Source: an uncultured Pseudomonadales bacterium | Lineage (GTDB): Bacteria; Patescibacteriota; Microgenomatia; UBA1400; PJMF01 | Assembly: GCA_964633875.1 (NCBI GenBank) | Contig: CAZWKL010000004.1 | Span: 1,971 to 65,970 of the forward strand | Length of the DNA stretch: 64,000 bases | Direction of reading: 5' to 3' | In this document: piece by piece, positions 1-64,000 of the stretch | Layout: every line of letters begins with the position of its first letter | Numbering within the stretch: the stretch's first letter is position 1 | The notes under the pieces: model-generated | The model's input: the letters and a program-made list of their open reading frames with translations, nothing else | Told to the model about the DNA's origin: nothing | Database searches by the model: none | Program-made: the position numbers and the translations under genes

Positions 1-159
1 ACAGGTTAAGCCTAGCTGTACTAAGAGTCTATTGAACATAATTTAATGATGCTACTGACACTAATTAAGTATGTTGAGTTCTGGCAATCATGACAGTATC
101 TTCACCTGTTAGGGTGTTTAAAAAACCTTAACAAACCAAATAAAGAAAAAGCGTTTTAT

Positions 160-276
160 TCTGGTCTCCTGAGCGAGGTGGAACCAACTCTTCTCCATCC
201 CGAACAGAGTCTTGAAACGCCTCAGCGCTGACAATAATGCCCGGGCAACTGGGTGTGAAGATAGGTCGAGGCCAGA
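160..276 (+). rRNA. rrf: 5S ribosomal RNA
   Basis: Conserved 5S motifs (CCATCCCGAACAGAG, GGTGTGAAGATAGGTCGAGGCCAGA) with a terminal helix TCTGGTCTC/GAGGCCAGA. Flanked by an AAAAGCG/CGCTTTT processing stem and a T-run. Confidence 0.85.
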
Positions 277-278
277 AT

Positions 279-292
279 CAAGCGCTTTTTTT
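279..292 (+). terminator. T-tract after the 5S rRNA precursor stem
   Basis: CGCTTTTTTT pairs back to AAAAAGCG at 147-154, forming a processing stalk, and is followed by a U-run. Confidence 0.4.
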
Positions 293-349
293 GTGGATCA
301 GTGATTTGAAAAGTTTTTCCTGAGGAAGTGAGTGGGAATGGAAGGAGTT

Positions 350-1906
350 CTAACTTTCCCTCTTTTCCAGCTGGTTGGAAATCCAGAAACTCCACACACC
401 TGAAGTAATGAAGAACAGTCCTCCAAAAATCAGGGCAAAAGTAGTGCCAACCGAGCCGGCTTCCATTAAGCTGCTATCGGTGGCTACGCCGCCCTTGCTG
501 GTTTCGGCAGAGTCGGTGGCCGGTGTGGCCGCAGGCGTGGCTGATTCAGTGGCGGTTAGATCTGGTGTAGACTCTGGAGTCGGTTCTGGGGTGGGCGTTG
601 GCGTAGCCATTGGGTAAGGGCTATTGGTGCTGAAGGGGCCATCTTGACCTGCTTGGTTTTCTTGAGCCTCTGCTGTCGGGATCAGGCCAGCCAACGTCAC
701 CCAAAAAGTTCTAGTAGTAGTGATTTCTTCTCCAGTTTCGTCGGTGTAAGTAAAGGTAGCAGTGTGTTCGCCTGGTTCCAGACTTTCTTCAAGTTGGGAC
801 AGATCGATAGTAAACTCACCATTTTCGTCACTGACAAGATCGGCTTCAACTACATTTTCTGAATTAATAGTAATTTTTACTAGAGTAGAAGGAGCAACAC
901 GGCCCTTAATAATAGGATTGGAAGTGGTGACAGTTTGTTCTTCTTCAAGATTGAGGTCGACAATATGATTTTCTTCAACCGGCTGTTCCACTGCTTTTTC
1001 AGCTTCTGTTCCCAGGCCAGTGACTACATTTTCATCTATTGCTTCCGTTACATTAGCGCTTTCAGTGCTATCGATATTATCAGTGTGATCGGCAAAATCT
1101 TCCAGCTCGGCGTCTTCAGCCAGCGGCCCATCTTCAGGTTCGGGCATGACAATGTCGTTACTGCCTAAAGTAATAGCGGGGAAAGGATGAGCATCGGCAA
1201 TTTTGGCTGTAAAAGTAGAGAACAAATTGACCGACTCACCTTGTGCGTAAATAGTGATTTCATCGGTGTCTTGGATTTCCGCGTAAGCGCCGGTGGAAGT
1301 TCTGGCATCAGACAGAGGCACGGCCCAGCTGCCGGATGTAGAAACGAGCGAGGACATTTCTTGCATATCGCTGCCGGTGACGTAAACGATAGCTCCATCT
1401 GCTGGCGCGCCTGCAGGCGTGAGAACCGAACCGGAAATGGTGCGTGCTGCCGGGGGAGTGTTGGCTCGGCCGGCCGTGGTGATGCTGAAAGGCGCGCCAT
1501 TATTATCAAAAGTGTTTTTGTCCGTGCCGATTAGAAAATAATACTGCGTACTCGGCTGAACTCCTCGAATAGTCACATAATGCAGCTTATACTTACCCAC
1601 AGTACCACTGACTTGATCGCGGTTGTCACTAGCTTGAGAATCCAGTTTTTTCGATTCCGCACCGTACTTCACAAACCCGGTGCTGGCTTCATCAGTCAGA
1701 AATGAAACCGCGAAACTGCGGTCGGTAACGTTAGTAATCCGAACTTGTTTGGGCGTGGTTTCCGGAGTCGCTCTGGGCGCAAAAACGCCGGGTCCTTCGC
1801 CAAGGAAAAGGGTGCCGGCGATTAAAGCCACCACCAAAATCACTAAACCAATAATAGTTGGAATTCTTTTTTGTGAAATTTTGCCGGACAGAGCACTATT
1901 TTTCAT
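350..1906 (-). CDS. Surface protein with an N-terminal signal-anchor, an Fn3/purple-acid-phosphatase-N-like domain, a Pro/Thr-rich linker and a C-terminal TM anchor
   Basis: 518-aa ORF with a hydrophobic N-terminus (IIGLVILVVALIAGTLFL), a PT-rich tract (ATPTPTPEPTPESTP) and a terminal TM (FALIFGGLFFITSGVW). It lies next to the pilN/pilO-like genes. Confidence 0.55.
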   Translation of the reverse strand: MKNSALSGKISQKRIPTIIGLVILVVALIAGTLFLGEGPGVFAPRATPETTPKQVRITNVTDRSFAVSFLTDEASTGFVKYGAESKKLDSQASDNRDQVSGTVGKYKLHYVTIRGVQPSTQYYFLIGTDKNTFDNNGAPFSITTAGRANTPPAARTISGSVLTPAGAPADGAIVYVTGSDMQEMSSLVSTSGSWAVPLSDARTSTGAYAEIQDTDEITIYAQGESVNLFSTFTAKIADAHPFPAITLGSNDIVMPEPEDGPLAEDAELEDFADHTDNIDSTESANVTEAIDENVVTGLGTEAEKAVEQPVEENHIVDLNLEEEQTVTTSNPIIKGRVAPSTLVKITINSENVVEADLVSDENGEFTIDLSQLEESLEPGEHTATFTYTDETGEEITTTRTFWVTLAGLIPTAEAQENQAGQDGPFSTNSPYPMATPTPTPEPTPESTPDLTATESATPAATPATDSAETSKGGVATDSSLMEAGSVGTTFALIFGGLFFITSGVWSFWISNQLEKRES

Positions 1907-2019
1907 TTATTCCCACAATCACAATATTAGCGGTCAACGCGCCTATCTTCACTTTAGAGAAGATTAGTCGAGAACGCAACGCGAAGAAGAAGCGAAGAAT
2001 ATTATCAAAAAAGGACAAA

Positions 2020-2565
2020 CTAGATCGGATTTTCAACATTGCCTCCACTGTTTTCGACTGACTGGTTGGGATTTATTGGTTGGGTTGGCGGCTCAGGAGT
2101 TGCCGGCAAAACCTGTTCTTGAGGGGAATCATTAATCACCATGTCGCTGGTGTCTTGACCAGTGTCGCTACCTCCAGCCAATGGACTTTCCACATTGCTC
2201 TCCGCTGCGACATTTTCCTCAGAATTATTTTCCAAAAACTCCTCTGTCTCTGTTTCGATTGGTACGACATATTTATTACCGTCACTACCGCGCAAAATTT
2301 TGTAAATTGTGAAATTTGTTAGTTCACTTTCGGTATAAAAGGGTTTTCTCGCCAATTCATCAATTACCTCAGCATTGATCACCGGTTGCAACGCCGCCGC
2401 CATTTCTTTTTGCGCCGCGGTGATAACAGTTTGCTGTTGTGAAGCAAAGAGACTGGCTGCCCCCCAGACAAACAAAAGGGTAAATAACAAAACGCCAATC
2501 ACCAAAAAAGTTTGGTTTTGCTTGATTTTATCTAGTTCTTGTCCGATGGTTAGTTGGCTTGCCAT
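2020..2565 (-). CDS. Bitopic membrane protein of unknown function in the pilus-assembly cluster, possibly PilP/PilO-like
   Basis: 181 aa with a single N-terminal TM and an acidic C-terminus. It follows pilO on the same strand with a 1-nt gap. Confidence 0.45.
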   Translation of the reverse strand: MASQLTIGQELDKIKQNQTFLVIGVLLFTLLFVWGAASLFASQQQTVITAAQKEMAAALQPVINAEVIDELARKPFYTESELTNFTIYKILRGSDGNKYVVPIETETEEFLENNSEENVAAESNVESPLAGGSDTGQDTSDMVINDSPQEQVLPATPEPPTQPINPNQSVENSGGNVENPI

Positions 2566-2566
2566 A

Positions 2567-3193
2567 TTATTTCTTTACAACTACTCCAAAATAAGGGAAG
2601 CTCATGGTCATTCTTGCTGACAACTCCCGATTGTCGTCGCTGTCACTTAGAGAAAAAGTCACACTGTCCACCACCACCGCACGCCTATTGGCCTGAAGCG
2701 CAGCAACAAAACCCCTGATAGCAAGATAATCTCCCATCACACTCATGTTGAGCGGCAGATTGGTTAACTCTTTTTGTCTGCTTCCTGCTTGGTTGTTTTC
2801 TTCTGCTGGAATTTCGTTAACGCTGAGATTTTGAATGACTACCTGATTATCAACGGCAATTTTTTCAATAATTTTGAGGTTGTGAATCAATTCGGGTTCT
2901 TCAGGAATGGCTTGGTTGAGCAAAGGCAGGCGTTCTTCCACCCGGCGGTACTCATTTTGAGCAGTGTTGAGAGCGGCAATTTTTCTCTCCAGCAAGGTGT
3001 TATGCTGGCGTTTGTCATCAATTTCCTTCAGCAAATTAGACATGGTCACCAAGGTAGGTCTGATGGCAAAAGCGCCCAAGAAAAGCACCAGCCCGATTGA
3101 TAAAAACAACTCCATGGAAACTTTTGCTACCGGATTTTGGTAGAAGTGAAGTAGGGCGCTGGATAGTTGTTTTTTTCTGCTCGTTGTTACCAT
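2567..3193 (-). CDS. pilO: Type IV pilus assembly protein, PilO-like
   Basis: 208 aa with an N-terminal TM followed by a coiled-coil and a C-terminal alpha/beta domain. Same strand and tightly spaced after the pilN-like gene. Confidence 0.5.
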   Translation of the reverse strand: MVTTSRKKQLSSALLHFYQNPVAKVSMELFLSIGLVLFLGAFAIRPTLVTMSNLLKEIDDKRQHNTLLERKIAALNTAQNEYRRVEERLPLLNQAIPEEPELIHNLKIIEKIAVDNQVVIQNLSVNEIPAEENNQAGSRQKELTNLPLNMSVMGDYLAIRGFVAALQANRRAVVVDSVTFSLSDSDDNRELSARMTMSFPYFGVVVKK

Positions 3194-3211
3194 ATTTGCT
3201 GATTTTAAATT

Positions 3212-3787
3212 TTATGATTCCTCAACCACTCTCACACTTAGTCCGGTTTTAGCTTTAAGGCTGAATTCATAGCCGGGGCGGCCTTCTTCTTGATTACTAA
3301 TTTCATCTACTCTAATATCAGAAAAGTGTTGCGAAAGTTGCAGGTTATTAATCAATAAATTAAGATTGTCTTGGGTAGCGGTGGTGCCTGCCAAAGAAAC
3401 TTCATCTTTCAGAATTCTCAATTCCGAAACGTCAATGCCCGGCGGCGTGACTTCGGAAATATAGGCGAAAATATCAACCAAGTTTTTATCCTTATTTATT
3501 TGTTCAATTTGTTTAGTTTTTTCCTGTACAGAGCGAAAATTCTGTTCGAGTTCACCATATGATTGAATGATGGCCTCGTTGTCTGTAATTTCAGTGTTAA
3601 TATTGGTGAGTTGACGGTCCAAAGTAAACCGCGCTAAGAAACTCATAATCACCACCACTTCAGTAAAGATGACAATGTAGCGGCCAGCCGACAGCGCCCA
3701 CTTCAAAGTTTTGCCAATAGCAGTCTCAAAAAATGGATCTTTGGGCAGTAGATTAATCTTAATGGCGACAGGCTTTTTTCTTTTCAT
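3212..3787 (-). CDS. pilN: Type IV pilus assembly protein, PilN-like
   Basis: Carries the N-terminal INLLP motif (KINLLPKDPF) typical of PilN, followed by a TM and a coiled-coil. Confidence 0.6.
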   Translation of the reverse strand: MKRKKPVAIKINLLPKDPFFETAIGKTLKWALSAGRYIVIFTEVVVIMSFLARFTLDRQLTNINTEITDNEAIIQSYGELEQNFRSVQEKTKQIEQINKDKNLVDIFAYISEVTPPGIDVSELRILKDEVSLAGTTATQDNLNLLINNLQLSQHFSDIRVDEISNQEEGRPGYEFSLKAKTGLSVRVVEES

Positions 3788-3828
3788 GGCGCAGGCTGGC
3801 GATTGATATATATACTATATACCAATTT

Positions 3829-5529
3829 TTAGAGTGAGTCATCCTCCCCACCTGAGTCAATAAGGATTTCTTCAGACTTAGACAGCGTTTTCTGCCATCT
3901 GCCCAGCGACCTCATGATGGTGGTCAAAATTCTCAGTTCCCAAATATCAAACAGAGCAGCAAAGTAAATATAAACCAGCATGCCGATGGTGCTGGTGGTA
4001 ATCGTTAAACCGATTAGTTCTACTGTTCGGGAAGTATTAAAGACCAGTTCATCCAGTACTTTGAAAGGCAAGTAGAGTGAAACAGCCATCAGAAAGCTGG
4101 CCATAGTCATCTTGAGCTGAGGCACCAACAGGCTTTTGGAAAGAATACCACCGATTTTTTTGTGCAGCAGCACGATAAACAACACCAGTTCCAGAATGGC
4201 GGTGAGCGCCAAAATGACAGCAATACCGACTATGCCCCAGTCAGTCAAGTACATGAGCAAACTGGTGCCGGCGAAAAAGAAGACTACCGTGCCGACGGTG
4301 ATGTAGAAAGGCGTTCGGGTATCTTTAAGTGCATAAAAAGTTCTGATCAAAAGCTGCACCATGGCTTGAGCAGCAATTGAGAGCGAGATAATGGCCACTG
4401 TCCGGCCGGTAATCAGTGTCAGCGCCCAGGGAAAATTTCTGGTTCCAAAAACCAAACGAACGATGGGAATTCTCAAAATTAGGATTAAAACAGAAGCGGG
4501 GAAGGCCAAAAAGGAAATTTGGTTGAGCGACTGTACTACCAAGTGCCTGAACCCTCTCAAATCTTTCTCTCCAGCTTCCTGGGATAAAAACGGCAGTGAA
4601 GCCTGGCCAATGGGTGTGCCAAACAATCTGATGGGAATGGTGATCAACAGCGTAGCCAGACGGATGACTACAAAACTTAAGTTCCCTACCGAGGTGGCAA
4701 AAAAGGCCAGCCCGAGTTTTTGTACCTCACCCACTCCTATGGTCAGGACTCTGGCGGGGATCAAGCTGAACAGTCTTTTGACACCAACAAAGTTGGTGTT
4801 GAGGGAGAAAACCGGCTTAAAGCCCAATCTAACTGCCAAAGGGACTTGGATCAGCATGTGGGTCAAAGCGCCAAAACAAACGCCAACGCCGGCTGAATAG
4901 ATTCCCAGATATGGTGTGAACAAATAGACGCCCAGCACGATGCCGATGTTGTAAAGAATCGGGGCAATACTGGGCAAAATAAACCGCTGGTATGACTGCA
5001 GCACTCCGGAAAGCATATTGGAGATGGCAAAGAAAACCTGTGCCAGCAGCATTACTTTGGTGAGATTGGCAGCGATCTCTACTTGCCGTTGAGAAAATTC
5101 AACACCCGTTCTCCAGGCAGTAATCGGCTCCGCAAAAACAAAAACAATCACGGCGGCGATAATAAAAACAATCAGCAAAATGTTCAAAACAATCCCGCTC
5201 ATGGCGAAAGCGTCTTTTTCGCTTTCTTTTTTGAGGTTGGAGAAAACCGGAATAAAAGCAGCTGACAGCGCGCCCAACACAATCAGTTGGAACATCATAT
5301 CAGGCACTTGGAAGGCCACGAGCAGCGCTTCGTAGGCTTCCTGGGAAGCATCGGTGTTAAAAAATTTATTGATCAGCAGCCATTCTCTGGCCAAGCCCGA
5401 CAAAGAGGAAATAATGTTGGCGCCGGTAATAATCGCCGCTGCGGACAGAATGGTAGTTTGTTGTTTTTCGAGCCATTTTGTCTGGTTAGCGAACACTTTT
5501 GGCAGTGGTAAATTTGGCAGTGCAAACAT
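3829..5529 (-). CDS. murJ: Lipid II flippase MurJ (MviN)
   Basis: 566 aa, polytopic, with MurJ-like N-terminal helices (ILSAAAIITGANIISSLSGLAREWLL). The exact start is uncertain. Confidence 0.8.
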   Translation of the reverse strand: MFALPNLPLPKVFANQTKWLEKQQTTILSAAAIITGANIISSLSGLAREWLLINKFFNTDASQEAYEALLVAFQVPDMMFQLIVLGALSAAFIPVFSNLKKESEKDAFAMSGIVLNILLIVFIIAAVIVFVFAEPITAWRTGVEFSQRQVEIAANLTKVMLLAQVFFAISNMLSGVLQSYQRFILPSIAPILYNIGIVLGVYLFTPYLGIYSAGVGVCFGALTHMLIQVPLAVRLGFKPVFSLNTNFVGVKRLFSLIPARVLTIGVGEVQKLGLAFFATSVGNLSFVVIRLATLLITIPIRLFGTPIGQASLPFLSQEAGEKDLRGFRHLVVQSLNQISFLAFPASVLILILRIPIVRLVFGTRNFPWALTLITGRTVAIISLSIAAQAMVQLLIRTFYALKDTRTPFYITVGTVVFFFAGTSLLMYLTDWGIVGIAVILALTAILELVLFIVLLHKKIGGILSKSLLVPQLKMTMASFLMAVSLYLPFKVLDELVFNTSRTVELIGLTITTSTIGMLVYIYFAALFDIWELRILTTIMRSLGRWQKTLSKSEEILIDSGGEDDSL

Positions 5530-5637
5530 GGATTTTAGTATAGCGCATTTATGGAGATTTATGACAGCAATCCGAGGTCAAAACTCCTTTATCTTTCCCC
5601 TTTGAAAACCCGGGCGAGTGAGGTATAATTTCCCCCT

Positions 5638-5877
5638 ATGCCGATACTATCTAATGCCAAAAAAGCTCTCAGAGTCAGCAAGCGAAAAACCGCCGTTAAC
5701 ACCCCTGTCCGTTCTCAGATGAAGACTAAGATTAAAAAATTCAGACTTGATCCATCTCAGGACATCATTGGCGAAACTTTTTCTTCCATTGACCGCGCGG
5801 CCAAAAAGAATTTGATTCACCAAAACAAAGCGGCCAGATTGAAGAGCCAGCTCACTAATTTACTTCCAAAAAAATAA
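5638..5877 (+). CDS. rpsT: 30S ribosomal protein S20
   Basis: 79 aa, SNAKKALRVSKRK...LIHQNKAARLKS, matching the S20 signature. A -10-like GGTATAAT lies upstream. Confidence 0.85.
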   Translation: MPILSNAKKALRVSKRKTAVNTPVRSQMKTKIKKFRLDPSQDIIGETFSSIDRAAKKNLIHQNKAARLKSQLTNLLPKK

Positions 5878-5960
5878 AGCGGGAGAATTCCAGTCTTTAC
5901 CTCTATTGCTGTCGCTTTTACTCAAAGTACAAAAAGTACCAATAGTACAATAGAAGTTCT

Positions 5961-7766
5961 ATGCAAAGTATGATCAGGAATTTTTCCATTATTGCTCACA
6001 TTGATCACGGTAAAACTACCCTGACCGATCGTCTTTTGCGTCTGACCAATACTATTTCCGGCAAGCACCTGCGTGACCGGTTTATGGATTCCAACCCGAT
6101 TGAGCAGGAGCGCGGGATTACTATTAAGTTGGCCCCGGCCAGGATGGAGTACTCTTATCAGGGCGAAAAAGCTCCTCAAGGAAAATATATTCTGAATTTG
6201 ATTGATACTCCGGGCCATGTTGATTTTGGCTACGAAGTTAGCCGCTCTTTGGCGGCTTGTGAGGGAGTTTTGCTGGTGGTTGATGCTACTCAGGGCATTC
6301 AGGCTCAGACTTTGTCTAATTTTGAACAAGCTAAAGCTCTGGGCTTGACCATTGTTCCGGTGTTGAACAAAATTGATTTGCCTTCTGCCGAGCCGGAACG
6401 GGCAATGCTGGAAATCATGGATTTAACCGGTTGCGATGACAGCGAGATTATTGCTGTTTCTGCCAAGACTGGCAGCAATGTGACGGCGGTTTTGGACGCG
6501 GTGGTGGAAAAAATTCCTGCGCCTGCCGGCAATCAAAACGACCCGCTCAGAGCGCTCCTGATCACTTCCCATTTTGATTTGCACAAAGGGGCGATTGGCT
6601 TGATCCGCGTGGTGGACGGCGAGCTGTCCAAAAAAAACACGCTGCAGTTCGTGGCCTCAGACGAAATGATCACCTCGCTGGAAGTGGGCATTTTTGCCCC
6701 GGAAATGAAGCCGGTGGAAAAACTCAGCGCCGGCGAAGTGGGTTACGTAGCCACCGGCATGAAAGACATTCGTTTTTTGAAAATCGGCGACACCATGACT
6801 ACAGCCAGCGCCAGGCAAACAATCAAGCCTTTGCCAGGTTATCGCGAGCCGATCCCGATGGTTTTTATGGAACTCTACCCACTTGATGCCAGCGAGTTTA
6901 CTCTGTTGCAGGACGCGATGGAAAAATTGGCGCTGCGTGACGCGGCGCTGAAATTTTCCGGCACCAACTCGGTGGCGCTTGGCAGCGGCTTGCGGGTGGG
7001 TTTCTTGGGCATTTTGCACGCCGAAATTGTGATTGAACGGCTACAGCGCGAGTTTAACCTGGAAATTATTGCTACTCTGCCTTCGGTGACTTACAAAATC
7101 AGGCTGGTCAACGAAAGTGAAGAGTTTGAGATTCACACTCCGGGAGAAATGCCCGACCCCTCGCAAATTACCGAAATCAGAGAGCCGGTAGTAACCATGA
7201 CCATCTATGCTCCGCATGAGCAGGCTGGAGACGTTTTGTCTTTGGTTCGGGAGCGCCGGGGTGAGTTTGTGACCAGTCTGCCGGTGGGCAACCGGACTAA
7301 GCTCACTTGCACCATGCCATTGGCGGAGTTAATCACTGATTTCCATGATGTACTGAAATCGGTCACTTCCGGTTATGCTTCAATGGAATACTCGGTGACT
7401 GCGTTTGAAAAAGTTGACGCGGTTAAGGTGTCGATTCTGCTCAACAAAGAGCCGGTCGAAGCCCTGAGTTTCATTGCTGTTAGGGAAAAGGCAGAAAGCC
7501 GTGGCCGGGAAATGGTGGCCAAGCTGAAAGAGGTCTTGCCCAGACAGATGTTTGAACTGCCGATCCAGGCCAGTATTGGCAGTAAAGTTGTGGCCCGCGA
7601 AACTCTGAAGGCTTTCCGGAAGGACGTGACCGCTAAACTTTATGGTGGTGATGTGACCAGGCGAAAAAAATTACTTTCCAAGCAAGCTAAAGGTAAGAAA
7701 CGGATGAAGCAGTTTGGCAAAGTGGCAATTGATCAGGAAACATTTTTGAAAATTCTCAAGCGTTAG
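5961..7766 (+). CDS. lepA: Elongation factor 4 (LepA)
   Basis: IRNFSIIAHIDHGKTTL G-domain and LepA C-terminal domain. Alternative start at the second ATG (+9 nt). Confidence 0.9.
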   Translation: MQSMIRNFSIIAHIDHGKTTLTDRLLRLTNTISGKHLRDRFMDSNPIEQERGITIKLAPARMEYSYQGEKAPQGKYILNLIDTPGHVDFGYEVSRSLAACEGVLLVVDATQGIQAQTLSNFEQAKALGLTIVPVLNKIDLPSAEPERAMLEIMDLTGCDDSEIIAVSAKTGSNVTAVLDAVVEKIPAPAGNQNDPLRALLITSHFDLHKGAIGLIRVVDGELSKKNTLQFVASDEMITSLEVGIFAPEMKPVEKLSAGEVGYVATGMKDIRFLKIGDTMTTASARQTIKPLPGYREPIPMVFMELYPLDASEFTLLQDAMEKLALRDAALKFSGTNSVALGSGLRVGFLGILHAEIVIERLQREFNLEIIATLPSVTYKIRLVNESEEFEIHTPGEMPDPSQITEIREPVVTMTIYAPHEQAGDVLSLVRERRGEFVTSLPVGNRTKLTCTMPLAELITDFHDVLKSVTSGYASMEYSVTAFEKVDAVKVSILLNKEPVEALSFIAVREKAESRGREMVAKLKEVLPRQMFELPIQASIGSKVVARETLKAFRKDVTAKLYGGDVTRRKKLLSKQAKGKKRMKQFGKVAIDQETFLKILKR

Positions 7767-7814
7767 TGTGCCAAGCGTTAGCTTTTTCAGGCAGACAAAT
7801 GTTATAATTGCTAT

Positions 7815-8534
7815 ATGCCTGAAATTTTTGACAGCGGGGATTTGCAAGGGGATCTGAAAACTAAAAAAGAAAATTCTCCTGCCAAAGTTTCCCCCAAGAG
7901 TAAAAAAGAAAAGTCTAACCACTGGCACCGTCATGTAGACGATTACTCCAACGTCATGCGCAGCGAAAAAGCCACGGAGGATCATTTTTCTTGGTATATC
8001 CCCAAACCCAAGCGGATGTCATTCAGTGAACAAGAGCAAGATGAGCATCTAATTTTAGTTTTGCGTCAGCACCCAATCACTCAGTTGAAATGGTTTTTGT
8101 TGGCCGTAGTGTTGTCAATCATGCCGTTTTTATTTATTACCACCGGCATGTTTAATTTTCTACCCGACAGATTTTATCTTGCGGGATTTATTGGTTGGTA
8201 TTTGCTGGTGGCCGGGTACGTAATCGAAGCGCTGCTGAAGTGGTTTTACAATGTTTACATCATTACCGATGAAAGAATTGTTGATGTCGATTTCCACTCG
8301 CTTTTAAGCAGGAATATTTCTTCTGCTAAAATTGACAAAATTGAAGACGTGACAGCCATTACTACTGGTTTTTTGGCCGCAGTTTTTGACTATGGGAAGG
8401 TAGAGATTCAGACGGCGGCAGAAAAGCGCGAATTTGAGTTTGGAGGTATCCCCAATCCCAACAGGGTAGCTACTTTGATTAACGAACTCCTGCTTGAGGA
8501 AGAGTTGGAAAAAGTTGAAGGGAGGGTGAGATGA
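7815..8534 (+). CDS. Membrane protein with a bacterial PH (bPH_2/YdbT-like) domain
   Basis: Two TM helices followed by YIITDERIVDVDF...GKVEIQTAAE...FEFGGIPNP, typical of bPH_2. A TGTTATAAT -10 lies 6 nt before the ATG, consistent with a leaderless mRNA. Confidence 0.55.
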   Translation: MPEIFDSGDLQGDLKTKKENSPAKVSPKSKKEKSNHWHRHVDDYSNVMRSEKATEDHFSWYIPKPKRMSFSEQEQDEHLILVLRQHPITQLKWFLLAVVLSIMPFLFITTGMFNFLPDRFYLAGFIGWYLLVAGYVIEALLKWFYNVYIITDERIVDVDFHSLLSRNISSAKIDKIEDVTAITTGFLAAVFDYGKVEIQTAAEKREFEFGGIPNPNRVATLINELLLEEELEKVEGRVR

Positions 8535-8800
8535 TCAATTTATTTCAAGCCACAATTTCATCCCAGCCGTTTGCCAGCCCTCTGCTTGCTTCGCCTGAAG
8601 CTTTGTTTTATGGTTTTTTGAAAGTTATTTTTGTGGTTGGCGCTCTGCTTTATTTAATTTTTGCTGTCTTAATTATTAGGCAAGTCGGCCTGATGAGCAG
8701 AACCATCGTGACTGGTCCATCAGCATTGCTGAAAACTTTGGTGTTGGCTCATTTTTTCGTGGCAGGCGTGGTCTTTCTATTTTTCACTTTTATCCTGTAG
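8531..8800 (+). CDS. Small two-TM membrane protein
   Basis: 89-aa hydrophobic ORF overlapping the upstream stop codon by 4 nt (ATGA). Confidence 0.4.
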   Translation: MINLFQATISSQPFASPLLASPEALFYGFLKVIFVVGALLYLIFAVLIIRQVGLMSRTIVTGPSALLKTLVLAHFFVAGVVFLFFTFIL

Positions 8801-8881
8801 AGAATTAAAACTTACCCAATCCGACAAAAATTTGCTTTAACCGCATAGAAGTGATACAAAATAATCATTAGTATCTCGTTT

Positions 8882-10969
8882 TTGCGCAATCGTGATAGAA
8901 TAAAAAAGATGAAGCATTTATATGTGACGCCAGTAATTGGCTTGCCTCAAGTCACAGGTTGGTCTCAGGTTGTTGAGAACCCACACGCTGCCCCGAATAG
9001 ACTGATTTTTTCCTTTGCCCTGGCCGGAGAGCAAGCCGGTAATCTCGGCAGAGATATTTCCGAAGAGGTAGTCCAGTTTGTTCCTCAAACCTTGGAGGAA
9101 GCGTATAACTTTTTGGAAAATTTGGAAAAAAAATATCAGCAGCCCGAGGCAGAACTTTATTTTGCTGCCGGCATTTTTTTGCGGGACCAGGTGGCTTTTG
9201 CGGTTAAAGGCGGCAGTGTTTTGTTGAGACGCGACGGCAAGGTTGGTCCAATTGTTCATTCTGACGGAGCGTTCAAATTGGTAACCGGCAAGTATCTTAC
9301 TGATGACGTGATTGTCTTAGCTACTAAGCAGGCTGTGAGTTTTTTCAATGAAATTGAGTTGAAGTTCAAGACTGGTTTTGACACCGATACCATCATTACT
9401 TCAATAGTGCCCGGGCTGCACTCACAGGGCGATTCTTCTCTTTCTGCGCTGGCTTTTATTATTCCTTCGGAAATTGAGTATGAAGCAGAGAGTGAGGCAG
9501 ACGAAGCCTTGCTTGAAGTTTCTCTGGAAACTGACGCGGATGAAACGGCAGTAGTTTTGGAAGGTAGTGGGAATGGGGGGGTGGCGCCGCCGCAAATCAG
9601 CCCTGATGATGTGGGCGCTCCTAGTGTTGCCGCGGTTGAGGAGTTGGGTTTGAACGAACCGCCACCCCCCCAACCAAAATCTAATCTGGTTTTGCAGAAA
9701 TCAGGTCAATTTTTGACCCATTCAACTAAATTACTGAAAATAATTGCTAAAGCCTTAGTATTGGTAGGCGGGGCGCTGGCCGGCAAACTCCGAAACATCA
9801 ACTGGTCGAGGCTCAACCCGCGCAATTTTCGTGCTGGCCACCAATACCTTGGCCAGCGCCCCTCAGCCAAAATGCTCAAAATTGCCGCCGCCGCCCTCAT
9901 CCTGCTGATAGTCATTGCCGGCGGTTGGTACTTGCACTCCCAAAGAATCAACGCCGCCCGCGAAGAAGTCCGGCTTCTATTGCTCCCTCAAGCGGCCACC
10001 CTCGAATCGGCCAGAAGTTTGGCTGCTCAAAACCCGGTTGGCTCCCGGGAGCTAGTGGCGGTGTCCATCCGAGAGCTTGAAGTGATGCGCAACGAGCACC
10101 AAGACGATGGCAACGATATCTTTGTTGAAGAAATCGAAAAGCAACTGATCGCGGCCAGAGCTTTGTATGAAGAAATTTCCGGCAGAGAAGAGTTCGCGGA
10201 GCTTTCCATTTTTTATGATTTGCGCCTGGTTAAGCATGATTTTGTTGTCACTCAAGCGGCGGCTTTAGAAAATGTAGCCGCTCTTGTTGACAGCGGTCAA
10301 AATCAACTTGTTATCCTCAATTTAGAAACCAAGCAACCTCACGTGGTGACGCTTGGCGATATTGGTTCTATCCAGGATGTGAAAGTGCGCGGCGAAGACG
10401 TCTTAATTCTTGCCGATGGCATTTATTCTGTACCCATCAATGGCTCTGAGGTTCAAGAATTAATTGCCGTGGGTGATTCCAATCGCGAAGGCGAGATGCT
10501 TGGTGTTTATGATCGCTACGTCTATGTTTTTAATCCCGGCAGGAGAAATATCTACCGTTATGCCGGTAACAACGACGGTAGTTTTTCTGATCCGATTGGT
10601 TGGATGCAAGCCGCCAGAGGTCTGGTTTATGAAGACGTTGCCTCCTGGGCGATTGATGGCGATATCTGGATGGCAACTTCAACCGGTGAAGTCAGGCGGT
10701 TTGCCAGCGGGCGGGATGTAGAGTTTGTTATCAACGGCCTCACCGATGGTTTTAATTCCTCTCTGAGATTGGCTACCAGCGCCGGCCTCGAATCAATTTA
10801 TGTGCTTGAGCCTGAGGCTCACCGGCTAGTGGTGGTTGCCAAAAGTGGCGACTTTTTGCGGGAAGTCAAAAGTTCATCTTTAGCCTCGGCCAATCACCTG
10901 ATTGTGAGTGAATCACTGGGGAAAGCCTTTGCCGTCAGTGGCTCGCTCCTTTTTGAAATTAATCTCTGA
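8882..10969 (+). CDS. Membrane protein with an N-terminal PP2C/SpoIIE-like (possibly degenerate) phosphatase domain, an acidic linker, a TM and a C-terminal beta-rich domain
   Basis: FAVKGGSVLLRRDGKV and DDVIVLATK resemble the PP2C motifs (VGDSRAYLLRDG / GDxLLLCSDGL). TM is LKIAAAALILLIVIAGGWYL. Start is ambiguous (8882 or 8912). Confidence 0.4.
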   Translation: MRNRDRIKKMKHLYVTPVIGLPQVTGWSQVVENPHAAPNRLIFSFALAGEQAGNLGRDISEEVVQFVPQTLEEAYNFLENLEKKYQQPEAELYFAAGIFLRDQVAFAVKGGSVLLRRDGKVGPIVHSDGAFKLVTGKYLTDDVIVLATKQAVSFFNEIELKFKTGFDTDTIITSIVPGLHSQGDSSLSALAFIIPSEIEYEAESEADEALLEVSLETDADETAVVLEGSGNGGVAPPQISPDDVGAPSVAAVEELGLNEPPPPQPKSNLVLQKSGQFLTHSTKLLKIIAKALVLVGGALAGKLRNINWSRLNPRNFRAGHQYLGQRPSAKMLKIAAAALILLIVIAGGWYLHSQRINAAREEVRLLLLPQAATLESARSLAAQNPVGSRELVAVSIRELEVMRNEHQDDGNDIFVEEIEKQLIAARALYEEISGREEFAELSIFYDLRLVKHDFVVTQAAALENVAALVDSGQNQLVILNLETKQPHVVTLGDIGSIQDVKVRGEDVLILADGIYSVPINGSEVQELIAVGDSNREGEMLGVYDRYVYVFNPGRRNIYRYAGNNDGSFSDPIGWMQAARGLVYEDVASWAIDGDIWMATSTGEVRRFASGRDVEFVINGLTDGFNSSLRLATSAGLESIYVLEPEAHRLVVVAKSGDFLREVKSSSLASANHLIVSESLGKAFAVSGSLLFEINL

Positions 10970-11027
10970 ACTCATGGCCAAATTTCCGTGCCAACTTTTG
11001 CCTGATATAACCTGGTATAATTAGGCC

Positions 11028-11468
11028 ATGATTTTGTTGGAAAACCGGAAAGCCCGGCATGAGTACGAGATTTTAAAAACTTACACCGCGGGTATGGTCT
11101 TAACTGGCGCCGAGGTGAAGAGTTTGCGTGCCAAAAAAGGGAGCTTAACCGGCAGCTACGCTAAGATCATCAACGGAGAAGTTTATTTGCTCAATGTCCA
11201 AATTAACCCTTACGAATTTGCCGACAACAGCGAATACGATCCCAAGCGCACTCGCAAATTATTGCTGCAGAAAAAAGAAATCAGTCAAATTGCCGCCTAT
11301 CAAGAACAAAAAAACTACACCTTGGTGCCTTTGAAAATCAAGTTGGAGGGCAATTATCTCAAAGCCGAAATTGGCGTGGGGCGGGGTCTTAAAAAACATC
11401 AAAAACGGGAAAAGCTCAAGCAGCGCGCTCAAGAACGCGATGCTGCCAGAGAAATGAAATTTCGTTAA
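11028..11468 (+). CDS. smpB: SsrA-binding protein SmpB
   Basis: KARHEYEIL...GAEVKSLR...KRTRKLLL signature. A TGGTATAAT -10 lies 6 nt upstream of the ATG, so it is likely leaderless. Confidence 0.9.
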   Translation: MILLENRKARHEYEILKTYTAGMVLTGAEVKSLRAKKGSLTGSYAKIINGEVYLLNVQINPYEFADNSEYDPKRTRKLLLQKKEISQIAAYQEQKNYTLVPLKIKLEGNYLKAEIGVGRGLKKHQKREKLKQRAQERDAAREMKFR

Positions 11469-11574
11469 TCACCGGCGAGAGCCGTAATTTAGCTCACCCA
11501 CCAACTCCCTCTTAACTTCAACCAAATTTCCTTTTATACTAAAATCAGTAATTATAATTGCTATAAGGAGTTTT

Positions 11575-11844
11575 ATGCCTAAAAAAGTGTTTTGGCCTGC
11601 CGCCATGCTAGTGATGGGAATTATCTTTTTCGGTACTAACACCGGTGCGTTTGCCAGTGAGTTTGCCAATTTGTGGGCGATTGTCTTGATCGTAGCCGGC
11701 TTGGGTGGTCTGTTGCTTTCAGATAGAGAAGAATGGTTGTCTAACGCGATCAGCTCTAAGAATAAGAATAAGAAAGTGAAGAAAACCACCAAAACTGTCA
11801 AAGCCACCAAGAAAAAAACCGCTAAGCGCAAAACTAAGAAATAA
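11575..11844 (+). CDS. Small membrane protein with a Lys-rich C-terminal tail
   Basis: Two TM helices followed by KNKNKKVKKTTKTVKATKKKTAKRKTKK. An AAGGAG RBS lies upstream. Confidence 0.4.
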   Translation: MPKKVFWPAAMLVMGIIFFGTNTGAFASEFANLWAIVLIVAGLGGLLLSDREEWLSNAISSKNKNKKVKKTTKTVKATKKKTAKRKTKK

Positions 11845-11858
11845 GACCAAGCAATTGG

Positions 11859-12092
11859 GTGTCAAGCAATCGGGGAATCCATATGGCCAGTGACTTTCGT
11901 GAAATTTCTGAAGAATATCAGAGGAGAACTGACGAAATTGAAGCCAAAAAGGAAGAAAAGCAGCGCCGGAGGTTAGAAAAACAACGTTTAGACAACCTCA
12001 AGAAAAGAAATAAGTTAATTGAAAAATTGATCGCGCCGGCAATTTTGCTGTTTACCGTTCTGCTCTCGTTTCTGTTGATGTTTCTAAATTAA
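11859..12092 (+). CDS. Small coiled-coil protein with a C-terminal TM
   Basis: 77 aa with a charged helical N-terminus and the TM segment PAILLFTVLLSFLLMF. Confidence 0.3.
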   Translation: MSSNRGIHMASDFREISEEYQRRTDEIEAKKEEKQRRRLEKQRLDNLKKRNKLIEKLIAPAILLFTVLLSFLLMFLN

Positions 12093-14439
12093 TGCCGACA
12101 TTAAATCCGGCGCCGATTCTAGCCATCTGCTCTTCTGAGAGCGGCTCGCGGCAGTTATCTAGTGGCACTTTGCCTGTCAAGAAAACCTCTTCTCTGGTGG
12201 AATGACACCAGTCGCAGCTGGCGCGTTGCGTAAAGTTGCAGATTGAGGCCAGCTCAACGCCGCTTGGAACGGCAAAAACATGAGGATTTTGGTCCTGCAG
12301 TTGCAGGCGAATCAGTGAGTTCCAAATTGGTGAGGCGCCGGTAACCCCGGAGGCCACGTAACTCATAGGTGTATTGTCGTTATTTCCCACCCAAACCGCC
12401 ACCACTCGATTGTTGGTATAGCCAATGGTCCAGTTGTCCCTCAGACTGTTAGTGGTGCCGGTTTTGACTGCTACTTCATGATTGGGAATATAAAGAGTAG
12501 ACATGGGGCCGAAGGCGGGCGTTCTGGCGTCGTTGTCTGACAAAATATGGGTGATTTGGTAAGCCACCGCCGGATTGAGGACCGGTTCTCCTTCACAACC
12601 GACACCATTCAGGGCGCACTCATTCCGGTACAAAACTTCTCCTTTGAAATTAGTGACTTCCAAGATGGGATTGAGATCAACACGAAAGCCGTTGTTGGCA
12701 AAGACGCCGTACATGGTGGCCATGTCTGTCATCAAAACTTCACCACCACCCAGAGTGAGCGAAAGCCCAAACCGGCTTCGGTCTCCCCAGGTAGTGATAC
12801 CCATCTGCTCGCCTTTATCAATCAGGCTGTGAACACCAAGGGTGTTAAGAACTTTGACAGCCGGAACATTGTATGAAGAAGCCAAGGCCTCTCTAAGGGT
12901 GACTTTACCACGGAATTTATTGTCGTAATTAACCGGACTGTAGGGCGGAGCGCCTGCAAATCTGTAGGAAACCGGCGTGTCTTCAATTTGAGTCACGGGA
13001 GTAAAACCACTCTCCAGAGCCAGCGCGTAAGTGAGAGGCTTAATTGATGACCCTGGTTGTCTGGGTCTTTGAGTAACGTTGACTTGACCATCCTGCTCGA
13101 AAGCAAAATAATCCGTGCTGCCGACCATGCTGAGAATTTCCCCAGTTTTAGGATTGGTAATCAGCGCCGCACCGTTACTAACCTTGAGTCGTTCCAGTTT
13201 CGCTACTTCATCAGTGACAATTTTTTGAGCCACTTGCTGGAGTCGGCTATCCAGAGTGGTCCTGATGGTCAAGCCGCCGTTATGCAACATCTCCTCACCA
13301 TATTCATCAGCCAGCAACTGTCTTACGTACATCACAAAATGTGGCGCGGTAATATTAACCACGTCCTTTCTAAAAGTAAGCGGCTGTTTGATGGCGGCCT
13401 CCGCTTGTTCAGCGGTAATATAGCCATCTTCTTGCATCCGCCTCAGCACCTCTTCTTGGCGTTTGAAAGCCAGTTCCGGTGCAGTGCCAAAAGGCGAGTA
13501 AGTAGAAGGCGCTTGAGGCAAACCTGCCAAGACCGCCGCCTCCGCCAAGGACAGGTTTTTGGCGCTTTTTTGGAAATAATTTTGAGCGGCTTCTTCAATA
13601 CCATAGGTTGAGCCGCCAAAAGCCACCTGATTGAGATACATTTCCAGAATTTCTTCTTTGGAATACTGTTGCTCAGTCATGATCGCCAACAGCAACTCTT
13701 TAATTTTTCTGGTCCAGGTTCTCTCAGGAGTGAGCAGGCGGTTTTTTACCAATTGTTGAGTGATGGTAGAGCCGCCTTCCAGCCTTTCTCCTTTCAGATT
13801 GGCGATCAAGGCCCGCGAAATGCCTCTGGGAGAAAAACCAAAATGATTAAAAAAATCCTTGTCCTCAATGGCAATCACGGCATAAATTACTTGCGGGGGA
13901 ATGTCTTCAAGAGGAATGATGGTGCGGTTTTCGTTTTCGTAAACCCGATACAATACTTGATTATTCCGATCCAAAATTTTAGTGCTGACGGGCGGGTCCG
14001 TCTGGCGGAGGTATTCTGGTTGCGGCAGGTCTTTGAAAATTTCTTCATAAGTGTAAGCCGTACCACTCATAATCAGCGAGCTAATCATCACAATTATCAT
14101 CACAGCTAGGAAATGATGGCGGAAGACTTTGACAAAAGAGGAGAAAAAATCACTTAAAAGCTCAGCCAGACTTGTTTGGCGCAATTTTTGGCTGAAGGAA
14201 ATTGATTTTTTTCTGGATGTGCCAGGACGGCGTCGGCGGAAACGGGTGCGCAGAAGAGTTAGGAAGGTTTTGGTGGGGTGGCTTTTGGCATCGGTTGGCG
14301 CCACTTGAGCCACTTTGGCCATCGAGATCACCGAAGTCCCCGACTTTTTTTCCAAAACATAAAAAATTGCCGTACTTAGCAAGTGTTTTTTTAAAATTTT
14401 GGACCGGACATTTTGGATGTGGGTTTTTTGCCGCGCCAT
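12052..14439 (-). CDS. Class A penicillin-binding protein (bifunctional transglycosylase/transpeptidase, PBP1A-type), copy 1
   Basis: GT51 motifs (EDKDFFNHFGFSPRGI, RLEGGSTITQQLVKN) and a transpeptidase module (SSIKP, KTGTT). Confidence 0.85.
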   Translation of the reverse strand: MARQKTHIQNVRSKILKKHLLSTAIFYVLEKKSGTSVISMAKVAQVAPTDAKSHPTKTFLTLLRTRFRRRRPGTSRKKSISFSQKLRQTSLAELLSDFFSSFVKVFRHHFLAVMIIVMISSLIMSGTAYTYEEIFKDLPQPEYLRQTDPPVSTKILDRNNQVLYRVYENENRTIIPLEDIPPQVIYAVIAIEDKDFFNHFGFSPRGISRALIANLKGERLEGGSTITQQLVKNRLLTPERTWTRKIKELLLAIMTEQQYSKEEILEMYLNQVAFGGSTYGIEEAAQNYFQKSAKNLSLAEAAVLAGLPQAPSTYSPFGTAPELAFKRQEEVLRRMQEDGYITAEQAEAAIKQPLTFRKDVVNITAPHFVMYVRQLLADEYGEEMLHNGGLTIRTTLDSRLQQVAQKIVTDEVAKLERLKVSNGAALITNPKTGEILSMVGSTDYFAFEQDGQVNVTQRPRQPGSSIKPLTYALALESGFTPVTQIEDTPVSYRFAGAPPYSPVNYDNKFRGKVTLREALASSYNVPAVKVLNTLGVHSLIDKGEQMGITTWGDRSRFGLSLTLGGGEVLMTDMATMYGVFANNGFRVDLNPILEVTNFKGEVLYRNECALNGVGCEGEPVLNPAVAYQITHILSDNDARTPAFGPMSTLYIPNHEVAVKTGTTNSLRDNWTIGYTNNRVVAVWVGNNDNTPMSYVASGVTGASPIWNSLIRLQLQDQNPHVFAVPSGVELASICNFTQRASCDWCHSTREEVFLTGKVPLDNCREPLSEEQMARIGAGFNVGINLETSTETRAER

Positions 14440-14514
14440 GAAATTACCTCAACTGCTTTAGGCGGATAATAACACGGCCACTAACAGAGTACAATTGTCT
14501 CACAATATGTCAAT

Positions 14515-15789
14515 TCAGTTCGTCGTGGGCGGATAAAGTTTTTGGTTGATGACCTCCCAAAGTTCTCGAGAATTGCCTTCATAACCAATGGCCCAAATGG
14601 CTACACCTGCCAGGTCAAGTTGGTTGACAAAGTCCAGTTTATAAGAAAGCGAGCGAGAGTTCTCGTAATAAATCACGTAAATTTCACCATCTTTTTCGTA
14701 ACTAATGTACGGCGAGAGCGCGTTCTCATTCCAGTGTTCCTCAACCGCATAAACCTCTTTTTCCTGCAGCAGGCTGACGATGTCATCGATGATGGCGGTG
14801 GAACCAGTGTCGGGAAAAGTATGCGATTGCGGATCGCGGGAAACTGTTTGCCAGCGGTAACCATAAAATGGGATTCCCAAGAGAATTTTGTCATTAGGGA
14901 CTATGGTCAAAAGCTCTTGAAGATGACTACTAATATCACTATCCCAGTATTCTTTGCCACCGAAAAGCGGCGCCACTGGTCCGGCCTGCTGAGAAGATTT
15001 CCGGTGAAAATCGTAGGCCATCACCACAACGTAATCGACGTACGGTTCAAGCGTGGCCACATCCCAGATGTTGGTTTTTTTGGCAGCGCTGGCGTAGATA
15101 TCAATAGAAATGGCAATGCCAGTGTATTTGGCCTGAATATGTTGGTGGAGAGCAGCCATGAAAGCGGTCATTTGCGGTTGCAAGGAGTTGCAAGTTGAGC
15201 CTGAACACTCGATATCGATGTTGACACCGCTGATCGGGTAAGCTAAGAGAACGTTATCAAGGGCGAGTAGGAATTTTTCCTGGGCGGTTTTCGATTGCAA
15301 AAATGAGCTGATGTCTTCTTCGTTAAACTGGGAAATGACGATCTCGATTTTGGCTTCATGATTGATGGCTTCACGGGCCAAATCGAAAAACTCATCGGAA
15401 CCAAGCCGCTGATAACCTTGGTCAGGCTCGTTGTCTACAGTGGTGAGCAGGCTGCCATCTCCGCCGATGGTGAGAGAAAAGTAACTCAAGTGTGTCATCT
15501 CAGGTTGGATAACGGTTTTTTTGAGATTCCAGTAGGGTAAGAAGCCATAGACGATTTTACCCTTGGCAAGAGGAGCGGCTTGATGGTTTTGAAAAAAGCG
15601 GAAAGTAGTAAAGGAACTCACTGGTGAAACCAGTGGCTCATCCCAGTGCCACCAAATAAAAACAGCTACCAGACTAACAAAAAAAGTAATTGTTAGGGCA
15701 ACAATCTTTAATTTTTGTAGGCTCCTCTCCCATTTAGACACACGGGGGGCAGGGTTGGTCATGGTGGCTTTTCTAAAAGTTCGCTTCAT
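14515..15789 (-). CDS. Membrane-anchored glycoside hydrolase family 18-like protein
   Basis: GH18 TIM-barrel features (GFLPYWN, GVNIDIECSG as a DxxDxDxE-like motif with E retained but the first two Asp replaced, MAYDFH). N-terminal TM. Confidence 0.5.
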   Translation of the reverse strand: MKRTFRKATMTNPAPRVSKWERSLQKLKIVALTITFFVSLVAVFIWWHWDEPLVSPVSSFTTFRFFQNHQAAPLAKGKIVYGFLPYWNLKKTVIQPEMTHLSYFSLTIGGDGSLLTTVDNEPDQGYQRLGSDEFFDLAREAINHEAKIEIVISQFNEEDISSFLQSKTAQEKFLLALDNVLLAYPISGVNIDIECSGSTCNSLQPQMTAFMAALHQHIQAKYTGIAISIDIYASAAKKTNIWDVATLEPYVDYVVVMAYDFHRKSSQQAGPVAPLFGGKEYWDSDISSHLQELLTIVPNDKILLGIPFYGYRWQTVSRDPQSHTFPDTGSTAIIDDIVSLLQEKEVYAVEEHWNENALSPYISYEKDGEIYVIYYENSRSLSYKLDFVNQLDLAGVAIWAIGYEGNSRELWEVINQKLYPPTTN

Positions 15790-15834
15790 GGCGCGTGCAG
15801 GTATTATTACCGATCCACTGGCTATGTAAAGAGC

Positions 15835-18300
15835 CTATTCATTTTGGGAAAAGACGGATTGTTCAAAGTAATTGCTACTACCGATAGTGTAGTTTTCGTT
15901 GACAGTGTAGCGCTCGTACTGAACACTGCCGCTTTCATTGACCGGTCTGTTACAGTCGGCGCAGTAGAATTCGGTTACAGGGTCTTGGTAGAAAGTATGG
16001 GTTTCCAAGATTAAATCTTCCACTTCTGCTCCGTAAGGTGGTGGTAGGCCGGTGGTGGGGTCGATCCAGAACTCTTTTTCTGTCATTTGAGCCACAGAAG
16101 GCTTGGCTTCTTCCCAGAAGAGGTCGGTGCCTCGGACTGAACAGCGATTATTGTCTCCGGGAGGCATGCCGGTTAAGCACACCGGCGCGGATGCCACGTT
16201 TTCAGGCTTTTCCTGCCAAATTGGCTCGCGGTCGCGGAGGATGTAGCTCATGATGTCGTTCCAGATTGGCGCCGCGCCAGTTACGCCGGAAACCAAGCGT
16301 TGATTCATGGGCGTATTATCATTATTGCCTACCCAGGTGATAACCAAAAACTCCGGAGTAAAACCCACCGTCCAGTTATCCCGCAGGTCATTGGTGGTTC
16401 CGGTTTTCACACTCACCACTTGGTCGGGAATAACCAGCTGAGAGTTGGCTCCAAAAGCCATTCTTCTGGCATCATTGTCCTGCATGATGTGGCTGACCAT
16501 GTACGCGGGCGCCCGATCCATCACTCTTTGTAGCTCACCGGATTTTGAACGGCTGTCAGTTTGGTTGAGTTCAGTCAATCTTTCTTGGCGGTCTTCCGGT
16601 TTAACTTCATACAAAACTTTGCCGGTATAAGTTTCTACTTTTAGAATAGGAGTAAGGGGAACCTTGACGCCTTTGTTGGCCAAAACACCAAATGCCTGGG
16701 CCAACTCGATCATCTTCACTTCACCGCCACCAAGCGTCAAGGACAAACCATAGCGGGAAGGATCTTGCCAGGACTCAATGCCCATAGCGTTGGCTTGGTT
16801 AATAAAGTTCCTCAACCCCACTGTGCGCAAAGCTTTCACAGCCGGAATATTGAGTGAGTTACCCAAACTCTGTCTGACCGTAACCGGACCCCGAAAACCA
16901 CCATCATAATTTTTCGGACAATAGGGCGGTTGACCTGTTACTTCAAAACAAGTGGGAATATCCAAAAGTAAGCTGCCCGGATTAAGCACTTTTTCCTGCA
17001 TGGCAGTGGCATAGGTTATTGGCTTAATGGACGAGCCGGGTTGCCGGTTGGCTAAAGTCACATTAACCTGTCCTTCATCAGTGGCATTAAAGTAATCTTT
17101 GCTGCCGACCATACTGAGAATTTCGCCCGTGTCCGGTTTTACCACCATAGCTGCGCCATTGCCAACACGGTAATTAGCCAGGTTGGCAATCTCCGCCGAT
17201 ACCGATGCCTGAGCAGTGTTGTGCAGTTCAAGATCAAGGGTAGTGGTCACCCGCAGGCCACCCTTTTCCACTGTTTCCACCCCATACTCTTCGTACAAAA
17301 CATCACGGACATAAAAAACAAAGTGAGGCGCTTTAATATCAGTTCTGGAAAGGGCAAAAGCCAAAACTTCCTCGCCGGCGGCCTTTTCTTCATCGGCGGC
17401 AATATAGCCGTCTTCCCGCATTCTTCTCAAGACTTCCAGTTGTCGTCTCTTAGCTGCTTCCGGATTTGATCCAAAAGGCGAGTAAGTAGAGGGCGCCTTG
17501 GGCAACCCGGCCAGCAAAGCCGCCTCACCCAGCGTCAAATCTTGGGCGGACTTTTCAAAATAACTCCGGGCGGCCGCCTCAATTCCCACCGCGGTGCCAC
17601 CGTACGAAATATAGTTAAGGTACATTTCCAGGATTTCTTCTTTGGTGTAAATAGCTTCAGTAAAAACCGCCAGCACCCCTTCTTTAATTTTCCGGGTGAT
17701 GGTGCGTTCCTTACTCAACAAAGCATTTTTGACCAACTGCTGAGTGATGGTAGACCCACCCTCCAGCCTCTGCCCGCGTAAATTATTCAGCGCAGCCCGG
17801 GCAATGCCCTCCAGATCAAAGCCAATATGACGGAAAAAATTTTGGTCTTCAATAGCAATGGAAGCTTGATAGACATAGGGCGGCAAGGTTTCGATTTCAA
17901 TAGGAATACGGTTTTCGTTGGCATAAATTTCGTAGAGTAGCTCGCCGTGGCGGTCGAAAATCTGGGTGCTGACAGCATAGTTGTCGTTGTGGGTGAGCCG
18001 ACGGGGCGAAGGCAGTTCGTTAAGAATGTAGGCAAAGCCAAGTAAAAATAGCGCGAAAGCCAAGAGCGCTCCGTACCTTACTACAGGGTTGCTGAATAGA
18101 CGGATGGTGGTTTTGATGATTTTCATTATCAGTCTTAAAAATAGTCCTAAAAAGTCCTTAAGCCACACCAGCCATTTATTTTTTGACTGTCTCTGGCTTT
18201 TTTTGTCCCCTTCAAACAGGTTACGGACATTGGAAAGATGGGCAGCTAGCTGTTTATTTTTTTTGTTTTTCAAAGTTTTCATGTATGATGCGGCCATCAT
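15835..18300 (-). CDS. Class A penicillin-binding protein (PBP1A-type), copy 2
   Basis: EDQNFFRHIGFDLEGI and RLEGGSTITQQLVKN (GT51), with SSIKP/KTGTT transpeptidase motifs. Paralog of 12052..14439. Confidence 0.85.
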   Translation of the reverse strand: MMAASYMKTLKNKKNKQLAAHLSNVRNLFEGDKKSQRQSKNKWLVWLKDFLGLFLRLIMKIIKTTIRLFSNPVVRYGALLAFALFLLGFAYILNELPSPRRLTHNDNYAVSTQIFDRHGELLYEIYANENRIPIEIETLPPYVYQASIAIEDQNFFRHIGFDLEGIARAALNNLRGQRLEGGSTITQQLVKNALLSKERTITRKIKEGVLAVFTEAIYTKEEILEMYLNYISYGGTAVGIEAAARSYFEKSAQDLTLGEAALLAGLPKAPSTYSPFGSNPEAAKRRQLEVLRRMREDGYIAADEEKAAGEEVLAFALSRTDIKAPHFVFYVRDVLYEEYGVETVEKGGLRVTTTLDLELHNTAQASVSAEIANLANYRVGNGAAMVVKPDTGEILSMVGSKDYFNATDEGQVNVTLANRQPGSSIKPITYATAMQEKVLNPGSLLLDIPTCFEVTGQPPYCPKNYDGGFRGPVTVRQSLGNSLNIPAVKALRTVGLRNFINQANAMGIESWQDPSRYGLSLTLGGGEVKMIELAQAFGVLANKGVKVPLTPILKVETYTGKVLYEVKPEDRQERLTELNQTDSRSKSGELQRVMDRAPAYMVSHIMQDNDARRMAFGANSQLVIPDQVVSVKTGTTNDLRDNWTVGFTPEFLVITWVGNNDNTPMNQRLVSGVTGAAPIWNDIMSYILRDREPIWQEKPENVASAPVCLTGMPPGDNNRCSVRGTDLFWEEAKPSVAQMTEKEFWIDPTTGLPPPYGAEVEDLILETHTFYQDPVTEFYCADCNRPVNESGSVQYERYTVNENYTIGSSNYFEQSVFSQNE

Positions 18301-18361
18301 CTTGAGTGCTTATTTTATCAGATGCACCCGGCGTGGTAAATTAGTTGTTAGAAGGGTTTTT

Positions 18362-18865
18362 ATGAACTCATTACAAACCGAAAAAGTGGTGACTGCAGGC
18401 TGGTTTTTGTATTTGGAGCCTCTTCAGCAAGAACTGGTTAAACACGCCCTGGAACTTTACCACCGCGAGCTGGCGCTTCAGTCCGATTTGCCCGATTATT
18501 CTTTTTTAGTTTTCACCATGTCTAAAGCTTATGAAGGCTTTTTGAAAAAGTATTTACTCGACCTGAAATTTATCAGCGCCAAAGTTTATGAAGGTAGAAA
18601 GTTTCGCATTGGCCGCGCCCTCAATCCAGACGTCCATACCAACCACCGCGATGAGTACTGGCTTTATGACGACTTAGCCCAAGTTTGCGGCCCGGAACTG
18701 GCCAGGCAACTTTGGGAAACTTGGCTCCAGTGCCGCAATCGGGTGTTTCATTATTTTCCGAGCGACCCCAACATTATTGATCTAGAAACAGCGGCAAAAT
18801 TTCTGGCGATGCTTGTTTCAGCCATGGAAAAAGCTTTTGTGTGTAAAATATCCCTTAAGAAATAG
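18362..18865 (+). CDS. Hypothetical protein with a HEPN-like Rx4H(Y) motif
   Basis: The track ORF begins at 18089 and overlaps PBP1A; the start is revised to the ATG at 18362 (MNSLQTEK...). The C-terminal third carries CRNRVFHYF (R125-x4-H130-Y131). Confidence 0.4.
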   Translation: MNSLQTEKVVTAGWFLYLEPLQQELVKHALELYHRELALQSDLPDYSFLVFTMSKAYEGFLKKYLLDLKFISAKVYEGRKFRIGRALNPDVHTNHRDEYWLYDDLAQVCGPELARQLWETWLQCRNRVFHYFPSDPNIIDLETAAKFLAMLVSAMEKAFVCKISLKK

Positions 18866-18910
18866 TTTAAATTGTGTTACTTTCTTTGAAAGTAATTAAA
18901 AAGGAGCAGC

Positions 18911-19558
18911 ATGAGCGCAGCTAAAAAGAAACTCACTCATGAGTTTAAGTATAAAAACATTACTATTTCCGGACTGCCCGGGGCGGGTTCAACCACCTTG
19001 CTCACTTTACTTAAAGAAAATGAAGAGTTGCAGTTTGCCGGCTTTAGTGGCTTTAGTGGCGGCGAATTTATGAGAATTTATGCCAAGGAAAAAGGGCTTT
19101 TTGAAGAAAAAAGCGGCCTTCACCACGATGCCAGCCACTACGAAGATGATTTTGACCGCCAAGTAGACATGGGTATGCGCTCCAAACTGGAAAACGAAGA
19201 GGGTTGGATTATTGAATCTTGGCTGTCTGGCTTTATGGCCCAGCAAGTACCAGGGACTTTGAAAGTGCTGATGATTTGTAGCGATGACGCGGTTAGGATT
19301 GACCGGGTGGTCAATCGCGACTCAGTCAGCGCTGCAGAAGCCAAAGCCAACATGAAAGAGCGCTACAACAACAATTTTTCCAAGTGGAAAAGGTTGTACG
19401 CCCGGGAATGGCAGCAGTGGGTAGTCGAGCCGGGCACCCTGATGTCTAGCGAGCCGATTGATTTTTGGCGTAAAGAACTCTACGATATTGTTATTGATAC
19501 ATATTCGGCCAATCAACAAGAAGCCTTGCAGATAGTTTTAGATGCCATCAAGAAGTAA
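18911..19558 (+). CDS. cmk: Cytidylate kinase, archaeal-type (Cytidylate_kin2 family)
   Basis: ITISGLPGAGSTT P-loop, GEFMR, and a C-terminus (YDIVIDTYSANQQEALQIVLDAIKK) collinear with archaeal CMP kinases. Contains a GFSGFSGG tandem insert. Confidence 0.6.
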   Translation: MSAAKKKLTHEFKYKNITISGLPGAGSTTLLTLLKENEELQFAGFSGFSGGEFMRIYAKEKGLFEEKSGLHHDASHYEDDFDRQVDMGMRSKLENEEGWIIESWLSGFMAQQVPGTLKVLMICSDDAVRIDRVVNRDSVSAAEAKANMKERYNNNFSKWKRLYAREWQQWVVEPGTLMSSEPIDFWRKELYDIVIDTYSANQQEALQIVLDAIKK

Positions 19559-20222
19559 AAAAAGCAAAAAAACCAGCCCTTTAGAAAAACATTTTGGCTT
19601 TTTTCCGTTGCTGACCTTGATTTTTATTTTATGGCTTTTGTACCGGAACCTTTTTCAGTTTCCGGTTTGGTTTGATGAAACAGTCGGCAAGGCTGTTTTT
19701 TTTGGCTTGCCGGTGTGGGTTTATATTGCTCTAGCCGGTTCCAAGAGCATCGCCGACACTTTTGCTCCCCACAAATTGAAAAGCGGTTTGCTTTTAGGCC
19801 TGGCGTTCGGCGGCATTTTTGGTTTTGTGGCTTCGTTGGTGGCGGTGCTGCAACGGGGTGGGGTGGTTGGACAGGTTTGGTTGTTTAGTGCAGATTTATT
19901 TTGGGGCGAGTTCATTTTGGCCATGATGACCGCTTTTTGGGAAACTTTGCTGTTTTTCAGTTTTGCCATGACAGTGATTCAGGAAAAATTCACCAAATGG
20001 AAGCCGCTTCAGCACGCTTTGCTGGCCGCGACGATCTTTTTGATTTTTCATGTTCCCAATACTGTTATCCGGTTTGACCTAAGCGCCATCGCGCCTCAAC
20101 TGGCGCTGATGTTTTTGTTTGGTTTGGGACAAGCTTATCTATTTACATCAAGAAGAAATGCTTACACCCTGATTCTCTCCCATACGATTTGGGGTATGGT
20201 TTTACTGACGCATTTTTGGTAA
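19542..20222 (+). CDS. CPBP family intramembrane metalloprotease (CAAX protease/Abi-like)
   Basis: Polytopic, with a WETLLF motif (EExxxR-like) and an FHVPN histidine motif. Confidence 0.65.
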   Translation: MPSRSKKSKKTSPLEKHFGFFPLLTLIFILWLLYRNLFQFPVWFDETVGKAVFFGLPVWVYIALAGSKSIADTFAPHKLKSGLLLGLAFGGIFGFVASLVAVLQRGGVVGQVWLFSADLFWGEFILAMMTAFWETLLFFSFAMTVIQEKFTKWKPLQHALLAATIFLIFHVPNTVIRFDLSAIAPQLALMFLFGLGQAYLFTSRRNAYTLILSHTIWGMVLLTHFW

Positions 20223-20299
20223 TTGAATAAATATAGCCGGCTGCTTTGGCAGTTTTGGCTTTGGAAAGCATGTGATATATTCATTTTCTGATTAACAAA

Positions 20300-20818
20300 A
20301 TGACAAGTTTAAGAGTTTCAGTTTCTATTATCGGCATTATCGTTGGCATTGCCATTTTTCTTATTTCTCTGATGGCTGCCTCAGAGTTTTCTCTAGTGCG
20401 AGGACTTTCTATGAGTCAACGCAAGTTTTATTTGAGTTCGGACATTTTGCCCGATAATATTTTGTATCCGTTGGTGGCAGGCAGGGATTTACTCAGGTTG
20501 AATTTGGCAGATAACGAAGAAAAAGCGGTGCTTCAGGCGGAGTTAGCTGAAAGGCGTTTTCAGGCAGCGGCAGAATTGGTAGAAAAAGGCGAGAATGGTC
20601 TAGCCTTAATTACCCTCAGGAAAGCTCATGCTTATTTAGTTGATATTTTGGCCAGCAGTGAATTAGCGGCTAGCGAAGCTCAAGCCGAGTATTGGCGACA
20701 GACGATCCAATACAAAGTGGCAGCTATGGAAGCCATGGGCAGCGAGATGACAGTGGCCGAACGCCAAACGCTGGATGATATTATTGCCGACACTCAAGCG
20801 CTTACCCACCTTTTGTAA
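20300..20818 (+). CDS. Hypothetical membrane-anchored helical protein
   Basis: 172 aa with an N-terminal TM (IIGIIVGIAIFLISLMAA) and an Ala/Glu-rich helical C-terminal region. Confidence 0.4.
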   Translation: MTSLRVSVSIIGIIVGIAIFLISLMAASEFSLVRGLSMSQRKFYLSSDILPDNILYPLVAGRDLLRLNLADNEEKAVLQAELAERRFQAAAELVEKGENGLALITLRKAHAYLVDILASSELAASEAQAEYWRQTIQYKVAAMEAMGSEMTVAERQTLDDIIADTQALTHLL

Positions 20819-20895
20819 ACTGACCAAAAATGTCCTAGTTTGTGTTAGTTGACAACCCCCCTTAGCCTGTGAGATTCTTATAACCCAGCGAATTT

Positions 20896-20947
20896 AAAAC
20901 CACAAGATATTGTGGTTTTAAGATAAGTTAACCACAATCTGTTGGTT
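20896..20947 (+). promoter_or_regulatory. Tandem NrdR boxes upstream of nrdR-nrdJ
   Basis: Box 1 AAAACCACAAGATATTGTGGTTTT is a perfect palindrome. Box 2 AACCACAATCTGTTGGTT is degenerate. Centre-to-centre spacing is about 31 bp, as at known NrdR operators. Confidence 0.6.
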
Positions 20948-21026
20948 TTTTAACATACAGCAAGTAAAGTAGTGTTAATTGCACACATTATGTTGAGGTT
21001 TGCAAGCTGGCTGGAGAACAAAAGAG

Positions 21027-21497
21027 ATGAAATGTGCCTATTGCGGACATACCGAAACTAATGTTATTGACTCCAGGGTCAGTGATGACCAAACGGCCAT
21101 CAGGCGCCGGCGTGTCTGTCTGGAATGCGACAAAAGGTTCACGACTTACGAAAGAATCGAAGGCATCGAGCTGAAAGTAGTGAAAAAATCGGGTGAGCGC
21201 GAAGATTTCAGCCGCGACAAGTTGAGACGCGGCATTGTCAAGGCCACCTGGAAAAGACCGGTTTCGATGGCAGAGATCGAGGAATTGATAGATGAAGTCG
21301 AGCGGCGCCTGCGCCAGAAAAAAGGCAACGAAGTGAAAAGCTGGGAGATCGGCAACTTGGTGATCAACCGGCTGCGGAAAATGGACAAACTTTCTTACCT
21401 GCTCTTTGCCAGCGTCTACCGCGATTTCAGCAGCCTGGAAGATTTTGAAGAAGAATTAAAAAAATTAGTAACAGATAAAACAGAGGAGAAGCTTTAA
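21027..21497 (+). CDS. nrdR: Transcriptional repressor NrdR
   Basis: MKCAYCGH...CLECDKRF zinc ribbon and an ATP-cone. Start revised to the ATG after the GGAGAA RBS. The stop overlaps the nrdJ start (TAATG). Confidence 0.85.
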   Translation: MKCAYCGHTETNVIDSRVSDDQTAIRRRRVCLECDKRFTTYERIEGIELKVVKKSGEREDFSRDKLRRGIVKATWKRPVSMAEIEELIDEVERRLRQKKGNEVKSWEIGNLVINRLRKMDKLSYLLFASVYRDFSSLEDFEEELKKLVTDKTEEKL

Positions 21498-23716
21498 TGC
21501 CAGACACAAAATTGCCTAAACAGAAAATGCGGTTTTCCAAAAGAAACCTCGATCCTGGCATGGGCAAGGCAGTGGCTCGCAGAACCTACCTCAGGAAGAT
21601 TGTCAATGAAAAAACTGGTCGCGAAAGGTGGGAAACTTGGCAAGAAGTGGCAGACAGGGTAGCAAAAGGCAATACTGCTCTGCTCAAAAATTTCAAAGGT
21701 TTGGGCAGAAAGCACCAAGAGGAAGAGTACGAAATTCTCAAGAAACACATCAACAATGCTTCAATGCTGATGTCCGGCCGGCACTTGCAGCACGGCGATG
21801 AGACTCAGCCCGAGCGCAACATGGAGGTTTTCACCAACTGCAGCACCGCCTCGGCTTCGTACGTGGTTTTTTATCTGCTGATGAACGGCTCGGGTGTGGG
21901 CCGCGCCTACGACGACGACATGTGTGTGGTGGACTGGGACAACATGCCCAACGTCCGCTGCGTTATTTCCGACGACCACGCTGATTTTGAGTGGGGCTTT
22001 GATGAGAGTGTCCGCGATGCCGAGCACAAGTACGGCAGCGGTGATGGCATTCACTGGTATCATGTGCCTGATACCCGAGAGGGCTGGGCGCAGGCGATTG
22101 AGATGATGGAAGTTATGGCTTATGAGAAGAAGTACAAAAATGAGCTGTTGATTCTGGATTTTTCTAAGGTCCGGCCGAAAGGCTCGCCGATTCGCGGCAT
22201 GCAAAACCGGCCGGCTTCAGGGCCTAAACCACTGATGAACGCCATTGACAAAGTAGCGACCATTAAGGGCGCTGGCATGTCGCCTTGGAAGCAAGCAATT
22301 TTTGTGGATCATTATTTGGCGGAGTGTGTGTTGGTGGGTGGAGCCAGACGCAGCGCCAGGATTGCCACCAAAAACTGGACCGATCCGGAAGTTTTCGATT
22401 TCATCAATATTAAGCGCGGCGGTTTTCTCTGGAGCGCCAACAACTCAGTCACTGTTGATGAAAAGTTCTGGAAGCAGCGTAGTAAACACTCCCAGAAAGT
22501 TTTGGAGGCTATCCTCAGGGCCAGCTACGATGACGGCACCGGTGAGCCGGGCTTCATCAACCAGCACAAGTTGGTGCAAAATGATGACGGTTACGACGAT
22601 TACCTGGATGGCAAGTACGCTGAAAGCGAAAAGTATCAGCCGCTGGAGCGCTCGAGAAAAATGCTCACACACATTGCCAGAAATGCCGGCGCCAAGATTT
22701 ATGCTCAGATTCCCAACCCTTGCGGGGAAATTTCCCTCAACATGCTGGGCGGCTACTGTGTCATTGGCGATGTGGTGCCCTACTTTGCCCCCTCTCTTGA
22801 CGACGCTGAGGAGGCTTACCGGGCCATGACTCGCGCTTTGATTAGGGTCAACTCCATGGACTGTCTGTACTCGCGCGAAGTCAAGCGTACCAACCGGATT
22901 GGCGTGGGCATGACCGGTATTCATGAATTTGCCTGGAATCATTTTGGTTACTCTTTCCGTGATTTGATTGACGAAGAAAAATCTCAGGATTTCTGGCTGA
23001 CCCTGGCTCGTTTTAAGCGGGCGGTGGTGGAAGAGGCGGAGGAATACTCCAAGAGGCTGGGTGTTAATGTGCCACACACCAACACTACCATCAAGCCTTC
23101 TGGCACGGTTTCCAAGCTCTTTGCCTTGACGGAAGGCGCTCACTTGCCGAGTATGCGTGAGTACATCCGCTGGGTGCAGTACCGCAGTGATGATCCTCAG
23201 ATAGAAAAGTACCGGGAGTTGGGTTATCCGATCAAAGAACTGAAAAGTTATCAAGGCACTACCGCTATTGGTTTTCCGACGCAGCCAATGATCTGCAAAC
23301 TGGGCATGCAAAACAAGTTAGTGACTGCCGCCGAAGCCACCCCCGAGGAACAGTTTAAGTGGCTGATGCTCTTGGAAAAATACTGGATTATCGGTGTGGA
23401 TGAAAGCGGCAAGGCTCTTGAGGAAGATACCGGTAACCAGGTTTCTTACACGCTCAAGTATGACCCGGAAAAAATTACTTTCAAAGAGTACGCTCAAATG
23501 GTCAAGAAATATCAGCATCAGATCAAAGTTTGCAGCGTCATGCCGCAGCAGGATGCTACCGCTTACGAGTACCAGCCGGAGCAGCCGGTAACGATTTCCG
23601 AGTTTATGCGGGTGCTTAATGAAATTGAGAAGAACGGCGGCATTGAGAAAGGCACGGTTGAGGAGGACATTGATTTCGAGCACTTGAAGTGCGAGAGCGG
23701 GGCTTGTCCGATCTAG
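21497..23716 (+). CDS. nrdJ: Adenosylcobalamin-dependent ribonucleoside-triphosphate reductase (class II, monomeric NrdJ type)
   Basis: 739 aa with the NPCGEISL active-site motif and a C-terminal CESGACPI Cys pair. No intein. Confidence 0.75.
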   Translation: MPDTKLPKQKMRFSKRNLDPGMGKAVARRTYLRKIVNEKTGRERWETWQEVADRVAKGNTALLKNFKGLGRKHQEEEYEILKKHINNASMLMSGRHLQHGDETQPERNMEVFTNCSTASASYVVFYLLMNGSGVGRAYDDDMCVVDWDNMPNVRCVISDDHADFEWGFDESVRDAEHKYGSGDGIHWYHVPDTREGWAQAIEMMEVMAYEKKYKNELLILDFSKVRPKGSPIRGMQNRPASGPKPLMNAIDKVATIKGAGMSPWKQAIFVDHYLAECVLVGGARRSARIATKNWTDPEVFDFINIKRGGFLWSANNSVTVDEKFWKQRSKHSQKVLEAILRASYDDGTGEPGFINQHKLVQNDDGYDDYLDGKYAESEKYQPLERSRKMLTHIARNAGAKIYAQIPNPCGEISLNMLGGYCVIGDVVPYFAPSLDDAEEAYRAMTRALIRVNSMDCLYSREVKRTNRIGVGMTGIHEFAWNHFGYSFRDLIDEEKSQDFWLTLARFKRAVVEEAEEYSKRLGVNVPHTNTTIKPSGTVSKLFALTEGAHLPSMREYIRWVQYRSDDPQIEKYRELGYPIKELKSYQGTTAIGFPTQPMICKLGMQNKLVTAAEATPEEQFKWLMLLEKYWIIGVDESGKALEEDTGNQVSYTLKYDPEKITFKEYAQMVKKYQHQIKVCSVMPQQDATAYEYQPEQPVTISEFMRVLNEIEKNGGIEKGTVEEDIDFEHLKCESGACPI

Positions 23717-23738
23717 GGATAGGTTGAGTTTGAAAGTG

Positions 23739-23765
23739 GGCAGCCGGGAAAAATTCCCGGCCGCC
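23739..23765. terminator. Bidirectional hairpin terminator between convergent nrdJ and tsaD
   Basis: GGCAGCCGGGAA-AAA-TTCCCGGCCGCC, an 11/12-bp stem flanked by T/A runs. Confidence 0.5.
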
Positions 23766-23772
23766 TTGTTAT

Positions 23773-24900
23773 TTATTGCTCACCAATTTCCCACCGCGGC
23801 CGGCGGTCCAGCTCGCCTGCATCCTTCACCACCTCCCCGCGCTCCAATTTAAACGCCGCCACTACTCCAATCATGGCTGCGTTGTCCATAGTCAGCCGGG
23901 CAGTGTAGGGAGCGCGAAAGCGAATGTTCGGGTAATCAGCTTTGCCTTTTTTACGTTCAGTCTTCACAAAATCTGACAGCGTTTTTTTGATCATTTTCCG
24001 AAGTTCCTGGTTGGCAGCTACGCCTCCGCCAAGCCAAACCTCTCGCACGCTTACATCCTGAATAATTTTGTTCAATTTATAAGTAATATGCCTAAAGACC
24101 GCATTTTGTGCCGATGCACAGAAATGATATAAATCAGACCGAGAGAGGCTCTCAACCCCGCCCAAATCCCGAATTAGGTTTCGGGCATAAGTTTTCAATC
24201 CCGAGAAGCTCAAATTGTAATCATGGGTTTGAGTTAGTGGCAAGGGAAACTTGAAGTGGTTCGGGTTTCCCTGTTTGGCAAAATGCTCAATAATTGGTCC
24301 AGCCGGATAGCCTAAATTAAGCATTCGGCCGATCTTGTCCAAGCACTCGCCGGCTGCGTCATCCAAGGTTTTGCCCACTACAGTATAAGTGCCGATCTCA
24401 TCAAAAACTATAAACTCTGTATGTCCGCCAGACACCACCACCGAAAGCACCGGAAAAACGATCTCGCGGCGCTGGTTGTTCAAGCTCAGGTTGATGCTAC
24501 TCCGACGCTTAGCTTGAGCTAGCGGTGAAAGAGCATGGGCTTCGATGTGATTAACGGCGATGAGCGGTAGTTTGTGAGTTTTGGCCATGTTTTTAGCATG
24601 AATAATCCCCACTTCCAAAGCCGGTGCCAGCCCGGGACCTTGAGTGACAGCCACCGCGGCTAGCCTGCCTTTGGCCAACTTGTCAGTACCGACGCCTGCC
24701 CGTTTCAGTGCCAGCTCCACTACTCGCTCGATATTTTCCTGATGCGCCTGTTTAGCCACTGTCGGAAAAACGCCGCCGTATGGTCGGTGCAGCTCGGTTT
24801 GCGAAGCAATGACGTTGGAAAGCACTGTCGTGCCGTGAATCACCGCAGCGGCGGTGTCATCGCAGGAGGTGTCGATAGCCAAAATTAGTTTATCGTTCAT
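23773..24900 (-). CDS. tsaD: tRNA N6-adenosine threonylcarbamoyltransferase TsaD (Kae1/YgjD)
   Basis: ILAIDTSCDDTAAAV, the HIEAH metal site and the VSGGV motif. Confidence 0.85.
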   Translation of the reverse strand: MNDKLILAIDTSCDDTAAAVIHGTTVLSNVIASQTELHRPYGGVFPTVAKQAHQENIERVVELALKRAGVGTDKLAKGRLAAVAVTQGPGLAPALEVGIIHAKNMAKTHKLPLIAVNHIEAHALSPLAQAKRRSSINLSLNNQRREIVFPVLSVVVSGGHTEFIVFDEIGTYTVVGKTLDDAAGECLDKIGRMLNLGYPAGPIIEHFAKQGNPNHFKFPLPLTQTHDYNLSFSGLKTYARNLIRDLGGVESLSRSDLYHFCASAQNAVFRHITYKLNKIIQDVSVREVWLGGGVAANQELRKMIKKTLSDFVKTERKKGKADYPNIRFRAPYTARLTMDNAAMIGVVAAFKLERGEVVKDAGELDRRPRWEIGEQ

Positions 24901-26020
24901 ATTCCTCCGTAATCAGTAGTTCCCGGGCGTTGACTTGCTCTGCCTCAGAATCCTTAATTTGCACTTTAATAGCCGGCAGGTTTAACTTTGTCATCACTGG
25001 TGTTAACCATGGTTCAACTTGACTGTACCACTCAATAGCCAGGACGTTGTTGGGTTGTAGCAACTCAGTGACTCTCAGCCGCTCCAACTCGGCTTGGCTT
25101 TCGACTTTCCACATGTCTAAGTGATAAAATTGGCCAGTTGTCTGGTGACGCTGAAAACCATACTCCTCAAGATATGTATAAGTCGGCGAAGTAATATTTT
25201 CCTTAATCCCCAAAAACTCCGCCACGCCCTTAGCAAAAACCGTTTTCCCTGCTCCCAGCGGGCCTTCCAACCCAATCACCAGACCGGTCTGCTTTACCAT
25301 GTCCCAATTTTTCAGCAAAATTCTACCAGCAATGCTTTTGGTTTCTTCCTCAGAGCCAGACGTCAGCACATAATCAGCCTCAGCCTCCGGAACCAGTTTT
25401 CTTTCAGCCAGTTCACCGCCCCGCAAAGTTACCGGTGTAGACAAAGTCGTATCAATCACCGTGCTCGGCTCATTCTTCGGCAACTCACCAGCATCAATAA
25501 TCAAATCAATCAAGCTTTTTTGCTTTTCAGAAAGATTAGCCAAAATGTCGCTAACTTGGTAAGGGCGCTTTCTACCAGACGCATTAGCCGAAGTCGCAGT
25601 AACCGGTCGGCCAAACGCCCGTACTAACTGCCGCACCAGCGGATAATCAGGAATCCGCACTCCCAGATTACCAAACTCCGAAGCCACGTCCTCAGCCACC
25701 AAGCCCTTACTTTTAGACACCACCGTAATCGGCCCAGGCATAAACTGGGCATACAAAGCCCGCGCTTGCTCATTTAGCTCTACATACTCGCTGGCCATAA
25801 CTTCATCAGCCACCGCCATAGATAGCGGCTTGCCTTCCCGCCTGGACTTATAGCTCAACAACTTTGCCACCGCCGCCTCATTAGTCACATCCACCCCTAC
25901 CCCGTACACGGTTTCAGTGGGATAAATCACCAGGCCGCCTTGACTCAAAACCGCCGCCGCCCGCTTGACAATTTCCTCAGTTGTTGTATTCTGGGTCTTC
26001 ACAATTTTCATAGCGCTCAA
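24890..26020 (-). CDS. Fusion protein: threonylcarbamoyl-AMP synthase TsaC (YrdC/Sua5) N-terminal domain plus TsaE (YjeE) P-loop ATPase C-terminal domain
   Basis: N-terminus has GGLVIYPTETVYGVGVD and KSRREGKPL (YrdC). C-terminus has GLEGPLGAGKT, ITSPTYTY and YHLDMWK (TsaE signatures). Overlaps tsaD by 11 nt. Confidence 0.75.
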   Translation of the reverse strand: MSAMKIVKTQNTTTEEIVKRAAAVLSQGGLVIYPTETVYGVGVDVTNEAAVAKLLSYKSRREGKPLSMAVADEVMASEYVELNEQARALYAQFMPGPITVVSKSKGLVAEDVASEFGNLGVRIPDYPLVRQLVRAFGRPVTATSANASGRKRPYQVSDILANLSEKQKSLIDLIIDAGELPKNEPSTVIDTTLSTPVTLRGGELAERKLVPEAEADYVLTSGSEEETKSIAGRILLKNWDMVKQTGLVIGLEGPLGAGKTVFAKGVAEFLGIKENITSPTYTYLEEYGFQRHQTTGQFYHLDMWKVESQAELERLRVTELLQPNNVLAIEWYSQVEPWLTPVMTKLNLPAIKVQIKDSEAEQVNARELLITEEYER

Positions 26021-26073
26021 GTATTATATCAGTCAAGTGAGTTTGCAAAGAAAAAAAAGGAAAACAGCTGATT

Positions 26074-26412
26074 ATGGGAGCAAAAAACTCTGCGTTCTTA
26101 GGTTCTGAAACCTCAGTGCATACAACCAAATTTAACATTTTTCTTAAAACCCATGAAATCAAGCAAGTTAACAAAGCCCTTAAGAGCGTTTTGTTGATGT
26201 CCAGAAACGAACGGGAAGAATGGTTGGCTGAGAACGGCGAAATCGTCCAGACCGCTTTCGACTCCTTTATCGATGACTCCAACTTGGTGCTGGAAAGTCT
26301 CACTTTCGACGAAGATTTGGCCGAAATGTCACAAGAACTGATTCTTTCTCTGCAAAACACCATGGAAATAGTCAACTCAATCCTAGGCGAAGAACAAGTA
26401 TTAGATAGCTGA
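26074..26412 (+). CDS. Hypothetical cytoplasmic protein
   Basis: 112-aa ORF of acidic, helical character; no motif recognised. Confidence 0.3.
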   Translation: MGAKNSAFLGSETSVHTTKFNIFLKTHEIKQVNKALKSVLLMSRNEREEWLAENGEIVQTAFDSFIDDSNLVLESLTFDEDLAEMSQELILSLQNTMEIVNSILGEEQVLDS

Positions 26413-26473
26413 AAAGATAGTTAAAAGACAGTCACACTTCTTTTTTTGGCTTATACCCTTTACAATACCAAGT

Positions 26474-27130
26474 ATGGAATTCGATCGCTTAGTAGTTTCT
26501 TTTTTAGTTGATGAAGTTGTGGGTGGCTTTTTTATTTCCGTGCCGCCAGGACACGTGGCTTGTGTTTATGACCGCGGCCGGGGCGTGCTGCCCCGAGTTT
26601 GGGGACCAGGCCTGCATTTCAAGATTCCTTTTTGGCAGGTAGCCAAACTTTTCAACGCCCAAATCCTCGAGTATTCTATCCGCGAAGGTTTTGACGCGGA
26701 CAAAAACAAAGAAGCCCTGGGAGATATGCCCATTCGCACCGCTACCAGAGATGGCAAAGATATTGCCGTGGAAGGCTCGGTTTTGTTCCGTATCGACCGC
26801 AATAACGCTCCGGAACTCTGGGAAAACATTGGTGAGAGCGTGGTTTCCAAGGTGGTCAGGCCATTTTCCCGTAGCAGTATTGCCCGGATTTTTTCCGATT
26901 TGGATTTAGAGCAGATTATCCACAACCGCAACCAAGTAGAAGCGGTAGTTCAAGAGGAGTTACAGCATCATTTTCAGGATCGCGGTCTGGAGTGTGAGGG
27001 CTTTTTGCTTTCTCAGGTGAGAGTGATTCGCAGTGGTGGTTATGAGGAAGTGGTGGTGAACCCCAGCCCGCAAGAGCCAATTCAAGAAAACAACCACGAT
27101 CTTCCTGAAGACTCGACCCAGCTTCATTAG
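26474..27130 (+). CDS. SPFH/band-7 (stomatin/prohibitin-like) domain protein
   Basis: N-terminal TM, then GHVACVYDRGRGV...IRTATRDGKDIAVEGSVLFRI, typical of SPFH. Confidence 0.65.
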   Translation: MEFDRLVVSFLVDEVVGGFFISVPPGHVACVYDRGRGVLPRVWGPGLHFKIPFWQVAKLFNAQILEYSIREGFDADKNKEALGDMPIRTATRDGKDIAVEGSVLFRIDRNNAPELWENIGESVVSKVVRPFSRSSIARIFSDLDLEQIIHNRNQVEAVVQEELQHHFQDRGLECEGFLLSQVRVIRSGGYEEVVVNPSPQEPIQENNHDLPEDSTQLH

Positions 27131-27186
27131 TTTTTAGTTTTTGCCTGCCCAAGTTCTGCCTGGAAATGAAAGACAGAAAACAAACG

Positions 27187-27224
27187 GTTGACACTCTTTA
27201 GCAGTCTTTGTAAGATACTGCCAG
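27187..27224 (+). promoter_or_regulatory. groESL promoter with a CIRCE-like HrcA operator
   Basis: TTGACA, a 17-bp spacer, then TAAGAT. TTAGCAGTC-N9-TACTGCCAG resembles the CIRCE consensus (TTAGCACTC-N9-GAGTGCTAA) and overlaps the -10. Confidence 0.5.
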
Positions 27225-27282
27225 CAACCAACTTTTGACTTAGCTCAAGTATTTTAAGTACCAATAATCGCGAAAGGATCAT

Positions 27283-29266
<1,984 letters not shown>

Positions 29267-29268
29267 TT

Positions 29269-29402
29269 CAAATAGCACGCAGTGTTCCAGAGACGCTTGG
29301 CACCTTCACCAAGCTGCACTGAACTGCTTCCGCATTCCTGCTAGTGATTTTAGTAGAGAAAGTCAGCAGTTCAGAGCCTCTTTTAACACTGCGTGCTATT
29401 TG
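29269..29402. repeat. 134-bp palindromic element: perfect 18-bp terminal inverted repeats enclosing two internal hairpins
   Basis: CAAATAGCACGCAGTGTT and AACACTGCGTGCTATTTG flank 98 bp. Inner stems are GCTTGG/CCAAGC and GCACTGAACTGCT/AGCAGTTCAGAGC. No U-tract follows. Sits in a 313-bp convergent intergenic gap. Confidence 0.5.
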
Positions 29403-29579
29403 CATAATCGCAGCCGGCAACACCGGCTTGCTTGAGCCGCCTCCACAGAATTGCTCTTAGTTCTAGCAGTGCTGTCGGCGTCTCAAAGCCTCCTTTTAGA
29501 ATGAGTGGGCTTTTCATGTTTGGTGGCAGCACTAAGCTTCCTAAATAATTAGTAACCGATTTTTATGAGTAGAGCCTTT

Positions 29580-30161
29580 TCACTGAGCAATCGCAAAATA
29601 ATTGAGCTTCACACCGGGACCGGTTTGCCGGTAAGAGTAATAATCGGGGTGTTCAAGAGTGCAGATTTCTTCTATTTTCAACGAAACAGATTCCGACGGA
29701 AAGACTTTTGCCAATTGCTGAAGATTTTCTTGGATCATGTCATAGTGAAGGTCTGTTTGCCTGTCTATCTGGTAGCAACTTTTGCAAATAGCCGGCCCAA
29801 ACCAAACTTTCAAGCCTGAACGCACTGCAAACTTTTCTCGAACCAGCCGCAGCGCCTTGTAAAAAACTCTTTTTTTAGTCCCTTTTCTGCCGGCATGGAT
29901 AGCGCCGATCAGTCCGCTCTCATGATGAAGCAAGATCGGTAAACAATCGGCAGTTCTAATCAGCAAACCAACCCCAGGCTGATTACTCAGAACCCCATCA
30001 ACTTGCGGAATTTTTTGGCTGGGAATCTGGCCAAGGTCAGTAATAACCGCCACCGAACTACCATGCACCTGCTCCAGCTCAACCATTTGCAGATTTTTCC
30101 AGGGTTTTTGAGATATTAACTCGTCGAGGGAAGATTGGGCATTAGTGAAGGCAATTTTCAT
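29580..30161 (-). CDS. pgeF: Purine-nucleoside phosphorylase / peptidoglycan editing factor, YfiH/PgeF (DUF152) family
   Basis: GVGLLIRTADCLPILLHHESGLIGAIHAGRKG motif. The track ORF start (30197, GTG) overlaps a tRNA, so the start is revised to the ATG at 30161. Confidence 0.7.
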   Translation of the reverse strand: MKIAFTNAQSSLDELISQKPWKNLQMVELEQVHGSSVAVITDLGQIPSQKIPQVDGVLSNQPGVGLLIRTADCLPILLHHESGLIGAIHAGRKGTKKRVFYKALRLVREKFAVRSGLKVWFGPAICKSCYQIDRQTDLHYDMIQENLQQLAKVFPSESVSLKIEEICTLEHPDYYSYRQTGPGVKLNYFAIAQ

Positions 30162-30172
30162 GTCGAGTATTG

Positions 30173-30246
30173 TACCAGGGGTGGGATTCGAACCCACGAC
30201 CTTTGGTTTATGAATCCAATGCTCTAACCAACTGAGCTACCCTGGC
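30173..30246 (-). tRNA. tRNA-Met (anticodon CAT), elongator type (could alternatively be a lysidine-modified tRNA-Ile2)
   Basis: Cloverleaf GCCAGGG acceptor stem, D arm GCTC/GAGC, anticodon loop TTCATAA, T arm GGTCG-TGGGTTCGAATCCCA-CGACC. G1-U72 pair. CCA is not encoded. Confidence 0.75.
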
Positions 30247-30404
30247 TTCTAGAGCAATTATTATAGCAAAAATCTTCGGAAGATTGCGATTGAGTTTAGT
30301 TTTTACCCGCAATTGACTAAACCGCGATACATTTTGCACTTTACCAGCTAAGTTGGTATAATGAGCACTCGCTGACAAGATAGTTAACAGAAATAGCGAA
30401 AACG

Positions 30405-30473
30405 CGCGGGATAGTGTACGGTGCACGTGAGGCTCATAATCTCACAGGCTAGGTTCGACTCCTAGTCCCGCAA
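30405..30473 (+). tRNA. tRNA-Met (anticodon CAT), probable initiator tRNA-fMet
   Basis: Acceptor CGCGGGA/TCCCGCA with a C1·A72 mismatch, the bacterial initiator hallmark. Anticodon loop CTCATAA, T arm CTAGG-TTCGACT-CCTAG. Upstream promoter TTGCAC-17-TATAAT. The anticodon stem lacks three consecutive G-C pairs. Confidence 0.65.
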
Positions 30474-30481
30474 CACTTAAA

Positions 30482-30510
30482 AAAGACTCTTGAAAAGGGG
30501 TCTTTTTTTG
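30482..30510 (+). terminator. Intrinsic terminator after the tRNA-fMet
   Basis: Imperfect hairpin AAGACTCTTGAAAAGGGGTCT followed by TTTTTTT. Confidence 0.45.
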
Positions 30511-30618
30511 CGGGAAAAAACTTTCTGCACTTTTATGCAAGATTTCATTGATATTCTGTTGCCGTAGAAATAAATAAATATGTATTTATATATTGCTAAA
30601 TATACATCTAAATGATAC

Positions 30619-30681
30619 TATGATCTCAGTAAAAAAACCTGAATCTCATTTTGAGTGGGAGGAGGGAAAAAGAACTATATG
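30619..30681 (+). pseudogene. Remnant of a BrnT (DUF497) toxin gene
   Basis: A 20-codon ORF (MISVKKPESHFEWEEGKRTI) keeps the DUF497 N-terminal FEWDxxK-like signature, then stops at a TGA overlapping the brnA ATG (ATGA). Confidence 0.3.
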
Positions 30682-30915
30682 AAAGAAAACAAAGCTAAGT
30701 ACACCAAAGGCCCAATAAAACAACAAGGCAAAATAGTGAGGGATTTTCTACCTTCACCAGAGGAATTGGGTTTTAATCAGCAAACCACCAAGATAACTAT
30801 TGCTTTAAGCGACTTTAGCCTCAACTTCTTTAAATCTCAGGCAAAGAAATATAACACTCAATACCAAAAGATGATTAGAGATTTGCTAGATCAGTACGCC
30901 AGCCAGCATAGATAA
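30679..30915 (+). CDS. brnA: BrnA-like antitoxin (CopG/RHH-related, COG3514 family)
   Basis: KITIALSDFSLNFFKSQAKKYNTQYQKMIRDLLDQYAS matches the BrnA C-terminal pattern (KITIRL...YQTLIN..L..Y). Start moved from the track's GTG (30655) to the ATG after the GGAGG RBS. Upstream region is AT-rich. Confidence 0.55.
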   Translation: MKENKAKYTKGPIKQQGKIVRDFLPSPEELGFNQQTTKITIALSDFSLNFFKSQAKKYNTQYQKMIRDLLDQYASQHR

Positions 30916-30944
30916 ATCTTTCAGCCGATCCCCACAACCACTAA

Positions 30945-31307
30945 TCACCGCCACAACAACCTTTTCCACTGCTCCAGAGGAGTTTCAGCTGTTTCCGTCG
31001 CGAAATCCAGCTCTTCTTCCGGCTGCAAATCCGGCAACTGCACCACGTACTCGCCCTCTTTAACGCCCAGTAGCTGGTCCCGAATAATCTTCTCCCTGGC
31101 AAAACCGCTCTGAGCCAGAGCAGCCTGTTCCTCAAGTTGCCTCACCACTTGCCCCGCTGCCTGGATTTCCTCTTCGTTTTGCGCAATAATTTCCGCCGAC
31201 TGTAGCCTTTTTTTGCCGGTATTGTCCAAAGAAATGAAAAAAATGATACTCAGAAGTGTAAAAATAAGTAGTATGATGGGGTTTGAGATCAGTCTTAGCA
31301 TTGTCAA
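30945..31307 (-). CDS. ftsB: Septum formation initiator FtsB/DivIC-like
   Basis: N-terminal TM plus coiled-coil, and REKIIRDQLLGVKEGEYVVQL, the typical FtsB/DivIC C-terminal motif. Confidence 0.6.
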   Translation of the reverse strand: MTMLRLISNPIILLIFTLLSIIFFISLDNTGKKRLQSAEIIAQNEEEIQAAGQVVRQLEEQAALAQSGFAREKIIRDQLLGVKEGEYVVQLPDLQPEEELDFATETAETPLEQWKRLLWR

Positions 31308-31424
31308 AGAAATGGCAATATGGTAATATAAGTAGTGTTATCGGTTAAAATATGACCCTTAAACCTGTCCCTCAACTCGTAATTGTTAATAATTAGTATA
31401 GCACTGAGAGAAGCAGTCAAATTT

Positions 31425-32291
31425 ATGTCAAAAACTTTAGCAGATGCCCAGGCTCTCTATGAAGATCATCTGAGGGGCGAAGGGAAAGCCAATGCCACGG
31501 TTATTGCTTACACTAAGGATATTGAGCAATTAATTGAATTTGTGGGCAAAAAAGGCAAAACTCAGGTTGATGAAGTCAATCAAAATGACATTGAAGAGTT
31601 CAAAGAGAATCTTAAAAAACTCCGCTACACTGGCAAATCTATCTCCAGAAAAATTAACTCAATTAAGTCTTTTTTCCGCTTTCTGATTGCAGAAGGCCAC
31701 ATCGACTCCAATCCCGCCGACGAAATTGCTCATCCCAGATTTGAACAAACTCCCCCACGTGTGCTTTCCAAAGTGGAGTACCGCGCCTTGCGTGACGCCT
31801 GCAGAGGCGATTCTCGCATGGCCGCCATTGTCGAGCTGTTGCTCCAAACCGGCATGAGGATCAGTGAGCTGGCCAATTTACAAATGTCCGACCTCGATTT
31901 CGACCGCAATGTCATTTACATCCGCACCCAAAACTCCCGCGAGGCCCGCAAAGTGCCACTCAATGACGCGGCCAAAAAAGCCCTGATGGATTACCTGGAA
32001 TCCAGGCCAAGAACCAAAGAAAAAATGGTTTTTCTCACCAAAACCTGCCGGCCTTTTTTGGTCAGGAACATTCGCACCGCTATCGACCGCTACTTCAGGT
32101 TGGCAGGCATCAAAGACGCCAAGGTCAACGACCTGAGGCACACTTTCGTGATCGAGCAGCTCAAAGCCGGCACGCCGCTGGTGTATGTTTCCCAGTTGGT
32201 GGGCCACAAGAGAATTACCACCACCGAAAGATATCTCAAGTTGATCGAACAGCCTGAAATGGAACCCAATATTCAAATTGAGGAACTTTAA
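31425..32291 (+). CDS. Tyrosine site-specific recombinase, XerC/XerD-like
   Basis: N-terminal SAM-like core-binding domain and a catalytic domain with R...HxxR...Y (LRHTF, HKRITTTERY). Start set at the ATG at 31425. Lies about 1 kb from two tRNA genes. Confidence 0.8.
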   Translation: MSKTLADAQALYEDHLRGEGKANATVIAYTKDIEQLIEFVGKKGKTQVDEVNQNDIEEFKENLKKLRYTGKSISRKINSIKSFFRFLIAEGHIDSNPADEIAHPRFEQTPPRVLSKVEYRALRDACRGDSRMAAIVELLLQTGMRISELANLQMSDLDFDRNVIYIRTQNSREARKVPLNDAAKKALMDYLESRPRTKEKMVFLTKTCRPFLVRNIRTAIDRYFRLAGIKDAKVNDLRHTFVIEQLKAGTPLVYVSQLVGHKRITTTERYLKLIEQPEMEPNIQIEEL

Positions 32292-32294
32292 GCT

Positions 32295-32384
32295 ATGTTT
32301 TCACCGATGATCAACCAAATTATCACCCAACTGGCTTGGTGGCGAGACTCTCTCAGCTTCGTGAGGGCAAGTTGGTGGCGCTAA
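32295..32384 (+). CDS. Putative trpS leader peptide with two Trp-Trp pairs
   Basis: ATG 3 nt after the xerC stop with GAGGAA 10 nt upstream. Encodes MFSPMINQIITQLAWWRDSLSFVRASWWR (4 Trp in 29 aa). Its TAA lies 23 nt before an intrinsic terminator and 92 nt before trpS. Confidence 0.5.
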   Translation: MFSPMINQIITQLAWWRDSLSFVRASWWR

Positions 32385-32430
32385 ATTTCATTTAGTTTCA
32401 TAGCCAAAGCTCCCTCACGGGAGCTTTTTT
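32355..32430 (+). promoter_or_regulatory. Transcription attenuator: antiterminator (AGCTTCGTGAGGG) versus terminator (AGCTCCC-TCAC-GGGAGCT-T6)
   Basis: Segment 32355-32367 is complementary to 32412-32425 (CCCTCACG, then a bulge, then AGCT), which comprises the terminator loop and 3' arm. The two structures are mutually exclusive. Confidence 0.55.
32407..32430 (+). terminator. Intrinsic terminator upstream of trpS
   Basis: AAGCTCCC-TCAC-GGGAGCTT followed by TTTTT. Confidence 0.7.
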
Positions 32431-32475
32431 ACGGTCCATTTTACGATACAATAGCAAAATAATAAGGAAAAATTT

Positions 32476-33459
32476 ATGAAAAAACGAGTCTTATCCGGCA
32501 TTAGATCCACAGGCAAACTGCACTTAGGTAATTACTTGGGTGCAGTTAAAGGCATGATTGATCTGCAAAACAACCCGGATTACGAAACTATCTACATGGT
32601 GGCTGATGTGCACACCCTCACCACGCCATATGATATCGAGGCCCTCAGGCAGAACCGCCGCGAGATTATTGTAGATTACTTGGCGGCCGGTTTGGATCCG
32701 GAGAAAAGCATTTTATTTCAGCAGGCTAACGTGAGTGAGCATCTGGAGTTGGCTTTCTACTTTGCCTCGGTAACGACAGTGGCCAAGATGCAACACCTGC
32801 CGACTTTTAAGGACAAGGTGAAACAACACCCTGATCATGCCACCTTGGCTTTGCTCAATTATCCGATGTTGATGGCGGCCGATATTCTGATTTACAAAGC
32901 CTCTTTGGTGCCGGTGGGCCTTGATCAGGAGCCGCACTTGGAGGCCACCAGGCAAGTAGCGCGCAAGTTCAACCAGGTTTATGGCACCGATTTTCCCGAA
33001 CCGCAGCGTTTTACCACTCCAGGTGAGTACGTGCCCTCACTTACCGGCGAAGGCAAAATGAGTAAATCGGTGCCGGGTAGTTACATCAATCTGGTTGATG
33101 ACTTGGCAACGATCCAGAAAAGAATTGCCGCCGTGCCGACCGATTCAGGCCAAGGTGATCTTATTCCTCAGAGCGGTGGGGTAGCTGGTTTGCTGACTTT
33201 GGTGGAGTTGATTGAGGGCCAGGAACAGCGCCGTCAATATGAAGAGCAGTACCTTGGCGCGGGTTTGCGCTATGGTGAGCTGAAAAAGCAGTTGGCTCAG
33301 GCCATTTATGATGAGCTGGCTTCATTTAGGGAAAAGCGGGCCGAGATGATGGCCAATCCCGATTATGTAGATGCAGTGATCGTTGAAGGCGCCAAAAAAG
33401 CTCAGGCTATTGCTGGAGCTACTTTGGCAGAAGTTAAAGAAAAAATTGGCCTAGTTTAA
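32476..33459 (+). CDS. trpS: Tryptophan--tRNA ligase
   Basis: Class I HIGH-like (TGKLHLGNYLG) and KMSKS motifs. 327 aa. Confidence 0.9.
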   Translation: MKKRVLSGIRSTGKLHLGNYLGAVKGMIDLQNNPDYETIYMVADVHTLTTPYDIEALRQNRREIIVDYLAAGLDPEKSILFQQANVSEHLELAFYFASVTTVAKMQHLPTFKDKVKQHPDHATLALLNYPMLMAADILIYKASLVPVGLDQEPHLEATRQVARKFNQVYGTDFPEPQRFTTPGEYVPSLTGEGKMSKSVPGSYINLVDDLATIQKRIAAVPTDSGQGDLIPQSGGVAGLLTLVELIEGQEQRRQYEEQYLGAGLRYGELKKQLAQAIYDELASFREKRAEMMANPDYVDAVIVEGAKKAQAIAGATLAEVKEKIGLV

Positions 33460-33486
33460 CAGCCAAAGCAAAAAAGGGGGATAAGA

Positions 33487-33819
33487 ATGAAACCAAGTAT
33501 TAACTTTGAAGATTTCATGAAGCTGGATATTCGCGCGGCGACAGTGCTTGCCGCTGAAGAAATAGCCGGCGCGGACAAACTTTATCAGCTCACTTTAGAT
33601 GTGGGCGAGTTGGGGGAGCGGACAGTAGCAGCCGGCATTAAAGCCTGGTATAGTGCTGAGGAACTGGTGGGCAAGCAAGTAGTTTACTTGGCCAATCTGG
33701 AGCCGCGCTTGCTTAGAGGAGTGGAAAGCCAGGGCATGATTTTGGCGGCGGACAATGAAGAGTCAGCTGTTCTCCTCACTCCGGAAACCGCGGTTGTTAG
33801 TGGAGCGCTGGTCAGATAA
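33487..33819 (+). CDS. csaA: tRNA-binding protein (CsaA/Trbp111/Myf-domain OB-fold)
   Basis: FMKLDIRAATVLAAEEI...KLYQLTLDVGE...SQGMILAA matches the EMAP/CsaA tRNA-binding domain. Confidence 0.7.
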   Translation: MKPSINFEDFMKLDIRAATVLAAEEIAGADKLYQLTLDVGELGERTVAAGIKAWYSAEELVGKQVVYLANLEPRLLRGVESQGMILAADNEESAVLLTPETAVVSGALVR

Positions 33820-33834
33820 TATTAAGTTTCTGTG

Positions 33835-33861
33835 TTAGCAAATCAAAGATTACTCTGCTAA
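33835..33861 (+). promoter_or_regulatory. CIRCE-like inverted repeat upstream of ftsH
   Basis: TTAGCA-AATCAAAGATTACTC-TGCTAA is a 27-nt element with the conserved TTAGCA/TGCTAA ends of CIRCE; the inner triplets diverge. Confidence 0.35.
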
Positions 33862-33920
33862 ATAATGCTAGCTTAAGAGAGGGTTGCGTGCTAGAATAAG
33901 TTCGTCTTTAAGGCAAGAAT

Positions 33921-36900
33921 ATGGAAAAAAACACTCAAAAACCGACCGAACAAGCTCATAAATCCAACCAGAAAATTGTTCCTTCCATGTCTAAAAATCC
34001 CGTTAAAAAAACTGGTGCTAATGGTACTAATGGTGCTAAGAAAAACGACCAGCTGCTGCCAAAAATTGAGATGCCCATGAATGTGAACAATATTTACAAC
34101 AAGGGTCTTTTATATTTTATCCTGGGCACCATAGCGATGATTTTCTTTTTCTCGCTTTTTTCCTCTGAGCCGGCGCAAGAAATTTCTATCAGCGAGCTGG
34201 TCCAGGATATTCGGAACGAGCAGGTTGAAAAGATTGTTGTTTCCGGCGATGAGTTGCGCGCCACTTACTCGGACGAGAGTTTGCGCACTGTGCAGAAGGA
34301 ATCAGGCCAGAGCGCCGTGGAAATTTTTGAAGCGGCCAATCTTGATCTGGCCGAGGTTGAGCTTGAGGTGGAAGCTTTTTCGTTTGGCTCGATGATTTGG
34401 GAATTGGTGATCAGTTTGTTGCCGATTCTGTTGATGATCGGCTTTTTCTTTATTATTTTCCGTCAGGCTAAGGGCGGCCAGGCCGGCATTATGGGTATTG
34501 GCAAAAGCAAGGCGAAGCTGTTTGTTAAAGGCAAGCAGAACACTAGTTTTAATGATGTGGGTGGAATGGATGAGGCTAAAAAAGAGTTGGAAGAGGTAGT
34601 CGACTTTTTGAAAAATCCCAAAAAGTATGCCAAAGTTGGCGCCCGCACACCCAAAGGCGTGCTTTTAGTGGGCCCAGCCGGCACAGGCAAATGTGTCACA
34701 GGAGATACTATTGTTTGGACCAACAAAGGCTTGATGGAGATTAGGGAAATTCCCCGCTATTACTACGTTGATCCGCAATCGCATCAAGTTGCGGGAGCCG
34801 GATTGACTAGTTTTAACCTTGAAGACACTGTTGCCACCGATCAGCTTGCCTCACATTGGTACGATTTGGGTGAGCAGGAAACCATTAAGGTACAACTTAA
34901 ACAGGGTCTTTCTCTTGAGGGCACGCCAGAGCATCCGGTGGTGGTGATGACAAGTGAAGGTAAATTGAAATTTCGCCAACTCAAAGATCTGCAATTGGGT
35001 GATCAATTAGCAATTCAGTATGGCAGCCAGGCTTTTGGCAATCTTGATTTGGTAGATGAAGATACAGCGTACTTGATGGGGTTGCTAACGGGAGACGGCA
35101 ATATGAGCCACTCAAGTCGGGTTGGTTTGACCAACATCGACGATGAGATCATCACCTTTTTTAAACGGTTCGTTCTCGAAAGGTTTGGCGAAGCCAAGTT
35201 AACCAAGAACAATCAATCTTACCTAGTTTCTAATTGGGATTTTAAGCGCTATCTCTACCAGATGGGCATGTCCTACTTGCTCTCTTTTGACAAAGCAGTT
35301 CCTCCGACTATTCTCCAGGCTAAGAAAGCAGTGCAGGTCAAATTTTTACAGGGGTTATTTGATGCTGATGGGTCTATTGGCAAAACTCGGGCTGAGTTTG
35401 AGTACACTACCGTTAGCGAACGGATGGCACGACAGGTGCAGATGATGCTTTTGAATCTTGGGGTAGTGGCGAGTCTGAATGAGAAAGGCAGGGTTGCCAA
35501 CGGTTACAAGCGCCCTGTGTACAGAATTACTCTCACCGGGGATAGGTTGAAGGTCTTTGGCCAGCAGGTAGGTTTCATGCTCACCAGAAAACAACAGTTG
35601 CTCGAAGCTCATCTTGATAAGAAATTGAGCAGCAATACCAACATCGATATCATTCCTGGTATTTCACAGCTAATGGTGGAGGCCTGGACGAGCCTATCTG
35701 AGCAGCAACTCAGCCATGAAAAACTATCAAAGACAATTGATAAAGTTAGAAGAAGGTTGCGCGTTTCTAGAAACACCTTGACAGAGTTTGTGCGCTATTG
35801 TTCGGCGCTGGCTATCGAAGTGCCTCACCTCGAGTATCTGCGCAGTTTGCTTGAAGCCAACTTATTCTTTTCTCCAGTGGTGCAGATTCAGCCAGCCTAC
35901 AACCGCGTGTATGATTTTACTGTACCCAAGACCCACAGCTTTTTAGGTAATGGACTGATTAACCATAATACTCTGTTGGCCCGCGCAGTTGCCGGGGAAG
36001 CCAACGTTCAGTTTCTTTCGATTGCCGGCAGTGAGTTTATGGAGATGTTGGTGGGTGTGGGGGCTTCTCGGGTGCGGGATCTTTTCACTACGGCTAAAAA
36101 ATTGGCGCCCTCGATTATTTTCATTGATGAAATTGATGCGATTGGCCAAACCAGAGGTAAGGGGAGTTTTGGCGGCCATGACGAGCGCGAGCAGACTCTC
36201 AACCAAATCTTGGTAGAAATGGATGGCTTTGATCAAAACGACAACGTTATTGTCATGGCCGCCACCAACCGCGGCGACATGCTCGACGCTGCCCTGATTC
36301 GCCCAGGCCGCTTCGACCGGCGGGTGATGGTGCGCTTGCCCGATCTGGAAGAGCGCAAGTACATTATTTCCATCCACGCCAAAGGCAAGCCTTTTGCCAA
36401 AGAAGTGAAGTGGGAGAGAGTGGCCAAAAGAACGGTCGGTTTTTCAGGCGCCGATATCGAAAACATGCTCAACGAAGCCGCCATTGCGGTTGCTCGCGAA
36501 TCCAGAAAAGAGATTACCATGGAGGACATCGAAGAAGCGGCGCTCAAGGTTAAGTTAGGACCGAGTAAGAAACAACTTTCCAGCAAACTGGAGCGAACCA
36601 TGACGGCTTATCACGAAGCCGGCCACGCTATCGTTGCTCATGCTTCAGCCCATGCCGACGCAGTCACCCGGATTTCTATCGTTTCCCGCGGTCATGCCCT
36701 GGGTTTTACCGTCAGCTCTCCCGAGAGAGACAAGTTCCAAACCACTAAGTCGGAGTTACTTGATCGTATTACCGTTCTGCTTGGTGGCCGGGCGGCGGAG
36801 CAGATGATCTTCAATGAACAAACCGCCGGCGCAGGCAACGACATTGAAAGAGCCACCAGAATTGCCAGAGCCATGGTGGTGGAATACGGCATGAGTGAGT

Positions 36901-37220
36901 TGGGAGCCATGAACTATGCCCCGCTCTATGACAACGCCGATTATGGCAGATCCTGGAACGAACCACTGAGGATTTCTGACCGCTTGCAGGAGAAGGTTGA
37001 TGAGCAGGTTAATAAAATTATTCAAGAGGGTGAAAAACGGGCTGCTGAGCTCCTTAAAACTCATAAGAAAAAGCTGGATAAAGTTTCCAATCGATTGCTG
37101 GAAATAGAAACCCTTGATGGCGATGAGTTTGCCAGACTGATGGGTTTCAAAAAAATCAAAATTGATGACGCTTACGACTTAGCTGAAAACGGTACCAATG
37201 AAAGCGAAGACGAAGCTTAA
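33921..37220 (+). CDS. ftsH: ATP-dependent zinc metalloprotease FtsH, interrupted in-frame by an intein in the Walker A motif
   Basis: N-terminal TM pair, AAA module split as GPAGTGK | intein | [20 protein letters not shown] zinc site and a C-terminal helical region are present. 1099 aa total (673 aa without the intein). Confidence 0.85.
34692..35969 (+). mobile_element. Intein (426 aa) with a LAGLIDADG homing endonuclease domain, inserted after the FtsH P-loop Lys
   Basis: Block [10 protein letters not shown] and block B TPEHPV. Two LAGLIDADG motifs ([20 protein letters not shown]). C-terminal VYDFTV...LINHN with +1 Thr. Precise excision would restore [15 protein letters not shown]. Confidence 0.8.
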
Positions 37221-37231
37221 ATACAACTAGG

Positions 37232-38218
37232 TTGAAAATGACTGATCAGACTTTTTTAGATAACTTCCAAGAAGAGGAGCGAAGAGGCAGATTTGTTCTG
37301 GTTGATGGTCACGCTTTAATTTACCGGGCTTATCACGCTTTTCCTGCTCTCACCAACTCCGCCGGGCAACTGGTGAACGCAGTTTATGGCTTCAGCCGAA
37401 TTTTGCTCAACGCTATTAATGATTTTGGTCCTGAGTACATCGCGGTGGCTTTTGATCATAAAGCTCCCACCAAACGCTCAGAAACTTTTGTGGCCTACAA
37501 AGCCCATCGTCCCAAGATGCCTGACGACTTAGTGCCGCAAATCGATATTATTAAAGACGTGATTGATGTTCTTAATATTCCCAGATTTGAGCAAGCTGGT
37601 TATGAAGCTGATGATTTGATCGGCACGGTGGCTGCCAGGCTCACTTTAGAGAAAAATCCCACTCAGTCGGGCGAGTTGCTTACCACCATTGTGACGGGTG
37701 ACAAAGACATGTTGCAGCTGGTTGATGATGACACTCATGTTTTCATTCCTGGGCGCGGCAAGTTCAGCCGGGACATCGAGTATAACGAAGACACAGTGAT
37801 GGAAAAACTCGGTATTCACCCCAACCAAGTGGTGGATTTCAAAGCCTTGATGGGTGATCCGTCGGACAATATTCCCGGGGTAAAAGGAGTGGGCAAAAAA
37901 ACCGCCCAAAAACTGATCCAAACTTTTGGCACGCTCGATCAACTCTACACGGCGGTGGAAACAGGCTCACAGCCGGAGCTTCTTAAAGGGGCGCTGCTTG
38001 ATAAACTCAAGGCAGAAAAGACTACCGCCTATCTCAGTCAAGAACTAGCCACTATTCTCAGAGATATTCCGATTGATTTTTCTCTGGAAAGCTGCCGGGT
38101 TTCAGAATATGATAAAACTAAAGTGGTGGAACTTTTCAAAACCCACGACTTTAATTCATTAATCAGACTGCTGCCTAATGACAAATTCGAACAAGGTGTC
38201 CAAGATGCCCTTTTTTAG
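37232..38218 (+). CDS. 5'-3' exonuclease (stand-alone Pol I N-terminal/FEN-like domain)
   Basis: FVLVDGHALIYRAYHAF...AFDHKAPTKR...EADDLIG...GDKDMLQL...GVKGVGKKTA, the PIN-like plus H3TH signature. Confidence 0.75.
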   Translation: MKMTDQTFLDNFQEEERRGRFVLVDGHALIYRAYHAFPALTNSAGQLVNAVYGFSRILLNAINDFGPEYIAVAFDHKAPTKRSETFVAYKAHRPKMPDDLVPQIDIIKDVIDVLNIPRFEQAGYEADDLIGTVAARLTLEKNPTQSGELLTTIVTGDKDMLQLVDDDTHVFIPGRGKFSRDIEYNEDTVMEKLGIHPNQVVDFKALMGDPSDNIPGVKGVGKKTAQKLIQTFGTLDQLYTAVETGSQPELLKGALLDKLKAEKTTAYLSQELATILRDIPIDFSLESCRVSEYDKTKVVELFKTHDFNSLIRLLPNDKFEQGVQDALF

Positions 38219-38227
38219 GAATACCAG

Positions 38228-39322
38228 ATGAAAGTAGCGCTGGTTCACGACTATCTCCGGGACTATGGCGGCGCTGAGCGCGTGCTTGAAGCGTTGCACC
38301 GAATGTTTCCGGATGCGCCGGTGTATGTGGCTTTTGTGGATCGGCAAAAGCTGGGGATTCATTGGGAAAAGTTTGCTGATTGGGATTTACGCCAAAGTTG
38401 GCTGACTAGAATTCCTTTCTATAAAAAGCTCTTTTCACCTTTGCGAGTCTGGGCGCCCAATTATTTCCAAGCCTTTGATCTCAGCGATTTTGATTTAGTT
38501 ATTTCCTCGAGTAACGCCTATTTTTCCAAAGCGGTAAGAGTGCCCAACGGCACTCATGTTTGTTATTGCCACACACCCGCCCGCTCTTTGTATGGTTACA
38601 CCACCATGACGGATTGGCAGAAAAACTGGCTGGTGAAGCTGGGTGGCAACCTAATCAATCATTACTTGCGGGTGGTGGATTTTCAGATAGCGCGGAAAGT
38701 GGCTTATTTTATTGCTAATTCCCAGGAAACTCAGCGGCGGATTACCAAATTTTACCGCCGCGATTCAACCGTGATTTATCCGCCGATTGCAATGCCGGAA
38801 AAATTGCCGGCCCAGAAAAAGCTAGGCGATTACTACCTTCATGTTGGCCGGATTGCCAGAAGCAAGCACGTGGATCTAGCCATTGAAGCCTGTACCAAAT
38901 TGGGTTTACCGCTGAAAGTTGGCGGGGCTCAGGGTATTAGCCACCTGGAAAAATTAGCCGGGCCGACGGTGGAGTTGCTGGGCGAAGTGACTGATGAACA
39001 GTTGCAAGAACTGTACTCGGGCGCCAAAGCGCTCTTGTTTCCGGCAGAAGATGAAGATTTCGGCATGATTCCGGTGGAAGCCATGGGCTATGGGGTGCCA
39101 GTGATTGCTCACCGCTCCGGCGGACCCTTGGAAAGCATTGCTGAGGGTAAAACCGGCGTCTTTTTCGATGAGTTTACCCCCGAAAGTTTAGCCGCCGCCA
39201 TCAAGAAAGCAGACAAAATCAGTTGGGACCGCCGAAAAATTCACGCTCACGCCAAGCAGTTCAGCACCGCTGCTTTCGAAAAAAATCTCCGTCAATTCTT
39301 GAAGACTTTGTTGACAACTTAG
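38228..39322 (+). CDS. Glycosyltransferase family 4 (GT-B fold)
   Basis: C-terminal EDFGMIPVEAMGYGVPVIAHRSGG (the E-x7-E region). Confidence 0.65.
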   Translation: MKVALVHDYLRDYGGAERVLEALHRMFPDAPVYVAFVDRQKLGIHWEKFADWDLRQSWLTRIPFYKKLFSPLRVWAPNYFQAFDLSDFDLVISSSNAYFSKAVRVPNGTHVCYCHTPARSLYGYTTMTDWQKNWLVKLGGNLINHYLRVVDFQIARKVAYFIANSQETQRRITKFYRRDSTVIYPPIAMPEKLPAQKKLGDYYLHVGRIARSKHVDLAIEACTKLGLPLKVGGAQGISHLEKLAGPTVELLGEVTDEQLQELYSGAKALLFPAEDEDFGMIPVEAMGYGVPVIAHRSGGPLESIAEGKTGVFFDEFTPESLAAAIKKADKISWDRRKIHAHAKQFSTAAFEKNLRQFLKTLLTT

Positions 39323-39349
39323 CAAACACGTTCTATTATTGCTAATAGG

Positions 39350-40072
39350 ATGATAGATCTAACCGCGCGCCAAGTGCAAATTTTAAGGGCCATTATTGAG
39401 GAGTTCATTGATACGGCCGAACCGGTCGGCTCCGACACCATCGACAAAAAGTTTTCCATCGGTGTTTCTCCGGCCACTATTCGCAACGAAATGGTTTACC
39501 TGTCCAAGCAGGGTTATTTAAACAAAACCCACAGCAGCGCCGGTCGAGTGCCAACCCCCCTGGCTTTCAAACTCTACGTCAATGAGCTGATGAAAGAGCA
39601 GGAACTAACGGTGGCCGACGAGGTTTCAGCCAAAGAAAAAATTTGGAACAGCCGCCAGGAAATTGACCGCCTGCTTTCTCAAATCACCAAAGTCCTGGCC
39701 GACCGCTCCAACGCCCTGGCGGTAGCGATGATTGATGAAGATCATCTCTATCACTCAGGCTATGCCAATTTGCTGCAGATGCCGGAATTTTATGATATTA
39801 AAGTGATGCGCAACGTACTGCAACTGATTGAAGAAACTAATTTACTTGAGGAAATTTTTGAATTTGGCGCCAGCGAAAATCTGGTTCAAGTAGTTTATGG
39901 CGCCGAACTGGGCAACAAAAACCTCGAGCCGGTGGGGGTCATTCACATGGCGCTTAATATTGGCGGCCAAGAGTGCCACATGGGAGTTTTCGGCTCCAGC
40001 CGCTTTGACTACTCGTACGTAATCCCGATGATGAAATACGTCCGGGGTCTGATTTTAGAAATAGTTGAGTAA
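39350..40072 (+). CDS. hrcA: Heat-inducible transcription repressor HrcA (short form)
   Basis: LTARQVQILRAIIEEFIDTAEPVGSDTI...IRNEMVYLSKQGYLNKTHSSAGRVPT, a winged helix. 240 aa. Confidence 0.75.
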   Translation: MIDLTARQVQILRAIIEEFIDTAEPVGSDTIDKKFSIGVSPATIRNEMVYLSKQGYLNKTHSSAGRVPTPLAFKLYVNELMKEQELTVADEVSAKEKIWNSRQEIDRLLSQITKVLADRSNALAVAMIDEDHLYHSGYANLLQMPEFYDIKVMRNVLQLIEETNLLEEIFEFGASENLVQVVYGAELGNKNLEPVGVIHMALNIGGQECHMGVFGSSRFDYSYVIPMMKYVRGLILEIVE

Positions 40073-40081
40073 TTTTCTAGT

Positions 40082-40951
40082 ATGAATATGACAAAAAATA
40101 GCGAGAGCGATCATCCTGTGAGCAATGACAGTGTAGGCCGCTTCATGGTAGCCGTAGGAGCGATTGTCGAGCACGAAGAGACAGAAACGATCTTGCTGAT
40201 CAAAAGAGCGGGCGCTGATTATGCCAGTGGAGCTTGGGAAGTGGGGTATGGCAGGCTTGATCAAGGCGAAAATCCGGAAGCTGGCTTGAAGCGAGAGTTC
40301 AAAGAAGAAACCGGCCTAGATATTAAGCCAAAAAAACTTCTCAACACCTGGTTTTTTAATCGTGGTGACAAGGAAGCTGCAGAAAACGAAGTTATTGGCC
40401 TGACTTATTGGGCCACAGCCAGCAGTCAAAAAGTGAAACTTTCTTCTGAACATTCCGAGTATCAGTGGCTAAGTCCGGAAGCAGCGCTAGAGTTGGCAGA
40501 GCCAAAATTAATTGCTAACGAAATTAGAGCTTTTATTGAGGCTAAAGCAGCGGCAAAAGAAGCTCAAGCAGCGGATCAGGCCAGGCAAAGGGCTCTGGCT
40601 GATTATCACAACTTGGTTCGCCGCACTCAGGCGGAGCGCGGTGAGTACACCAAGTTGGCAGCCAGTCAACTGATTGAAGACCTGATCGAACCGCTGGAAC
40701 ACCTAAGTATGGCTGCTGAACAACTCGATGATGAGGGCCTGACTATGGTGGTATCGCGGTTGTGGACAGTGTTGCACAGTCACGGTTTGGAAGAAGTCGA
40801 GGCTTTGGGCCGGGAATTTGCTGTCGAAACCATGGAAGCGGTGGATAAAGAAAACGGTGGCGACGTGGTGATTAAGGTCTTGCGGCGCGGCTATATTTTG
40901 AACGGCAAAGTTATTCAGCACGCCAAGGTTGTTTTGGGCGCTGATAACTAA
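40082..40951 (+). CDS. grpE: Fusion protein: NUDIX hydrolase domain plus GrpE nucleotide-exchange-factor domain
   Basis: Residues about 20-150 carry a Nudix box (GRLDQGENPEAGLKREFKEETGL). Residues about 165-289 align with GrpE (DYHNLVRRTQAE coiled-coil, LIEDLIEPLEHL, VIKVLRRGYILNGKVIQHAKVVL). Sits between hrcA and dnaK. Confidence 0.75.
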   Translation: MNMTKNSESDHPVSNDSVGRFMVAVGAIVEHEETETILLIKRAGADYASGAWEVGYGRLDQGENPEAGLKREFKEETGLDIKPKKLLNTWFFNRGDKEAAENEVIGLTYWATASSQKVKLSSEHSEYQWLSPEAALELAEPKLIANEIRAFIEAKAAAKEAQAADQARQRALADYHNLVRRTQAERGEYTKLAASQLIEDLIEPLEHLSMAAEQLDDEGLTMVVSRLWTVLHSHGLEEVEALGREFAVETMEAVDKENGGDVVIKVLRRGYILNGKVIQHAKVVLGADN

Positions 40952-40953
40952 TA

Positions 40954-40980
40954 CTAGCAGTCAAACAGTTTGTTTGCTAA
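40954..40980 (+). promoter_or_regulatory. CIRCE-like element upstream of dnaK
   Basis: CTAGCAGTC-AAACAGTTT-GTTTGCTAA matches the CIRCE consensus at 7/9 and 7/9 positions. It shares the left half (TAGCAGTC) with the groES element. Confidence 0.4.
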
Positions 40981-41049
40981 AATTAGGGAGTCAGTTTTAA
41001 CATTGTACAGTTAAAGCAAGAAAAATAAATATACTGGAAAGGATGAATT

Positions 41050-43002
41050 ATGGCAGATAATAAAGCCACCGGCAAAATCATCGGTATTGACTTGGGTACT
41101 ACCAACTCTGCAATTGCAGTGATGGAAGGCGGTACACCAAAAATTATTCCTACTTCAGAGGGCAGGAATACTTTTCCTTCAATTGTGGCTTTTAAAGGCG
41201 ACGAAACTCTAGTCGGGGATACTGCTAAACGCCAGATGGTGCTCAATTCTAAAAAAACTGTCAACTCAGTCAAGCGGTTTATGGGCGGCAAGTTCAAAGA
41301 TAAACGGGTTAAGGAAGCATTCAAACATGTGGCCTATGCAGTTGAGGAGGGCAAAGATGGTATGGCCGTCATCAAAATTGATGGCAAAACTTACACTCCT
41401 CAAGAAATTTCTGCCAAAATTTTGGCTAAAGCCAAAGCTGACGCGGAAAATTATCTAGGTGGCAAAGTTACCCGCGCGGTTATTACCGTGCCGGCTTATT
41501 TTGACGACTCCCAGCGTCAGGCTACCAAACAAGCCGGAGAAATTGCCGGACTGCAAGTAGAGCGGATTGTCAATGAACCCACCGCGGCCGCTCTGGCCTA
41601 CGGACTGGATAAGGCCGGTAACAAAACCATTGCCGTTTATGACCTGGGTGGCGGCACTTTCGATATTTCTATTTTGGAAATTGGTGATGGTGTCTTTGAA
41701 GTCAAATCCACTAATGGTGACACTTTCCTTGGTGGCGATGATTTTGACTCCCGGATTATTGATTGGATTGTGACTGAGTTCAAAAAAGAGCATGGCAAAG
41801 ACCTCTCCAAAGATCCTCAGGCGCTGCAGCGGATTAAAGATGCCGCCGAAAAAGCCAAGATTGAGCTTTCCAGCCGTCAAGAAACTGACATCAACCAGCC
41901 GTTTATTACCCAAGGCGATGACGGGCAACCCCTCCACCTCACCATGGCTATCGATAGAGCCAAGTACGAAGAGCTGGTCGATGACCTAATTGAAAGTACT
42001 TTTGGTCCGGTCAAGCAGGCGCTCAAAGACGCCGGCATGAAAGCTGCCGATGTTGAGGACATTGTTATGGTTGGCGGCATGACCCGGACTCCTAAAATTC
42101 AGGAAAAAGTCAAGGAGTTTTTTGGTAAAGACACTCACAAGGGTGTCAACCCGGATGAGGTGGTAGCGATCGGCGCTGCCATCCAAGCCGGAGTGATTGG
42201 CGGCGATGTGCAGGATGTGGTCTTGCTGGATGTTACACCGCTTACTCTCGGTCTGGAAACTCTGGGTGGGGTGCGAACACCGCTGATTGAGCGCAACACC
42301 ACTATTCCCACCAGCAAATCGCAAGTTTTTTCCACTGCGGCTGATAATCAAACCCAGGTAGAGATCAATGTGCTCCAGGGTGAGCGGGAAATGGCAGCGG
42401 ACAACAAGTCGCTTGGGCGCTTTATTCTTGACGGAATTCCGCCGGCGCGTCGAGGTATGCCGCAGATTGAAGTTATTTTTGATATCGACTCCAACGGTAT
42501 TCTCAACGTTACGGCTAAGGATAAAACCACTGGCAAGGAGCAGAAGATCACCATCCAGAACTCCACCAACCTTTCGGACGAAGAAGTGGAAAAGATGAAA
42601 CAAGATGCTGAGGCTCACGCAGAGGAAGATCAGGCCAAACGCGAACTGGTTGAGGCCAGAAATAAGGCCAGGTCGGTGGCTTTCGAACTCGAAAAGCAAC
42701 TGGATGAGTATGGCGATAAAGTGGCTGAAGATACCAAAAAAACCATCGCTGATAATATTGAAAAACTCAAAGAGTTGGCGGAAAAAGAAGATGCCACCAA
42801 AGAAACTTTAGACGCCGCGGTAGATGAAACCTTCGAATCGGCGCAAAAGATGGCTGAAGCGATGCAGCAAGCCCAAGCTGAGGCTGGTGCAGCTGCCGGG
42901 GCGGATAGCGAAGCCGACGAAGCTAGCGCTGCCGACACCGATAAGAAAGAAAGTAAAAAACCCAACGGCGAAGTTGAAGAAGGTGACATCGTGAACGAGT
43001 AG
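41050..43002 (+). CDS. dnaK: Chaperone DnaK (Hsp70)
   Basis: [18 protein letters not shown] and a GP-rich/EEVD-like acidic tail. Confidence 0.95.
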
Positions 43003-43047
43003 GCAAATTGCTTTTGTCTTACAAGTTGCTACAATTAAGCGATTATT

Positions 43048-43908
43048 ATGCCTACCAAACGTGATTATTACGATATTTTGGCAATTCAAAAGTCTGCTAC
43101 CGATAAGGAGATTAAAGCCGCCTACCGGAAGCAGGCTTTGAAGTGGCATCCCGACAAAAATCCTGACAAAAAAAAGGAGGCTGAGGAGAAATTCAAAGAA
43201 ATTAACGAAGCTTACCAAGTTTTGTCTGATCCTCAGAAACGCCAGCATTATGATCAGTTTGGTCACTCGGCCTTTGATCCGAGGGGCGGCATGGGTGGCA
43301 ATCCGTTTAGCGGCGCGCAATCAGGCCCTTTTACCTGGACTTATACCACTGGTTCGGGGAGCAATCCCTTTGAAGGCATGGATTTTGGTGATCCATTTGA
43401 TATTTTCGAGTCTTTTTTTGGAGGTGGTTTTTCTCGGGCGCAACAGCGCAAACGCTACTCGCTGAGCATTGATTTTATGGAGGCAGTGAAAGGCGTGGTT
43501 AAAGAGGTAGAAATTGATGGTAAAAAACACAAAATCAAGATTCCGGCCGGTGCCAATGATGGCACCCGTATTCGTTTTGATGATTTTGATGTCACCATCA
43601 ATGTGCGCTCTCACTCCAAGTACAAGCGCGACGGCTATGATCTGTATGTCGATAAAAAAATCCCTTATTCAATGGCAGTTCTTGGTGGAGTGACAGAAAT
43701 TGCTACTCTAAATGATAAAAAGTTGAAGTTAAAAGTCCGGGCTGGAACACAATCACACGCGTTGGTGCGGCTTCGGGGTGAAGGTGTGCCTCAGGTGCGG
43801 AGCAGCGGCAAGGGTGATTTGTATGTTCGTTTGATTGTGGCAGTGCCGGAGAAACCAACCGAAGAACAAAAGCGAGCTCTAGAGATGCTGAAAAAGACTG
43901 AACTATAA
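43048..43908 (+). CDS. dnaJ: DnaJ-family co-chaperone lacking the zinc-finger domain (class II/CbpA-like)
   Basis: J-domain with HPD (KWHPDKNPD), a G/F-rich region and C-terminal beta-domains. There are no CxxCxGxG repeats. Confidence 0.7.
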
Positions 43909-43932
43909 ATTGCTTAGATGTTAGCTTTGCCA

Positions 43933-44640
43933 TCAACTAAAAAGAGTTTCTTCGTTGAGAATAGAAATTTCCGCTGTTGACTCAGCTGTTTTAATTGATG
44001 AAGTGAGCGCAGTCAGGTTTTGGTAATCAGGAATCCAAGCCAGAAAATAATATACTGATTTTTTCCCTGATGTATCAACTCTTTTCAATTCCAGCCCTGA
44101 AGTAAAAGGAGTGATCAAGTTGGTAATGGCGGTCAGTTGGTTTTCGGAATTGTTAGTGACGATTTCAAGGTACATTTTTTCGTGGTTGTTGAGGCCGGGC
44201 AGCGTCAGTCTGCCCCCCACCAGCTCACGCAAAACCAAAAAAGCCATGGTTACCACATAAAAGCCAATTGTCACGTCCCGCTGCCCGGCCCCCATGCCCA
44301 AACCCAAAGCAATAGTCAGGAAAATATAAGCCAGCTCTTCCGGTTCTTTAATAGCGGAGCGGAACCGGACAATAGAAAGCGCACCCACCAACCCCAGTGA
44401 CAGCGCAATAGAGGAGCGAATAATACTAATAATCATCATGGTAGTGATAGCTAGCAAAGGAAAAAGCGCCGCCAGCCGCCTCCGGTTTGAGAGCGCGTGA
44501 CCAAACCGCCGGTAAACATAGGCCAAAATTTCTGTCATCAAAATCAACAAAAGAGTGTTGATTAAAAACTCACCCAGATCGGGCATGGAAAAAACCATGT
44601 CCACTTGTAGCAGGTCGGCAATTCTTTGCATATTAGGCAC
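43933..44640 (-). CDS. DUF4956-like membrane protein
   Basis: N-terminal trio of TM helices plus a C-terminal soluble domain. The call leans on co-location with the CotH and VTC genes. Confidence 0.45.
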   Translation of the reverse strand: MPNMQRIADLLQVDMVFSMPDLGEFLINTLLLILMTEILAYVYRRFGHALSNRRRLAALFPLLAITTMMIISIIRSSIALSLGLVGALSIVRFRSAIKEPEELAYIFLTIALGLGMGAGQRDVTIGFYVVTMAFLVLRELVGGRLTLPGLNNHEKMYLEIVTNNSENQLTAITNLITPFTSGLELKRVDTSGKKSVYYFLAWIPDYQNLTALTSSIKTAESTAEISILNEETLFS

Positions 44641-44669
44641 TTCTTTCTAAAGCTTTCAAAGTAAGTATA

Positions 44670-46580
44670 CTAAAAAATTCCTAAGTTGAGGTACTCAAAC
44701 CATTGCTTTTTCCTAAATACAGCTTTGAATTCTTCTTGATTGTCTATTCTCAAGACCACGCGCTTGTCTTTTTTCCTCCGCTCAAGCACTTCTCCTTCCC
44801 AGTGATCAAAAACGTAATCCCTGGCAGGGTGAGCTTCGATGGCCATGTATGAATTAGTAAAAAACGTCCCTTGCCAGGGCAGCTCTTCACTCAGTTTATG
44901 AATCGCGCCTATACTAACCGCTCCACCCTCAGGCGGCTCACTCTTGAGGGTGATATAACTCAGACCTGGCAGATCATAAAAATCAGCCGTATCTTCAAAC
45001 ACGGCTTGGTGTCGGTGCTGAGCATAAACTTTCAGAAACTCAATTTGCTGCTCCCATTCTTCCTGAGTGGGAAAAACTTGTTCGGCCTGCTCATCTCTCC
45101 AACGCGCCACTTGGGCAGGCATTTCCGGTCGAATACTGGCCGCCAGCTGGTCAATAACTGTCATGACATACTCAGGTGAAAACTGATCGTTAAAAAGTTC
45201 AGCTGTTCGAGTCAGATATTCTTGCTTAACTTTGCTGTCGAAAAAAAGATTCATAAAGGGGAATTTGTTGTCGGAAAGACGATTATAGAGGTCATTTTGC
45301 GAACTCTTAATTACATCCTCAACAGTTTTCTTCTGATGAGCAAGGCCAACATCAAGATCGTAAAAAATCCAACGAAACCGGCCGTCAATGCTGCTTAATT
45401 CTTCTGGAGTTGCCCGCGCTGGCCGTTCGTAGCGCCAGAGCTTCACATTGCCAAATGGCCAATCAAAATTGCCTGAATAAAACTCAAAAATCATGTAATC
45501 AATGAAATTGGTAATATCAAAATTGACTGAGAATTCACTGTAATGAGCGCAGGAGGAGCAGTGTTGAGCAGCTTCAAAAAGGGTATTGTAATCATCCACT
45601 GCCTTGTTGTTGCCATAATCAAGCCGAGTTTTGCCGCGATCAACACCCACATCATGAGGAATTTCAATAATGCTTACCCGATTTTTGGAAATTCCGTACT
45701 TGTTAGCCAAATAATGCTGATCAATGCGTTCTCTGAGGAAATAAACACCCCAATATTCGCCGTTAAGATAGACTACCGCCGGTCTGACTGCCTGAGTATC
45801 AATGTCTGTCAGGTCAGACGCCAAAGTGTGCAGGAGAGCATCGCGGATGTAGCCGTGTTGCCAGTCGGTCGCTCCGGTCCTCAGCAGAAAGGTATTAAAC
45901 TTGGTGTAGTCAAGTTCAGGAAAAATGGGGTAATTAATTTGATCGGAATGGTTGAGGTAGCCGGCGTAAATGCGGAAGGATTTTTGGGGTAAACCAGTGC
46001 TGCCGCCGCCATGAATTCGCAGACCGATATCTTTTTGGAAACCGAGCCGGCCGTCAGGTTCGTAGAATGACAATTGAGCCGGCCGTTCCCACTCATCACC
46101 CTCTTCTTCAAAATTGACATAAATACCTCGCTCTTCATCCCAGAGATTTTCCGGATTGGTAGCGATATTGATCACTGCGATTTCGTGGTTGGTTTGGATA
46201 AAAACCGGAAAAGTATTAATTTTACCTACCTGTTGATTATTTCGAAAAGCCGCCGCCCGAATCGTGGTGGTTTTTTCTATCGAGATTGGCTCTTCATAGC
46301 GGCTGCTGGCCGTTGTCGGCTCAGAACCGTCAAGGGTGTAGTGGATTGCCACCGGCAGCAAACCGGAAGAATTGAGGGAAATTGCCGCCGGCTCGTTAAA
46401 AAAAGCCTCTTTTGGTGTCATGACAATATTAGTTTGCGGGCTGCCCATCAACAATAGTAAGCCTATAAAAAATAGGATGAGAATAGTCAGATAAACTACT
46501 TGAGAATGGCGCATGATTGAGAGCGGTTTTGTTGAGGTAGGTTTTTGGATAATCATAGAATAATGAGATGCGGATAACAC
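44670..46580 (-). CDS. CotH-family protein (atypical protein-kinase fold), membrane-anchored
   Basis: 636 aa with a signal-anchor and a LRIHGGGSTGLPQKSFRIYAG region resembling the CotH N-terminus. An alternative start at 46514 avoids the overlap with the VTC gene. Confidence 0.45.
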   Translation of the reverse strand: MLSASHYSMIIQKPTSTKPLSIMRHSQVVYLTILILFFIGLLLLMGSPQTNIVMTPKEAFFNEPAAISLNSSGLLPVAIHYTLDGSEPTTASSRYEEPISIEKTTTIRAAAFRNNQQVGKINTFPVFIQTNHEIAVINIATNPENLWDEERGIYVNFEEEGDEWERPAQLSFYEPDGRLGFQKDIGLRIHGGGSTGLPQKSFRIYAGYLNHSDQINYPIFPELDYTKFNTFLLRTGATDWQHGYIRDALLHTLASDLTDIDTQAVRPAVVYLNGEYWGVYFLRERIDQHYLANKYGISKNRVSIIEIPHDVGVDRGKTRLDYGNNKAVDDYNTLFEAAQHCSSCAHYSEFSVNFDITNFIDYMIFEFYSGNFDWPFGNVKLWRYERPARATPEELSSIDGRFRWIFYDLDVGLAHQKKTVEDVIKSSQNDLYNRLSDNKFPFMNLFFDSKVKQEYLTRTAELFNDQFSPEYVMTVIDQLAASIRPEMPAQVARWRDEQAEQVFPTQEEWEQQIEFLKVYAQHRHQAVFEDTADFYDLPGLSYITLKSEPPEGGAVSIGAIHKLSEELPWQGTFFTNSYMAIEAHPARDYVFDHWEGEVLERRKKDKRVVLRIDNQEEFKAVFRKKQWFEYLNLGIF

Positions 46581-47236
46581 AAAGACATCCCTTGCACGTA
46601 TTTTGACGACTTACTTAATCTAAAAGGAAAAAAGTTACTGATTTGTGCCGCCAGTTTTTCCGCTTCAAGGGCATATTTTAACTCGACAATAGTGTGAGGC
46701 AAGGTTTGCCGGGGGGTTTGTTGCCGGCTGCTTTTGGGGTGATCAAAGCGCAGGTTGGAGTCGACCGTTAGCCGCACCAGCCCATCGGCGGTAACGTAAT
46801 ACTGCCGCAGGTAGGCGTTTTTTAGCACCGGCCGGTACAGGCCGGCTTGTTCAAAGAAAAATTGGCTGTCTGTTTGAGCGATTTTCACCGGCAGCTTTGG
46901 TTGTTTTCTCAAGTCTGGGTCCACAGTCCTAGTACTTTTAGAGACCACTTCACCTTCTTTAGTTTTAATTTCCAGCGCGGTTTGACTCATGGCCTCAAAA
47001 TCGCCATACCAGCGCAAGCGAACTTTCTTTCTCGGACTGACGCCAGCCACATTTTCCCTCAAGTGAGCAAAATCAGTGGTGTCAAAGTAAGTATTGTTGA
47101 CTTGCCTGTCGGGATAAGCTTGCCTAAAGTGTCCGGGATGAGTGCGAAGCAAAGACGGCATGGCCAGAGCTTGTTCATAGCTGAGCACAAACTTTTTCTC
47201 AAACCTGGCTTCACGCACGGCAGCATCAGTAGGCAT
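46553..47236 (-). CDS. VTC-domain (polyphosphate polymerase/CYTH-like tunnel fold) protein
   Basis: RFEKKFVL...TVDSNLRF...HTIVELKY...SKY matches the VTC domain pattern. Confidence 0.6.
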   Translation of the reverse strand: MPTDAAVREARFEKKFVLSYEQALAMPSLLRTHPGHFRQAYPDRQVNNTYFDTTDFAHLRENVAGVSPRKKVRLRWYGDFEAMSQTALEIKTKEGEVVSKSTRTVDPDLRKQPKLPVKIAQTDSQFFFEQAGLYRPVLKNAYLRQYYVTADGLVRLTVDSNLRFDHPKSSRQQTPRQTLPHTIVELKYALEAEKLAAQISNFFPFRLSKSSKYVQGMSLCYPHLIIL

Positions 47237-47278
47237 ATACTTGCTTATTTTAACATTGAACTAACAGTTTTGAGAGCA

Positions 47279-47300
47279 GCCTTGACCCAGCCTTGACCCA
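47279..47300 (+). repeat. Perfect tandem direct repeat (GCCTTGACCCA)x2 in the divergent VTC/nusA promoter region
   Basis: Two adjacent identical 11-mers, each containing the -35-like TTGACC. Confidence 0.5.
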
Positions 47301-47421
47301 GACGCAGCTTGCATCTCTCCTCCAGATGAAGTACAATAAAGAGCGATGATGATGGAGGGCTCGGTAGTGGAGTCCTTTTTTGATCAACTTGATGAAATCA
47401 CTTGTATAAATAAAGGAAATT

Positions 47422-48702
47422 ATGCAAAAAACCAGCAATCAAATTATCCGCACTGAGTTTGCCGCTGCCATCTCGCAAATTGCCAATGAGCGCAAGATCA
47501 GCGAAGACTCGATCTATGAAGCTATTGAACAGGCTTTGGTTTCTGCTTATCGCAAGCAGATGGGTCAACTTGAAGAAGAAAAATATTATTTTGTCCAACT
47601 GGATCGGGCCACTGGCGAGTCGAAAATTTTTGAAGCTCCGGTGACTGAGCGCGATGAAGAAACCGAAGAAATTTTAGCCTGGGATGAAACCAAAGCCATC
47701 GATGTGACCCCGGCCGGTTTTGGCCGGATTGCCGCCCAGACTGCCAAGCAGGTGATCCTGCAAAAAATCCGTGAGTCTGAAAAAGACCAAATTATTGCCG
47801 ATTACCAAGACAAATTGGGTGAGATTGTGACGGCGCAGGTGCTGAGAATGCAAGGCAGAAGCGTTATTCTCGATATTGGCCGCGGCCAGGGCATTATGCC
47901 CCCCGAAGAGCAGATGCGCGGCGAGTTTTACCGGGTTAATTCCAGAATTACAGTTTTAATCAAAGAAATCCGCGACACCCACCGCGGCCGGCAGATTTAC
48001 GTTTCCCGCTCTGAGAAAGCTCTGGTTGAGAAGCTTTTTGAGCGAGAAGTGCCGGAACTGGCGTCCGGCGCGGTGGAAATTGTCGGTATTGCCCGTGAAG
48101 CCGGGGTGAGAACCAAAATTGCTGTCCGCTCCACTCAGGAAGGTGTTGATCCGGTCGGCTCCTGTGTTGGTCAGAGAGGCGTGCGGGTCCAGGAAGTGAT
48201 TCGTGAGCTTAACAATGAAAAACTCGACATTATTCCCTGGTCTGAAGATGACAGCTTGTTGCTTCAAGGCGCTTTGGCTCCGGCTGAGGGTTTGGCAATC
48301 AAAATCAACGCCAAAGATCGCACTGCTATAGTTATTTCCCCGGACGATCAGCTGTCTTTGGCTATTGGCCGCGGTGGGCAAAATGTTCGCCTAGCTGCCA
48401 AACTCACTGGCTACAAAATTACCATCAAGTCTGCTGCCGGTGAGGTTGAATCAGAAGTCACTGGTGAAGAAGACTACGAAATTGACACTTTTGCAGGTAT
48501 TGATGCAGCTGCTCGAGAGTTTTTGGTCGAGTACAAGCTCACCACGCTTTCGGATCTTTCCAGGTTCAAAAACAAATGGCAAGAAGCCGAGGAAATCAGC
48601 GACAGCCAGAAAGAAATGCTCAACGAAAAAGTGCTCACCTTTGAAAAAGAAATGGAAGAAAGAGCCGCTAAAGGTGAAGAAGTAGACTTATCAGCGAAAT
48701 AA
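47422..48702 (+). CDS. nusA: Transcription termination/antitermination factor NusA
   Basis: Order of N-terminal domain, S1 and two KH domains, with KH motif SCVGQRGVRVQ. No rimP gene upstream. Confidence 0.9.
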   Translation: MQKTSNQIIRTEFAAAISQIANERKISEDSIYEAIEQALVSAYRKQMGQLEEEKYYFVQLDRATGESKIFEAPVTERDEETEEILAWDETKAIDVTPAGFGRIAAQTAKQVILQKIRESEKDQIIADYQDKLGEIVTAQVLRMQGRSVILDIGRGQGIMPPEEQMRGEFYRVNSRITVLIKEIRDTHRGRQIYVSRSEKALVEKLFEREVPELASGAVEIVGIAREAGVRTKIAVRSTQEGVDPVGSCVGQRGVRVQEVIRELNNEKLDIIPWSEDDSLLLQGALAPAEGLAIKINAKDRTAIVISPDDQLSLAIGRGGQNVRLAAKLTGYKITIKSAAGEVESEVTGEEDYEIDTFAGIDAAAREFLVEYKLTTLSDLSRFKNKWQEAEEISDSQKEMLNEKVLTFEKEMEERAAKGEEVDLSAK

Positions 48703-48709
48703 AAACATT

Positions 48710-50182
48710 ATGGCGCAGCAAAACAGACCACCAGTAATCACTATCATGGGCCATGTCGATCACGGCAAAACTACGCTCTTGGATTACATTAAAAAAACCA
48801 AGGTGGCTGCCGGTGAAGCCGGGGGTATTACCCAGCATATTGGCGCTTACAGCATTGAGTTTAACGGCAAGCCGATTACTTTTATCGACACACCCGGCCA
48901 CGCGGCTTTCAACAAAATGCGTGAGCGCGGCGCTCAAGTGACCGACCTGATTGTGCTAGTGGTAGCTGCCAACGATGGGGTTAAACCGCAAACGGTGGAG
49001 TCCATTCGCCACATCAAAACCAGCGGTGTGCCGTTTGTCGTGGCCATCAACAAGATGGATATGCCCGATGTCGACCCCAATCTTGCCAAATCTGAATTGG
49101 CCCAGCACGATGTTGTCATCACCGAGTACGGCGGCGATGTCGAAGCTATTGAAATTTCCGCCCTCAAAGGCACCAATGTAGACAAACTTTTGGAAACTCT
49201 GCTGGTTTTGGCAGAGCTGCAGGAGCTCAAGGCAGATCCGTCGGCCCCACTGGAAGCGGTGGTAATTGAAGCTTCCAAAACCCAGCACCGCGGTTTTGTG
49301 GCCACGGTGATAGTGCAACAAGGCACCCTTAAGACACGCCTGGATGTGATTGCGGGTGAAGTCACTGGCAGGGTCAAACAGTTGGCCGACGAGCTGGGCA
49401 ACTCAATTGACAACGTTTTGCCTGGTTTTCCGGCGGAAATTATGAGTTTTGACGCCGTGCCATCTGTGGGTTCGAGTGTGCGTGATCTCAACGCTCATTA
49501 CTCGGAGCCGGAGGAATCGGACGTGGCAGTTGAGAGCGATGAGCCCTGGGCGGATTTTAATTTTGGCGCCCTGGTGGAGTCGGCGGATCAGCCCAAGCTC
49601 AACTTAATTGTTAAAGCTGATGTTGACGGCACCCTGGAAGCGATTTTGCAAAATCTGGACGAAGAAAGCACCGAGCTGATTTCCTCTGGTGTAGGTGAAA
49701 TTACTGAGCGCGACTTGGATTTGGCTGAAACCAGCGGCGCCCTGATTATTTCTTTTCACTCCAAGGTTTCCGGCAAAATTAAACGCTTGGCCAAGGAGCG
49801 CGGGATCAAGATCAAGCAATACGACATTATTTATCAACTGATTGAAGATTTGCAGAAGCAAATGCTGAAATTGCTCGAGCCTACCATCGACGAAAAAGTA
49901 GTTGGTGAGGCAGAAATTTTGGAAATTTTTGAGATCAATGGCAATACAATTGCCGGTGTGAAGGTTAAAACCGGCGAAATTAAGAAAAATGACCGCCTAC
50001 ACCTGCTGCGCGATGGCGCCATTATCGCCAATCCGGTGATTCGCACCATGCAGCACGGCAAAGACGAAGTGGATCGTGTCACTGCCAAGAGCGAAGCCGG
50101 CGTTACTTTCAAGAACAAGAAGCTGGATTTTCAGGCAGGCGATCTTTTGACTGCTTACACCATTGAGGAAGATGAAGATTAA
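48710..50182 (+). CDS. infB: Translation initiation factor IF-2 (short form lacking the N-terminal domains)
   Basis: ITIMGHVDHGKTTLLD G-domain starts at residue 10. 490 aa. Confidence 0.9.
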   Translation: MAQQNRPPVITIMGHVDHGKTTLLDYIKKTKVAAGEAGGITQHIGAYSIEFNGKPITFIDTPGHAAFNKMRERGAQVTDLIVLVVAANDGVKPQTVESIRHIKTSGVPFVVAINKMDMPDVDPNLAKSELAQHDVVITEYGGDVEAIEISALKGTNVDKLLETLLVLAELQELKADPSAPLEAVVIEASKTQHRGFVATVIVQQGTLKTRLDVIAGEVTGRVKQLADELGNSIDNVLPGFPAEIMSFDAVPSVGSSVRDLNAHYSEPEESDVAVESDEPWADFNFGALVESADQPKLNLIVKADVDGTLEAILQNLDEESTELISSGVGEITERDLDLAETSGALIISFHSKVSGKIKRLAKERGIKIKQYDIIYQLIEDLQKQMLKLLEPTIDEKVVGEAEILEIFEINGNTIAGVKVKTGEIKKNDRLHLLRDGAIIANPVIRTMQHGKDEVDRVTAKSEAGVTFKNKKLDFQAGDLLTAYTIEEDED

Positions 50183-50491
50183 TTAGCTCGAAGAGTTTCT
50201 ATGGCGGCAGTGATTCGTAAGTTCATCAAGACTGGCCTGGAAAAGCAGCAAAAAAATCAAAACCAGAGCTTAAAAGTGATGAAAAATATCGCCAAACTAG
50301 AATTAAAAGGCGGCCCGAAAGACTTATCCACCAATCTCGACCACTATTTATACGGAGCTGCCAAACATGAGTAAAATTGCGTCAGATCAAGCAGCAAATG
50401 TTTATTTGCCAGCTTATCGTGAAAGTCTTGAGGAGAAATAATCTTCATTAAGATACATTCGGCCAATCTGTTCCTCAATGTCCTGCCGTAC

Positions 50492-52603
50492 CTACTCATA
50501 ACGCAGAGCATTGAGCGCCGAGATGCGGGTTGCTCTTTTGGCTGGATACCAACCGGTAAAGATCCCCACCATGATCGAGAGGAAAATGACTAACATGACG
50601 AAGCCAAGAGGAATGGCGGCTACGTCTAAAAAGCCCAACCCATGACTGACTGAAATGGTTGAGAGCAGCAAGCTCACCAGCTTGCCAGCCAGATAACCTA
50701 AGCCAATGCCCAGTACACCGCCATAAAAACCCATGATCATCGACTCAGTCAAGAAAAGCTCTTTGACTTCCCTTTCTTTCATACCCATAGCTTTCATTAG
50801 ACCAACCTCCCTGGTGCGCTCCAAGAGCGAGACAGTGAGGGTGTTGAACATGCCGAGCGCGGCGACCGTGAGAGCAACCATGCCAATCACTCCCATAATC
50901 AGGCGAAAGGTAGAGAAAAGGTTGTCGATTTGTGCCACCGTGTCGACCACCGAAACCGTGCCATAGCCCATAGCCTCGATAGTAGCCCGAACCTGAGGCA
51001 GCACCTCTTGGCTTGTAGTGATGATTTTGAGTTGCGAAAACCGGTTGATGCCCAAAGAACGCAACTCTGCAAAAGGCACGTAGATGACCGGCGTGTCCTC
51101 CTCTGGCGTGACCCCGACGATCTCGTATTGAGTAGGGACGGACTCGATCCGCTCTAGTTCTCCCTCAATCAACTCACCCACAGCCACAAAGCTCAAGCTG
51201 ATTTTTTGTCCAACAGCATTAGATTCCTCAAGGCCCAAAACGGATAAGACCGCTCGATTGACTACCGCCTGCCTCAGAGACCCGGGTGGCAACTCTACCA
51301 ACTTGGGTTGTTCGGTGGGTTCTATGGTGACCGAGTTCATATCGATTAGCTCCAGCGAGCCATCAGAATAATTGGGCGAGGTCTGAATGTTGGTACCAGT
51401 AGCGGTTCCGGCAGCAGCGCTGGTACCAGTACCGGACAAGGCGGGAGTGCTGGCCGCCGCCGAGTCAAGCTGTGTTTCCAGGCCGGTCAGAACTTGCAAA
51501 TTAAGCTGGGCTACAAACCCAACCATCACCAGCGGATTATCAGCCGAGTCTAACATCGGGATGTAGCTGCCGGCCTCACAATTCGGATGATATTCTAGTT
51601 GCTCCGCGGCGGACGCCGCGGCATCATTGCTGCAAGGCGACTGCCGCCACAAAGGAAAACTCGCGCGAATCCAGACGGCCAGGGGTTGATCGGCGCTGCC
51701 AGCTTGGGGGCCGGTATAGCCTGCAAAATAATCCCCGTACACGGCAGTGCCGGTGAAATCGGCCTCACCTACTCTGGTGTAGCCCAAGACTTGTTCGTTG
51801 GTAGAAGGGCCGCCGCGGACTCTGATCCAACTACCTGGATTGATGCTAAAGCTCACTGGCCCAATTTCTTGGCTGAAGCTGGCTTCAAGCACGGCAGGGG
51901 CATCATCGGCTTGAGTTTCTACTTCACCTTCACTGGTGACTGTTAATTCTTCTATAGGGCTGACTACTTCGTGACTTTCAAAGATTTTTCCTTGCACTGG
52001 TTGAATAGCAGAGTTGGTTAGGTACGCCGTTGTGACGCCGTAAACCGCCAAATCAGTTACGGATTCATGGAGAGAAGCTCTGCCCACCACACTAATGAGC
52101 GGCAAAGCCTCTTGCACTGTTGGCAGGTTGGTAAATCTAGCCAAAACCTCATCATTGAGAGCCAGTTCATCACTCAAGCCCGGCACTACCTCGGCTTGGC
52201 TCAGTTCTTCCAGTCGCGCTACTCGGCTAGTGACTAAGTGTTGCAAACCGTAGCCCACCGACACCAAGAAAACAATAAAAGCCACGCCAATAGCCATGCC
52301 GCCGATAGTAATGGCGGTACGGGTACTTTTGGATCGCATGTTGCGAAACGACAGCTCAATGAGATAGCCGCGACTGAGGGTGCCGTTACTACCATCTAGT
52401 TGGTGATTGAGGCGGTCATAGAGCTTGTTGGCGGCGCGCTCGAAAATAGTGAATGGCCTGGTCCACCAGGCTTTAGAGGTGGTGAGCGCGACCGCAAAGA
52501 CTTTGAGCGAATAAGCAATCACCAGGAGCAAAAAACTGGTACTGCGCCGCAAGACCTTGATTAGACGACTAATTCTGCTGGTAAAGATGTTGATAAACTG
52601 CAT
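50492..52603 (-). CDS. ABC transporter permease, FtsX/MacB-like, with a large extracytoplasmic domain
   Basis: N-terminal TM, a periplasmic region of about 450 aa, and a C-terminal FtsX-type four-TM domain. Confidence 0.75.
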   Translation of the reverse strand: MQFINIFTSRISRLIKVLRRSTSFLLLVIAYSLKVFAVALTTSKAWWTRPFTIFERAANKLYDRLNHQLDGSNGTLSRGYLIELSFRNMRSKSTRTAITIGGMAIGVAFIVFLVSVGYGLQHLVTSRVARLEELSQAEVVPGLSDELALNDEVLARFTNLPTVQEALPLISVVGRASLHESVTDLAVYGVTTAYLTNSAIQPVQGKIFESHEVVSPIEELTVTSEGEVETQADDAPAVLEASFSQEIGPVSFSINPGSWIRVRGGPSTNEQVLGYTRVGEADFTGTAVYGDYFAGYTGPQAGSADQPLAVWIRASFPLWRQSPCSNDAAASAAEQLEYHPNCEAGSYIPMLDSADNPLVMVGFVAQLNLQVLTGLETQLDSAAASTPALSGTGTSAAAGTATGTNIQTSPNYSDGSLELIDMNSVTIEPTEQPKLVELPPGSLRQAVVNRAVLSVLGLEESNAVGQKISLSFVAVGELIEGELERIESVPTQYEIVGVTPEEDTPVIYVPFAELRSLGINRFSQLKIITTSQEVLPQVRATIEAMGYGTVSVVDTVAQIDNLFSTFRLIMGVIGMVALTVAALGMFNTLTVSLLERTREVGLMKAMGMKEREVKELFLTESMIMGFYGGVLGIGLGYLAGKLVSLLLSTISVSHGLGFLDVAAIPLGFVMLVIFLSIMVGIFTGWYPAKRATRISALNALRYE

Positions 52604-52604
52604 T

Positions 52605-53387
52605 TTATAAATCCTCGACGATTTGGTTGGTTAATGGCGGCTTGCCGCCAGCGCGTTTCAAGTCGTTGCTTTTACTTTTCCTCGCAGCGGGATTGGTGAG
52701 TTCTTGAATAATTTCTCCATCCAGCATCTCCAAAGCTCTTTTAGCAAAACTTAAATACTCCAGGTCATGGGTGACCATAATGATGGTTTTCCCTTGGCTA
52801 TTTAGATCTTTAAGCAATTTCATCAGTTGCCGGCCGGACTCATAATCGAGGTTGCCGGTTGGCTCATCAGCGATGAGGATGGTTGGATCAGTGACAATGG
52901 CTCTAGCCAAGGCCACCCGCTGTTGTTGGCCGGAAGAAAGCTCGGTGGGGATATAGTCGCTCCAGTCCACCATGCCCACTTGTTCCAGGGCGGTGTGAGC
53001 TTTTGCCGCTGCTGCCGGCTCGGTTAGGCCAGTGAGGCGCAGAGCAAACATCACATTTTCTTTGGCAGTGAGTGACTTAATCCAGTTTGGCTGCTGATAA
53101 ACCATGCCGATTTGGTGTTTGCGCAGTTCAGCTCGATCATCTTCTGTCAAGTTATCGTAAAGCGACTGACCTTGAAAAACCACCTTGCCGCTGGTGGGTT
53201 GCTCCAGTCCCAAAATGGTATGGAGCAAGGTGGATTTGCCGCAACCGGACGGGCCAAAAATGACCAAAAATTCACCAGTTCTGACGGCAAAATTGATATT
53301 TTTTAGCACCGTCACCGCTTGAGACTTGACGGAAAAGGTTTTGCCCAGGGTTTGTGCTGAAATAATGTCGGTATGATGAGTTGGCAT
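52605..53387 (-). CDS. ABC transporter ATP-binding protein (MacB/LolD family)
   Basis: Walker [10 protein letters not shown], signature LSGGQQQRVA, Walker B ILIADEPT. Confidence 0.85.
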
Positions 53388-53435
53388 ATCAGTTTTCTGG
53401 CGCTACTGCCATTTCCGGTGCTACTGTCTTAGGCG

Positions 53436-56400
53436 CTACTGCCTCAACAGCCCCAAAAAGCTGAAGGCAGAAGCTAGATTTTCAATGACTAAATCGAAGG
53501 CTGATCGGGTAGCTTTGGGCGCGATAGTGGTGACGTCAATACTGCGAGCTTCGTTGCCGGCGGCGTCTTTGGTAATGGCCCGCAGATGATAAACTTGGCT
53601 GGGTGTGAGCCCAGAGATAATGACGGTGTGGTTGGTGGTGAGGTTGCCGTCTTCTTGAGTTTTTTGGCTGTAGCTGCCGCCGGTACCGGCCCCAAACTCG
53701 ACTTGCGAAGTGGCTGGTTCGTCAGTATCCCAGGTGACAACCAACTGAGCCTTGATGTCTCCAGCCGCAAAGCCCACTGGTGGGATAGTACCGCCAATTA
53801 CCTTGAGGTTGATAATCTGCGGCGGCCTGGTATCGGTAGCAGTAGTGAAGTTGAAGGTGTCGGAAACGGCTTCGTTGCCAGCTCGATCTCTACCCTTGAC
53901 CACCAACTGATATTGCTGTTGGGGCAGCAAACCGGAAACTGTCATTTGGTGCTCGCCGCCTCTGAGTTCAACATTAACTTCATCCCGGGCGGCGCTAGCC
54001 TGACCAGTTGGATAGTAACTTACCACTGAGGACATGGGTGTATTGACACTCCAGCTCACCAGCACCGTTGTCTGGGCACTGCCGGCAATTTCCTGCAAGC
54101 GGACATTGCTGATGCGCGGACGCGGCATAGTTTCAAAAGTCAAAGCCTGACCTTCATACTCAAAGCCTTCGCTGTCTACAGGATTAACCTTGTAGTAGTA
54201 GAGGCTGCCATCCTCAAGTTCTGTGAGTTCAGTAGTGAGGGTGACTTCTTCTCTGGAGGTGGCCACTTCTAACATCCCGCCAAAAGCAGTGCTTCTGCCG
54301 TAGTAAATCTTGACGCTGCTGGCTCCCTTAACAGTGTAGCGTAAAATGGCGTTACTCAGGCCAATTTGAGTGGCTTGAGGATCAGTGACAGTTGGTGCGC
54401 TTTCGGTTGTAAATCTTTTTTCTTCACTCTTGCCAGTGTTGCCGTCCTCATCTGTCCAGCGCGCTTGGTAATAGTAAGTTGTGCCAGGCAATAAATTAGT
54501 TAAGTTAATTTTGTGATCGGTTACTTGAGAGGAGTTGGAAGGCTCTTCATCAAAATAATCGCCCGATTTGGTGCCGTAAGCGATTTTGGAATCACTGTCA
54601 CGGTTGGTAGTCCAGATAATTTCGGCTTTTCTGGTGGTAATGGTTTTCACCTCTGGGCCGGAAGTAAGTTTGGCCGGATCAGAAAAACTACCTTTGGGTG
54701 TGAGGGCCACCGCGTTGGTGTAGGAAGGGTTGGCAATTGAGTCGGCACTGGTGTCACTGGTGCCGATGCGCCAGAAGTATTGACGTGAGTCATCCACGGT
54801 ATCGACATAGGCGGTGCCTGAGGTAGTAGTGATAGTCGTCCATGATTGGCCATCTGATGAGCGCTGGATGGTGTAGGTTAAGTCTCCGGTACCTCGATAA
54901 TCAGGATGATCCCAGGCCAGTGAGGCTCGCCAGAGAGAGGCGGCCTTGATTGAGGCGTCGGAAGCGGTAAGATTTTTGGCTGGATCAGGAAGGTCGGAAT
55001 CTAGAGTGAAATTACCGAAAATAAAGTTACTGGATGAGTAATTGTCTTCATCGTCTACCGCCACAACTCGGACGATGTTGTTGTCTTTTTGAACTCCTGG
55101 CAACATACCGGCAGCAACCGAGGTGCTAGTGGTAGGAATGTAGGTACCAGGATTGTTGCGGAGAGTGGCCAGCGTTACCGGCGGGGTGGTGTTGATCATA
55201 TAAAAGTATTGGGCTACAGTCTGTCCTTCGTCCGGTTGGGCTGCCGGCCAGGAAAGAGCAAACTCGTTGCTGGTGTTGATGTTGGGGGTGACGGTGACGA
55301 CAGCTCCTCCCTCAAAAATTGGCGCGTCACCGCCATAAGCCAGGCTGCCGGTGCGGTAGGTAGCGGGCGGAGAGGTGTTACCCGCTTCATCAACGGTTCT
55401 AAAGTAAATGATATTATCACCAATTTCGATCAAATCTCCATCCCGCTCGTCGGTCAGGTAGTAAGGTTGTTCCAAATTCAAGGCCGGGATAAAGTCGATA
55501 CCGAGTGTCGGATGAGTTTCACTGCCAAGCCAAGTATCGGTGTCCTTGATAGCATACTGCCACCCGAGCACGCCGGAATGTACATCACTGCTGGCCGCGC
55601 TGGCCGCGGGAGGATTAGTCGGCCAGGAAAAGTTCATGTCGGCGACGTTGTTGAAGGTCCCGGAGGCAGGATTAATAAAAGCGACATTATTAGGCGCCAC
55701 GCTATCAAAAGAGAAGCTCAGGCTGGCAGCAGCAGCACCGCCGCTCTCACCCTGATTGTAGGTATTGCCAGCCTGATCAATAGCTTTAATGCGCAGATGA
55801 TAGGTTGTCCCGTTTACAAAACTGCTAGCCAGGTAATCTCCGGCTGACAAGTCCAGGCTGGTGCCGGCCACTATAAACTGGCAGGGTGTACCAACAGTGT
55901 CTAGGGGTGAGTTGATTAGCAGGCCAGAGGTGCCCGCTTCACTCACATGGTTTCCCGGATCGGCGTCTGCTTCAGTACCAAGGTACAGACAGTAGCCTTT
56001 CAAACCTGTGCCAGCCTCATCGTCAGCGCCAGAGTCCCAGCTAAAGTACGGCGCAAAGCTGTTCGACCAGCCCCCATTGAGAATGATGTGGCCGCTGTCT
56101 GCTGATTGCATACTAATGTTGCTGGCATTTACCTCTGGTTCAACTGTGTCTATAGGCAGATCAGCGTCGATACTCACCCCCGGACTAGTAAAGTTGATCC
56201 AGCCTATGTCCTCGGAAAAGCCGTAGCCACTGAAAGTGCCGGTGTCCAGATCTATAGTTACATTGCTGTTGTAATCGCTAAAATCCAGATAGGCGGCGGT
56301 ATTCAACACGTAAGCTTTGCCCGCCAACAAACCAGTGTCTGGATCGTAAGTAACTGGGCCACTCGGGTTGTTGTCCGCTCCAAAAGCCACCCAGCCTAAG

Positions 56401-56636
56401 TCTTCCGAAAAGACATAGCCGGAAAACTTATGATGGGTCATGTTGATGTAAACTTGAGAGTTGTATTCGTCAAAATCCAGGAAGGCGCCAGTGTTTTCGA
56501 CTAAAGCTCGGCCAGTGACAGGAAAACTGGCCGCATGGACCAAAGGGCGAACCAAAAAGACCAACGCCAAAGCAGCCAACAAAAAAGCAGCGCTGGCCAC
56601 ATAGCGAACCCTGGTGTTTAGTAACACAAATAACAC
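53436..56636 (-). CDS. Large secreted/surface protein with N-terminal duplicated YLDF..YNS..FSGY.FSED.GW repeats and multiple fibronectin-III-like domains
   Basis: 1066 aa with a signal peptide. Internal repeats (AFLDFDEYNSQVYI...FSGYVFSEDLGWVAF and AYLDFSDYNSNVTI...FSGYGFSEDIGWINF). The Thr/Ser-rich beta-domain composition typical of Fn3. Confidence 0.6.
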   Translation of the reverse strand: MLFVLLNTRVRYVASAAFLLAALALVFLVRPLVHAASFPVTGRALVENTGAFLDFDEYNSQVYINMTHHKFSGYVFSEDLGWVAFGADNNPSGPVTYDPDTGLLAGKAYVLNTAAYLDFSDYNSNVTIDLDTGTFSGYGFSEDIGWINFTSPGVSIDADLPIDTVEPEVNASNISMQSADSGHIILNGGWSNSFAPYFSWDSGADDEAGTGLKGYCLYLGTEADADPGNHVSEAGTSGLLINSPLDTVGTPCQFIVAGTSLDLSAGDYLASSFVNGTTYHLRIKAIDQAGNTYNQGESGGAAAASLSFSFDSVAPNNVAFINPASGTFNNVADMNFSWPTNPPAASAASSDVHSGVLGWQYAIKDTDTWLGSETHPTLGIDFIPALNLEQPYYLTDERDGDLIEIGDNIIYFRTVDEAGNTSPPATYRTGSLAYGGDAPIFEGGAVVTVTPNINTSNEFALSWPAAQPDEGQTVAQYFYMINTTPPVTLATLRNNPGTYIPTTSTSVAAGMLPGVQKDNNIVRVVAVDDEDNYSSSNFIFGNFTLDSDLPDPAKNLTASDASIKAASLWRASLAWDHPDYRGTGDLTYTIQRSSDGQSWTTITTTSGTAYVDTVDDSRQYFWRIGTSDTSADSIANPSYTNAVALTPKGSFSDPAKLTSGPEVKTITTRKAEIIWTTNRDSDSKIAYGTKSGDYFDEEPSNSSQVTDHKINLTNLLPGTTYYYQARWTDEDGNTGKSEEKRFTTESAPTVTDPQATQIGLSNAILRYTVKGASSVKIYYGRSTAFGGMLEVATSREEVTLTTELTELEDGSLYYYKVNPVDSEGFEYEGQALTFETMPRPRISNVRLQEIAGSAQTTVLVSWSVNTPMSSVVSYYPTGQASAARDEVNVELRGGEHQMTVSGLLPQQQYQLVVKGRDRAGNEAVSDTFNFTTATDTRPPQIINLKVIGGTIPPVGFAAGDIKAQLVVTWDTDEPATSQVEFGAGTGGSYSQKTQEDGNLTTNHTVIISGLTPSQVYHLRAITKDAAGNEARSIDVTTIAPKATRSAFDLVIENLASAFSFLGLLRQ

Positions 56637-56860
56637 AACTCCAGCTTAACATAGAATAAAAAGGGAATTCAAGGCGAAATTGCACTATATTTTTGCTGAT
56701 CCCGCCCAGGATTATTTTTACAAAGGCGATCCTCGGCTCAAGCAATTAGTCCCCAAACAAAAATCGCTCTTTGGCAATCTCAGTAGCCAATTGGAAGCAC
56801 TTTCGTCTGGCTAATAAACGAAACTGGACAAAGAAACAGAAAAAATGATATGTTATCTTT

Positions 56861-57709
56861 ATGAGAGAGAGAAAGCCTCATTACTTGCGTTGGTTGGTGT
56901 TGGGTGTGGTCTTTGTGGGCCTAGCTTTGCTTGGGTATCGGAGTATTGGTGTCTGGGCAGAGCAACTTGGTGATCCGGCCTACACTCCGGAGTCTGGTCA
57001 AGATAGCCGCCTCAAGCAACTGAGCGACGAGTTAGCGGGTCTCAATTATGGTTCAGAAACAGTTGGCTCCGAGGATGACTGGGGCGCGTACTGGAACCGC
57101 ATCCGCTCAGCAGCACAGACGCCTTTTAATGGCGCTCTAGCGCTAGGAGTCACTAATGGTGGCAATTCCGATTATCCTGCAACAACGGGTGGTATTAGTG
57201 ATACCAGCCCCTTGCCAGATGGCAGTTACCGCAGTGATTGGCTGGAGTGTAATAGCGGCAATGATTACTGCGGGCTTGACGATGAGGGCGGTAACATTGC
57301 CGATATGCTGGATCAGCATACTGGCCTAATTTGGTCTGAACGCATTGCTACAGCAGACAACTGGTTTACTGCCAATAACTGCCACCAGCCGGAAACAGAG
57401 GAGAACCCCGGTACTTGTGTTGGTAATACTGATTCAGCCTGCAAGTGTGTCAAAAAAGAAACAGCTAAAACGGGCTGTGAATCTCGGGTTGAAAATGGTG
57501 GCGGCTGGCGCTTGCCCCACCAAAAAGAGCTGATGTTGGCTTATATTCATGGGTCAGCTGCAGTCTTGAGTGATCCAGCCAACCAGTACTGGTCTAGTAC
57601 TACGGTCTTTGGTAGCGCCCAACATGCTTCGATCACTTCCCTCAGCAATGGCAACACCTTCAACGCCGTTAAGGCAACTGCTCCTCGGGCGGTTAGGTGC
57701 GTTCGCTAG
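56861..57709 (+). CDS. DUF1566 (Lcl C-terminal domain) secreted protein
   Basis: Signal-anchor, then GGWRLPHQKELMLAY...YWSSTT...AVRCVR, the DUF1566 pattern (WRLP..EL, YWSST, VRCVR terminus). Confidence 0.55.
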   Translation: MRERKPHYLRWLVLGVVFVGLALLGYRSIGVWAEQLGDPAYTPESGQDSRLKQLSDELAGLNYGSETVGSEDDWGAYWNRIRSAAQTPFNGALALGVTNGGNSDYPATTGGISDTSPLPDGSYRSDWLECNSGNDYCGLDDEGGNIADMLDQHTGLIWSERIATADNWFTANNCHQPETEENPGTCVGNTDSACKCVKKETAKTGCESRVENGGGWRLPHQKELMLAYIHGSAAVLSDPANQYWSSTTVFGSAQHASITSLSNGNTFNAVKATAPRAVRCVR

Positions 57710-57816
57710 CTCAGGCCTTTATAATTTGTGGCCTGACTGAGTGGTAGCGAAGGAAGGCTTTTGACCAGCCTGGGCGGCAGCGTTAGCTGCAGCGAGGCGG
57801 GTTTTTTTATTTTTTT

Positions 57817-57921
57817 AATGGCAGTGTGGCACTTTTAAGTGCCACAGCTGCCCAAATTCCCCCAAATAGCGCCACTCAACTAGCGGTATTTGGGGAAATT
57901 CGGCTGTTTGTGTGGTATAAT
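57817..57921 (+). promoter_or_regulatory. Palindromic operator candidates plus an extended -10 promoter upstream of the AAA+ ATPase gene
   Basis: GGCAGTGTGGCACTT-TT-AAGTGCCACAGCTGCC (core GTGGCACTT/AAGTGCCAC is perfect) and CCAAATAGCGC-N10-GCGGTATTTGG, followed by TGTGGTATAAT 9 nt before the ATG. Confidence 0.4.
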
Positions 57922-57930
57922 GGTCGGTAT

Positions 57931-59067
57931 ATGCTTAACAGAATGCTTTATCCGCAGTTATTAAATGTTTTGCAACCTGGCAAAGTGGTGGTTGTTTATG
58001 GACCCAGGAGAGTCGGAAAAACGTACCTACTCAACCAACTCATAGATGAGCTGAGCCAATCAGGCCAGACTTGCAAGTATGCCAACGGTGAAAGTTTGGT
58101 GGTGCAACAACAATTGTCTGCCCAAATTCCCGAAAAGCTCTATCAGTTTTTGGATGGAGCAGAGGTTTTGGTGGTAGATGAGGCTCAGCAAATTCCTCAA
58201 ATTGGGCTAAATCTTAAATTACTGATTGATACTTATCCGCATCTAAAGATTGTAGCTAGTGGTTCGGCTTCCTTTAGCCTGTCTCAGGAGGTAGGAGAAC
58301 CACTGACGGGGCGAAAAAAAACCTTAACGCTTTATCCAGTATCTATTCAAGAGCTGGTTCAGAATTACTCTACTGAAATGGTCCAAGCTACAGTAGTTGA
58401 TAGGTGTATTTATGGCGGGTATCCGGAGTTATTTAACTTGGATTCTGTTTCTGAGCAACAAGATTACTTGGAGGATTTAGTTGATTCGTATTTGTTCAAG
58501 GATATTCTAGAATTAGAACAAATCAAGGGAGCAAAAAAACTCTATGACTTGTTGACTTTGCTGGCTTTCCAGATAGGCAAAGAGGTATCTTTGTCAGAAT
58601 TGGGGAACAGGCTGGATTTGCACAAGGATACGGTTGCCAGATATTTAGATTTGTTGGAAAAATCATTTGTAGTGTTTAACTTGCGTGGGTATTCTCGAAA
58701 TTTACGCAAAGAGATCAGTAAGACTTCTCGGTATTATTTTTGGGATATGGGCATTCGCAATGCTTTAATCAGAAATTACAATCCGCCAAACATGAGAAAT
58801 GACATAGGCGCTATTTGGGAAAACTTTTTGGTGATGGAGCGGATTAAGAAGTTGGCTTATCAGAACAAAACAGCTAACTATTATTTCTGGCGAACGTATG
58901 ATCAAAAAGAGATTGATTGGATAGAAGAAAGGGATGGTTTATTGCGCGGCTTTGAGATGAAGTGGGGATCCCGATTGCCTAAAGCTCCGGAAGACTGGCT
59001 GGCAACCTACGCCAATGCTAGCTATGAGGTAGTGAATAGGGAGAATTATTTGGAGTTTGTGTCTTAG
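57931..59067 (+). CDS. AAA+ superfamily ATPase (COG1373; AAA_14 plus DUF4143)
   Basis: Walker A GPRRVGKT, Walker B VLVVDEAQ, C-terminal DUF4143-like region. Start revised to 57931 (the track ORF begins at 57826). Confidence 0.7.
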   Translation: MLNRMLYPQLLNVLQPGKVVVVYGPRRVGKTYLLNQLIDELSQSGQTCKYANGESLVVQQQLSAQIPEKLYQFLDGAEVLVVDEAQQIPQIGLNLKLLIDTYPHLKIVASGSASFSLSQEVGEPLTGRKKTLTLYPVSIQELVQNYSTEMVQATVVDRCIYGGYPELFNLDSVSEQQDYLEDLVDSYLFKDILELEQIKGAKKLYDLLTLLAFQIGKEVSLSELGNRLDLHKDTVARYLDLLEKSFVVFNLRGYSRNLRKEISKTSRYYFWDMGIRNALIRNYNPPNMRNDIGAIWENFLVMERIKKLAYQNKTANYYFWRTYDQKEIDWIEERDGLLRGFEMKWGSRLPKAPEDWLATYANASYEVVNRENYLEFVS

Positions 59068-59086
59068 GGACTGCCCAGGCAAAATT

Positions 59087-59108
59087 CCAAAATTCGTGGT
59101 ATAATCCA
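59087..59108 (+). promoter_or_regulatory. rpsO promoter (extended -10), copy 1 of a duplicated 22-mer
   Basis: CCAAAATTCGTGGTATAATCCA, with TGgTATAAT at 59097-59105. Confidence 0.45.
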
Positions 59109-59198
59109 ACTCCTAATACAACAAATGGTTACTTTATCCGCCGGTTATGCTTGCTGGGCAAACATTTACTGACGGCATAAGGGCATGAAAGGAATACC

Positions 59199-59468
59199 AT
59201 GGCATTGGTGAAAAACCAGAAGTCCCAGATTATCAAAGACTTCCAACTTTACGAAGGCGACACCGGTTCGCCCGAGGTGCAAATTGCTTTGTTGACCGCT
59301 TCGATTCAGGAGCTGACTAAGCATTTGGGTGCTCACAAAAAAGACGACCACTCCCGCCGGGGCTTGCTCAAGCAGGTGGCTAAACGCCGCCGGTTGCTTA
59401 ATTTTCTTCGCGATCGCAGTGAGGAGCGCTACCGCAAGCTGCTTGATCGGTTGGGTTTGAGTAAGTAA
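59199..59468 (+). CDS. rpsO: 30S ribosomal protein S15
   Basis: [14 protein letters not shown]...[16 protein letters not shown]...RRRLLNFL signature. Confidence 0.9.
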
Positions 59469-59487
59469 TTTTTATTGCTGAAAAATA

Positions 59488-59509
59488 CCAAAAATCGTGG
59501 TATAATCCA
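59488..59509 (+). promoter_or_regulatory. pnp promoter (extended -10), copy 2 of the duplicated 22-mer
   Basis: CCAAAAATCGTGGTATAATCCA is 21/22 identical to the rpsO element. Followed by a structured leader of about 200 nt. Confidence 0.45.
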
Positions 59510-59712
59510 CCTATTAACAACACCGTGGGTGAGACCATAAGAGGATTCAAGAGAAGAAATACCCAGGTGGTTCTCGGTTGCAAGCTGTGCGCCCCAGGCA
59601 GAATAGCCCTGGAAGGTGGATAACTTAGAGCTGAGAATCCTTGTTTCTTCTCCAGAATACTCTTTTCCCTCGCCCGCCGAACCGTACTTTTGGTACGAAA
59701 GAAAGGATTAGG

Positions 59713-61998
59713 ATGTCATATCCGACATACCCCAATACTTATAAAAAGGAAATTGCCGTTGGTGATAAGAAAATCACCATTGAAGTGGGCAAATTTTCCG
59801 AACAAGTCAGCGCTGCTGTGCTGGCTACCTGTGGCGAAACCGTGGTGCACACGACGGTGGCTCTGGGCGGCAAGGCCAATCTTGGCTACTTCCCGCTAGG
59901 AGTGGAGTTCGCTGAAAAATTGTACTCCGGCGGTATTATCAAAGGCTCCCGCTGGGTCAAGCGCGACGGCCGCCCTTCTGATGACACTATCTTGAAGGCG
60001 CGGGTGATTGATCGCTCGCTCAGGCCGCTTTTTCCCGAGGGCGTGACTCACGAAGTGCAGATTGTCAACACGGTTTTTTCCTATGATGGCGAAAACGATC
60101 CGGACATGCTGGGCATGATGGCCAGCGCGGTTGGTTTGGCTATTTCTGAAATTCCCTTTGCCGGTCCGATTGCCGGTTTGCGCATGGGCTATAGCAAGGA
60201 AACTGGTGAGTTCATGATGAATCCCACCAATACTGAGCGCGAAGCCAGCGATCTGGATTTGATTGTGGCTGGTTCCGGCCAGAGCATCGTTATGGTCGAG
60301 GCTGGCGCCAATGAAGTTTCAGAAGAAGTTGTGGTTGAGTCTTTGGTGAAAGCTCAAGCTGAGCTAGGCAAAATTTGCCAAACTATTGACAAAATTGTGG
60401 CTGAAATTGGCAAAGAAAAAGTGGCGCTTATTTCTGAGGAAGATCACGAAAAAGAAGCGGTCATTGAGGCTTTGGCTGAAGAAATTCATGCCGGTTTTGC
60501 CAGCGAACTGCAAGAGGTAGTTCGCCAAAAAGGCAGGCTGCAGCCGTCAAATATTGATGAGTTAACTCTGAAAATTATTGAAAAACTCAACACCAAGCGT
60601 GGCGCTGACGAGCCAGTAGATGGAGGCCAAGTCAATGCCGCCCTTTACCGGTTGCAAAAACGTTACGCCAGGGAAATGATCCTGGAAAAAGGCGAGAGAC
60701 CTGATGGCCGCAAAGCTGAAGAAATCCGCGAAATCTGGACCGAAATTGATGTTTTTCCTCGTACTCATGGTTCGGCTTTGTTCAAGCGCGGCGCCACTCA
60801 GGCTGTGACCGTTGCTACTTTGGGCAATCCTTCCCTTGGGCAGTACGTGGAGGGTATTGGCGGTGAGGAAGTGCGTCATTACATCCATCACTACAACATG
60901 CCTCCGTATGCTTCTGGCGAAGCTGGCAGGTTTGGTTATCCCAAGCGCCGGGAAATCGGCCATGGCGCCTTGGCTGAGCGCGCGCTCTTACCAATGATTC
61001 CGTCACAAGCAGAATTCCCCTACACTATTCATTTGGTCTCGGAAATTATGAGCTCGAACGGCTCAACTTCCCAGGCTGCTGTTTGTGGTTCTACTTTGTC
61101 ACTGATGGCGGCCGGTGTGCCGATTAAAAGGCCAGTTTCCGGGATTGCTATGGGCTTGATGAGTGACGGCAAAAAACAGGTGATTCTTTCCGATATTCAG
61201 GGCTTGGAAGACCATGTTGGTGATATGGACTTCAAAGTGGCTGGATCTGAGGAAGGTATTACCGCCATCCAGATGGATATTAAATTGACCGGTATTTCCA
61301 GAGAAATTTTGGAAAAAGCCCTGGCTCAAGCCAAAGCCGGGCGCTTGCATATTCTCAAGGAAATGCTCAAAACTATCAGTGATCCGCGGCCGAATATTTC
61401 TGAGTATGCTCCTAAGATTGAGCAACTGGAAATTCCTGGTGATAGGATCGGTGAATTGATTGGGCCAGGGGGTAAGGTGATCAAAGACATTATTGAGCGC
61501 ACTGGTGCTGAAATTAATGTTGAGGAAGATACCGAAAGGCAAATTGGCCTGGTCAATATTTCTTCTACTGATCAAGACGCCATTGGCAACGCTGTCAGAA
61601 TTATCAGCAACATGATGAGAGTGGTGGAAGTTGGCGAAGAGTTTGCAGGCGATGTGACCAGGGTGGAAAGCTACGGCGCTTTTGTTGAGTACCTGCCTGG
61701 CAGAGAAGGCCTGGTTCATGTTTCCAGAATGTCTACCGAGTATGTCGCTGATGCCAACGATATTGTGTCGGTGGGTGACACCGTCACGGTTAGAATTGCT
61801 GAAATTAAAGAAGACGGCAAAATTGGGCTGTCCATGCTCACTGCCGAGCAAGAAGCAGCCAGCAAAAACAACACCCGAGAGAGCCGTGGCCAGCGGCCGT
61901 TTAGAGGCGGCGACCGTGGCCGGGGTGGTGATCGCGGCCGAGGAGGCGACCGAAATCGTGGCTACAACCGGGGTGGTGACCGCGGCGGCAGAAGGTAA
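59713..61998 (+). CDS. pnp: Polyribonucleotide nucleotidyltransferase (PNPase) with a C-terminal RGG/RG-rich tail
   Basis: Two RNase PH domains, KH and S1 domains. Start set at MSYPT (59713) after the AAAGGA RBS. Tail is RGGDRGRGGDRGRGGDRNRGYNRGGDRGGRR. Confidence 0.9.
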   Translation: MSYPTYPNTYKKEIAVGDKKITIEVGKFSEQVSAAVLATCGETVVHTTVALGGKANLGYFPLGVEFAEKLYSGGIIKGSRWVKRDGRPSDDTILKARVIDRSLRPLFPEGVTHEVQIVNTVFSYDGENDPDMLGMMASAVGLAISEIPFAGPIAGLRMGYSKETGEFMMNPTNTEREASDLDLIVAGSGQSIVMVEAGANEVSEEVVVESLVKAQAELGKICQTIDKIVAEIGKEKVALISEEDHEKEAVIEALAEEIHAGFASELQEVVRQKGRLQPSNIDELTLKIIEKLNTKRGADEPVDGGQVNAALYRLQKRYAREMILEKGERPDGRKAEEIREIWTEIDVFPRTHGSALFKRGATQAVTVATLGNPSLGQYVEGIGGEEVRHYIHHYNMPPYASGEAGRFGYPKRREIGHGALAERALLPMIPSQAEFPYTIHLVSEIMSSNGSTSQAAVCGSTLSLMAAGVPIKRPVSGIAMGLMSDGKKQVILSDIQGLEDHVGDMDFKVAGSEEGITAIQMDIKLTGISREILEKALAQAKAGRLHILKEMLKTISDPRPNISEYAPKIEQLEIPGDRIGELIGPGGKVIKDIIERTGAEINVEEDTERQIGLVNISSTDQDAIGNAVRIISNMMRVVEVGEEFAGDVTRVESYGAFVEYLPGREGLVHVSRMSTEYVADANDIVSVGDTVTVRIAEIKEDGKIGLSMLTAEQEAASKNNTRESRGQRPFRGGDRGRGGDRGRGGDRNRGYNRGGDRGGRR

Positions 61999-62018
61999 AT
62001 CTTTGCTTTAGAAACCCA

Positions 62019-62050
62019 ACAACCCCTCGTATTGAGGGGTTGTTTGTTTT
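62019..62050 (+). terminator. Intrinsic terminator after pnp
   Basis: AACAACCCCTC-GTATT-GAGGGGTTGTTTG followed by TTTTT. Confidence 0.65.
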
Positions 62051-62067
62051 TCAGGTATACTGATCAT

Positions 62068-62916
62068 ATGCACATTCAGGCAATTTCCTCAGCCGACGGA
62101 ATTATAGGCATTATGGCCTTGGATCAGTTGCCTTTATTGGCCGAGCAACTAGAGCTGGATCTCAACAATCAAGAACACCAACAGCTAGCCAGTCAGTTGG
62201 CTGTACAACTGATGAAAAGCCTTTCCGCGGAAAGCACCGGCGTTATTGTCAGTCCGGAGTTCAACTTTCCTGCCATTATTCACAAAGCTAATAACGCCGG
62301 TTTGCTCTTAAGTTTAGAAGAAAGAAAAACCAGCCTTGATCCGCTGCAAATACCGCAGTTGGCGGAAAACTGGGGGCCGGAGCACATCAAGAACAATTAC
62401 GGGGTTTGCAAGCTGGAGCTTTATTATCATCCTCAGGAGCCAAACGCGCTCAAGAAAAGGCAGTTGGCGGCAGAAATTTATGACTATTGCCAATATTTGG
62501 GGATAGATTTTCTCTTGGAGCTGAAAATTTTTGCTATTAGTAATGAAGAAACGGAAGAGCAGCAGCAGGAAGCAAAATTAAGGGCGGTGACGGAGTTCAG
62601 GACTCTTTGTGACGCCATGGCGGTTAGTCCACCTCAAGATCCTTTGGCAATGGTGACAGTGACAGCCGAACTGGATATTCCCTGGCTTTACGCCAATGAC
62701 AGCTTAAATTATGAAGCCTACAAGGAAGGTATGAGGGCAGCGCTTGATAGCGGCGCTGTTGGTTTTGTGGTTGGTCACTCGCTTTGGGCGGAAATGCCGG
62801 ATGTGAAGCAGGGCAGCTTGGAAGATGCTTTTAATTTTATCCAAACTACTGTTCGCGACCGGCTGATTGAGCTAAGGCGAATTGCCGCCGAGAAAAAAGC
62901 CAGTAATTCGGTATAA
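62068..62916 (+). CDS. LacD/Cgl0159-family class I aldolase-like TIM-barrel protein
   Basis: Collinear similarity to tagatose-bisphosphate aldolase LacD (IMALDQ...SPEFNFPA...KLELYYHPQ...FLLELKIFA). Start revised to 62068 (the 62032 ORF overlaps the pnp terminator). The Schiff-base Lys position may be Thr (VTVTAE). Confidence 0.4.
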   Translation: MHIQAISSADGIIGIMALDQLPLLAEQLELDLNNQEHQQLASQLAVQLMKSLSAESTGVIVSPEFNFPAIIHKANNAGLLLSLEERKTSLDPLQIPQLAENWGPEHIKNNYGVCKLELYYHPQEPNALKKRQLAAEIYDYCQYLGIDFLLELKIFAISNEETEEQQQEAKLRAVTEFRTLCDAMAVSPPQDPLAMVTVTAELDIPWLYANDSLNYEAYKEGMRAALDSGAVGFVVGHSLWAEMPDVKQGSLEDAFNFIQTTVRDRLIELRRIAAEKKASNSV

Positions 62917-62952
62917 TATCGGCACAAGAGGTGTAATAGGGACAAGAAATTT

Positions 62953-63261
62953 ATGGTCAGAATTTTGCGCGATTTAGCCACTTTTATCTTTGGTTTGGTC
63001 GAGTTACTGCTGCTTTTTAGGTTTGTACTTAAATTATTGGCAGCCAATCCGACAGCATCGTTTGTGGCCTGGATTTATGAAAACAGCCTCCCGCTGTTGC
63101 AGCCGTTTTTGTTTGCCTTTCCCACTTCGTCTATTCAAGGCGGCCACGTGATCGAGTTCACCACGCTTTTTGCCATTTTTGTTTATGCTTTTGCCAGCTA
63201 CTTGATTCAAGAACTGCTTTTTGTATTAGCTAAACAAGCCAGAGGCCGGAGGCGCAAATGA
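62953..63261 (+). CDS. Small two-TM membrane protein
   Basis: 102-aa hydrophobic ORF overlapping the next gene by 4 nt. Confidence 0.35.
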   Translation: MVRILRDLATFIFGLVELLLLFRFVLKLLAANPTASFVAWIYENSLPLLQPFLFAFPTSSIQGGHVIEFTTLFAIFVYAFASYLIQELLFVLAKQARGRRRK

Positions 63262-63752
63262 AAATTCAGGTTAAAAACAAGTTGGCGGTGGTTTTTACTA
63301 ATTTGCTGTATGCCGCTCCCCGCAGCGCCATGTACTTTGCCGGCGGCTACTTGGGCGCGGCTTTACTGCTGCCAATTATTGCCCAGCGGCCGTTTGAGGA
63401 GCTGATTTTTTGGGTGGGGCTGATTAGTTTTGGAGTTTTGCTGGTAGTTGTAGCCAAACAGGTGATCAACTCGCTGCTGCACGCCAAGCATACTACGGTG
63501 GAGCTTACTGCCAGCAGCATTGATTGTGAAATTTCCGGCTTCACTACCGAGAGCTTTTCCATTCCGCTGGATCAAATTAGTAGCGTCAGGGTTTCTCAGG
63601 CTTTTATGGATAAGTTTTTTGGGGTTTCCAGTGTGGTGGTGAGTCAGATTGCCGGTACTTTTGCTGTTTATGGTTTTGATTACGAGGACGCGAAAAAATT
63701 TGCTAAGCAGTATTCTGCTAAGCAGCAGGCTCGGGTGAGCAGGAAAAATTAG
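63258..63752 (+). CDS. Membrane protein with a bacterial PH-like (bPH/YdbS-like) domain
   Basis: Two TM helices, then IDCEISGFTTESFSIPLDQISSVRVSQAFMDKFFGVSSVVVS, which is bPH-like. Confidence 0.45.
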   Translation: MKIQVKNKLAVVFTNLLYAAPRSAMYFAGGYLGAALLLPIIAQRPFEELIFWVGLISFGVLLVVVAKQVINSLLHAKHTTVELTASSIDCEISGFTTESFSIPLDQISSVRVSQAFMDKFFGVSSVVVSQIAGTFAVYGFDYEDAKKFAKQYSAKQQARVSRKN

Positions 63753-63860
63753 CCAAAGCTTCACAGAGCTCTTACAATTTTATCATTAAAATATTGGCAC
63801 CAATCCGTACCATGCAACCGTTACAAGCTATTTACCAAATTTGCCAAACGAAAGGCTAAA

Positions 63861-64000
63861 ATGTTTCAACTTCCCGATCTCCCTTATGATTATGCCGCCT
63901 TGGAGCCGACTATTGATGAGGCCACGATGAAGCTGCACCATGACAAACACCACGCTGCTTATACCAACAAACTCAACGATGCCATTGCCGGCACCGAACT
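63861..64000 (+). CDS. Superoxide dismutase (Fe/Mn family), N-terminal fragment (continues beyond the window)
   Basis: [38 protein letters not shown] is the canonical Fe/Mn-SOD N-terminus. Confidence 0.8.

Follow-up and report, generated by a model that had tools for sequence, protein, structure and literature searches.

The window analyzed here (the whole stretch of 64,000 nucleotides) contains a gene for a Xer-type tyrosine recombinase (xerC), followed on the same strand by a short open reading frame (ORF) with tandem tryptophan codons, an intrinsic terminator, and trpS (Table 1). The recombinase carries Phage_integrase and SAM-like domains (Pfam) and matches the NCBIfam XerC/XerD/XerA models below their equivalog cut-offs. 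With 284.9 bits, the trpS product exceeds the cut-off of NCBIfam TIGR00233 (176.75). The leader ORF starts 3 nt past the xerC stop (ATG at 32295) and its own stop codon (32382-32384) lies 23 nt before the AGCTCCC arm of the terminator, whose T-run ends 45 nt short of the trpS ATG (32476). As RNA, the terminator reads AAAGCUCCC-UCAC-GGGAGCUUU (regions 3 and 4), and the hairpin alone has a predicted energy of -13.7 kcal/mol. A simple terminator scan omitted this hairpin, an artifact of the scanner, which counted the stem into the T-run and so found too few T. The whole leader element is identical across three independent assemblies. An earlier, sequence-only reading of this DNA had described the ORF, the GAGGAA motif, the two Trp-Trp (WW) pairs, the hairpin, and the spacings between them, and re-reading the sequence showed all of these coordinates to be correct; the direct duplication it reported is likewise present, with the 9-mer TTGGTGGCG at 32336 and 32372 and two further unrelated occurrences within the window.

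Table 1. Features of the xerC-trpS region, in window coordinates.
Feature	Position	Strand	Basis or remarks
Xer-type tyrosine recombinase gene (xerC-like)	31425-32291	+	288 aa; same length on identical contig; stop 32289-32291
Shine-Dalgarno-like GAGGAA	32280-32285	+	inside xerC codons E-E; 9 nt 5' of leader ATG
Leader ORF, MFSPMINQIITQLAWWRDSLSFVRASWWR (29 codons + stop)	32295-32384	+	sequence; homologous leaders in at least 24 lineages
Anti-antiterminator (1:2), CCAACU/GCUU (32327-32337) with GGGC/AGUUGG (32365-32375)	32327-32375	+	minimum free energy (MFE) fold, free leader RNA
Trp codons W15-W16 (TGGTGG), proposed stalling site	32337-32342	+	footprint folding and family conservation
Region 2, antiterminator 5' strand, AGCUUCGUGAGGG + AGUU	32355-32373	+	pairs with 32408-32425 in MFE fold, region 1 masked
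Second WW pair, W27-W28 (TGGTGG)	32373-32378	+	ribosome here covers region 2 in folding
Spacer hairpin, GGCGCUAAAU-UUC-AUUUAGU...AGCC, contains leader stop codon	32376-32406	+	folding; identical in L001
Intrinsic terminator, AAAGCTCCC-TCAC-GGGAGCTTT	hairpin 32406-32427, T-run to 32430	+	sequence and folding
-10-like box TACAAT, candidate separate trpS promoter	32447-32452	+	context CGATACAAT at 32444-32452
trpS Shine-Dalgarno AAGGA	32464-32468	+	sequence
trpS, tryptophan--tRNA ligase	32476-33459	+	327 aa; Pfam tRNA-synt_1b; NCBIfam TIGR00233

In the long ORFs of the window, one residue in a hundred (1.0%) is tryptophan, and TGG occupies 2.1% of all trinucleotide positions of the window. The initial argument that four Trp among 29 residues would be improbable by chance is weaker than stated, given that, among the window's 243 ATG-initiated ORFs with a length of 20-45 aa, 9 contain four or more Trp and two contain two WW pairs. 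Taken alone, the leader ORF is therefore not beyond chance, and its position and conservation give it significance.

We simulated the ribosome by masking the RNA under its footprint on the full transcript and computed the probability of the terminator, P(terminator), at each position. Left free, the leader RNA has a folding energy of -40.7 kcal/mol and a P(terminator) of ~0.63. It contains an anti-antiterminator helix, missing from the sequence-only description, that encloses a small hairpin (32341-32358) and, in the absence of a stalled ribosome, ties up part of region 2. Masking to +13 nt past W16 favors the antiterminator (-30.6 kcal/mol versus -26.9 with the terminator forced) and lowers P(terminator) to 0.00. 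In contrast, a footprint at the second WW pair or at the stop codon gives a P(terminator) of 0.9-1.0 (~1.0 with 32361-32389 masked). The spacer hairpin is present in both conformations. These results, which include the fold check that the sequence-only reading had proposed, agree with it in several respects: the segment AGCTTCGTGAGGG (32355-32367) that it had recognized as complementary to the terminator loop and 3' arm (32412-32418 plus 32420-32425) pairs exactly so in the predicted fold with region 1 masked; antiterminator and terminator come out as competing, mutually exclusive structures, with P(terminator) falling from 0.63 to 0.00 at W15/W16; and a stall at the first WW pair frees this segment, whereas translation to the stop occludes it. 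That reading had left the role of the second WW pair unclear. A ribosome there covers region 2 and favors termination, so that in the folding model the second pair is not a second starvation sensor and cannot act as a second inducing one. Terminator disruption as complete as in the window occurred in only 7 of 1,000 shuffles of its spacer; the 201-nt fold as a whole has a z-score of only -1.3.

Comparison with known RNA regulators gave Rfam RF00513 (Trp_leader) as the best match (32331-32432, E = 0.22), in an alignment that matches the WW pair and terminator of the window to those of trpL. At 20.8 bits against a gathering threshold of 41, this match is sub-threshold and membership of the Rfam family was rejected; of the relatives, L137 reaches 26.0 bits and L012 24.5 bits. 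A T-box was rejected on finding no match at E ≤ 10 in 31800-33000, none at gathering thresholds across the window, and none in 15 related loci, and no Rfam match to another known riboswitch was found in the window or in these 15 loci. TRAP-type control, for which we looked for about 9-11 (G/U)AG triplets at 2-3 nt spacing overlapping the antiterminator, was likewise rejected by inspection of 32295-32432, where there are scattered GAG/UAG triplets only and no regular array.

We collected 168 trpS loci, forming 121 clusters at 95% TrpS identity. The TrpS relatives all come from Microgenomates-type Patescibacteria/CPR metagenome-assembled genomes (Pace-, Woese-, Levy-, and Roizmanbacteria), the type to which the genome of the window also belongs. 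The gene order DivIC-xerC-trpS-tRNA-binding protein-ftsH is conserved. Homologous Trp-codon mini-ORFs followed by a terminator were found in at least 24 of the ~113 related TrpS lineages (one clustering gave 23 of 113 usable lineages, and L002, L029, and L047 were added afterwards), placed directly 5' of trpS, of trpB-trpS, or of racemase-trpS. The best-conserved feature of the family, and the anchor of its alignment, is a WW pair or single W at the equivalent site; the leader peptides are otherwise poorly conserved, save for the codons that overlap RNA helices. A distal Trp near the stop codon is also common, as in peptides ending WWTTSLWR or WWTSRYLWQCG. Elements directly 5' of trpS include those of L063/L109 (MTQLQLTTKAWWNSLI), L160 (with a single Trp codon), L095, L025, L045, L002, and L156; the leaders of L065 and L072 read MKNIQTTTSRMWWTS and MITLQIQLAWWQTLQQ. 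The sequence-only reading had proposed comparing orthologous xerC-trpS regions, and this comparison found the Trp codon(s) and the switch kept in many divergent relatives.

Among the relatives found by protein search, a single lineage (L001) stands at 92% TrpS identity and the others at 74% or below; a metagenome scan for closer relatives found none above ~73% TrpS identity. In the closest informative relative, L156 (74%), the leader reads MNIEHLQSAAWWLQYFSSRGALLWRK, the element has a TATAAT box of its own, and the terminator is GCTCCC-CCAC-GGGAGC; L156 thereby keeps the WW pair, the terminator, the switch, and one distal W in a different sequence. The site of the second WW pair is a single W in L156 and a TGA stop codon in L001. 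L001 retains the window's terminator and spacer hairpin, and a 167-nt MITE-like insertion with 22-nt terminal inverted repeats lies between its leader and terminator, where the computed switch is lost; a search of the window for this terminal repeat did not find it. Several relatives at 72%-73% TrpS identity have an xerC-trpS spacer of 64-75 nt and are without a leader. One lineage (L078/L082) keeps the xerC-proximal hairpin without the leader ORF, a pattern that had been named in advance as speaking against attenuation, and is outweighed by the lineages, at least 24 in number, in which both are kept.

The association with tryptophan genes was recovered by an unbiased scan of all loci and the window on both strands (1.68 Mb) for ATG-initiated ORFs of 8-45 aa with an in-frame WW pair ending at most 100 nt before a strict terminator. 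All 17 matches lie on the trpS strand and adjoin trpS or trpB. When a single Trp codon, a terminator, and a computed switch were required, 22 matches were found on the trpS strand versus 0 on the opposite one, against a backdrop of 119 terminators on the former and 121 on the latter. We built an nhmmer profile from eight members, leaving out the window (alignment A3); it matches the window at 32307-32430 (E = 1.3e-5) over the full model (1-111), and by this homology the window element is a member of the putative Trp-leader family of Patescibacteria.

The computed switch extends to the relatives. Among the seven trpS-adjacent lineages, a stall at the Trp codon(s) abolishes the terminator in all seven and a footprint at the stop restores it in six, with spacer-shuffle p values of 0.007-0.073 (Fisher combined p = 3e-6; the test permutes the unmasked spacer only). 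In the wider family, the terminator flips in 15 of 17 lineages and in 5 of 7 further ones. Equilibrium folds cut before region 4 form the antiterminator without a stalled ribosome in five of seven lineages, and the switch therefore depends on kinetics and ribosome position. In an alignment-free swap test, each spacer paired with its own terminator 5' arm and loop at a mean of -13.2 kcal/mol versus -8.8 with those of others, and none of 20,000 permutations was as good (the window spacer's own terminator ranks second of 24), which shows that the antiterminator co-evolves with the terminator from lineage to lineage. When RNAalifold was applied to the MAFFT alignment A3, just four near-invariant pairs came out, the 2:3 pairs GGGA/UCCC; this alignment is uninformative for covariation, its helices being misaligned and the main subfamily conserved rather than co-varying.

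Were the mini-ORF a chance ORF beside an ordinary xerC terminator, its four Trp codons and the complementarity would be coincidental. The frequency of Trp-rich small ORFs in the window, the low fold z-score, and the sub-threshold Rfam match fit such a coincidence. However, the profile homology, the strand control, the rarity of equally disruptive spacer shuffles, the swap test, and a family alignment anchored on the Trp codon all argue against it, and we consider it extremely improbable.

Several scan matches fell ~1.35 kb 5' of trpS, before a 400-aa gene identified as trpB (TIGR00263, 565 bits), in the order xerC-leader/terminator-trpB-trpS; leader-trpB-trpS is found in eight lineages. As the same element stands before trpB in these relatives, it is tied to tryptophan. 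In L029, L042, and L067, the leader precedes an Asp/Glu-type racemase gene whose stop overlaps the trpS start; in L108 and L137, it lies 3' of trpS, before a TrpB-like gene; and in two loci, a TrpR-like ORF adjoins the leader. The window arrangement most likely represents a leader-trpB-trpS operon that has lost trpB.

How the element is transcribed appears to differ between lineages. Most relatives have a -10 box 6-11 nt 5' of the leader ATG (e.g., TGCTATAAT, TGTTATAAT, TGATATAAT, TATACT, or TTGACA-N17-TAAAAT), a distance that implies, for most of them, a leader mRNA that is leaderless or almost so. The window, L001, and L002 are without such a box, and their leader ATG lies 1-3 nt past the xerC stop behind GAGGA(A/G); L002 has GAGGAG followed by TAA, G, and ATG, its leader ATG abutting the xerC stop as in the window. 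For the window leader, a promoter scan listed no candidate within 900 nt upstream, and no -10 box was seen by eye in the 40 nt before the ATG. From the xerC stop codon lying so close, we infer that the window leader is co-transcribed with xerC and translated from the xerC transcript. We also infer that GAGGAA is a ribosome-binding or termination-reinitiation site. The TACAAT box between terminator and trpS has equally placed counterparts (GGTACAAT, GGTATAAT, or TGTATAAT) in relatives, whether or not these carry the leader, and TACAAT-type boxes also precede the leaders of L026 and L067. The conservation of this -10-like box suggests that trpS probably has a basal promoter, in which case the attenuator would not be the sole control but would add starvation-inducible read-through above basal transcription; trpS expression may even be largely independent of the attenuator.

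This promoter arrangement bears on whether the element still works. It could be an evolutionary relic that once regulated trpB or trpB-trpS, with the hairpin now only terminating xerC transcription, trpS transcribed from TACAAT, and the mini-ORF left without a regulatory role. Such a history would account for the -10-like box conserved past the terminator irrespective of the leader, for the decay seen in L001 (a Trp codon turned into a stop, the MITE-like insertion), for close relatives without the element and the hairpin-only L078/L082 loci, and for the order leader-trpB-trpS elsewhere. Yet at least ten trpB-less, strongly diverged lineages have retained features that neutral decay would erase, namely the Trp codon(s), the terminator, and an antiterminator that matches it; the window copy still gives a clean computed switch; and in the trpB-less L065, L072, L095, L156, and L025, a dedicated promoter stands before a unit that holds only the leader and attenuator before trpS. 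For these reasons, we regard a relic as unlikely.

A role in trans must also be weighed. In Sinorhizobium meliloti, trpL is an independent transcription unit. It is a small-ORF attenuator 5' of trpE(G) that releases a short attenuator RNA (PMC7968998, PMC7298713), and trans functions of the RNA (rnTrpL) and peptide (peTrpL) have been shown there, whereas nothing in the window element indicates any. By this precedent, the 29-aa peptide, the terminated leader RNA, or both might act in trans, with cis control of trpS secondary, and the organization of many relatives would permit it: leader and terminator form a self-contained unit with its own promoter, which can stand hundreds of nt away from trpS, as in L065 and L072, or precede small ORFs of an unrelated kind, as in L026 and L047. 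Against this, the peptides are conserved in little beyond the Trp codon(s) and helix-overlapping codons, no target is known, and the consistent association with trpS, trpB, and racemase genes fits cis control, which makes a primary role in trans very unlikely.

Taken together, we consider it probable that the window element works as a leader-peptide attenuator of the classical ribosome-mediated type, sensing charged tRNA-Trp and controlling read-through from xerC and the leader into trpS. It comprises a Trp-codon ORF, a predicted intrinsic terminator, a mutually exclusive antiterminator, and, as computed, the appropriate stall geometry. The core of the sequence-only reading, an Escherichia coli-like Trp attenuation ahead of trpS, thus finds support in footprint folding, divergent homologs, co-variation, and the trpB link. 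In the proposed mechanism, the leader would be translated from the xerC transcript by way of the Shine-Dalgarno-like sequence or by termination-reinitiation. When Trp-tRNA is low, the ribosome would stall at W15/W16, leading to antitermination and more trpS mRNA; when it is ample, the ribosome would reach the W27-W28/stop region and transcription would end at the T-run. Initiation at the -10-like box past the terminator would probably supply basal, unregulated trpS transcription.

The element resembles E. coli trpL in having a short ORF with tandem Trp codons, alternative pairings of regions 1:2, 2:3, and 3:4, a U-run, and a stall that frees region 2. It differs in that trpL regulates biosynthesis genes, whereas the window element is predicted to regulate an aminoacyl-tRNA synthetase gene; moreover, its 29-codon leader extends across region 2 and carries a second WW pair, its translation is apparently coupled to the upstream xerC, and its host belongs to the Patescibacteria (CPR). 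The pheST operon of E. coli is an aminoacyl-tRNA synthetase operon under classical attenuation by cognate amino acid codons. It concerns another amino acid, is proteobacterial, and has no sequence relation to the window element. T-boxes of trpS in Firmicutes have the same input (tRNA-Trp charging) and the same output (terminator versus antiterminator), but a T-box binds tRNA directly, whereas the window element would sense charging through translation of its mini-ORF. Leader-peptide attenuators of trpS have been predicted in Streptomyces, including one for trpS2 of S. avermitilis (Seliverstov et al. 2005, PMC1262725), with the pheST attenuator as a gamma-proteobacterial analog (PMC1262725). 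That of S. coelicolor trpRS1 has been shown experimentally (Vecchione and Sello 2010, J Bacteriol 192:3565, as cited in PMC4787780). By description, these Streptomyces attenuators are similar to the window element in their Trp-codon leader peptide, terminator/antiterminator, and rise in TrpRS when charged tRNA-Trp is low; Streptomyces belongs to a phylum unrelated to the window host, and trpRS1 is, by the title of the 2010 paper, an auxiliary, antibiotic-resistant TrpRS and so not the sole one in its cell, whereas the window trpS is the only one in the locus and lies in the housekeeping synteny xerC-trpS-tRNA_bind-ftsH.

In our literature searches, no paper was found that joins Patescibacteria/CPR with attenuation, with riboswitch and T-box, or with tryptophan synthase, and among the papers listed on attenuators and leader peptides, none concerned Patescibacteria. 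Regulators of this kind are well known; judged by its sequence, the window element is the first representative of a new family among them, in an unexpected host group. The surprise lies in the host and the regulated gene, the mechanism following the textbook attenuation scheme. More tentatively, and with rather less confidence than we place in the attenuator itself, the family may constitute a hitherto undescribed Trp regulon across Microgenomates-type Patescibacteria, made up mostly of leaderless-mRNA attenuators that would control both Trp salvage (stand-alone trpB and a racemase perhaps converting D-Trp) and charging (trpS). Within such a regulon, the window would represent a case in which trpB is absent between leader and trpS, the sole housekeeping trpS is attenuated, and leader translation is coupled to xerC, with the distal WW pair "parking" the ribosome on region 2, which would sharpen termination at intermediate levels of Trp-tRNA.

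Patescibacteria (CPR) have tiny genomes, are missing most amino-acid biosynthesis, and are thought to be little regulated. The family described here offers an RNA switch that is both compact and testable, from a lineage not yet in culture, and a handle on the genes with which these organisms cope with Trp limitation, namely trpS, stand-alone trpB, and the racemase gene. If the proposed attenuation holds true, Patescibacteria would keep track of how far tRNA-Trp is charged and would depend on transcription being coupled to translation. Should the wider regulon outlined above exist, tight transcription-translation coupling together with amino-acid sensing would be part of the biology of these reduced, symbiotic CPR bacteria.

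The leader mini-ORF with Trp codons and its switchable terminator hairpin are not confined to trpS in these Patescibacteria, as the same Trp leader often lies 5' of a stand-alone trpB (locus handles, L001 and so on, denote trpS loci of related Patescibacteria, with coordinates counted within each locus). This stand-alone tryptophan synthase beta gene is immediately 5' of trpS in many Patescibacteria (TIGR00263, 565 bits), and trpB matches were detected in 27 loci, among them L012, L014, L021, L028, L034, L038, and L149. No TrpB-like sequence was found within the 64-kb window. A second W-containing mini-ORF (…INWNCSRYLWQG…) lies 5' of trpB in L034, L106, and L145. In L014 and L038 the leader ATG preceding trpB abuts or is overlapped by the end of a TrpR-like ORF, such that repression and attenuation may both be present at these two loci. 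Leaders with a single Trp were found 0.7–1.3 kb 5' of trpS in L026 and L047; the first listed ORF 3' of the leader in L026 is an uncharacterised ORF of 63 aa.

Leader ORFs of relatives begin 6–11 nt past a strong -10 box, and no Shine-Dalgarno sequence precedes them (L065, L072, L095, L012, L156, and others), which together imply that the attenuator peptide of these relatives would be translated leaderless. At L067:2163-2190 and L034:1487-1507, the attenuator terminator has another hairpin resembling a terminator in tandem on its 3' side. In L065, about 290 nt (2730-3000) separate the attenuator terminator from trpS and include two segments that resemble each other and can each form a hairpin (GGGTCC...GGACCC; ATGGACCC...), with no Rfam match above threshold for this region. 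Compared with the window, the nearest relative, L001, has 167 nt inserted between leader ORF and terminator (L001:684-850). The insert looks MITE-like; inverted repeats of 22 nt form its ends (GAACTCATTGCAAAATTCTAAT ... ATTAGAATTTTGCAATGAGTTC), and GGCG lies on its flanks. No copy of its terminal repeat occurs within the window.

Other genes of the window were also annotated. The gene immediately 3' of trpS (33487-33819), which keeps this position in the relatives examined, encodes 110 aa and carries a tRNA-binding domain (PF01588). The FtsH gene (1099 aa, 33921-37220) is split by an intein that includes a homing-endonuclease domain of the LAGLIDADG type; Intein_splicing and LAGLIDADG_3 (Pfam) were matched on the identical FtsH gene in L155 and L166, and FtsH of relatives at 72%–74% TrpS identity is 628–675 aa, without intein. 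Two tRNA-Met genes lie on opposite strands about 1 kb 5' of xerC, with 160 nt between them.

Coordinates of features in the window and at trpS loci of related Patescibacteria
Feature	Position	Strand	Remarks
5S rRNA gene	window 160-277	+	at window start
tRNA-Met (CAT)	window 30172-30246	-	
tRNA-Met (CAT)	window 30405-30474	+	
-10 box/leader start	L065:2590-2611, L072:2447-2461, L095:1255-1271, L012:1527-1566, L156:1335-1349, others		
Stand-alone trpB	L012:1716-2915		directly upstream of trpS
TrpR-like ORF, 83 aa	L014:1271-1522		PF01371 73.7 bits; TIGR01321 61.9 bits, slightly below the cut-off of 67.25
TrpR-like ORF, 83 aa	L038:1301-1552		sequence similar to L014 copy
Single-Trp leader MQQYQLTIVSWHSTLS*	L026:1690-1813		computed switch works
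Single-Trp leader MQHYQLILKGWYSA*	L047:2195-2314		computed switch works
Asp/Glu-type amino-acid racemase gene	L029:2264-3004		between Trp leader/attenuator and trpS
Asp/Glu-type amino-acid racemase gene	L042:2270-3004		between Trp leader/attenuator and trpS; PF01177 and TIGR00035
Asp/Glu-type amino-acid racemase gene	L067:2230-2940		between Trp leader/attenuator and trpS

Three separate lineages (L029, L042, and L067) have an Asp/Glu-type racemase of 236–246 aa between attenuator and trpS, and in L029 and L042 the racemase stop overlaps the trpS start. These enzymes could be Trp racemases under Trp control, serving D-Trp salvage.

Follow-up and report, generated by a model that had tools for sequence, protein, structure and literature searches.

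A predicted class-1 homing intein in the Walker A motif of FtsH from a probable CPR bacterium

INTRODUCTION

Inteins favor P-loops, and related inteins fill the P-loops of different ATPases. Threonine is rarer as their +1 nucleophile than cysteine or serine. Among the inteins of solved structure, the Pyrococcus furiosus ribonucleotide reductase (RNR) intein, PI-PfuI, carries an additional stirrup domain. The P-loop sites given by Novikova et al. (2016, PMC4760082) include site a of the RFC small subunit, site a of MCM and site b of DnaB, and inteins of archaeal LonB proteases appear in Table 2 of the same survey. In Anaeramoeba, the spread of inteins from one P-loop to another has been proposed (PMC10710043).

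Here, we analyzed a 64-kb stretch of DNA (the window) from a bacterium that probably belongs to the CPR/Patescibacteria, in which the ftsH gene carries an in-frame insert. Like the P-loop inteins of Novikova et al. (PMC4760082), the insert lies inside an ATPase Walker A motif and has class-1 residues and a LAGLIDADG endonuclease. It differs from them in its host, FtsH, which is absent from the main text and top-15 tables of that survey, and in its carriers, CPR bacteria, which are not in those tables. The archaeal LonB inteins can be likened to it by host type alone: in each case an energy-dependent membrane protease holds the intein within its AAA+ module and would need splicing for its maturation, but the protease family and the domain of life are different. 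As in the Anaeramoeba case (PMC10710043), related inteins occupy the Walker A motifs of non-homologous proteins, although that case is eukaryotic and intragenomic, whereas the present one concerns prokaryotic metagenomes with no transfer dated or traced to a donor. The best matches in both sequence and fold are PI-PfuI (1dq3) and the TliVMA intein (7qss), with which it shares a double-motif LAGLIDADG endonuclease that splits the Hint domain and is followed by a helical region. Identity to these two is 19-20%, and both are archaeal and occupy other host proteins and insertion sites.

RESULTS

The ftsH gene of the window is an uninterrupted open reading frame encoding a 1,099-aa FtsH precursor (Table 1). 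The precursor scored 699.5 bits against the NCBIfam equivalog model FtsH_fam (TIGR01241; cutoff of 600), with two matching stretches that flank the insert, and matched the Pfam families FtsH_ext (PF06480), AAA (PF00004), AAA_lid_3 (PF17862) and Peptidase_M41 (PF01434). Its identity as FtsH is given by this score together with the Walker A and B motifs, the second region of homology, the HEXXH motif of the M41 protease and the N-terminal membrane region. The N-extein aligned to residues 4-211 of FtsH structure 7tdo. The C-extein begins with Thr+1, a residue that serves both as nucleophile at the splice junction and as the Thr of Walker A. Walker B (IIFIDEID), sensor-1 (AATNR), the arginine-finger region (RPGRFD), HEAGH and the M41 protease follow. 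Neither extein has a cysteine. When spliced in silico, the product was 673 aa (about 74 kDa, estimated from length) and aligned to Thermotoga maritima FtsH (7tdo) with an E value of 3e-163, covering residues 53-650 with HEAGH included and showing no gap through the splice junction. The same 1,099-aa protein was found, identical, on five public contigs from independent sources (ENA and JGI; source samples ENA ERZ27247346 and JGI 3300015214), and the insert is therefore not an assembly artifact. The public copies are unnamed or labeled hypothetical. A search within the 64-kb window found no ftsH paralog.

The hrcA-grpE-dnaK heat-shock genes adjoin ftsH.

Table 1. Positions in the window of the ftsH gene, the intein and the reconstructed homing site
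Feature	Position	Strand	Remarks
ftsH precursor gene	33921..37220	+	1,099 codons plus stop; N-extein, intein and C-extein share reading frame
N-extein, 257 aa	33921..34691	+	N-terminal tail, transmembrane and FtsH_ext region, start of AAA module; ends GPAGTGK (Walker A)
Reconstructed homing site, left half, 30 bp	34662..34691	+	Extent arbitrary
Intein, 426 aa, C1 to N426	34692..35969	+	1,278 bp, between Walker A Lys and Thr
Hint N-terminal splicing subdomain, intein aa 1-118	34692..35045	+	intein_Nterm match; beta-strand-rich in model
Block A, Cys1 nucleophile	34692-34694	+	Within Hint N-terminal subdomain
Block B GTPEHP, T78 and H81	34920-34937	+	G77-T78-P79-E80-H81-P82 (TxxH motif)
LAGLIDADG homing-endonuclease domain, intein aa 119-300	35046..35591	+	LAGLIDADG_3, fold match
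Endonuclease motif 1 LMGLLTGDG, D135	35073-35099	+	Acidic residue at motif position 8
Endonuclease motif 2 LQGLFDADG, D226	35346-35372	+	Acidic residue at motif position 8
Helical linker region, intein aa 301-388	35592..35855	+	Between endonuclease and C-terminal splicing subdomain
Hint C-terminal splicing subdomain, intein aa 389-426	35856..35969	+	intein_Cterm match
Block F VYD408FTVPKTH415SF	35907-35942	+	Carries D408 and H415
Block G NGLINHN, H425 and N426	35949-35969	+	Penultimate His, terminal Asn
Reconstructed homing site, right half, 30 bp	35970..35999	+	Extent arbitrary
C-extein, 416 aa plus stop	35970..37220	+	First residue Thr+1 (35970-35972)

The insert (about 48 kDa, estimated from its 426 residues) was matched by profiles for both halves of the splicing domain and for the endonuclease. 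Scores were 36.3 bits for NCBIfam intein_Nterm (TIGR01445; cutoff of 24.5), which covers intein aa 1-85, 29.6 bits for intein_Cterm (TIGR01443; cutoff of 15.6), 54.6 bits for Pfam Intein_splicing (PF14890; cutoff of 35.8) and 78.9 bits in two stretches for LAGLIDADG_3 (PF14528; cutoff of 22.5). With these thresholds exceeded, the presence of C1, the block B TxxH, the block F Asp and His, the block G HN and Thr+1 assigns the intein to class 1. The sole further cysteine within it, C370, is at a position that is not conserved. Its GC content (0.457) does not differ from that of the N-extein (0.453) or the window (0.476), and its GC3 also equals that of the host gene. No further intein was found in the window with an HMM built from 13 family members and searched against six-frame ORFs of at least 100 aa, and Pfam revealed none in the ten largest other ORFs. 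The window protein partly matched NCBIfam models of intein-containing RFC proteins, across the P-loop and intein; an NCBIfam search returned no exception model for an intein-containing FtsH.

The AlphaFold2 model of the intein (pLDDT of 91.8, pTM of 0.92) was matched over its full length by 1dq3 (PI-PfuI), 7qss (TliVMA), 2cw7 (PI-PkoII) and 1vde (PI-SceI) in Foldseek, with E values of about 1e-25 and TM scores of 0.64-0.68 for PI-PfuI and the TliVMA intein; the mini-inteins 4oz6 and 6frg were also matched. The model thus points to a Hint fold whose N- and C-terminal splicing subdomains are separated by the endonuclease insertion. The endonuclease core resembled I-DmoI and I-Tsp061I (Foldseek E value of about 1e-7, target-normalized TM score of about 0.7), and its predicted fold is the pseudo-dimeric alpha-beta-beta-alpha-beta-beta-alpha arrangement of a two-motif monomer. 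Solved inteins were matched by sequence as well, with E values of 8e-9 for PI-PfuI and 8e-7 for TliVMA, along with VMA and CDC21 inteins. Helices were predicted at intein aa 298-388, and a DNA-binding role for the helical linker region (aa 301-388) would be a guess.

An empty site was found in a relative, L023, which is syntenic with window positions 31695-40078 at 85-91% nucleotide identity and has an extein core 98.6% identical to that of the window. L023 lacks exactly the 1,278 bp of the intein, and the break falls between AAA (Lys) and ACT (Thr). Since this break is codon precise, the window and L023 form a natural filled/empty pair. The empty site of L023 reads CTTTTGGTGGGGCCGGCGGGAACAGGCAAA|ACTTTGCTGGCGCGCGCAGTAGCCGGAGAA, and a junction-spanning peptide would contain ...GPAGTGKTLLAR... 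The joined halves of the reconstructed homing site were identical to the L023 site at 50 of 60 nucleotides, the differences all being synonymous. Measured in 60-nt windows, identity to L023 ranged from 0.83 to 0.87 at the junction and from 0.65 to 0.97 elsewhere, and no co-conversion tract stood out beside the junction. We infer that the change was a gain in the lineage of the window rather than a loss in L023.

Composition and co-conversion were considered as signs of a recent gain and set aside, as GC and GC3 equal those of the host gene and no clear tract is present. Host-like GC and the lack of a tract fit long residence as well as recent gain.

The insert had been recognized in an earlier note, made from the DNA alone, and translation reproduced its coordinates, 426 codons, frame and every motif quoted. 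Its central claim, a LAGLIDADG-type intein splitting Walker A between Lys and Thr, is supported by a profile scan of the kind that it had proposed, in which the curated cutoffs for Hint N, Hint C and LAGLIDADG were exceeded, and by the predicted fold and the L023 empty site. Alignment with intein-less FtsH showed a clean insert with Hint blocks present, and not a plain lineage-specific insertion. The canonical junction residues C1, TxxH, HN and Thr+1 are in place, and the gapless alignment to 7tdo agrees with the statement that splicing would regenerate GTGKTLLA.

An intein occupied the same FtsH site in 21 or more further species-representative genomes, almost all of them from CPR bacteria, and in 32 metagenome loci. 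Of 70 related loci amenable to parsing, 49 were empty at this site, as were 43 of the 62 sequences of the extein comparison. One carrier was labeled Pyrinomonadaceae, and its extein is of a typical non-CPR kind; no archaeal FtsH carrier was seen among the retrieved sequences. The idea that such an intein is diagnostic of CPR bacteria and archaea is therefore not upheld, most of the retrieved CPR relatives being empty. That it is unusual holds for the literature, where a full-text search, which took in the main text and top-15 tables of Novikova et al., found no description of an FtsH intein, but not for the sequence databases, where it occurs in at least 22 species-level genomes and the 32 metagenome loci. 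In the papers that mention both FtsH and an intein, the inteins are those of PolB or RPB2 and the FtsH genes are unrelated ones.

Every allele found was full length, at 425-432 aa. Across 22 FtsH alleles of the intein, 60 positions were invariant, including C1, T78, H81, D135, D226, D408, H415, H425 and N426 (22/22 each). By mean column conservation in these alleles, the endonuclease domain (0.63) was conserved to the same degree as the Hint parts (0.64-0.72), and the helical linker was lowest, at 0.52. The endonuclease domain is under purifying selection, with a dN/dS of 0.066 from the one allele pair that is unsaturated. The window's own intein is saturated at synonymous sites relative to all relatives, and its domains were compared by pN alone. 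One relative, L013, has an in-frame TAA within block F of the intein.

Intein and extein histories were compared after removal of L001, which carries a second intein, and with second inteins stripped. Distances were weakly correlated (Mantel r of 0.27, a value reached in 95 of 5,000 permutations). Mean identity in the family was 49% for the intein and 66% for the extein, and in L082 and L108 the intein identity equals or exceeds that of the extein. The nearest exteins to that of the window are all intein-less; retrieval of empty alleles favored flanks like those of the window, so that its nesting among intein-less alleles is exaggerated. The closest inteins are 71% identical to that of the window, and the extein cores of their hosts are 68% identical. 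No donor closer than 71% amino acid identity was found in the genomes, metagenomes or viral contigs scanned, and a recent transfer is thus not documentable. As for a phage vector, viral contigs yielded no relative of the intein to a single-sequence query, which reaches close relatives only. The window's intein falls in a subclade with those of Levyi-, Ames-, Davies- and Blackburnbacteria (bootstrap of 97/100).

Relatives in the wider clan nearly always interrupt a different P-loop NTPase at GK|T/S; their hosts include DnaB-like, PhoH, RecA, RecD2/UvrD, MutS and RFC-like proteins. Of the resolved N-junctions, 103 of 127 come after [G/A/S]-K. Cys is the first residue in all 127 resolved relatives and HN the terminus in 177 of 179, the +1 residue being T in 102, S in 72 and C in 5. 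In this clan, then, Thr is the commonest +1 nucleophile, although it is a rarer one among inteins at large. The clade of FtsH inteins holds nested AAA-only hosts (bootstrap of 88/100), and monophyly of the FtsH inteins alone was recovered in 0 of 100 replicates.

DISCUSSION

To judge from its sequence, the insert is a true class-1 homing intein of canonical type, a textbook element whose host gene is newly noted. We consider it very probable that the Walker A motif of FtsH is split between Lys and Thr by a canonical class-1 intein, that this intein carries a LAGLIDADG homing endonuclease of the double-motif type, and that it splices and would spread by homing. The steps of splicing can be deduced from the conserved residues and established intein chemistry. 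The gene would be translated into the 1,099-aa precursor with a split ATP-binding loop, and because the loop is split, the precursor would be inactive as ATPase and protease. An N-S acyl shift at Cys1 would give a thioester, to be attacked by Thr+1, which is also the Mg-coordinating Thr of Walker A; Asn426, assisted by His425, would then cyclize and release the intein, and an O-N shift would yield the native Walker A sequence in a 673-aa FtsH. The precursor presumably does splice, and given the split P-loop and the lack of an ftsH paralog in the window, it is sound to expect that FtsH function would depend on this.

The endonuclease is probably still active. Once free, the intein would cut the P-loop-coding sequence of intein-less ftsH alleles, and repair off the occupied allele would copy the 1,278 bp in. 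Such homing would account for the patchy distribution across CPR bacteria, and the presence/absence polymorphism and sporadic distribution are consistent with it.

Splicing might instead be intact and homing lost, the intein being an old vertical resident of CPR ftsH and empty alleles of the L023 type a result of loss by recombination with intein-less DNA. This we regard as unlikely, though it deserves serious weight. It would fit an intein of the same composition as its host gene and with no co-conversion signature, a best donor in any collection at only 71%, and intein subclades that roughly track CPR groups (97/100 for that of the window; Mantel r positive at 0.27). A dead endonuclease should, however, decay or leave a mini-intein, whereas all alleles are 425-432 aa, both catalytic Asp residues and many others of the endonuclease are invariant in 22 alleles, and its dN/dS is 0.066. 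A filled and an empty site also occur in two genomes separated by only some 10-15% DNA divergence, and the intein is at least as conserved as the extein in L082 and L108. It is almost certainly wrong to see in the insert either a lineage-specific insertion that does not splice or a pseudogene in decay, with this ftsH copy non-functional. The TAA in block F of L013 shows disruption or mis-assembly of such copies to be possible, but the window ORF is intact over 1,099 codons and identical on five contigs, the splicing residues are all present and invariant across alleles, and the exteins score above the FtsH equivalog cutoff and retain Walker B, sensor-1, arginine fingers and HEAGH.

A regulatory role, in which the intein has been co-opted as a posttranslational switch and conditional splicing (by redox, temperature or metal) gates FtsH activity, appears highly improbable. 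The insertion position would leave the precursor necessarily unable to bind ATP, conditional splicing is documented for RadA and DnaB inteins of the P-loop or ATPase domain (PMC4513877 and PMC6195587), and heat-shock genes (hrcA-grpE-dnaK) are neighbors of ftsH. No sequence feature requires a switch, however, and with no extein cysteine and C370 not conserved, a disulfide trap of any known kind would lack a conserved partner; a redox trap was rejected because neither an extein cysteine nor a conserved second intein cysteine is present. Most close relatives are intein-less, which counts against an indispensable regulatory role.

A broader proposal, which we hold to be improbable, is that CPR FtsH is an intein hot spot where the P-loop intein is no mere parasite but gates the only FtsH through conditional splicing, given the tiny regulatory repertoires of these bacteria, and that the clan may spread through recognition of the P-loop-coding DNA of non-homologous ATPase genes. 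If true, both FtsH gating and spread by P-loop DNA could be tested directly on the filled/empty pair formed by the window and L023.

Returning to the class-1 homing intein as the favored reading, the near-isogenic empty site of L023 is a substrate for work on endonuclease specificity and the homing cycle in uncultured bacteria. Gene callers and annotation based on length or domains see a 1,099-aa protein, which is an annotation issue. Beyond the new host, the intein confirms known rules on P-loop preference. FtsH, a central membrane quality-control protease, joins the list of intein hosts, and a single FtsH site is seen to host a sizeable family of related inteins in CPR/Patescibacteria.

Identity of the FtsH insert

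Translation of the ftsH precursor returned the insert at exactly the coordinates and with the 426 residues reported in an earlier note, and every intein and junction motif quoted there was present. The reading of the insert as an intein was borne out by a profile scan in which the Hint (splicing domain) and LAGLIDADG models all scored above their curated cut-offs: Pfam Intein_splicing (54.6 bits against 35.8), Pfam LAGLIDADG_3 (78.9 bits over two stretches, against 22.5), NCBIfam intein_Nterm (36.3 bits against 24.5) and NCBIfam intein_Cterm (29.6 bits against 15.6). By curated profiles, the insert in FtsH is an intein. Among solved inteins it matched PI-PfuI in sequence (E 8e-9), with further matches to Thermococcus/Pyrococcus VMA inteins, PI-PkoII, and the CDC21 and RadA mini-inteins. 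The AlphaFold2 model of the intein, built from a 19-sequence alignment, had a mean pLDDT of 91.8 and a pTM of 0.92, and in Foldseek searches it aligned over its whole length to PI-PfuI, the TliVMA intein, PI-PkoII and PI-SceI (E 1e-25 to 1e-10), its central domain resembling I-DmoI-type LAGLIDADG enzymes.

Coordinates of the intein, its host gene and other features (window positions unless a locus is named)
Feature	Location	Strand	Remark
ftsH precursor ORF	33921..37220	+	Uninterrupted, 1099 codons
Intein	34692..35969	+	426 residues by translation
FtsH pore-1 loop	36060-36080 region		In the C-extein
ftsH neighbourhood intervals	38228-43002, and 31383-32291		
tRNA gene	30173-30246	-	Upstream of ftsH
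tRNA gene	30405-30473	+	Upstream of ftsH
695-aa ORF	8882-10969	+	No Pfam matches at E <= 1e-5
1066-aa ORF	53436-56636	-	Domains solely purple-acid-phosphatase N-terminal, fibronectin type III and Big_13; probably a large surface or secreted protein
5S rRNA gene	160-277	+	Rfam 54 bits; at start of window, any adjacent 23S off-window
Second intein, Ca. Blackburnbacteria	L015:5465-6817		At GVGA/SRVRDLF
Second intein	L019:2795-4138		Sensor-1 site VAA/TNRPD
Second intein, Ca. Levyibacteriota	L001:5013 to contig end		At GVGA/SRVRDLF
In-frame TAA, Ca. Vogelbacteria JBJHBV010000002	L013:5318-5320		Replaces a Val codon in intein block F (VYDLT-stop-PKIHSF)

Predicted restoration of the host protein

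The 1099-aa protein scored 699.5 against a cut-off of 600 with the FtsH equivalog model, in two stretches flanking the insert, and FtsH_ext, AAA, AAA_lid_3 and Peptidase_M41 were all present. Removal of the intein in silico gave a product of 673 aa which aligned to Thermotoga maritima FtsH (7tdo, E 3e-163) with a gap-free junction, in agreement with the proposal that removal regenerates FtsH, and which retained Walker B, sensor-1, the RPGRFD arginine-finger region and HEAGH. The pore-1 loop read M-L-V-G instead of the usual M-F-V-G, the aligned position in 7tdo being FVGVGA; the Leu was common to Microgenomates-type relatives, and the Phe was kept in Parcubacteria-type relatives. The pore-loop aromatic residue is important in substrate translocation by E. 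coli FtsH.

Because the intein holds the Walker A Lys and Thr 426 residues apart, the precursor is predicted to lack productive ATP binding. In the proposed class-1 route, an acyl shift at Cys1 would be followed by transesterification at Thr+1 (the first C-extein residue) and then by cyclisation of Asn426, restoring GKT. Thr+1 would thus serve as both splice nucleophile and Walker A Thr, which would account for the predominance of T or S at +1 in related inteins. With no ftsH paralog found within the 64-kb window, splicing is probably required for FtsH function. A conserved redox trap was also considered and is unlikely, since the exteins (the host FtsH sequence on either side) contain no Cys and C370 of the intein varies among alleles.

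Conservation of splicing and endonuclease residues

Across 22 FtsH alleles of the intein, 60 positions were invariant, among them C1, T78 and H81 (block B), D408 and H415 (block F), H425-N426 (block G) and the LAGLIDADG aspartates D135 and D226. The endonuclease domain was conserved to much the same degree (mean 0.63) as the splicing subdomains (0.64 and 0.72). In the sole allele pair unsaturated at synonymous sites (L005/L020), dN/dS came to 0.066 in the endonuclease domain and to 0.054-0.059 in the Hint parts; in pairs with the window's intein, where pN alone is comparable, pN was 0.215 for the endonuclease versus 0.196 for the N-terminal Hint subdomain. No mini-intein derivatives were present at the FtsH P-loop site among the genome and metagenome alleles. 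At the sequence level, these data favour an endonuclease that is functional at present or was so recently.

Distribution and probable mobility

With the intein and 30 flanking residues as query, 79 loci were recovered from a set holding a single genome for each GTDB species, and in 22 of them (L001-L022) an intein occupied the GK/T site of ftsH. It was complete and in frame in 21 (426-430 aa). In the remaining locus, L013, a TAA split ftsH into two ORFs, which marks either a genuine pseudogene or an error of assembly or sequencing. By record title, the carriers included Levyi-, Ames-, Davies-, Blackburn-, Shapiro-, Woese-, Kuenen-, Lipton- and Vogelbacteria, Paceibacterota and Saccharibacteria, one of them, the Woesebacteria genome CP011214, being complete. 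Metagenomes contributed another 32 loci (best intein identity to the window's, 71%), with the site occupied in all 25 that had parsable junctions.

The syntenic relative L023 (CAZESB010000012) matched window 31695-40078 at 85-91% nucleotide identity and lacked exactly the intein interval, its break point being AAA (Lys)/ACT (Thr). The extein cores were 98.6% identical, and the empty site matched the reconstructed window site at 50 of 60 nt, all differences being synonymous. The two loci form a clean filled/empty polymorphism, as expected for a mobile intein, arising through gain in the window or loss in L023. The site was empty in 49 of 70 parsable related loci, and the exteins nearest to the window's were all without an intein, in a retrieval biased to window-like flanks. 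Intein and extein distances correlated weakly (Mantel r 0.27). The inteins closest to the window's (L082 and L108) were 0.71 identical to it with a host extein core 0.68 identical, against family means of 0.49 for inteins and 0.66 for exteins. This patchy occupancy and weak correlation are consistent with a homing cycle in which the intein is gained horizontally and lost again. Judged by its relatives, the organism of the window is probably a CPR bacterium of Microgenomates type.

One carrier in nr, P0005 (710 aa, labelled Pyrinomonadaceae bacterium), had a P-loop intein 47% identical to the window's that grouped in the tree with Parcubacteria and Saccharibacteria alleles, and an FtsH extein of ordinary non-CPR bacterial type; it represents either cross-phylum transfer or a mis-binned contig. 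The claim that such an intein is diagnostic of CPR bacteria and archaea is wrong, given this carrier label and the many empty relatives. It can be called unusual with regard to the literature, but in sequence databases carriers are many. Many 'MAG TPA_asm' records (L002, L004, L006, L007, L018, L019, L023 and many of L026-L077) were titled 'uncultured Pseudomonadales' or 'Gammaproteobacteria bacterium'; their FtsH, intein-bearing or not, was nearest to Patescibacteria sequences, and these organism labels look unreliable.

The window's ftsH lay just upstream of genes for a 5'-3' exonuclease and a GT4 glycosyltransferase and of hrcA, a NUDIX-GrpE fusion ORF and dnaK, the last three marking a heat-shock cluster. 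Upstream of ftsH were trpS, a tRNA-binding-domain gene and a tyrosine recombinase (Phage_integrase).

A wider Walker A clan

When 1.84 billion cluster representatives were searched exhaustively, the intein had 10,468 relatives at E <= 1e-3, of which 504 reached E <= 1e-30. Among the top matches, Cys1 was found at 127/127 resolved N-junctions, preceded by [G/A/S]-K in 103; HN ended 177 of 179 C-termini, and the +1 residue was T (102), S (72) or C (5). Hosts included FtsH, other AAA proteins, DnaB-like helicases, PhoH, RecA, RecD2/UvrD, MutS, clamp-loader-like proteins and proteins with a terminase-like P-loop. A bootstrapped NJ tree placed the FtsH-hosted inteins with three AAA-hosted ones (88/100) and recovered the subclade holding the window's intein (97/100), FtsH-only monophyly being recovered in 0/100. 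Junction pattern, host range and tree together indicate that the FtsH intein belongs to a large Walker A GK/T clan. Clustering of inteins in P-loops is already known (PMC4760082), and the clan pattern is similar to the spread from P-loop to P-loop that has been proposed for Anaeramoeba (PMC10710043).

A full-text literature search found no published description of an FtsH intein, and FtsH is absent from the text and top-15 tables of the main bacterial and archaeal intein survey. Carriers have been public for years, one being a GW2011 MAG protein named FtsH; the exact window protein is deposited without a name in NCBI, JGI, ENA and Logan, and precomputed Pfam already assigns intein domains to it. 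The FtsH P-loop is therefore a new host site for a well-known type of intein, not a new type, and the value of the case lies partly in the filled/empty pair formed with L023.

In some relatives ftsH also contained a second intein, distinct from that in the P-loop (Ser1, LLHN end, about 450 aa). Those of L015 and L019 shared 48% identity from end to end (E 5e-138), although at different, non-allelic sites, and bore essentially no relation to the P-loop intein; the window's ftsH was empty at both sites. Low extein-core identity suggests that L083, L085 and L086 probably carry this second intein as well. CPR ftsH is thus host to inteins at several sites, which also adds to the value of the case.

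Follow-up and report, generated by a model that had tools for sequence, protein, structure and literature searches.

The three tightly packed minus-strand genes at 43933-47236 of the window (the whole 64,000-nucleotide stretch of DNA analyzed here) almost certainly form a self-contained operon. It encodes a VTC-type tunnel enzyme with a complete catalytic set, a CotH protein with a type-II membrane anchor, and a DUF4956 protein in which five MgtC-like helices are followed by a cytoplasmic ACT/PII-like domain. The trio is a further member of a known, unexplained module; we show here to which families its proteins belong, that catalytic residues are conserved, which topology is predicted, and that the genes have an operon structure and a conserved linkage. 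A preliminary description of this DNA had named the three families and reported three consecutive genes, the first two overlapping. All three ORFs are present at the coordinates of Table 1, the overlap was read directly, and each protein scores above its Pfam threshold: PF09359 for VTC (94.9 bits, cutoff 23, E=7e-27, profile positions 2-234 of 235), PF08757 for CotH (165.4 bits, cutoff 23.8, E=3e-48, profile positions 1-321 of 322), and PF16316 for DUF4956 (59.8 bits, cutoff 30.6, E=3.5e-16).

Table 1. Positions of the three genes and of their main features in the window
Feature	Position	Strand	Description
VTC gene	46553..47236	-	Stand-alone triphosphate-tunnel, polyphosphate-polymerase-like protein, 227 aa
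VTC tunnel residue codons	K15 47192-47194; R73/R75 47012-47020; E185 46682-46684; K212 46601-46603	-	Profile alignment
VTC stop/CotH start overlap	46553..46556	-	ATGA, sequence read directly
CotH gene	44670..46556	-	CotH-family kinase; 628 aa (ATG 46556) or 636 aa (GTG 46580)
CotH N-terminal transmembrane anchor	46446..46502	-	QVVYLTILILFFIGLLLLM; hydropathy and positive-inside count; K/R/H residues precede
CotH Fn3_assoc/CHB_HEX_C_1 domain	46206..46403	-	aa 60-125; Pfam E=3e-16 and 1e-15
CotH kinase core	45003..46022	-	D373 45462-45464, N378 45447-45449, D408 45357-45359 (636-aa numbering)
DUF4956 gene	43933..44631	-	Membrane protein; 232 aa (ATG 44631) or 235 aa (GTG 44640)
DUF4956 transmembrane helices	44218-44577	-	Five helices, AF2 model
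DUF4956 invariant cytoplasmic loop	44332-44367	-	RFRSAIKEPEEL; invariant alignment columns
DUF4956 C-terminal domain	43954-44181	-	ACT/PII-like, AF2 model
VTC-nusA divergent intergenic region	47237..47421	.	Between VTC start and nusA start
Tandem direct repeat	47277-47298	-	GGTCAAGGCTG x2, minus-strand reading
GT4 glycosyltransferase	38228-39322		Nearest glycan gene to the trio

The CotH start is most likely the ATG rather than the upstream GTG. Translation from the ATG yields a protein identical to the public gene call (P0001) and places the start codon in a 4-nt overlap with the VTC stop codon, from which VTC and CotH are predicted to be translationally coupled. The length of 636 residues given in the preliminary description is possible from the GTG, but the shorter form is likelier. 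DUF4956 probably starts at its ATG. The operon promoter is presumed to lie in the divergent intergenic region between VTC and nusA. This region also contains an exact 11-nt tandem direct repeat, which is not conserved upstream of VTC in two relatives (L002, L003).

The assignment of the first protein to the VTC family is upheld by its Pfam match, its catalytic residues, and its modeled fold. Its tunnel is lined by R11, E13, K15, R73/R75, E89, K91, Y142, R144, R155, E185, K187, S211, and K212. All nine residues that are required in Vtc4 for polyphosphate (polyP) synthesis are kept. K200, R264, R266, K281, Y359, and R361 correspond to K15, R73, R75, K91, Y142, and R144 in the Vtc4 profile alignment, whereas E426 (E185) and S457/K458 (S211/K212) were mapped via the Vtc2 alignment and the published equivalence of Vtc2 I522 with Vtc4 K458. 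Of the nine, only K458 is changed in Vtc2 and Vtc3, which are inactive. The nine positions are invariant in 29 aligned homologues and in 148 further diverse ones, save for a single Y-to-F change at Y142. The AF2 model (pLDDT 81) best matches Vtc4 (3G3R/3G3Q, TM 0.68-0.73, E about 1e-12), and its top 13 PDB matches are all VTC subunits (3G3R, 3G3Q, 7YTJ, 8I6V, 9UMG; TM 0.64-0.73). Vtc4 thus ranks ahead of triphosphatases and class IV cyclases, the lesser matches being YgiF, AtTTM3, class IV adenylate cyclases, and thiamine triphosphatase.

The window protein shares with the eukaryotic VTC complex (Vtc4/Vtc3/Vtc1; 3G3Q, 7YTJ, 8I6V) the tunnel domain and an obligatory membrane partner. Unlike the eukaryotic subunits, it stands alone as a single Pfam domain, with neither an SPX domain nor fused C-terminal transmembrane channel helices. 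Hydropathy reveals no hydrophobic segment in it, and the protein is therefore predicted to be cytoplasmic; none of 72 VTC proteins of relatives has a transmembrane-like segment either. All 150 best family representatives measure 216-285 aa, and no VTC-DUF4956 fusion was seen among them or in the surveyed loci. The partner differs as well, DUF4956 being unrelated to the eukaryotic channel, and an external kinase is added. A further difference lies in the β1 motif, which is RxExK in the bacterial proteins, with E13 invariant, and RxTxK in the eukaryotic ones, with T198 at this position in Vtc4. This retained CYTH-type glutamate may point to hydrolytic or some different tunnel chemistry. In the ExExK motif, the window protein has Arg instead of the first Glu, as does Vtc4. 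Bacterial VTC-domain proteins comprise about 14,000 sequence clusters, and the catalytic tunnel is intact in the homologues aligned.

From its N-terminus, the CotH protein has an N-in/C-out signal anchor, a domain of glycan-binding-like type, the kinase domain, and a β-rich tail at the C-terminus. Its membrane anchoring, already suggested in the preliminary description, is substantiated by the hydrophobic N-terminal segment. Since positive charges precede this single anchor, the kinase domain is predicted to lie outside the cell. A hydrophobic N-terminal segment is found in 74 of 83 CotH-like partners of other loci. Fn3_assoc/CHB_HEX_C_1 is an accessory domain typical of extracellular glycoside hydrolases, and the profile also matches the same domain in the β-hexosaminidase 6Q63 and in 8AYR. 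The CotH profile matches Bacillus cereus CotH (5JD9), and alignment to this structure shows that the catalytic Asp (D373, B. subtilis D228), the metal-binding Asp (D408, B. subtilis D251), and the Asn (N378) are kept. The NFDxxxxN and WDYD motifs are present, and their spacing matches the 23 residues between D228 and D251 of B. subtilis. In the CotH alignment (A3), D373 and N378 are invariant and D408 is at least 90% conserved. The active site is thus intact as judged from these residues, and kinase activity is predicted. Bacillus CotH (5JD9/5JDA) belongs to the same kinase-core family, but it is a soluble protein of 360 aa whose substrates, CotB and CotG, are phosphorylated with ATP in the cytoplasm of the mother cell. 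In contrast, the window protein is membrane-anchored, extracytoplasmic by prediction, flanked by glycan-binding-type and β-rich domains, and without cotB/cotG partners. No sporulation genes occur in the window, and its CotH has no spore-coat setting of mother-cell action.

The preliminary description was right about the family of the third protein but counted three transmembrane segments, whereas the AF2 model (pLDDT 85.7) has five helices and a cytoplasmic C-terminal domain with a β-α-β-β-α-β ferredoxin fold. This domain weakly matches the PII-like SbtB, ACT, and CutA folds. The cytoplasmic loops are positively charged, and the invariant family core SxALSLGLVGALSIxRFRxAIKEPEEL is present. MgtC/SapB proteins such as Salmonella MgtC likewise have five membrane helices and, after them, an ACT-like domain in the cytoplasm. 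However, sequence similarity is weak, extends over helices 2-5, and scores far below the family thresholds (PF02308, 15.8 vs 31.4 bits; NF007431, 20.8 vs 214). DUF4956 has its own invariant RFRxAIKEPEEL loop, and MgtC is unlinked to VTC or CotH. The model suggests a protein that is remotely MgtC-like, in architecture alone. Chloroflexota DUF4956 proteins carry an additional N-terminal lectin-like domain.

The conserved co-occurrence of the three families was found again in a survey of 54 loci flanked by 4 kb or more of sequence on either side. Near DUF4956, VTC is present in 50 of them, a CotH-like gene in 48, and both in 45. About ten phyla have the trio, its gene order varying, and four relatives have the same order as the window between unrelated flanks. 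This adjacency is far beyond chance. The setting is often one of surface-glycan genes: GT2, GT4, Wzx-like, PMT_2, and epimerase genes surround the trio in two relatives (L088, L089), and further loci carry Wzy_C, GT4, GT2, and DegT genes. The window trio is flanked by dnaK-dnaJ and nusA-infB, with no contiguous pelDEADAFG operon or DUF4832 hydrolase, and Pfam listings covering window positions of about 2,000-64,000 contain no pel-type gene. The PADLOC defense-system models gave no meaningful match to any component of the trio.

The same families are accessory genes of Gram-positive pel operons, where their function is unexplained (PMC7112168; PMC12345266), as the preliminary description had noted for their co-occurrence in general; we found no functional study of the trio in the literature searched. 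In Streptococcus intermedius, they are SIR_1594 (cotH), SIR_1593 (polyphosphate polymerase), and SIR_1592 (DUF4956) (Whitfield 2020, PMC7112168; mBio 2025, PMC12345266). Deletion of the CotH or DUF4956 homologue altered Pel levels, in opposite directions, and halved aggregation, and deletion of the VTC gene was without reported phenotype. As in the window, the three genes are adjacent and CotH is secreted or placed outside the cell; MgtC-like transmembrane and ACT domains are described for the DUF4956 protein, and a polyP polymerase domain for VTC. The Pel modules differ in their order (CotH-VTC-DUF4956 rather than VTC-CotH-DUF4956) and in the extra CotH domain, a C-terminal FN3 instead of the N-terminal Fn3_assoc/CHB_HEX_C_1. 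The authors of the Gram-positive Pel work report that they did not find the trio outside Pel loci; in our survey, it occurs outside them in many phyla. Another published context is a chitin-synthase-like glycosyltransferase. In Clostridium perfringens NELoc-2 (CP4_0460-0468), VTC-domain genes also adjoin small membrane proteins and a CotH gene next to a glycosyltransferase. This module is duplicated around a resolvase on a virulence-associated island, and its membrane proteins, candidate counterparts of DUF4956, are annotated 'tubulin/FtsZ'.

The best of the readings considered, which we put forward tentatively and rate as less than probable, is that polyP made by VTC is carried through the membrane by DUF4956 and consumed by CotH in modifying glycans or proteins of the surface. 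Each of these steps, from polyP synthesis and its export by way of DUF4956 to the donor and the substrate of CotH, is inferred. VTC would polymerize the γ-phosphate of ATP into polyP at the inner membrane face. DUF4956, probably oligomeric, would take up the chain, with its invariant Arg/Lys-rich cytoplasmic loop as the candidate receiver, and pass it outward. ATP is normally unavailable outside the membrane, and the external CotH domain would instead use the exported chain as a phosphoanhydride donor and transfer phosphate, or polyphosphate, to glycans on the cell surface or to proteins of the wall. The glycan-binding-type domain at the CotH N-terminus would keep it near the substrate. The module would then correspond, in bacteria, to the eukaryotic VTC machine plus a kinase; the eukaryotic complex, which couples polyP synthesis to membrane passage, is the precedent. 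An exported polyP or related donor feeding an extracytoplasmic kinase had been suggested in the preliminary description, and it fits the predicted topology and the intact catalytic residues. A more general form, in which the trio is a widespread energy-exporting machine whose polymerase docks on a DUF4956 channel, threads polyP out, and supplies CotH as its user, VTC and DUF4956 together being a non-homologous analogue of the eukaryotic complex, seems doubtful.

Several points speak against the proposed mechanism. The S. intermedius deletions, with a phenotype for CotH and DUF4956 and none for VTC, fit poorly with VTC as an obligate fuel supplier. The CotH that has been characterized, from B. 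subtilis, works with ATP within the mother cell, and E13 of VTC is invariant where Vtc4 has T198. No similarity to the VTC membrane channel could be detected in DUF4956, whose sole remote relative, MgtC, is a regulator and, to our knowledge, not a known channel. The failure to find a VTC-DUF4956 fusion in the surveyed loci or among the 150 best family representatives also counts against the mechanism.

It is also conceivable, although unlikely, that CotH is an ATP-dependent protein kinase acting on an envelope or exopolysaccharide machine, with VTC and DUF4956 sensing phosphate or energy status and no polyP exported. Regulation of Pel synthesis by protein phosphorylation was proposed by Whitfield et al. 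(PMC7112168), and the opposite Pel shifts of the DUF4956 and CotH deletions look more like regulation than a linear pathway. The modeled ACT/PII-like domain is of the kind that binds small ligands, and MgtC, which DUF4956 remotely resembles, is cited as a regulator of ATP synthase and PhoR. However, the predicted location of the CotH catalytic domain is one normally devoid of ATP, strict conservation of a complete polymerase-type tunnel is hard to explain for a mere sensor, and no synthase operon adjoins the trio in the window. Alternatively, VTC might be a tunnel hydrolase or cyclase that makes or destroys a small phosphorylated signal (triphosphate, a nucleotide polyphosphate, or a cyclic nucleotide) read by the ACT/PII-like domain of DUF4956. 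The invariant E13 at the CYTH metal-binding position, the fold matches to hydrolases and cyclases, and a second CYTH protein inserted in the module in four loci are consistent with this. SbtB domains, moreover, bind adenine nucleotides and cAMP. Yet the polymerase Vtc4 is the closest match in both sequence and fold, the Arg in place of the first ExExK Glu is shared with it, and the K458 equivalent needed for polymerization is invariant, which makes such a signal enzyme quite improbable.

We give a similarly small probability to an intracellular store, in which VTC builds a cytoplasmic polyP reserve, DUF4956 adjusts phosphate/ATP homeostasis, and CotH is co-regulated without a chemical link to polyP. 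PolyP commonly serves to store phosphate and energy, MgtC is cited as acting on phosphate uptake as well as ATP synthase, and no PPK-type gene is visible in the Pfam listings of the 64-kb window, so VTC could be the cell's polyP source. This would not account for the predicted VTC-CotH translational coupling, for the place of the module in surface-glycan clusters, or for the fact that CotH, secreted or anchored, has stayed linked in 48 of 54 loci despite several rearrangements of the gene order. Finally, a fortuitous adjacency of three unrelated genes has a negligible probability. Some CotH proteins of the same architecture are indeed solitary (P0088), but the genes remain linked in different phyla and arrangements, the CotH start codon overlaps the VTC stop codon, and the trio relocates as a unit; the neighborhood survey effectively rules this explanation out.

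If the proposed polyP mechanism is correct, it would answer what bacterial VTC-domain proteins do and where secreted CotH kinases obtain their phosphoryl donor, and it would define a new kind of surface-glycan modification with a bearing on the biofilm matrix (Pel) and host interaction. The more general, energy-exporting form would account for kinase activity outside the cytoplasm and would add a third bacterial polyP route to PPK1 and PPK2, extending from small-genome bacteria to SAR11 (Pelagibacteraceae). Mechanism aside, the trio is an autonomous cassette, independent of the pel operon. As for the reduced genome assumed in the preliminary description, the gene content of the window would suit a lineage with small genomes, for instance the Candidate Phyla Radiation (CPR), and the trio has been retained in a genome that, judging from this content, otherwise seems to have kept little but housekeeping and envelope genes.

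The three minus-strand open reading frames at window 43933-47236 follow one another without meaningful gaps and encode a VTC protein, a CotH kinase and a DUF4956 membrane protein. The preliminary description had placed them in these families, and all three pass the Pfam thresholds (see the table). The operon is divergent from nusA-infB and convergent on dnaK-dnaJ. The VTC stop codon overlaps an in-frame CotH ATG (ATGA, 46553-46556), and the identical CotH protein is 628 aa long in the public gene call; the CotH start is therefore most likely 46556 rather than the GTG at 46580. DUF4956 lies about 35 nt further on, its probable start codon being the ATG at 44631. Pfam listings covering the remainder of the window contain neither pel genes nor polyP kinase or phosphatase genes, and the closest glycan gene is a GT4 transferase.

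Upstream of the VTC gene lies an exact 11-nt tandem direct repeat whose period resembles that of tandem-binding response-regulator sites. It has not been retained ahead of VTC in the related loci L002 and L003, and its enrichment is only marginal, so a Pho-box-like reading was set aside. PADLOC models gave no membership of the trio in an anti-phage defence system.

Coordinates of the trio and of the other features discussed (window positions unless a locus is named)
Feature	Position	Strand	Description
VTC	46553..47236	-	PF09359, E=7e-27
CotH	44670..46556	-	PF08757, E=3e-48; Fn3_assoc/CHB_HEX_C_1 domain at N-terminal side (Pfam)
DUF4956	43933..44631	-	PF16316, E=3.5e-16
Direct repeat	47277-47298	-	GGTCAAGGCTG x2, 41-62 nt upstream of VTC start codon
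GT4 transferase	38228-39322
FtsH	33921-37220	+	1099 aa, split by intein with LAGLIDADG homing-endonuclease domain
GrpE (with NUDIX domain)	40082-40951	+	289 aa; Pfam NUDIX plus GrpE, NUDIX hydrolase domain; hrcA-grpE-dnaK-dnaJ cluster
Surface-type protein	53436-56636, with 50492-53387	-	1063-1066 aa; FN3/Big_13 and Pur_ac_phosph_N-type matches
Chitinase-like gene and flanking penicillin-binding proteins	12052-18300	-	GH18 chitinase-like gene with a class A penicillin-binding protein (Transgly plus Transpeptidase) on either side
5S rRNA	160-277	+	Very start of window
Lectin-like DUF4956 (Chloroflexota)	L030:7260-8615; L056:858-2459
Divergent CotH subfamily	L005-L084, e.g. L005:8596-11208; L039:8591-11500; L079:8666-11446
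Asp-type plus His-type CotH	L007:9249-14839; also L008, L031, L061
Metallophos gene	e.g. L046:3897-4865	-
Second tunnel protein (CYTH)	e.g. L010:8621-9505; L062:8662-9546
~360-aa membrane protein	L003:5853-6935; L088:10779-11852

The gene order VTC-CotH-DUF4956 is kept in close relatives (CotH 37-56% identical) in wholly different surroundings. The trio is flanked by a PIF1 helicase and an integrase in L002 and by a sortase and a patatin in L003; in L088 and L089 it lies within clusters of GT2/GT4 transferases, a Wzx-like flippase, PMT_2, PTPS_related proteins and epimerases. To look further afield, a DUF4956 profile was run against one genome per species, and the 80 best DUF4956 matches, a non-random sample that does not include the genome of the window itself, were surveyed. 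These span Bacteroidota, Chloroflexota, Verrucomicrobiota, Planctomycetota, Gemmatimonadota, Myxococcota, Bdellovibrionota, Acidobacteriota, Chlorobiota and Alpha- and Gammaproteobacteria, including Pelagibacteraceae. VTC adjoins DUF4956 in 66 of these 80 loci. Many of the surveyed loci carry an ORF of 2.5-3.7 kb between DUF4956 and VTC, which Pfam recognized as a divergent CotH in six of ten sampled; a CotH profile found it almost everywhere in the best 80 loci, although, with an HMM iterated three times, a few such distant calls could be drift. Conserved G/N/G/E/D/N/D columns back the homology of the distant proteins. Of the surveyed loci, 54 have 4 kb or more of flank on each side; 50 of them contain VTC, 48 a CotH-like gene and 45 both, in the orders DUF-CotH-VTC (21), CotH-DUF-VTC (12), DUF-VTC-CotH (7) and others; among the listed matches, the order seen in the window is confined to its own clade. 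The neighbourhood conservation that the preliminary description had named as a check is borne out, and the persistence of the trio through gene-order rearrangement argues for functional coupling of VTC, CotH and DUF4956. A solitary Eubacteriales CotH (P0088), taken as a control, lies outside any trio, so not all CotH proteins belong to one.

The VTC protein was compared with yeast Vtc4 through a profile of bacterial homologues, and in a second alignment with Vtc2. In the former, R11, K15, R73/R75, K91, Y142/R144 and R155 pair with Vtc4 R196, K200, R264/R266, K281, Y359/R361 and R373; in the latter, E185 and S211-K212 fall at Vtc4 E426 and S457-K458. Nine of these Vtc4 residues (K200, R264, R266, K281, Y359, R361, E426, S457 and K458) bind Mn-triphosphate and are required for polyP synthesis, and K458 alone among them is changed in Vtc2 and Vtc3, which are inactive (VTC cryo-EM, bioRxiv 10.1101/2023.01.27.525886). 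Its predicted equivalent, K212, is a lysine in the window protein. The mapped tunnel positions are invariant across 29 aligned sequences; in 148 further representatives (<=50% identity) the sole exception is one Y-to-F change at Y142. The best matches to an AlphaFold model (pLDDT 81) are Vtc4 structures (E ~1e-12, TM 0.68-0.73), with triphosphatases and class IV cyclases scoring lower. Unlike Vtc4, the window protein is a bare 227-aa domain lacking SPX and membrane helices, and in its beta1 motif, R-x-E-x-K, an invariant Glu takes the place of Vtc4 Thr198. The family is large, with 14,022 clusters at E<=1e-3, and its best 150 representatives are all single-domain. VTC-DUF4956 fusions, which would be a sign of physical coupling, were found neither in these nor in the surveyed loci; long ORFs in the loci proved to be stop-to-stop artefacts or N-terminal lectin-like fusions.

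A PDB search with the single CotH sequence gave no match; with a family profile, an alignment to B. cereus CotH (5JD9) was obtained. The catalytic residues of the kinase core, which the preliminary description had singled out for checking, are conserved in this alignment: the motif NFDxxxxN (D373, N378; 636-aa numbering) and the downstream D408 are equivalent to B. subtilis D228/D251, with the same 23-residue spacing in Bacillus. Mutation of either D228 or D251 inactivates the B. subtilis kinase. The N-terminus is positively charged and leads into a lone hydrophobic helix (aa 19-37 in the 628-aa form), from which the entire catalytic part is predicted to be extracytoplasmic. The domain ahead of the kinase core is, by Pfam profile match, of a type known from extracellular glycoside hydrolases. 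A hydrophobic N-terminus is likewise present in 74 of 83 CotH partners and in none of 72 VTC domains from the best-matching loci.

The AlphaFold model of DUF4956 (pLDDT 85.7) has five membrane helices (22-46, 53-74, 77-95, 100-117, 121-141) and a ferredoxin-like C-terminal domain (154-229). Positive charges in the 47-52 and 92-98 loops favour an N-out, C-in orientation. The family core, SxALSLGLVGALSIxRFRxAIKEPEEL, hardly varies, and its Arg/Lys-rich end is at the predicted cytoplasmic face. In Foldseek searches of the PDB, only the C-terminal domain was matched, weakly, to PII-like SbtB, ACT and CutA proteins. Matches to MgtC models were all sub-threshold, in agreement with the description 'MgtC-like plus ACT' (PMC12345266). 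Chloroflexota DUF4956 proteins (L030, L056) carry an N-terminal extension of ~230 aa matching 3-keto-disaccharide hydrolase, a lectin-like jelly roll, which fits an extracytoplasmic N-terminus and a link to glycans.

The trio has already been published as an unexplained accessory set, of which the window holds a new stand-alone member. In streptococci, clostridia and bifidobacteria, pelDEADAFG is directly adjoined by accessory genes for CotH, a polyphosphate polymerase, DUF4956 and DUF4832 (Whitfield et al., PMC7112168). In S. intermedius, deletion of the DUF4956 or CotH gene lowered aggregation by >50% in sputum medium; Pel levels rose on DUF4956 deletion and fell on CotH deletion, and no effect of VTC deletion was reported (PMC12345266). 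The authors of that study were unable to find the trio outside Pel loci (PMC12345266); on the evidence of the window and the best 80 DUF4956 loci, it is common outside them. In C. perfringens NELoc-2, a chitin-synthase-like transferase has as its neighbours VTC genes, a CotH gene and genes for small membrane proteins. Our literature search found no paper assigning a mechanism to the trio.

ATP is lacking outside the cell. The preliminary description had suggested that the module may make or use extracytoplasmic polyP or nucleotide polyphosphates for phosphorylating surface substrates, a reasonable guess from sequence. We tentatively propose a supply line, possible rather than probable, in which polyP would be made inside the cell, pass via DUF4956 and be used outside by CotH on surface glycans or wall proteins. 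It is suggested by the combination of a cytoplasmic, fully equipped polymerase-type tunnel enzyme, a consistently linked polytopic membrane protein and a kinase active site predicted to be outside. In eukaryotes, the VTC complex offers a precedent, as it couples polyP synthesis to membrane passage. Glycans as the substrate class are suggested by the recurring glycan-synthesis neighbours and the glycan-binding-type domains on CotH and Chloroflexota DUF4956.

Several observations speak against this supply line: no phenotype was reported for the streptococcal VTC mutant, the only characterised CotH is ATP-dependent, the CYTH-type Glu is retained in the VTC tunnel, and MgtC-like proteins offer no channel precedent. 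Less likely alternatives are that CotH is a regulatory kinase, with VTC and DUF4956 as a phosphate-sensing pair, that VTC is a small-molecule signalling tunnel enzyme, or that VTC serves an intracellular polyP store. As an instance of its family, the trio in the window is ordinary; the family itself is a genuine and widely distributed unknown, with a mechanism that is testable and potentially important.

Trio loci elsewhere vary in composition. Most CotH partners in Bacteroidota, Proteobacteria and others belong to a divergent 850-1000-aa subfamily, with a C-terminal beta-helix and often under the Pfam CotH threshold. Its catalytic Asp is replaced by His in 49 of 85 sequences (motif xYH-GxxW-HNxRF...YNP), whereas the window CotH is of the canonical Asp type. 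Some Bacteroidota loci hold both types, in the order DUF4956-VTC-CotH(D)-Wzy_C-CotH(H), where Wzy_C is an O-antigen ligase-like membrane protein. A Metallophos (calcineurin-like phosphoesterase) gene, absent from the window, adjoins the trio in 20 of the 80 best-matching loci, and its product could serve the trio as a phosphatase or polyphosphatase. A second triphosphate-tunnel protein occurs between DUF4956 and CotH in four loci. In L003 and L088, two related lineages, the trio is accompanied by a polytopic membrane protein belonging to no Pfam family (shared motif EISWGQRIF, 31% identity, E=7e-31), of which the window has no homologue.

The gene content of the window is compatible with a small-genome, CPR-like bacterium, and the lineage probably has a small genome. 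FtsH, interrupted by an intein in the window, is uninterrupted in L002 (641 aa). The surface-type protein adjoins a MacB-like ABC transporter pair at a distance of 3-9 kb from the trio. Near the chitinase-like gene are DUF5667 and DUF5657 proteins, PilN/PilO and a class II ribonucleotide reductase with NrdR. Given the 5S rRNA gene, the sequence immediately before the window probably holds an rRNA operon.
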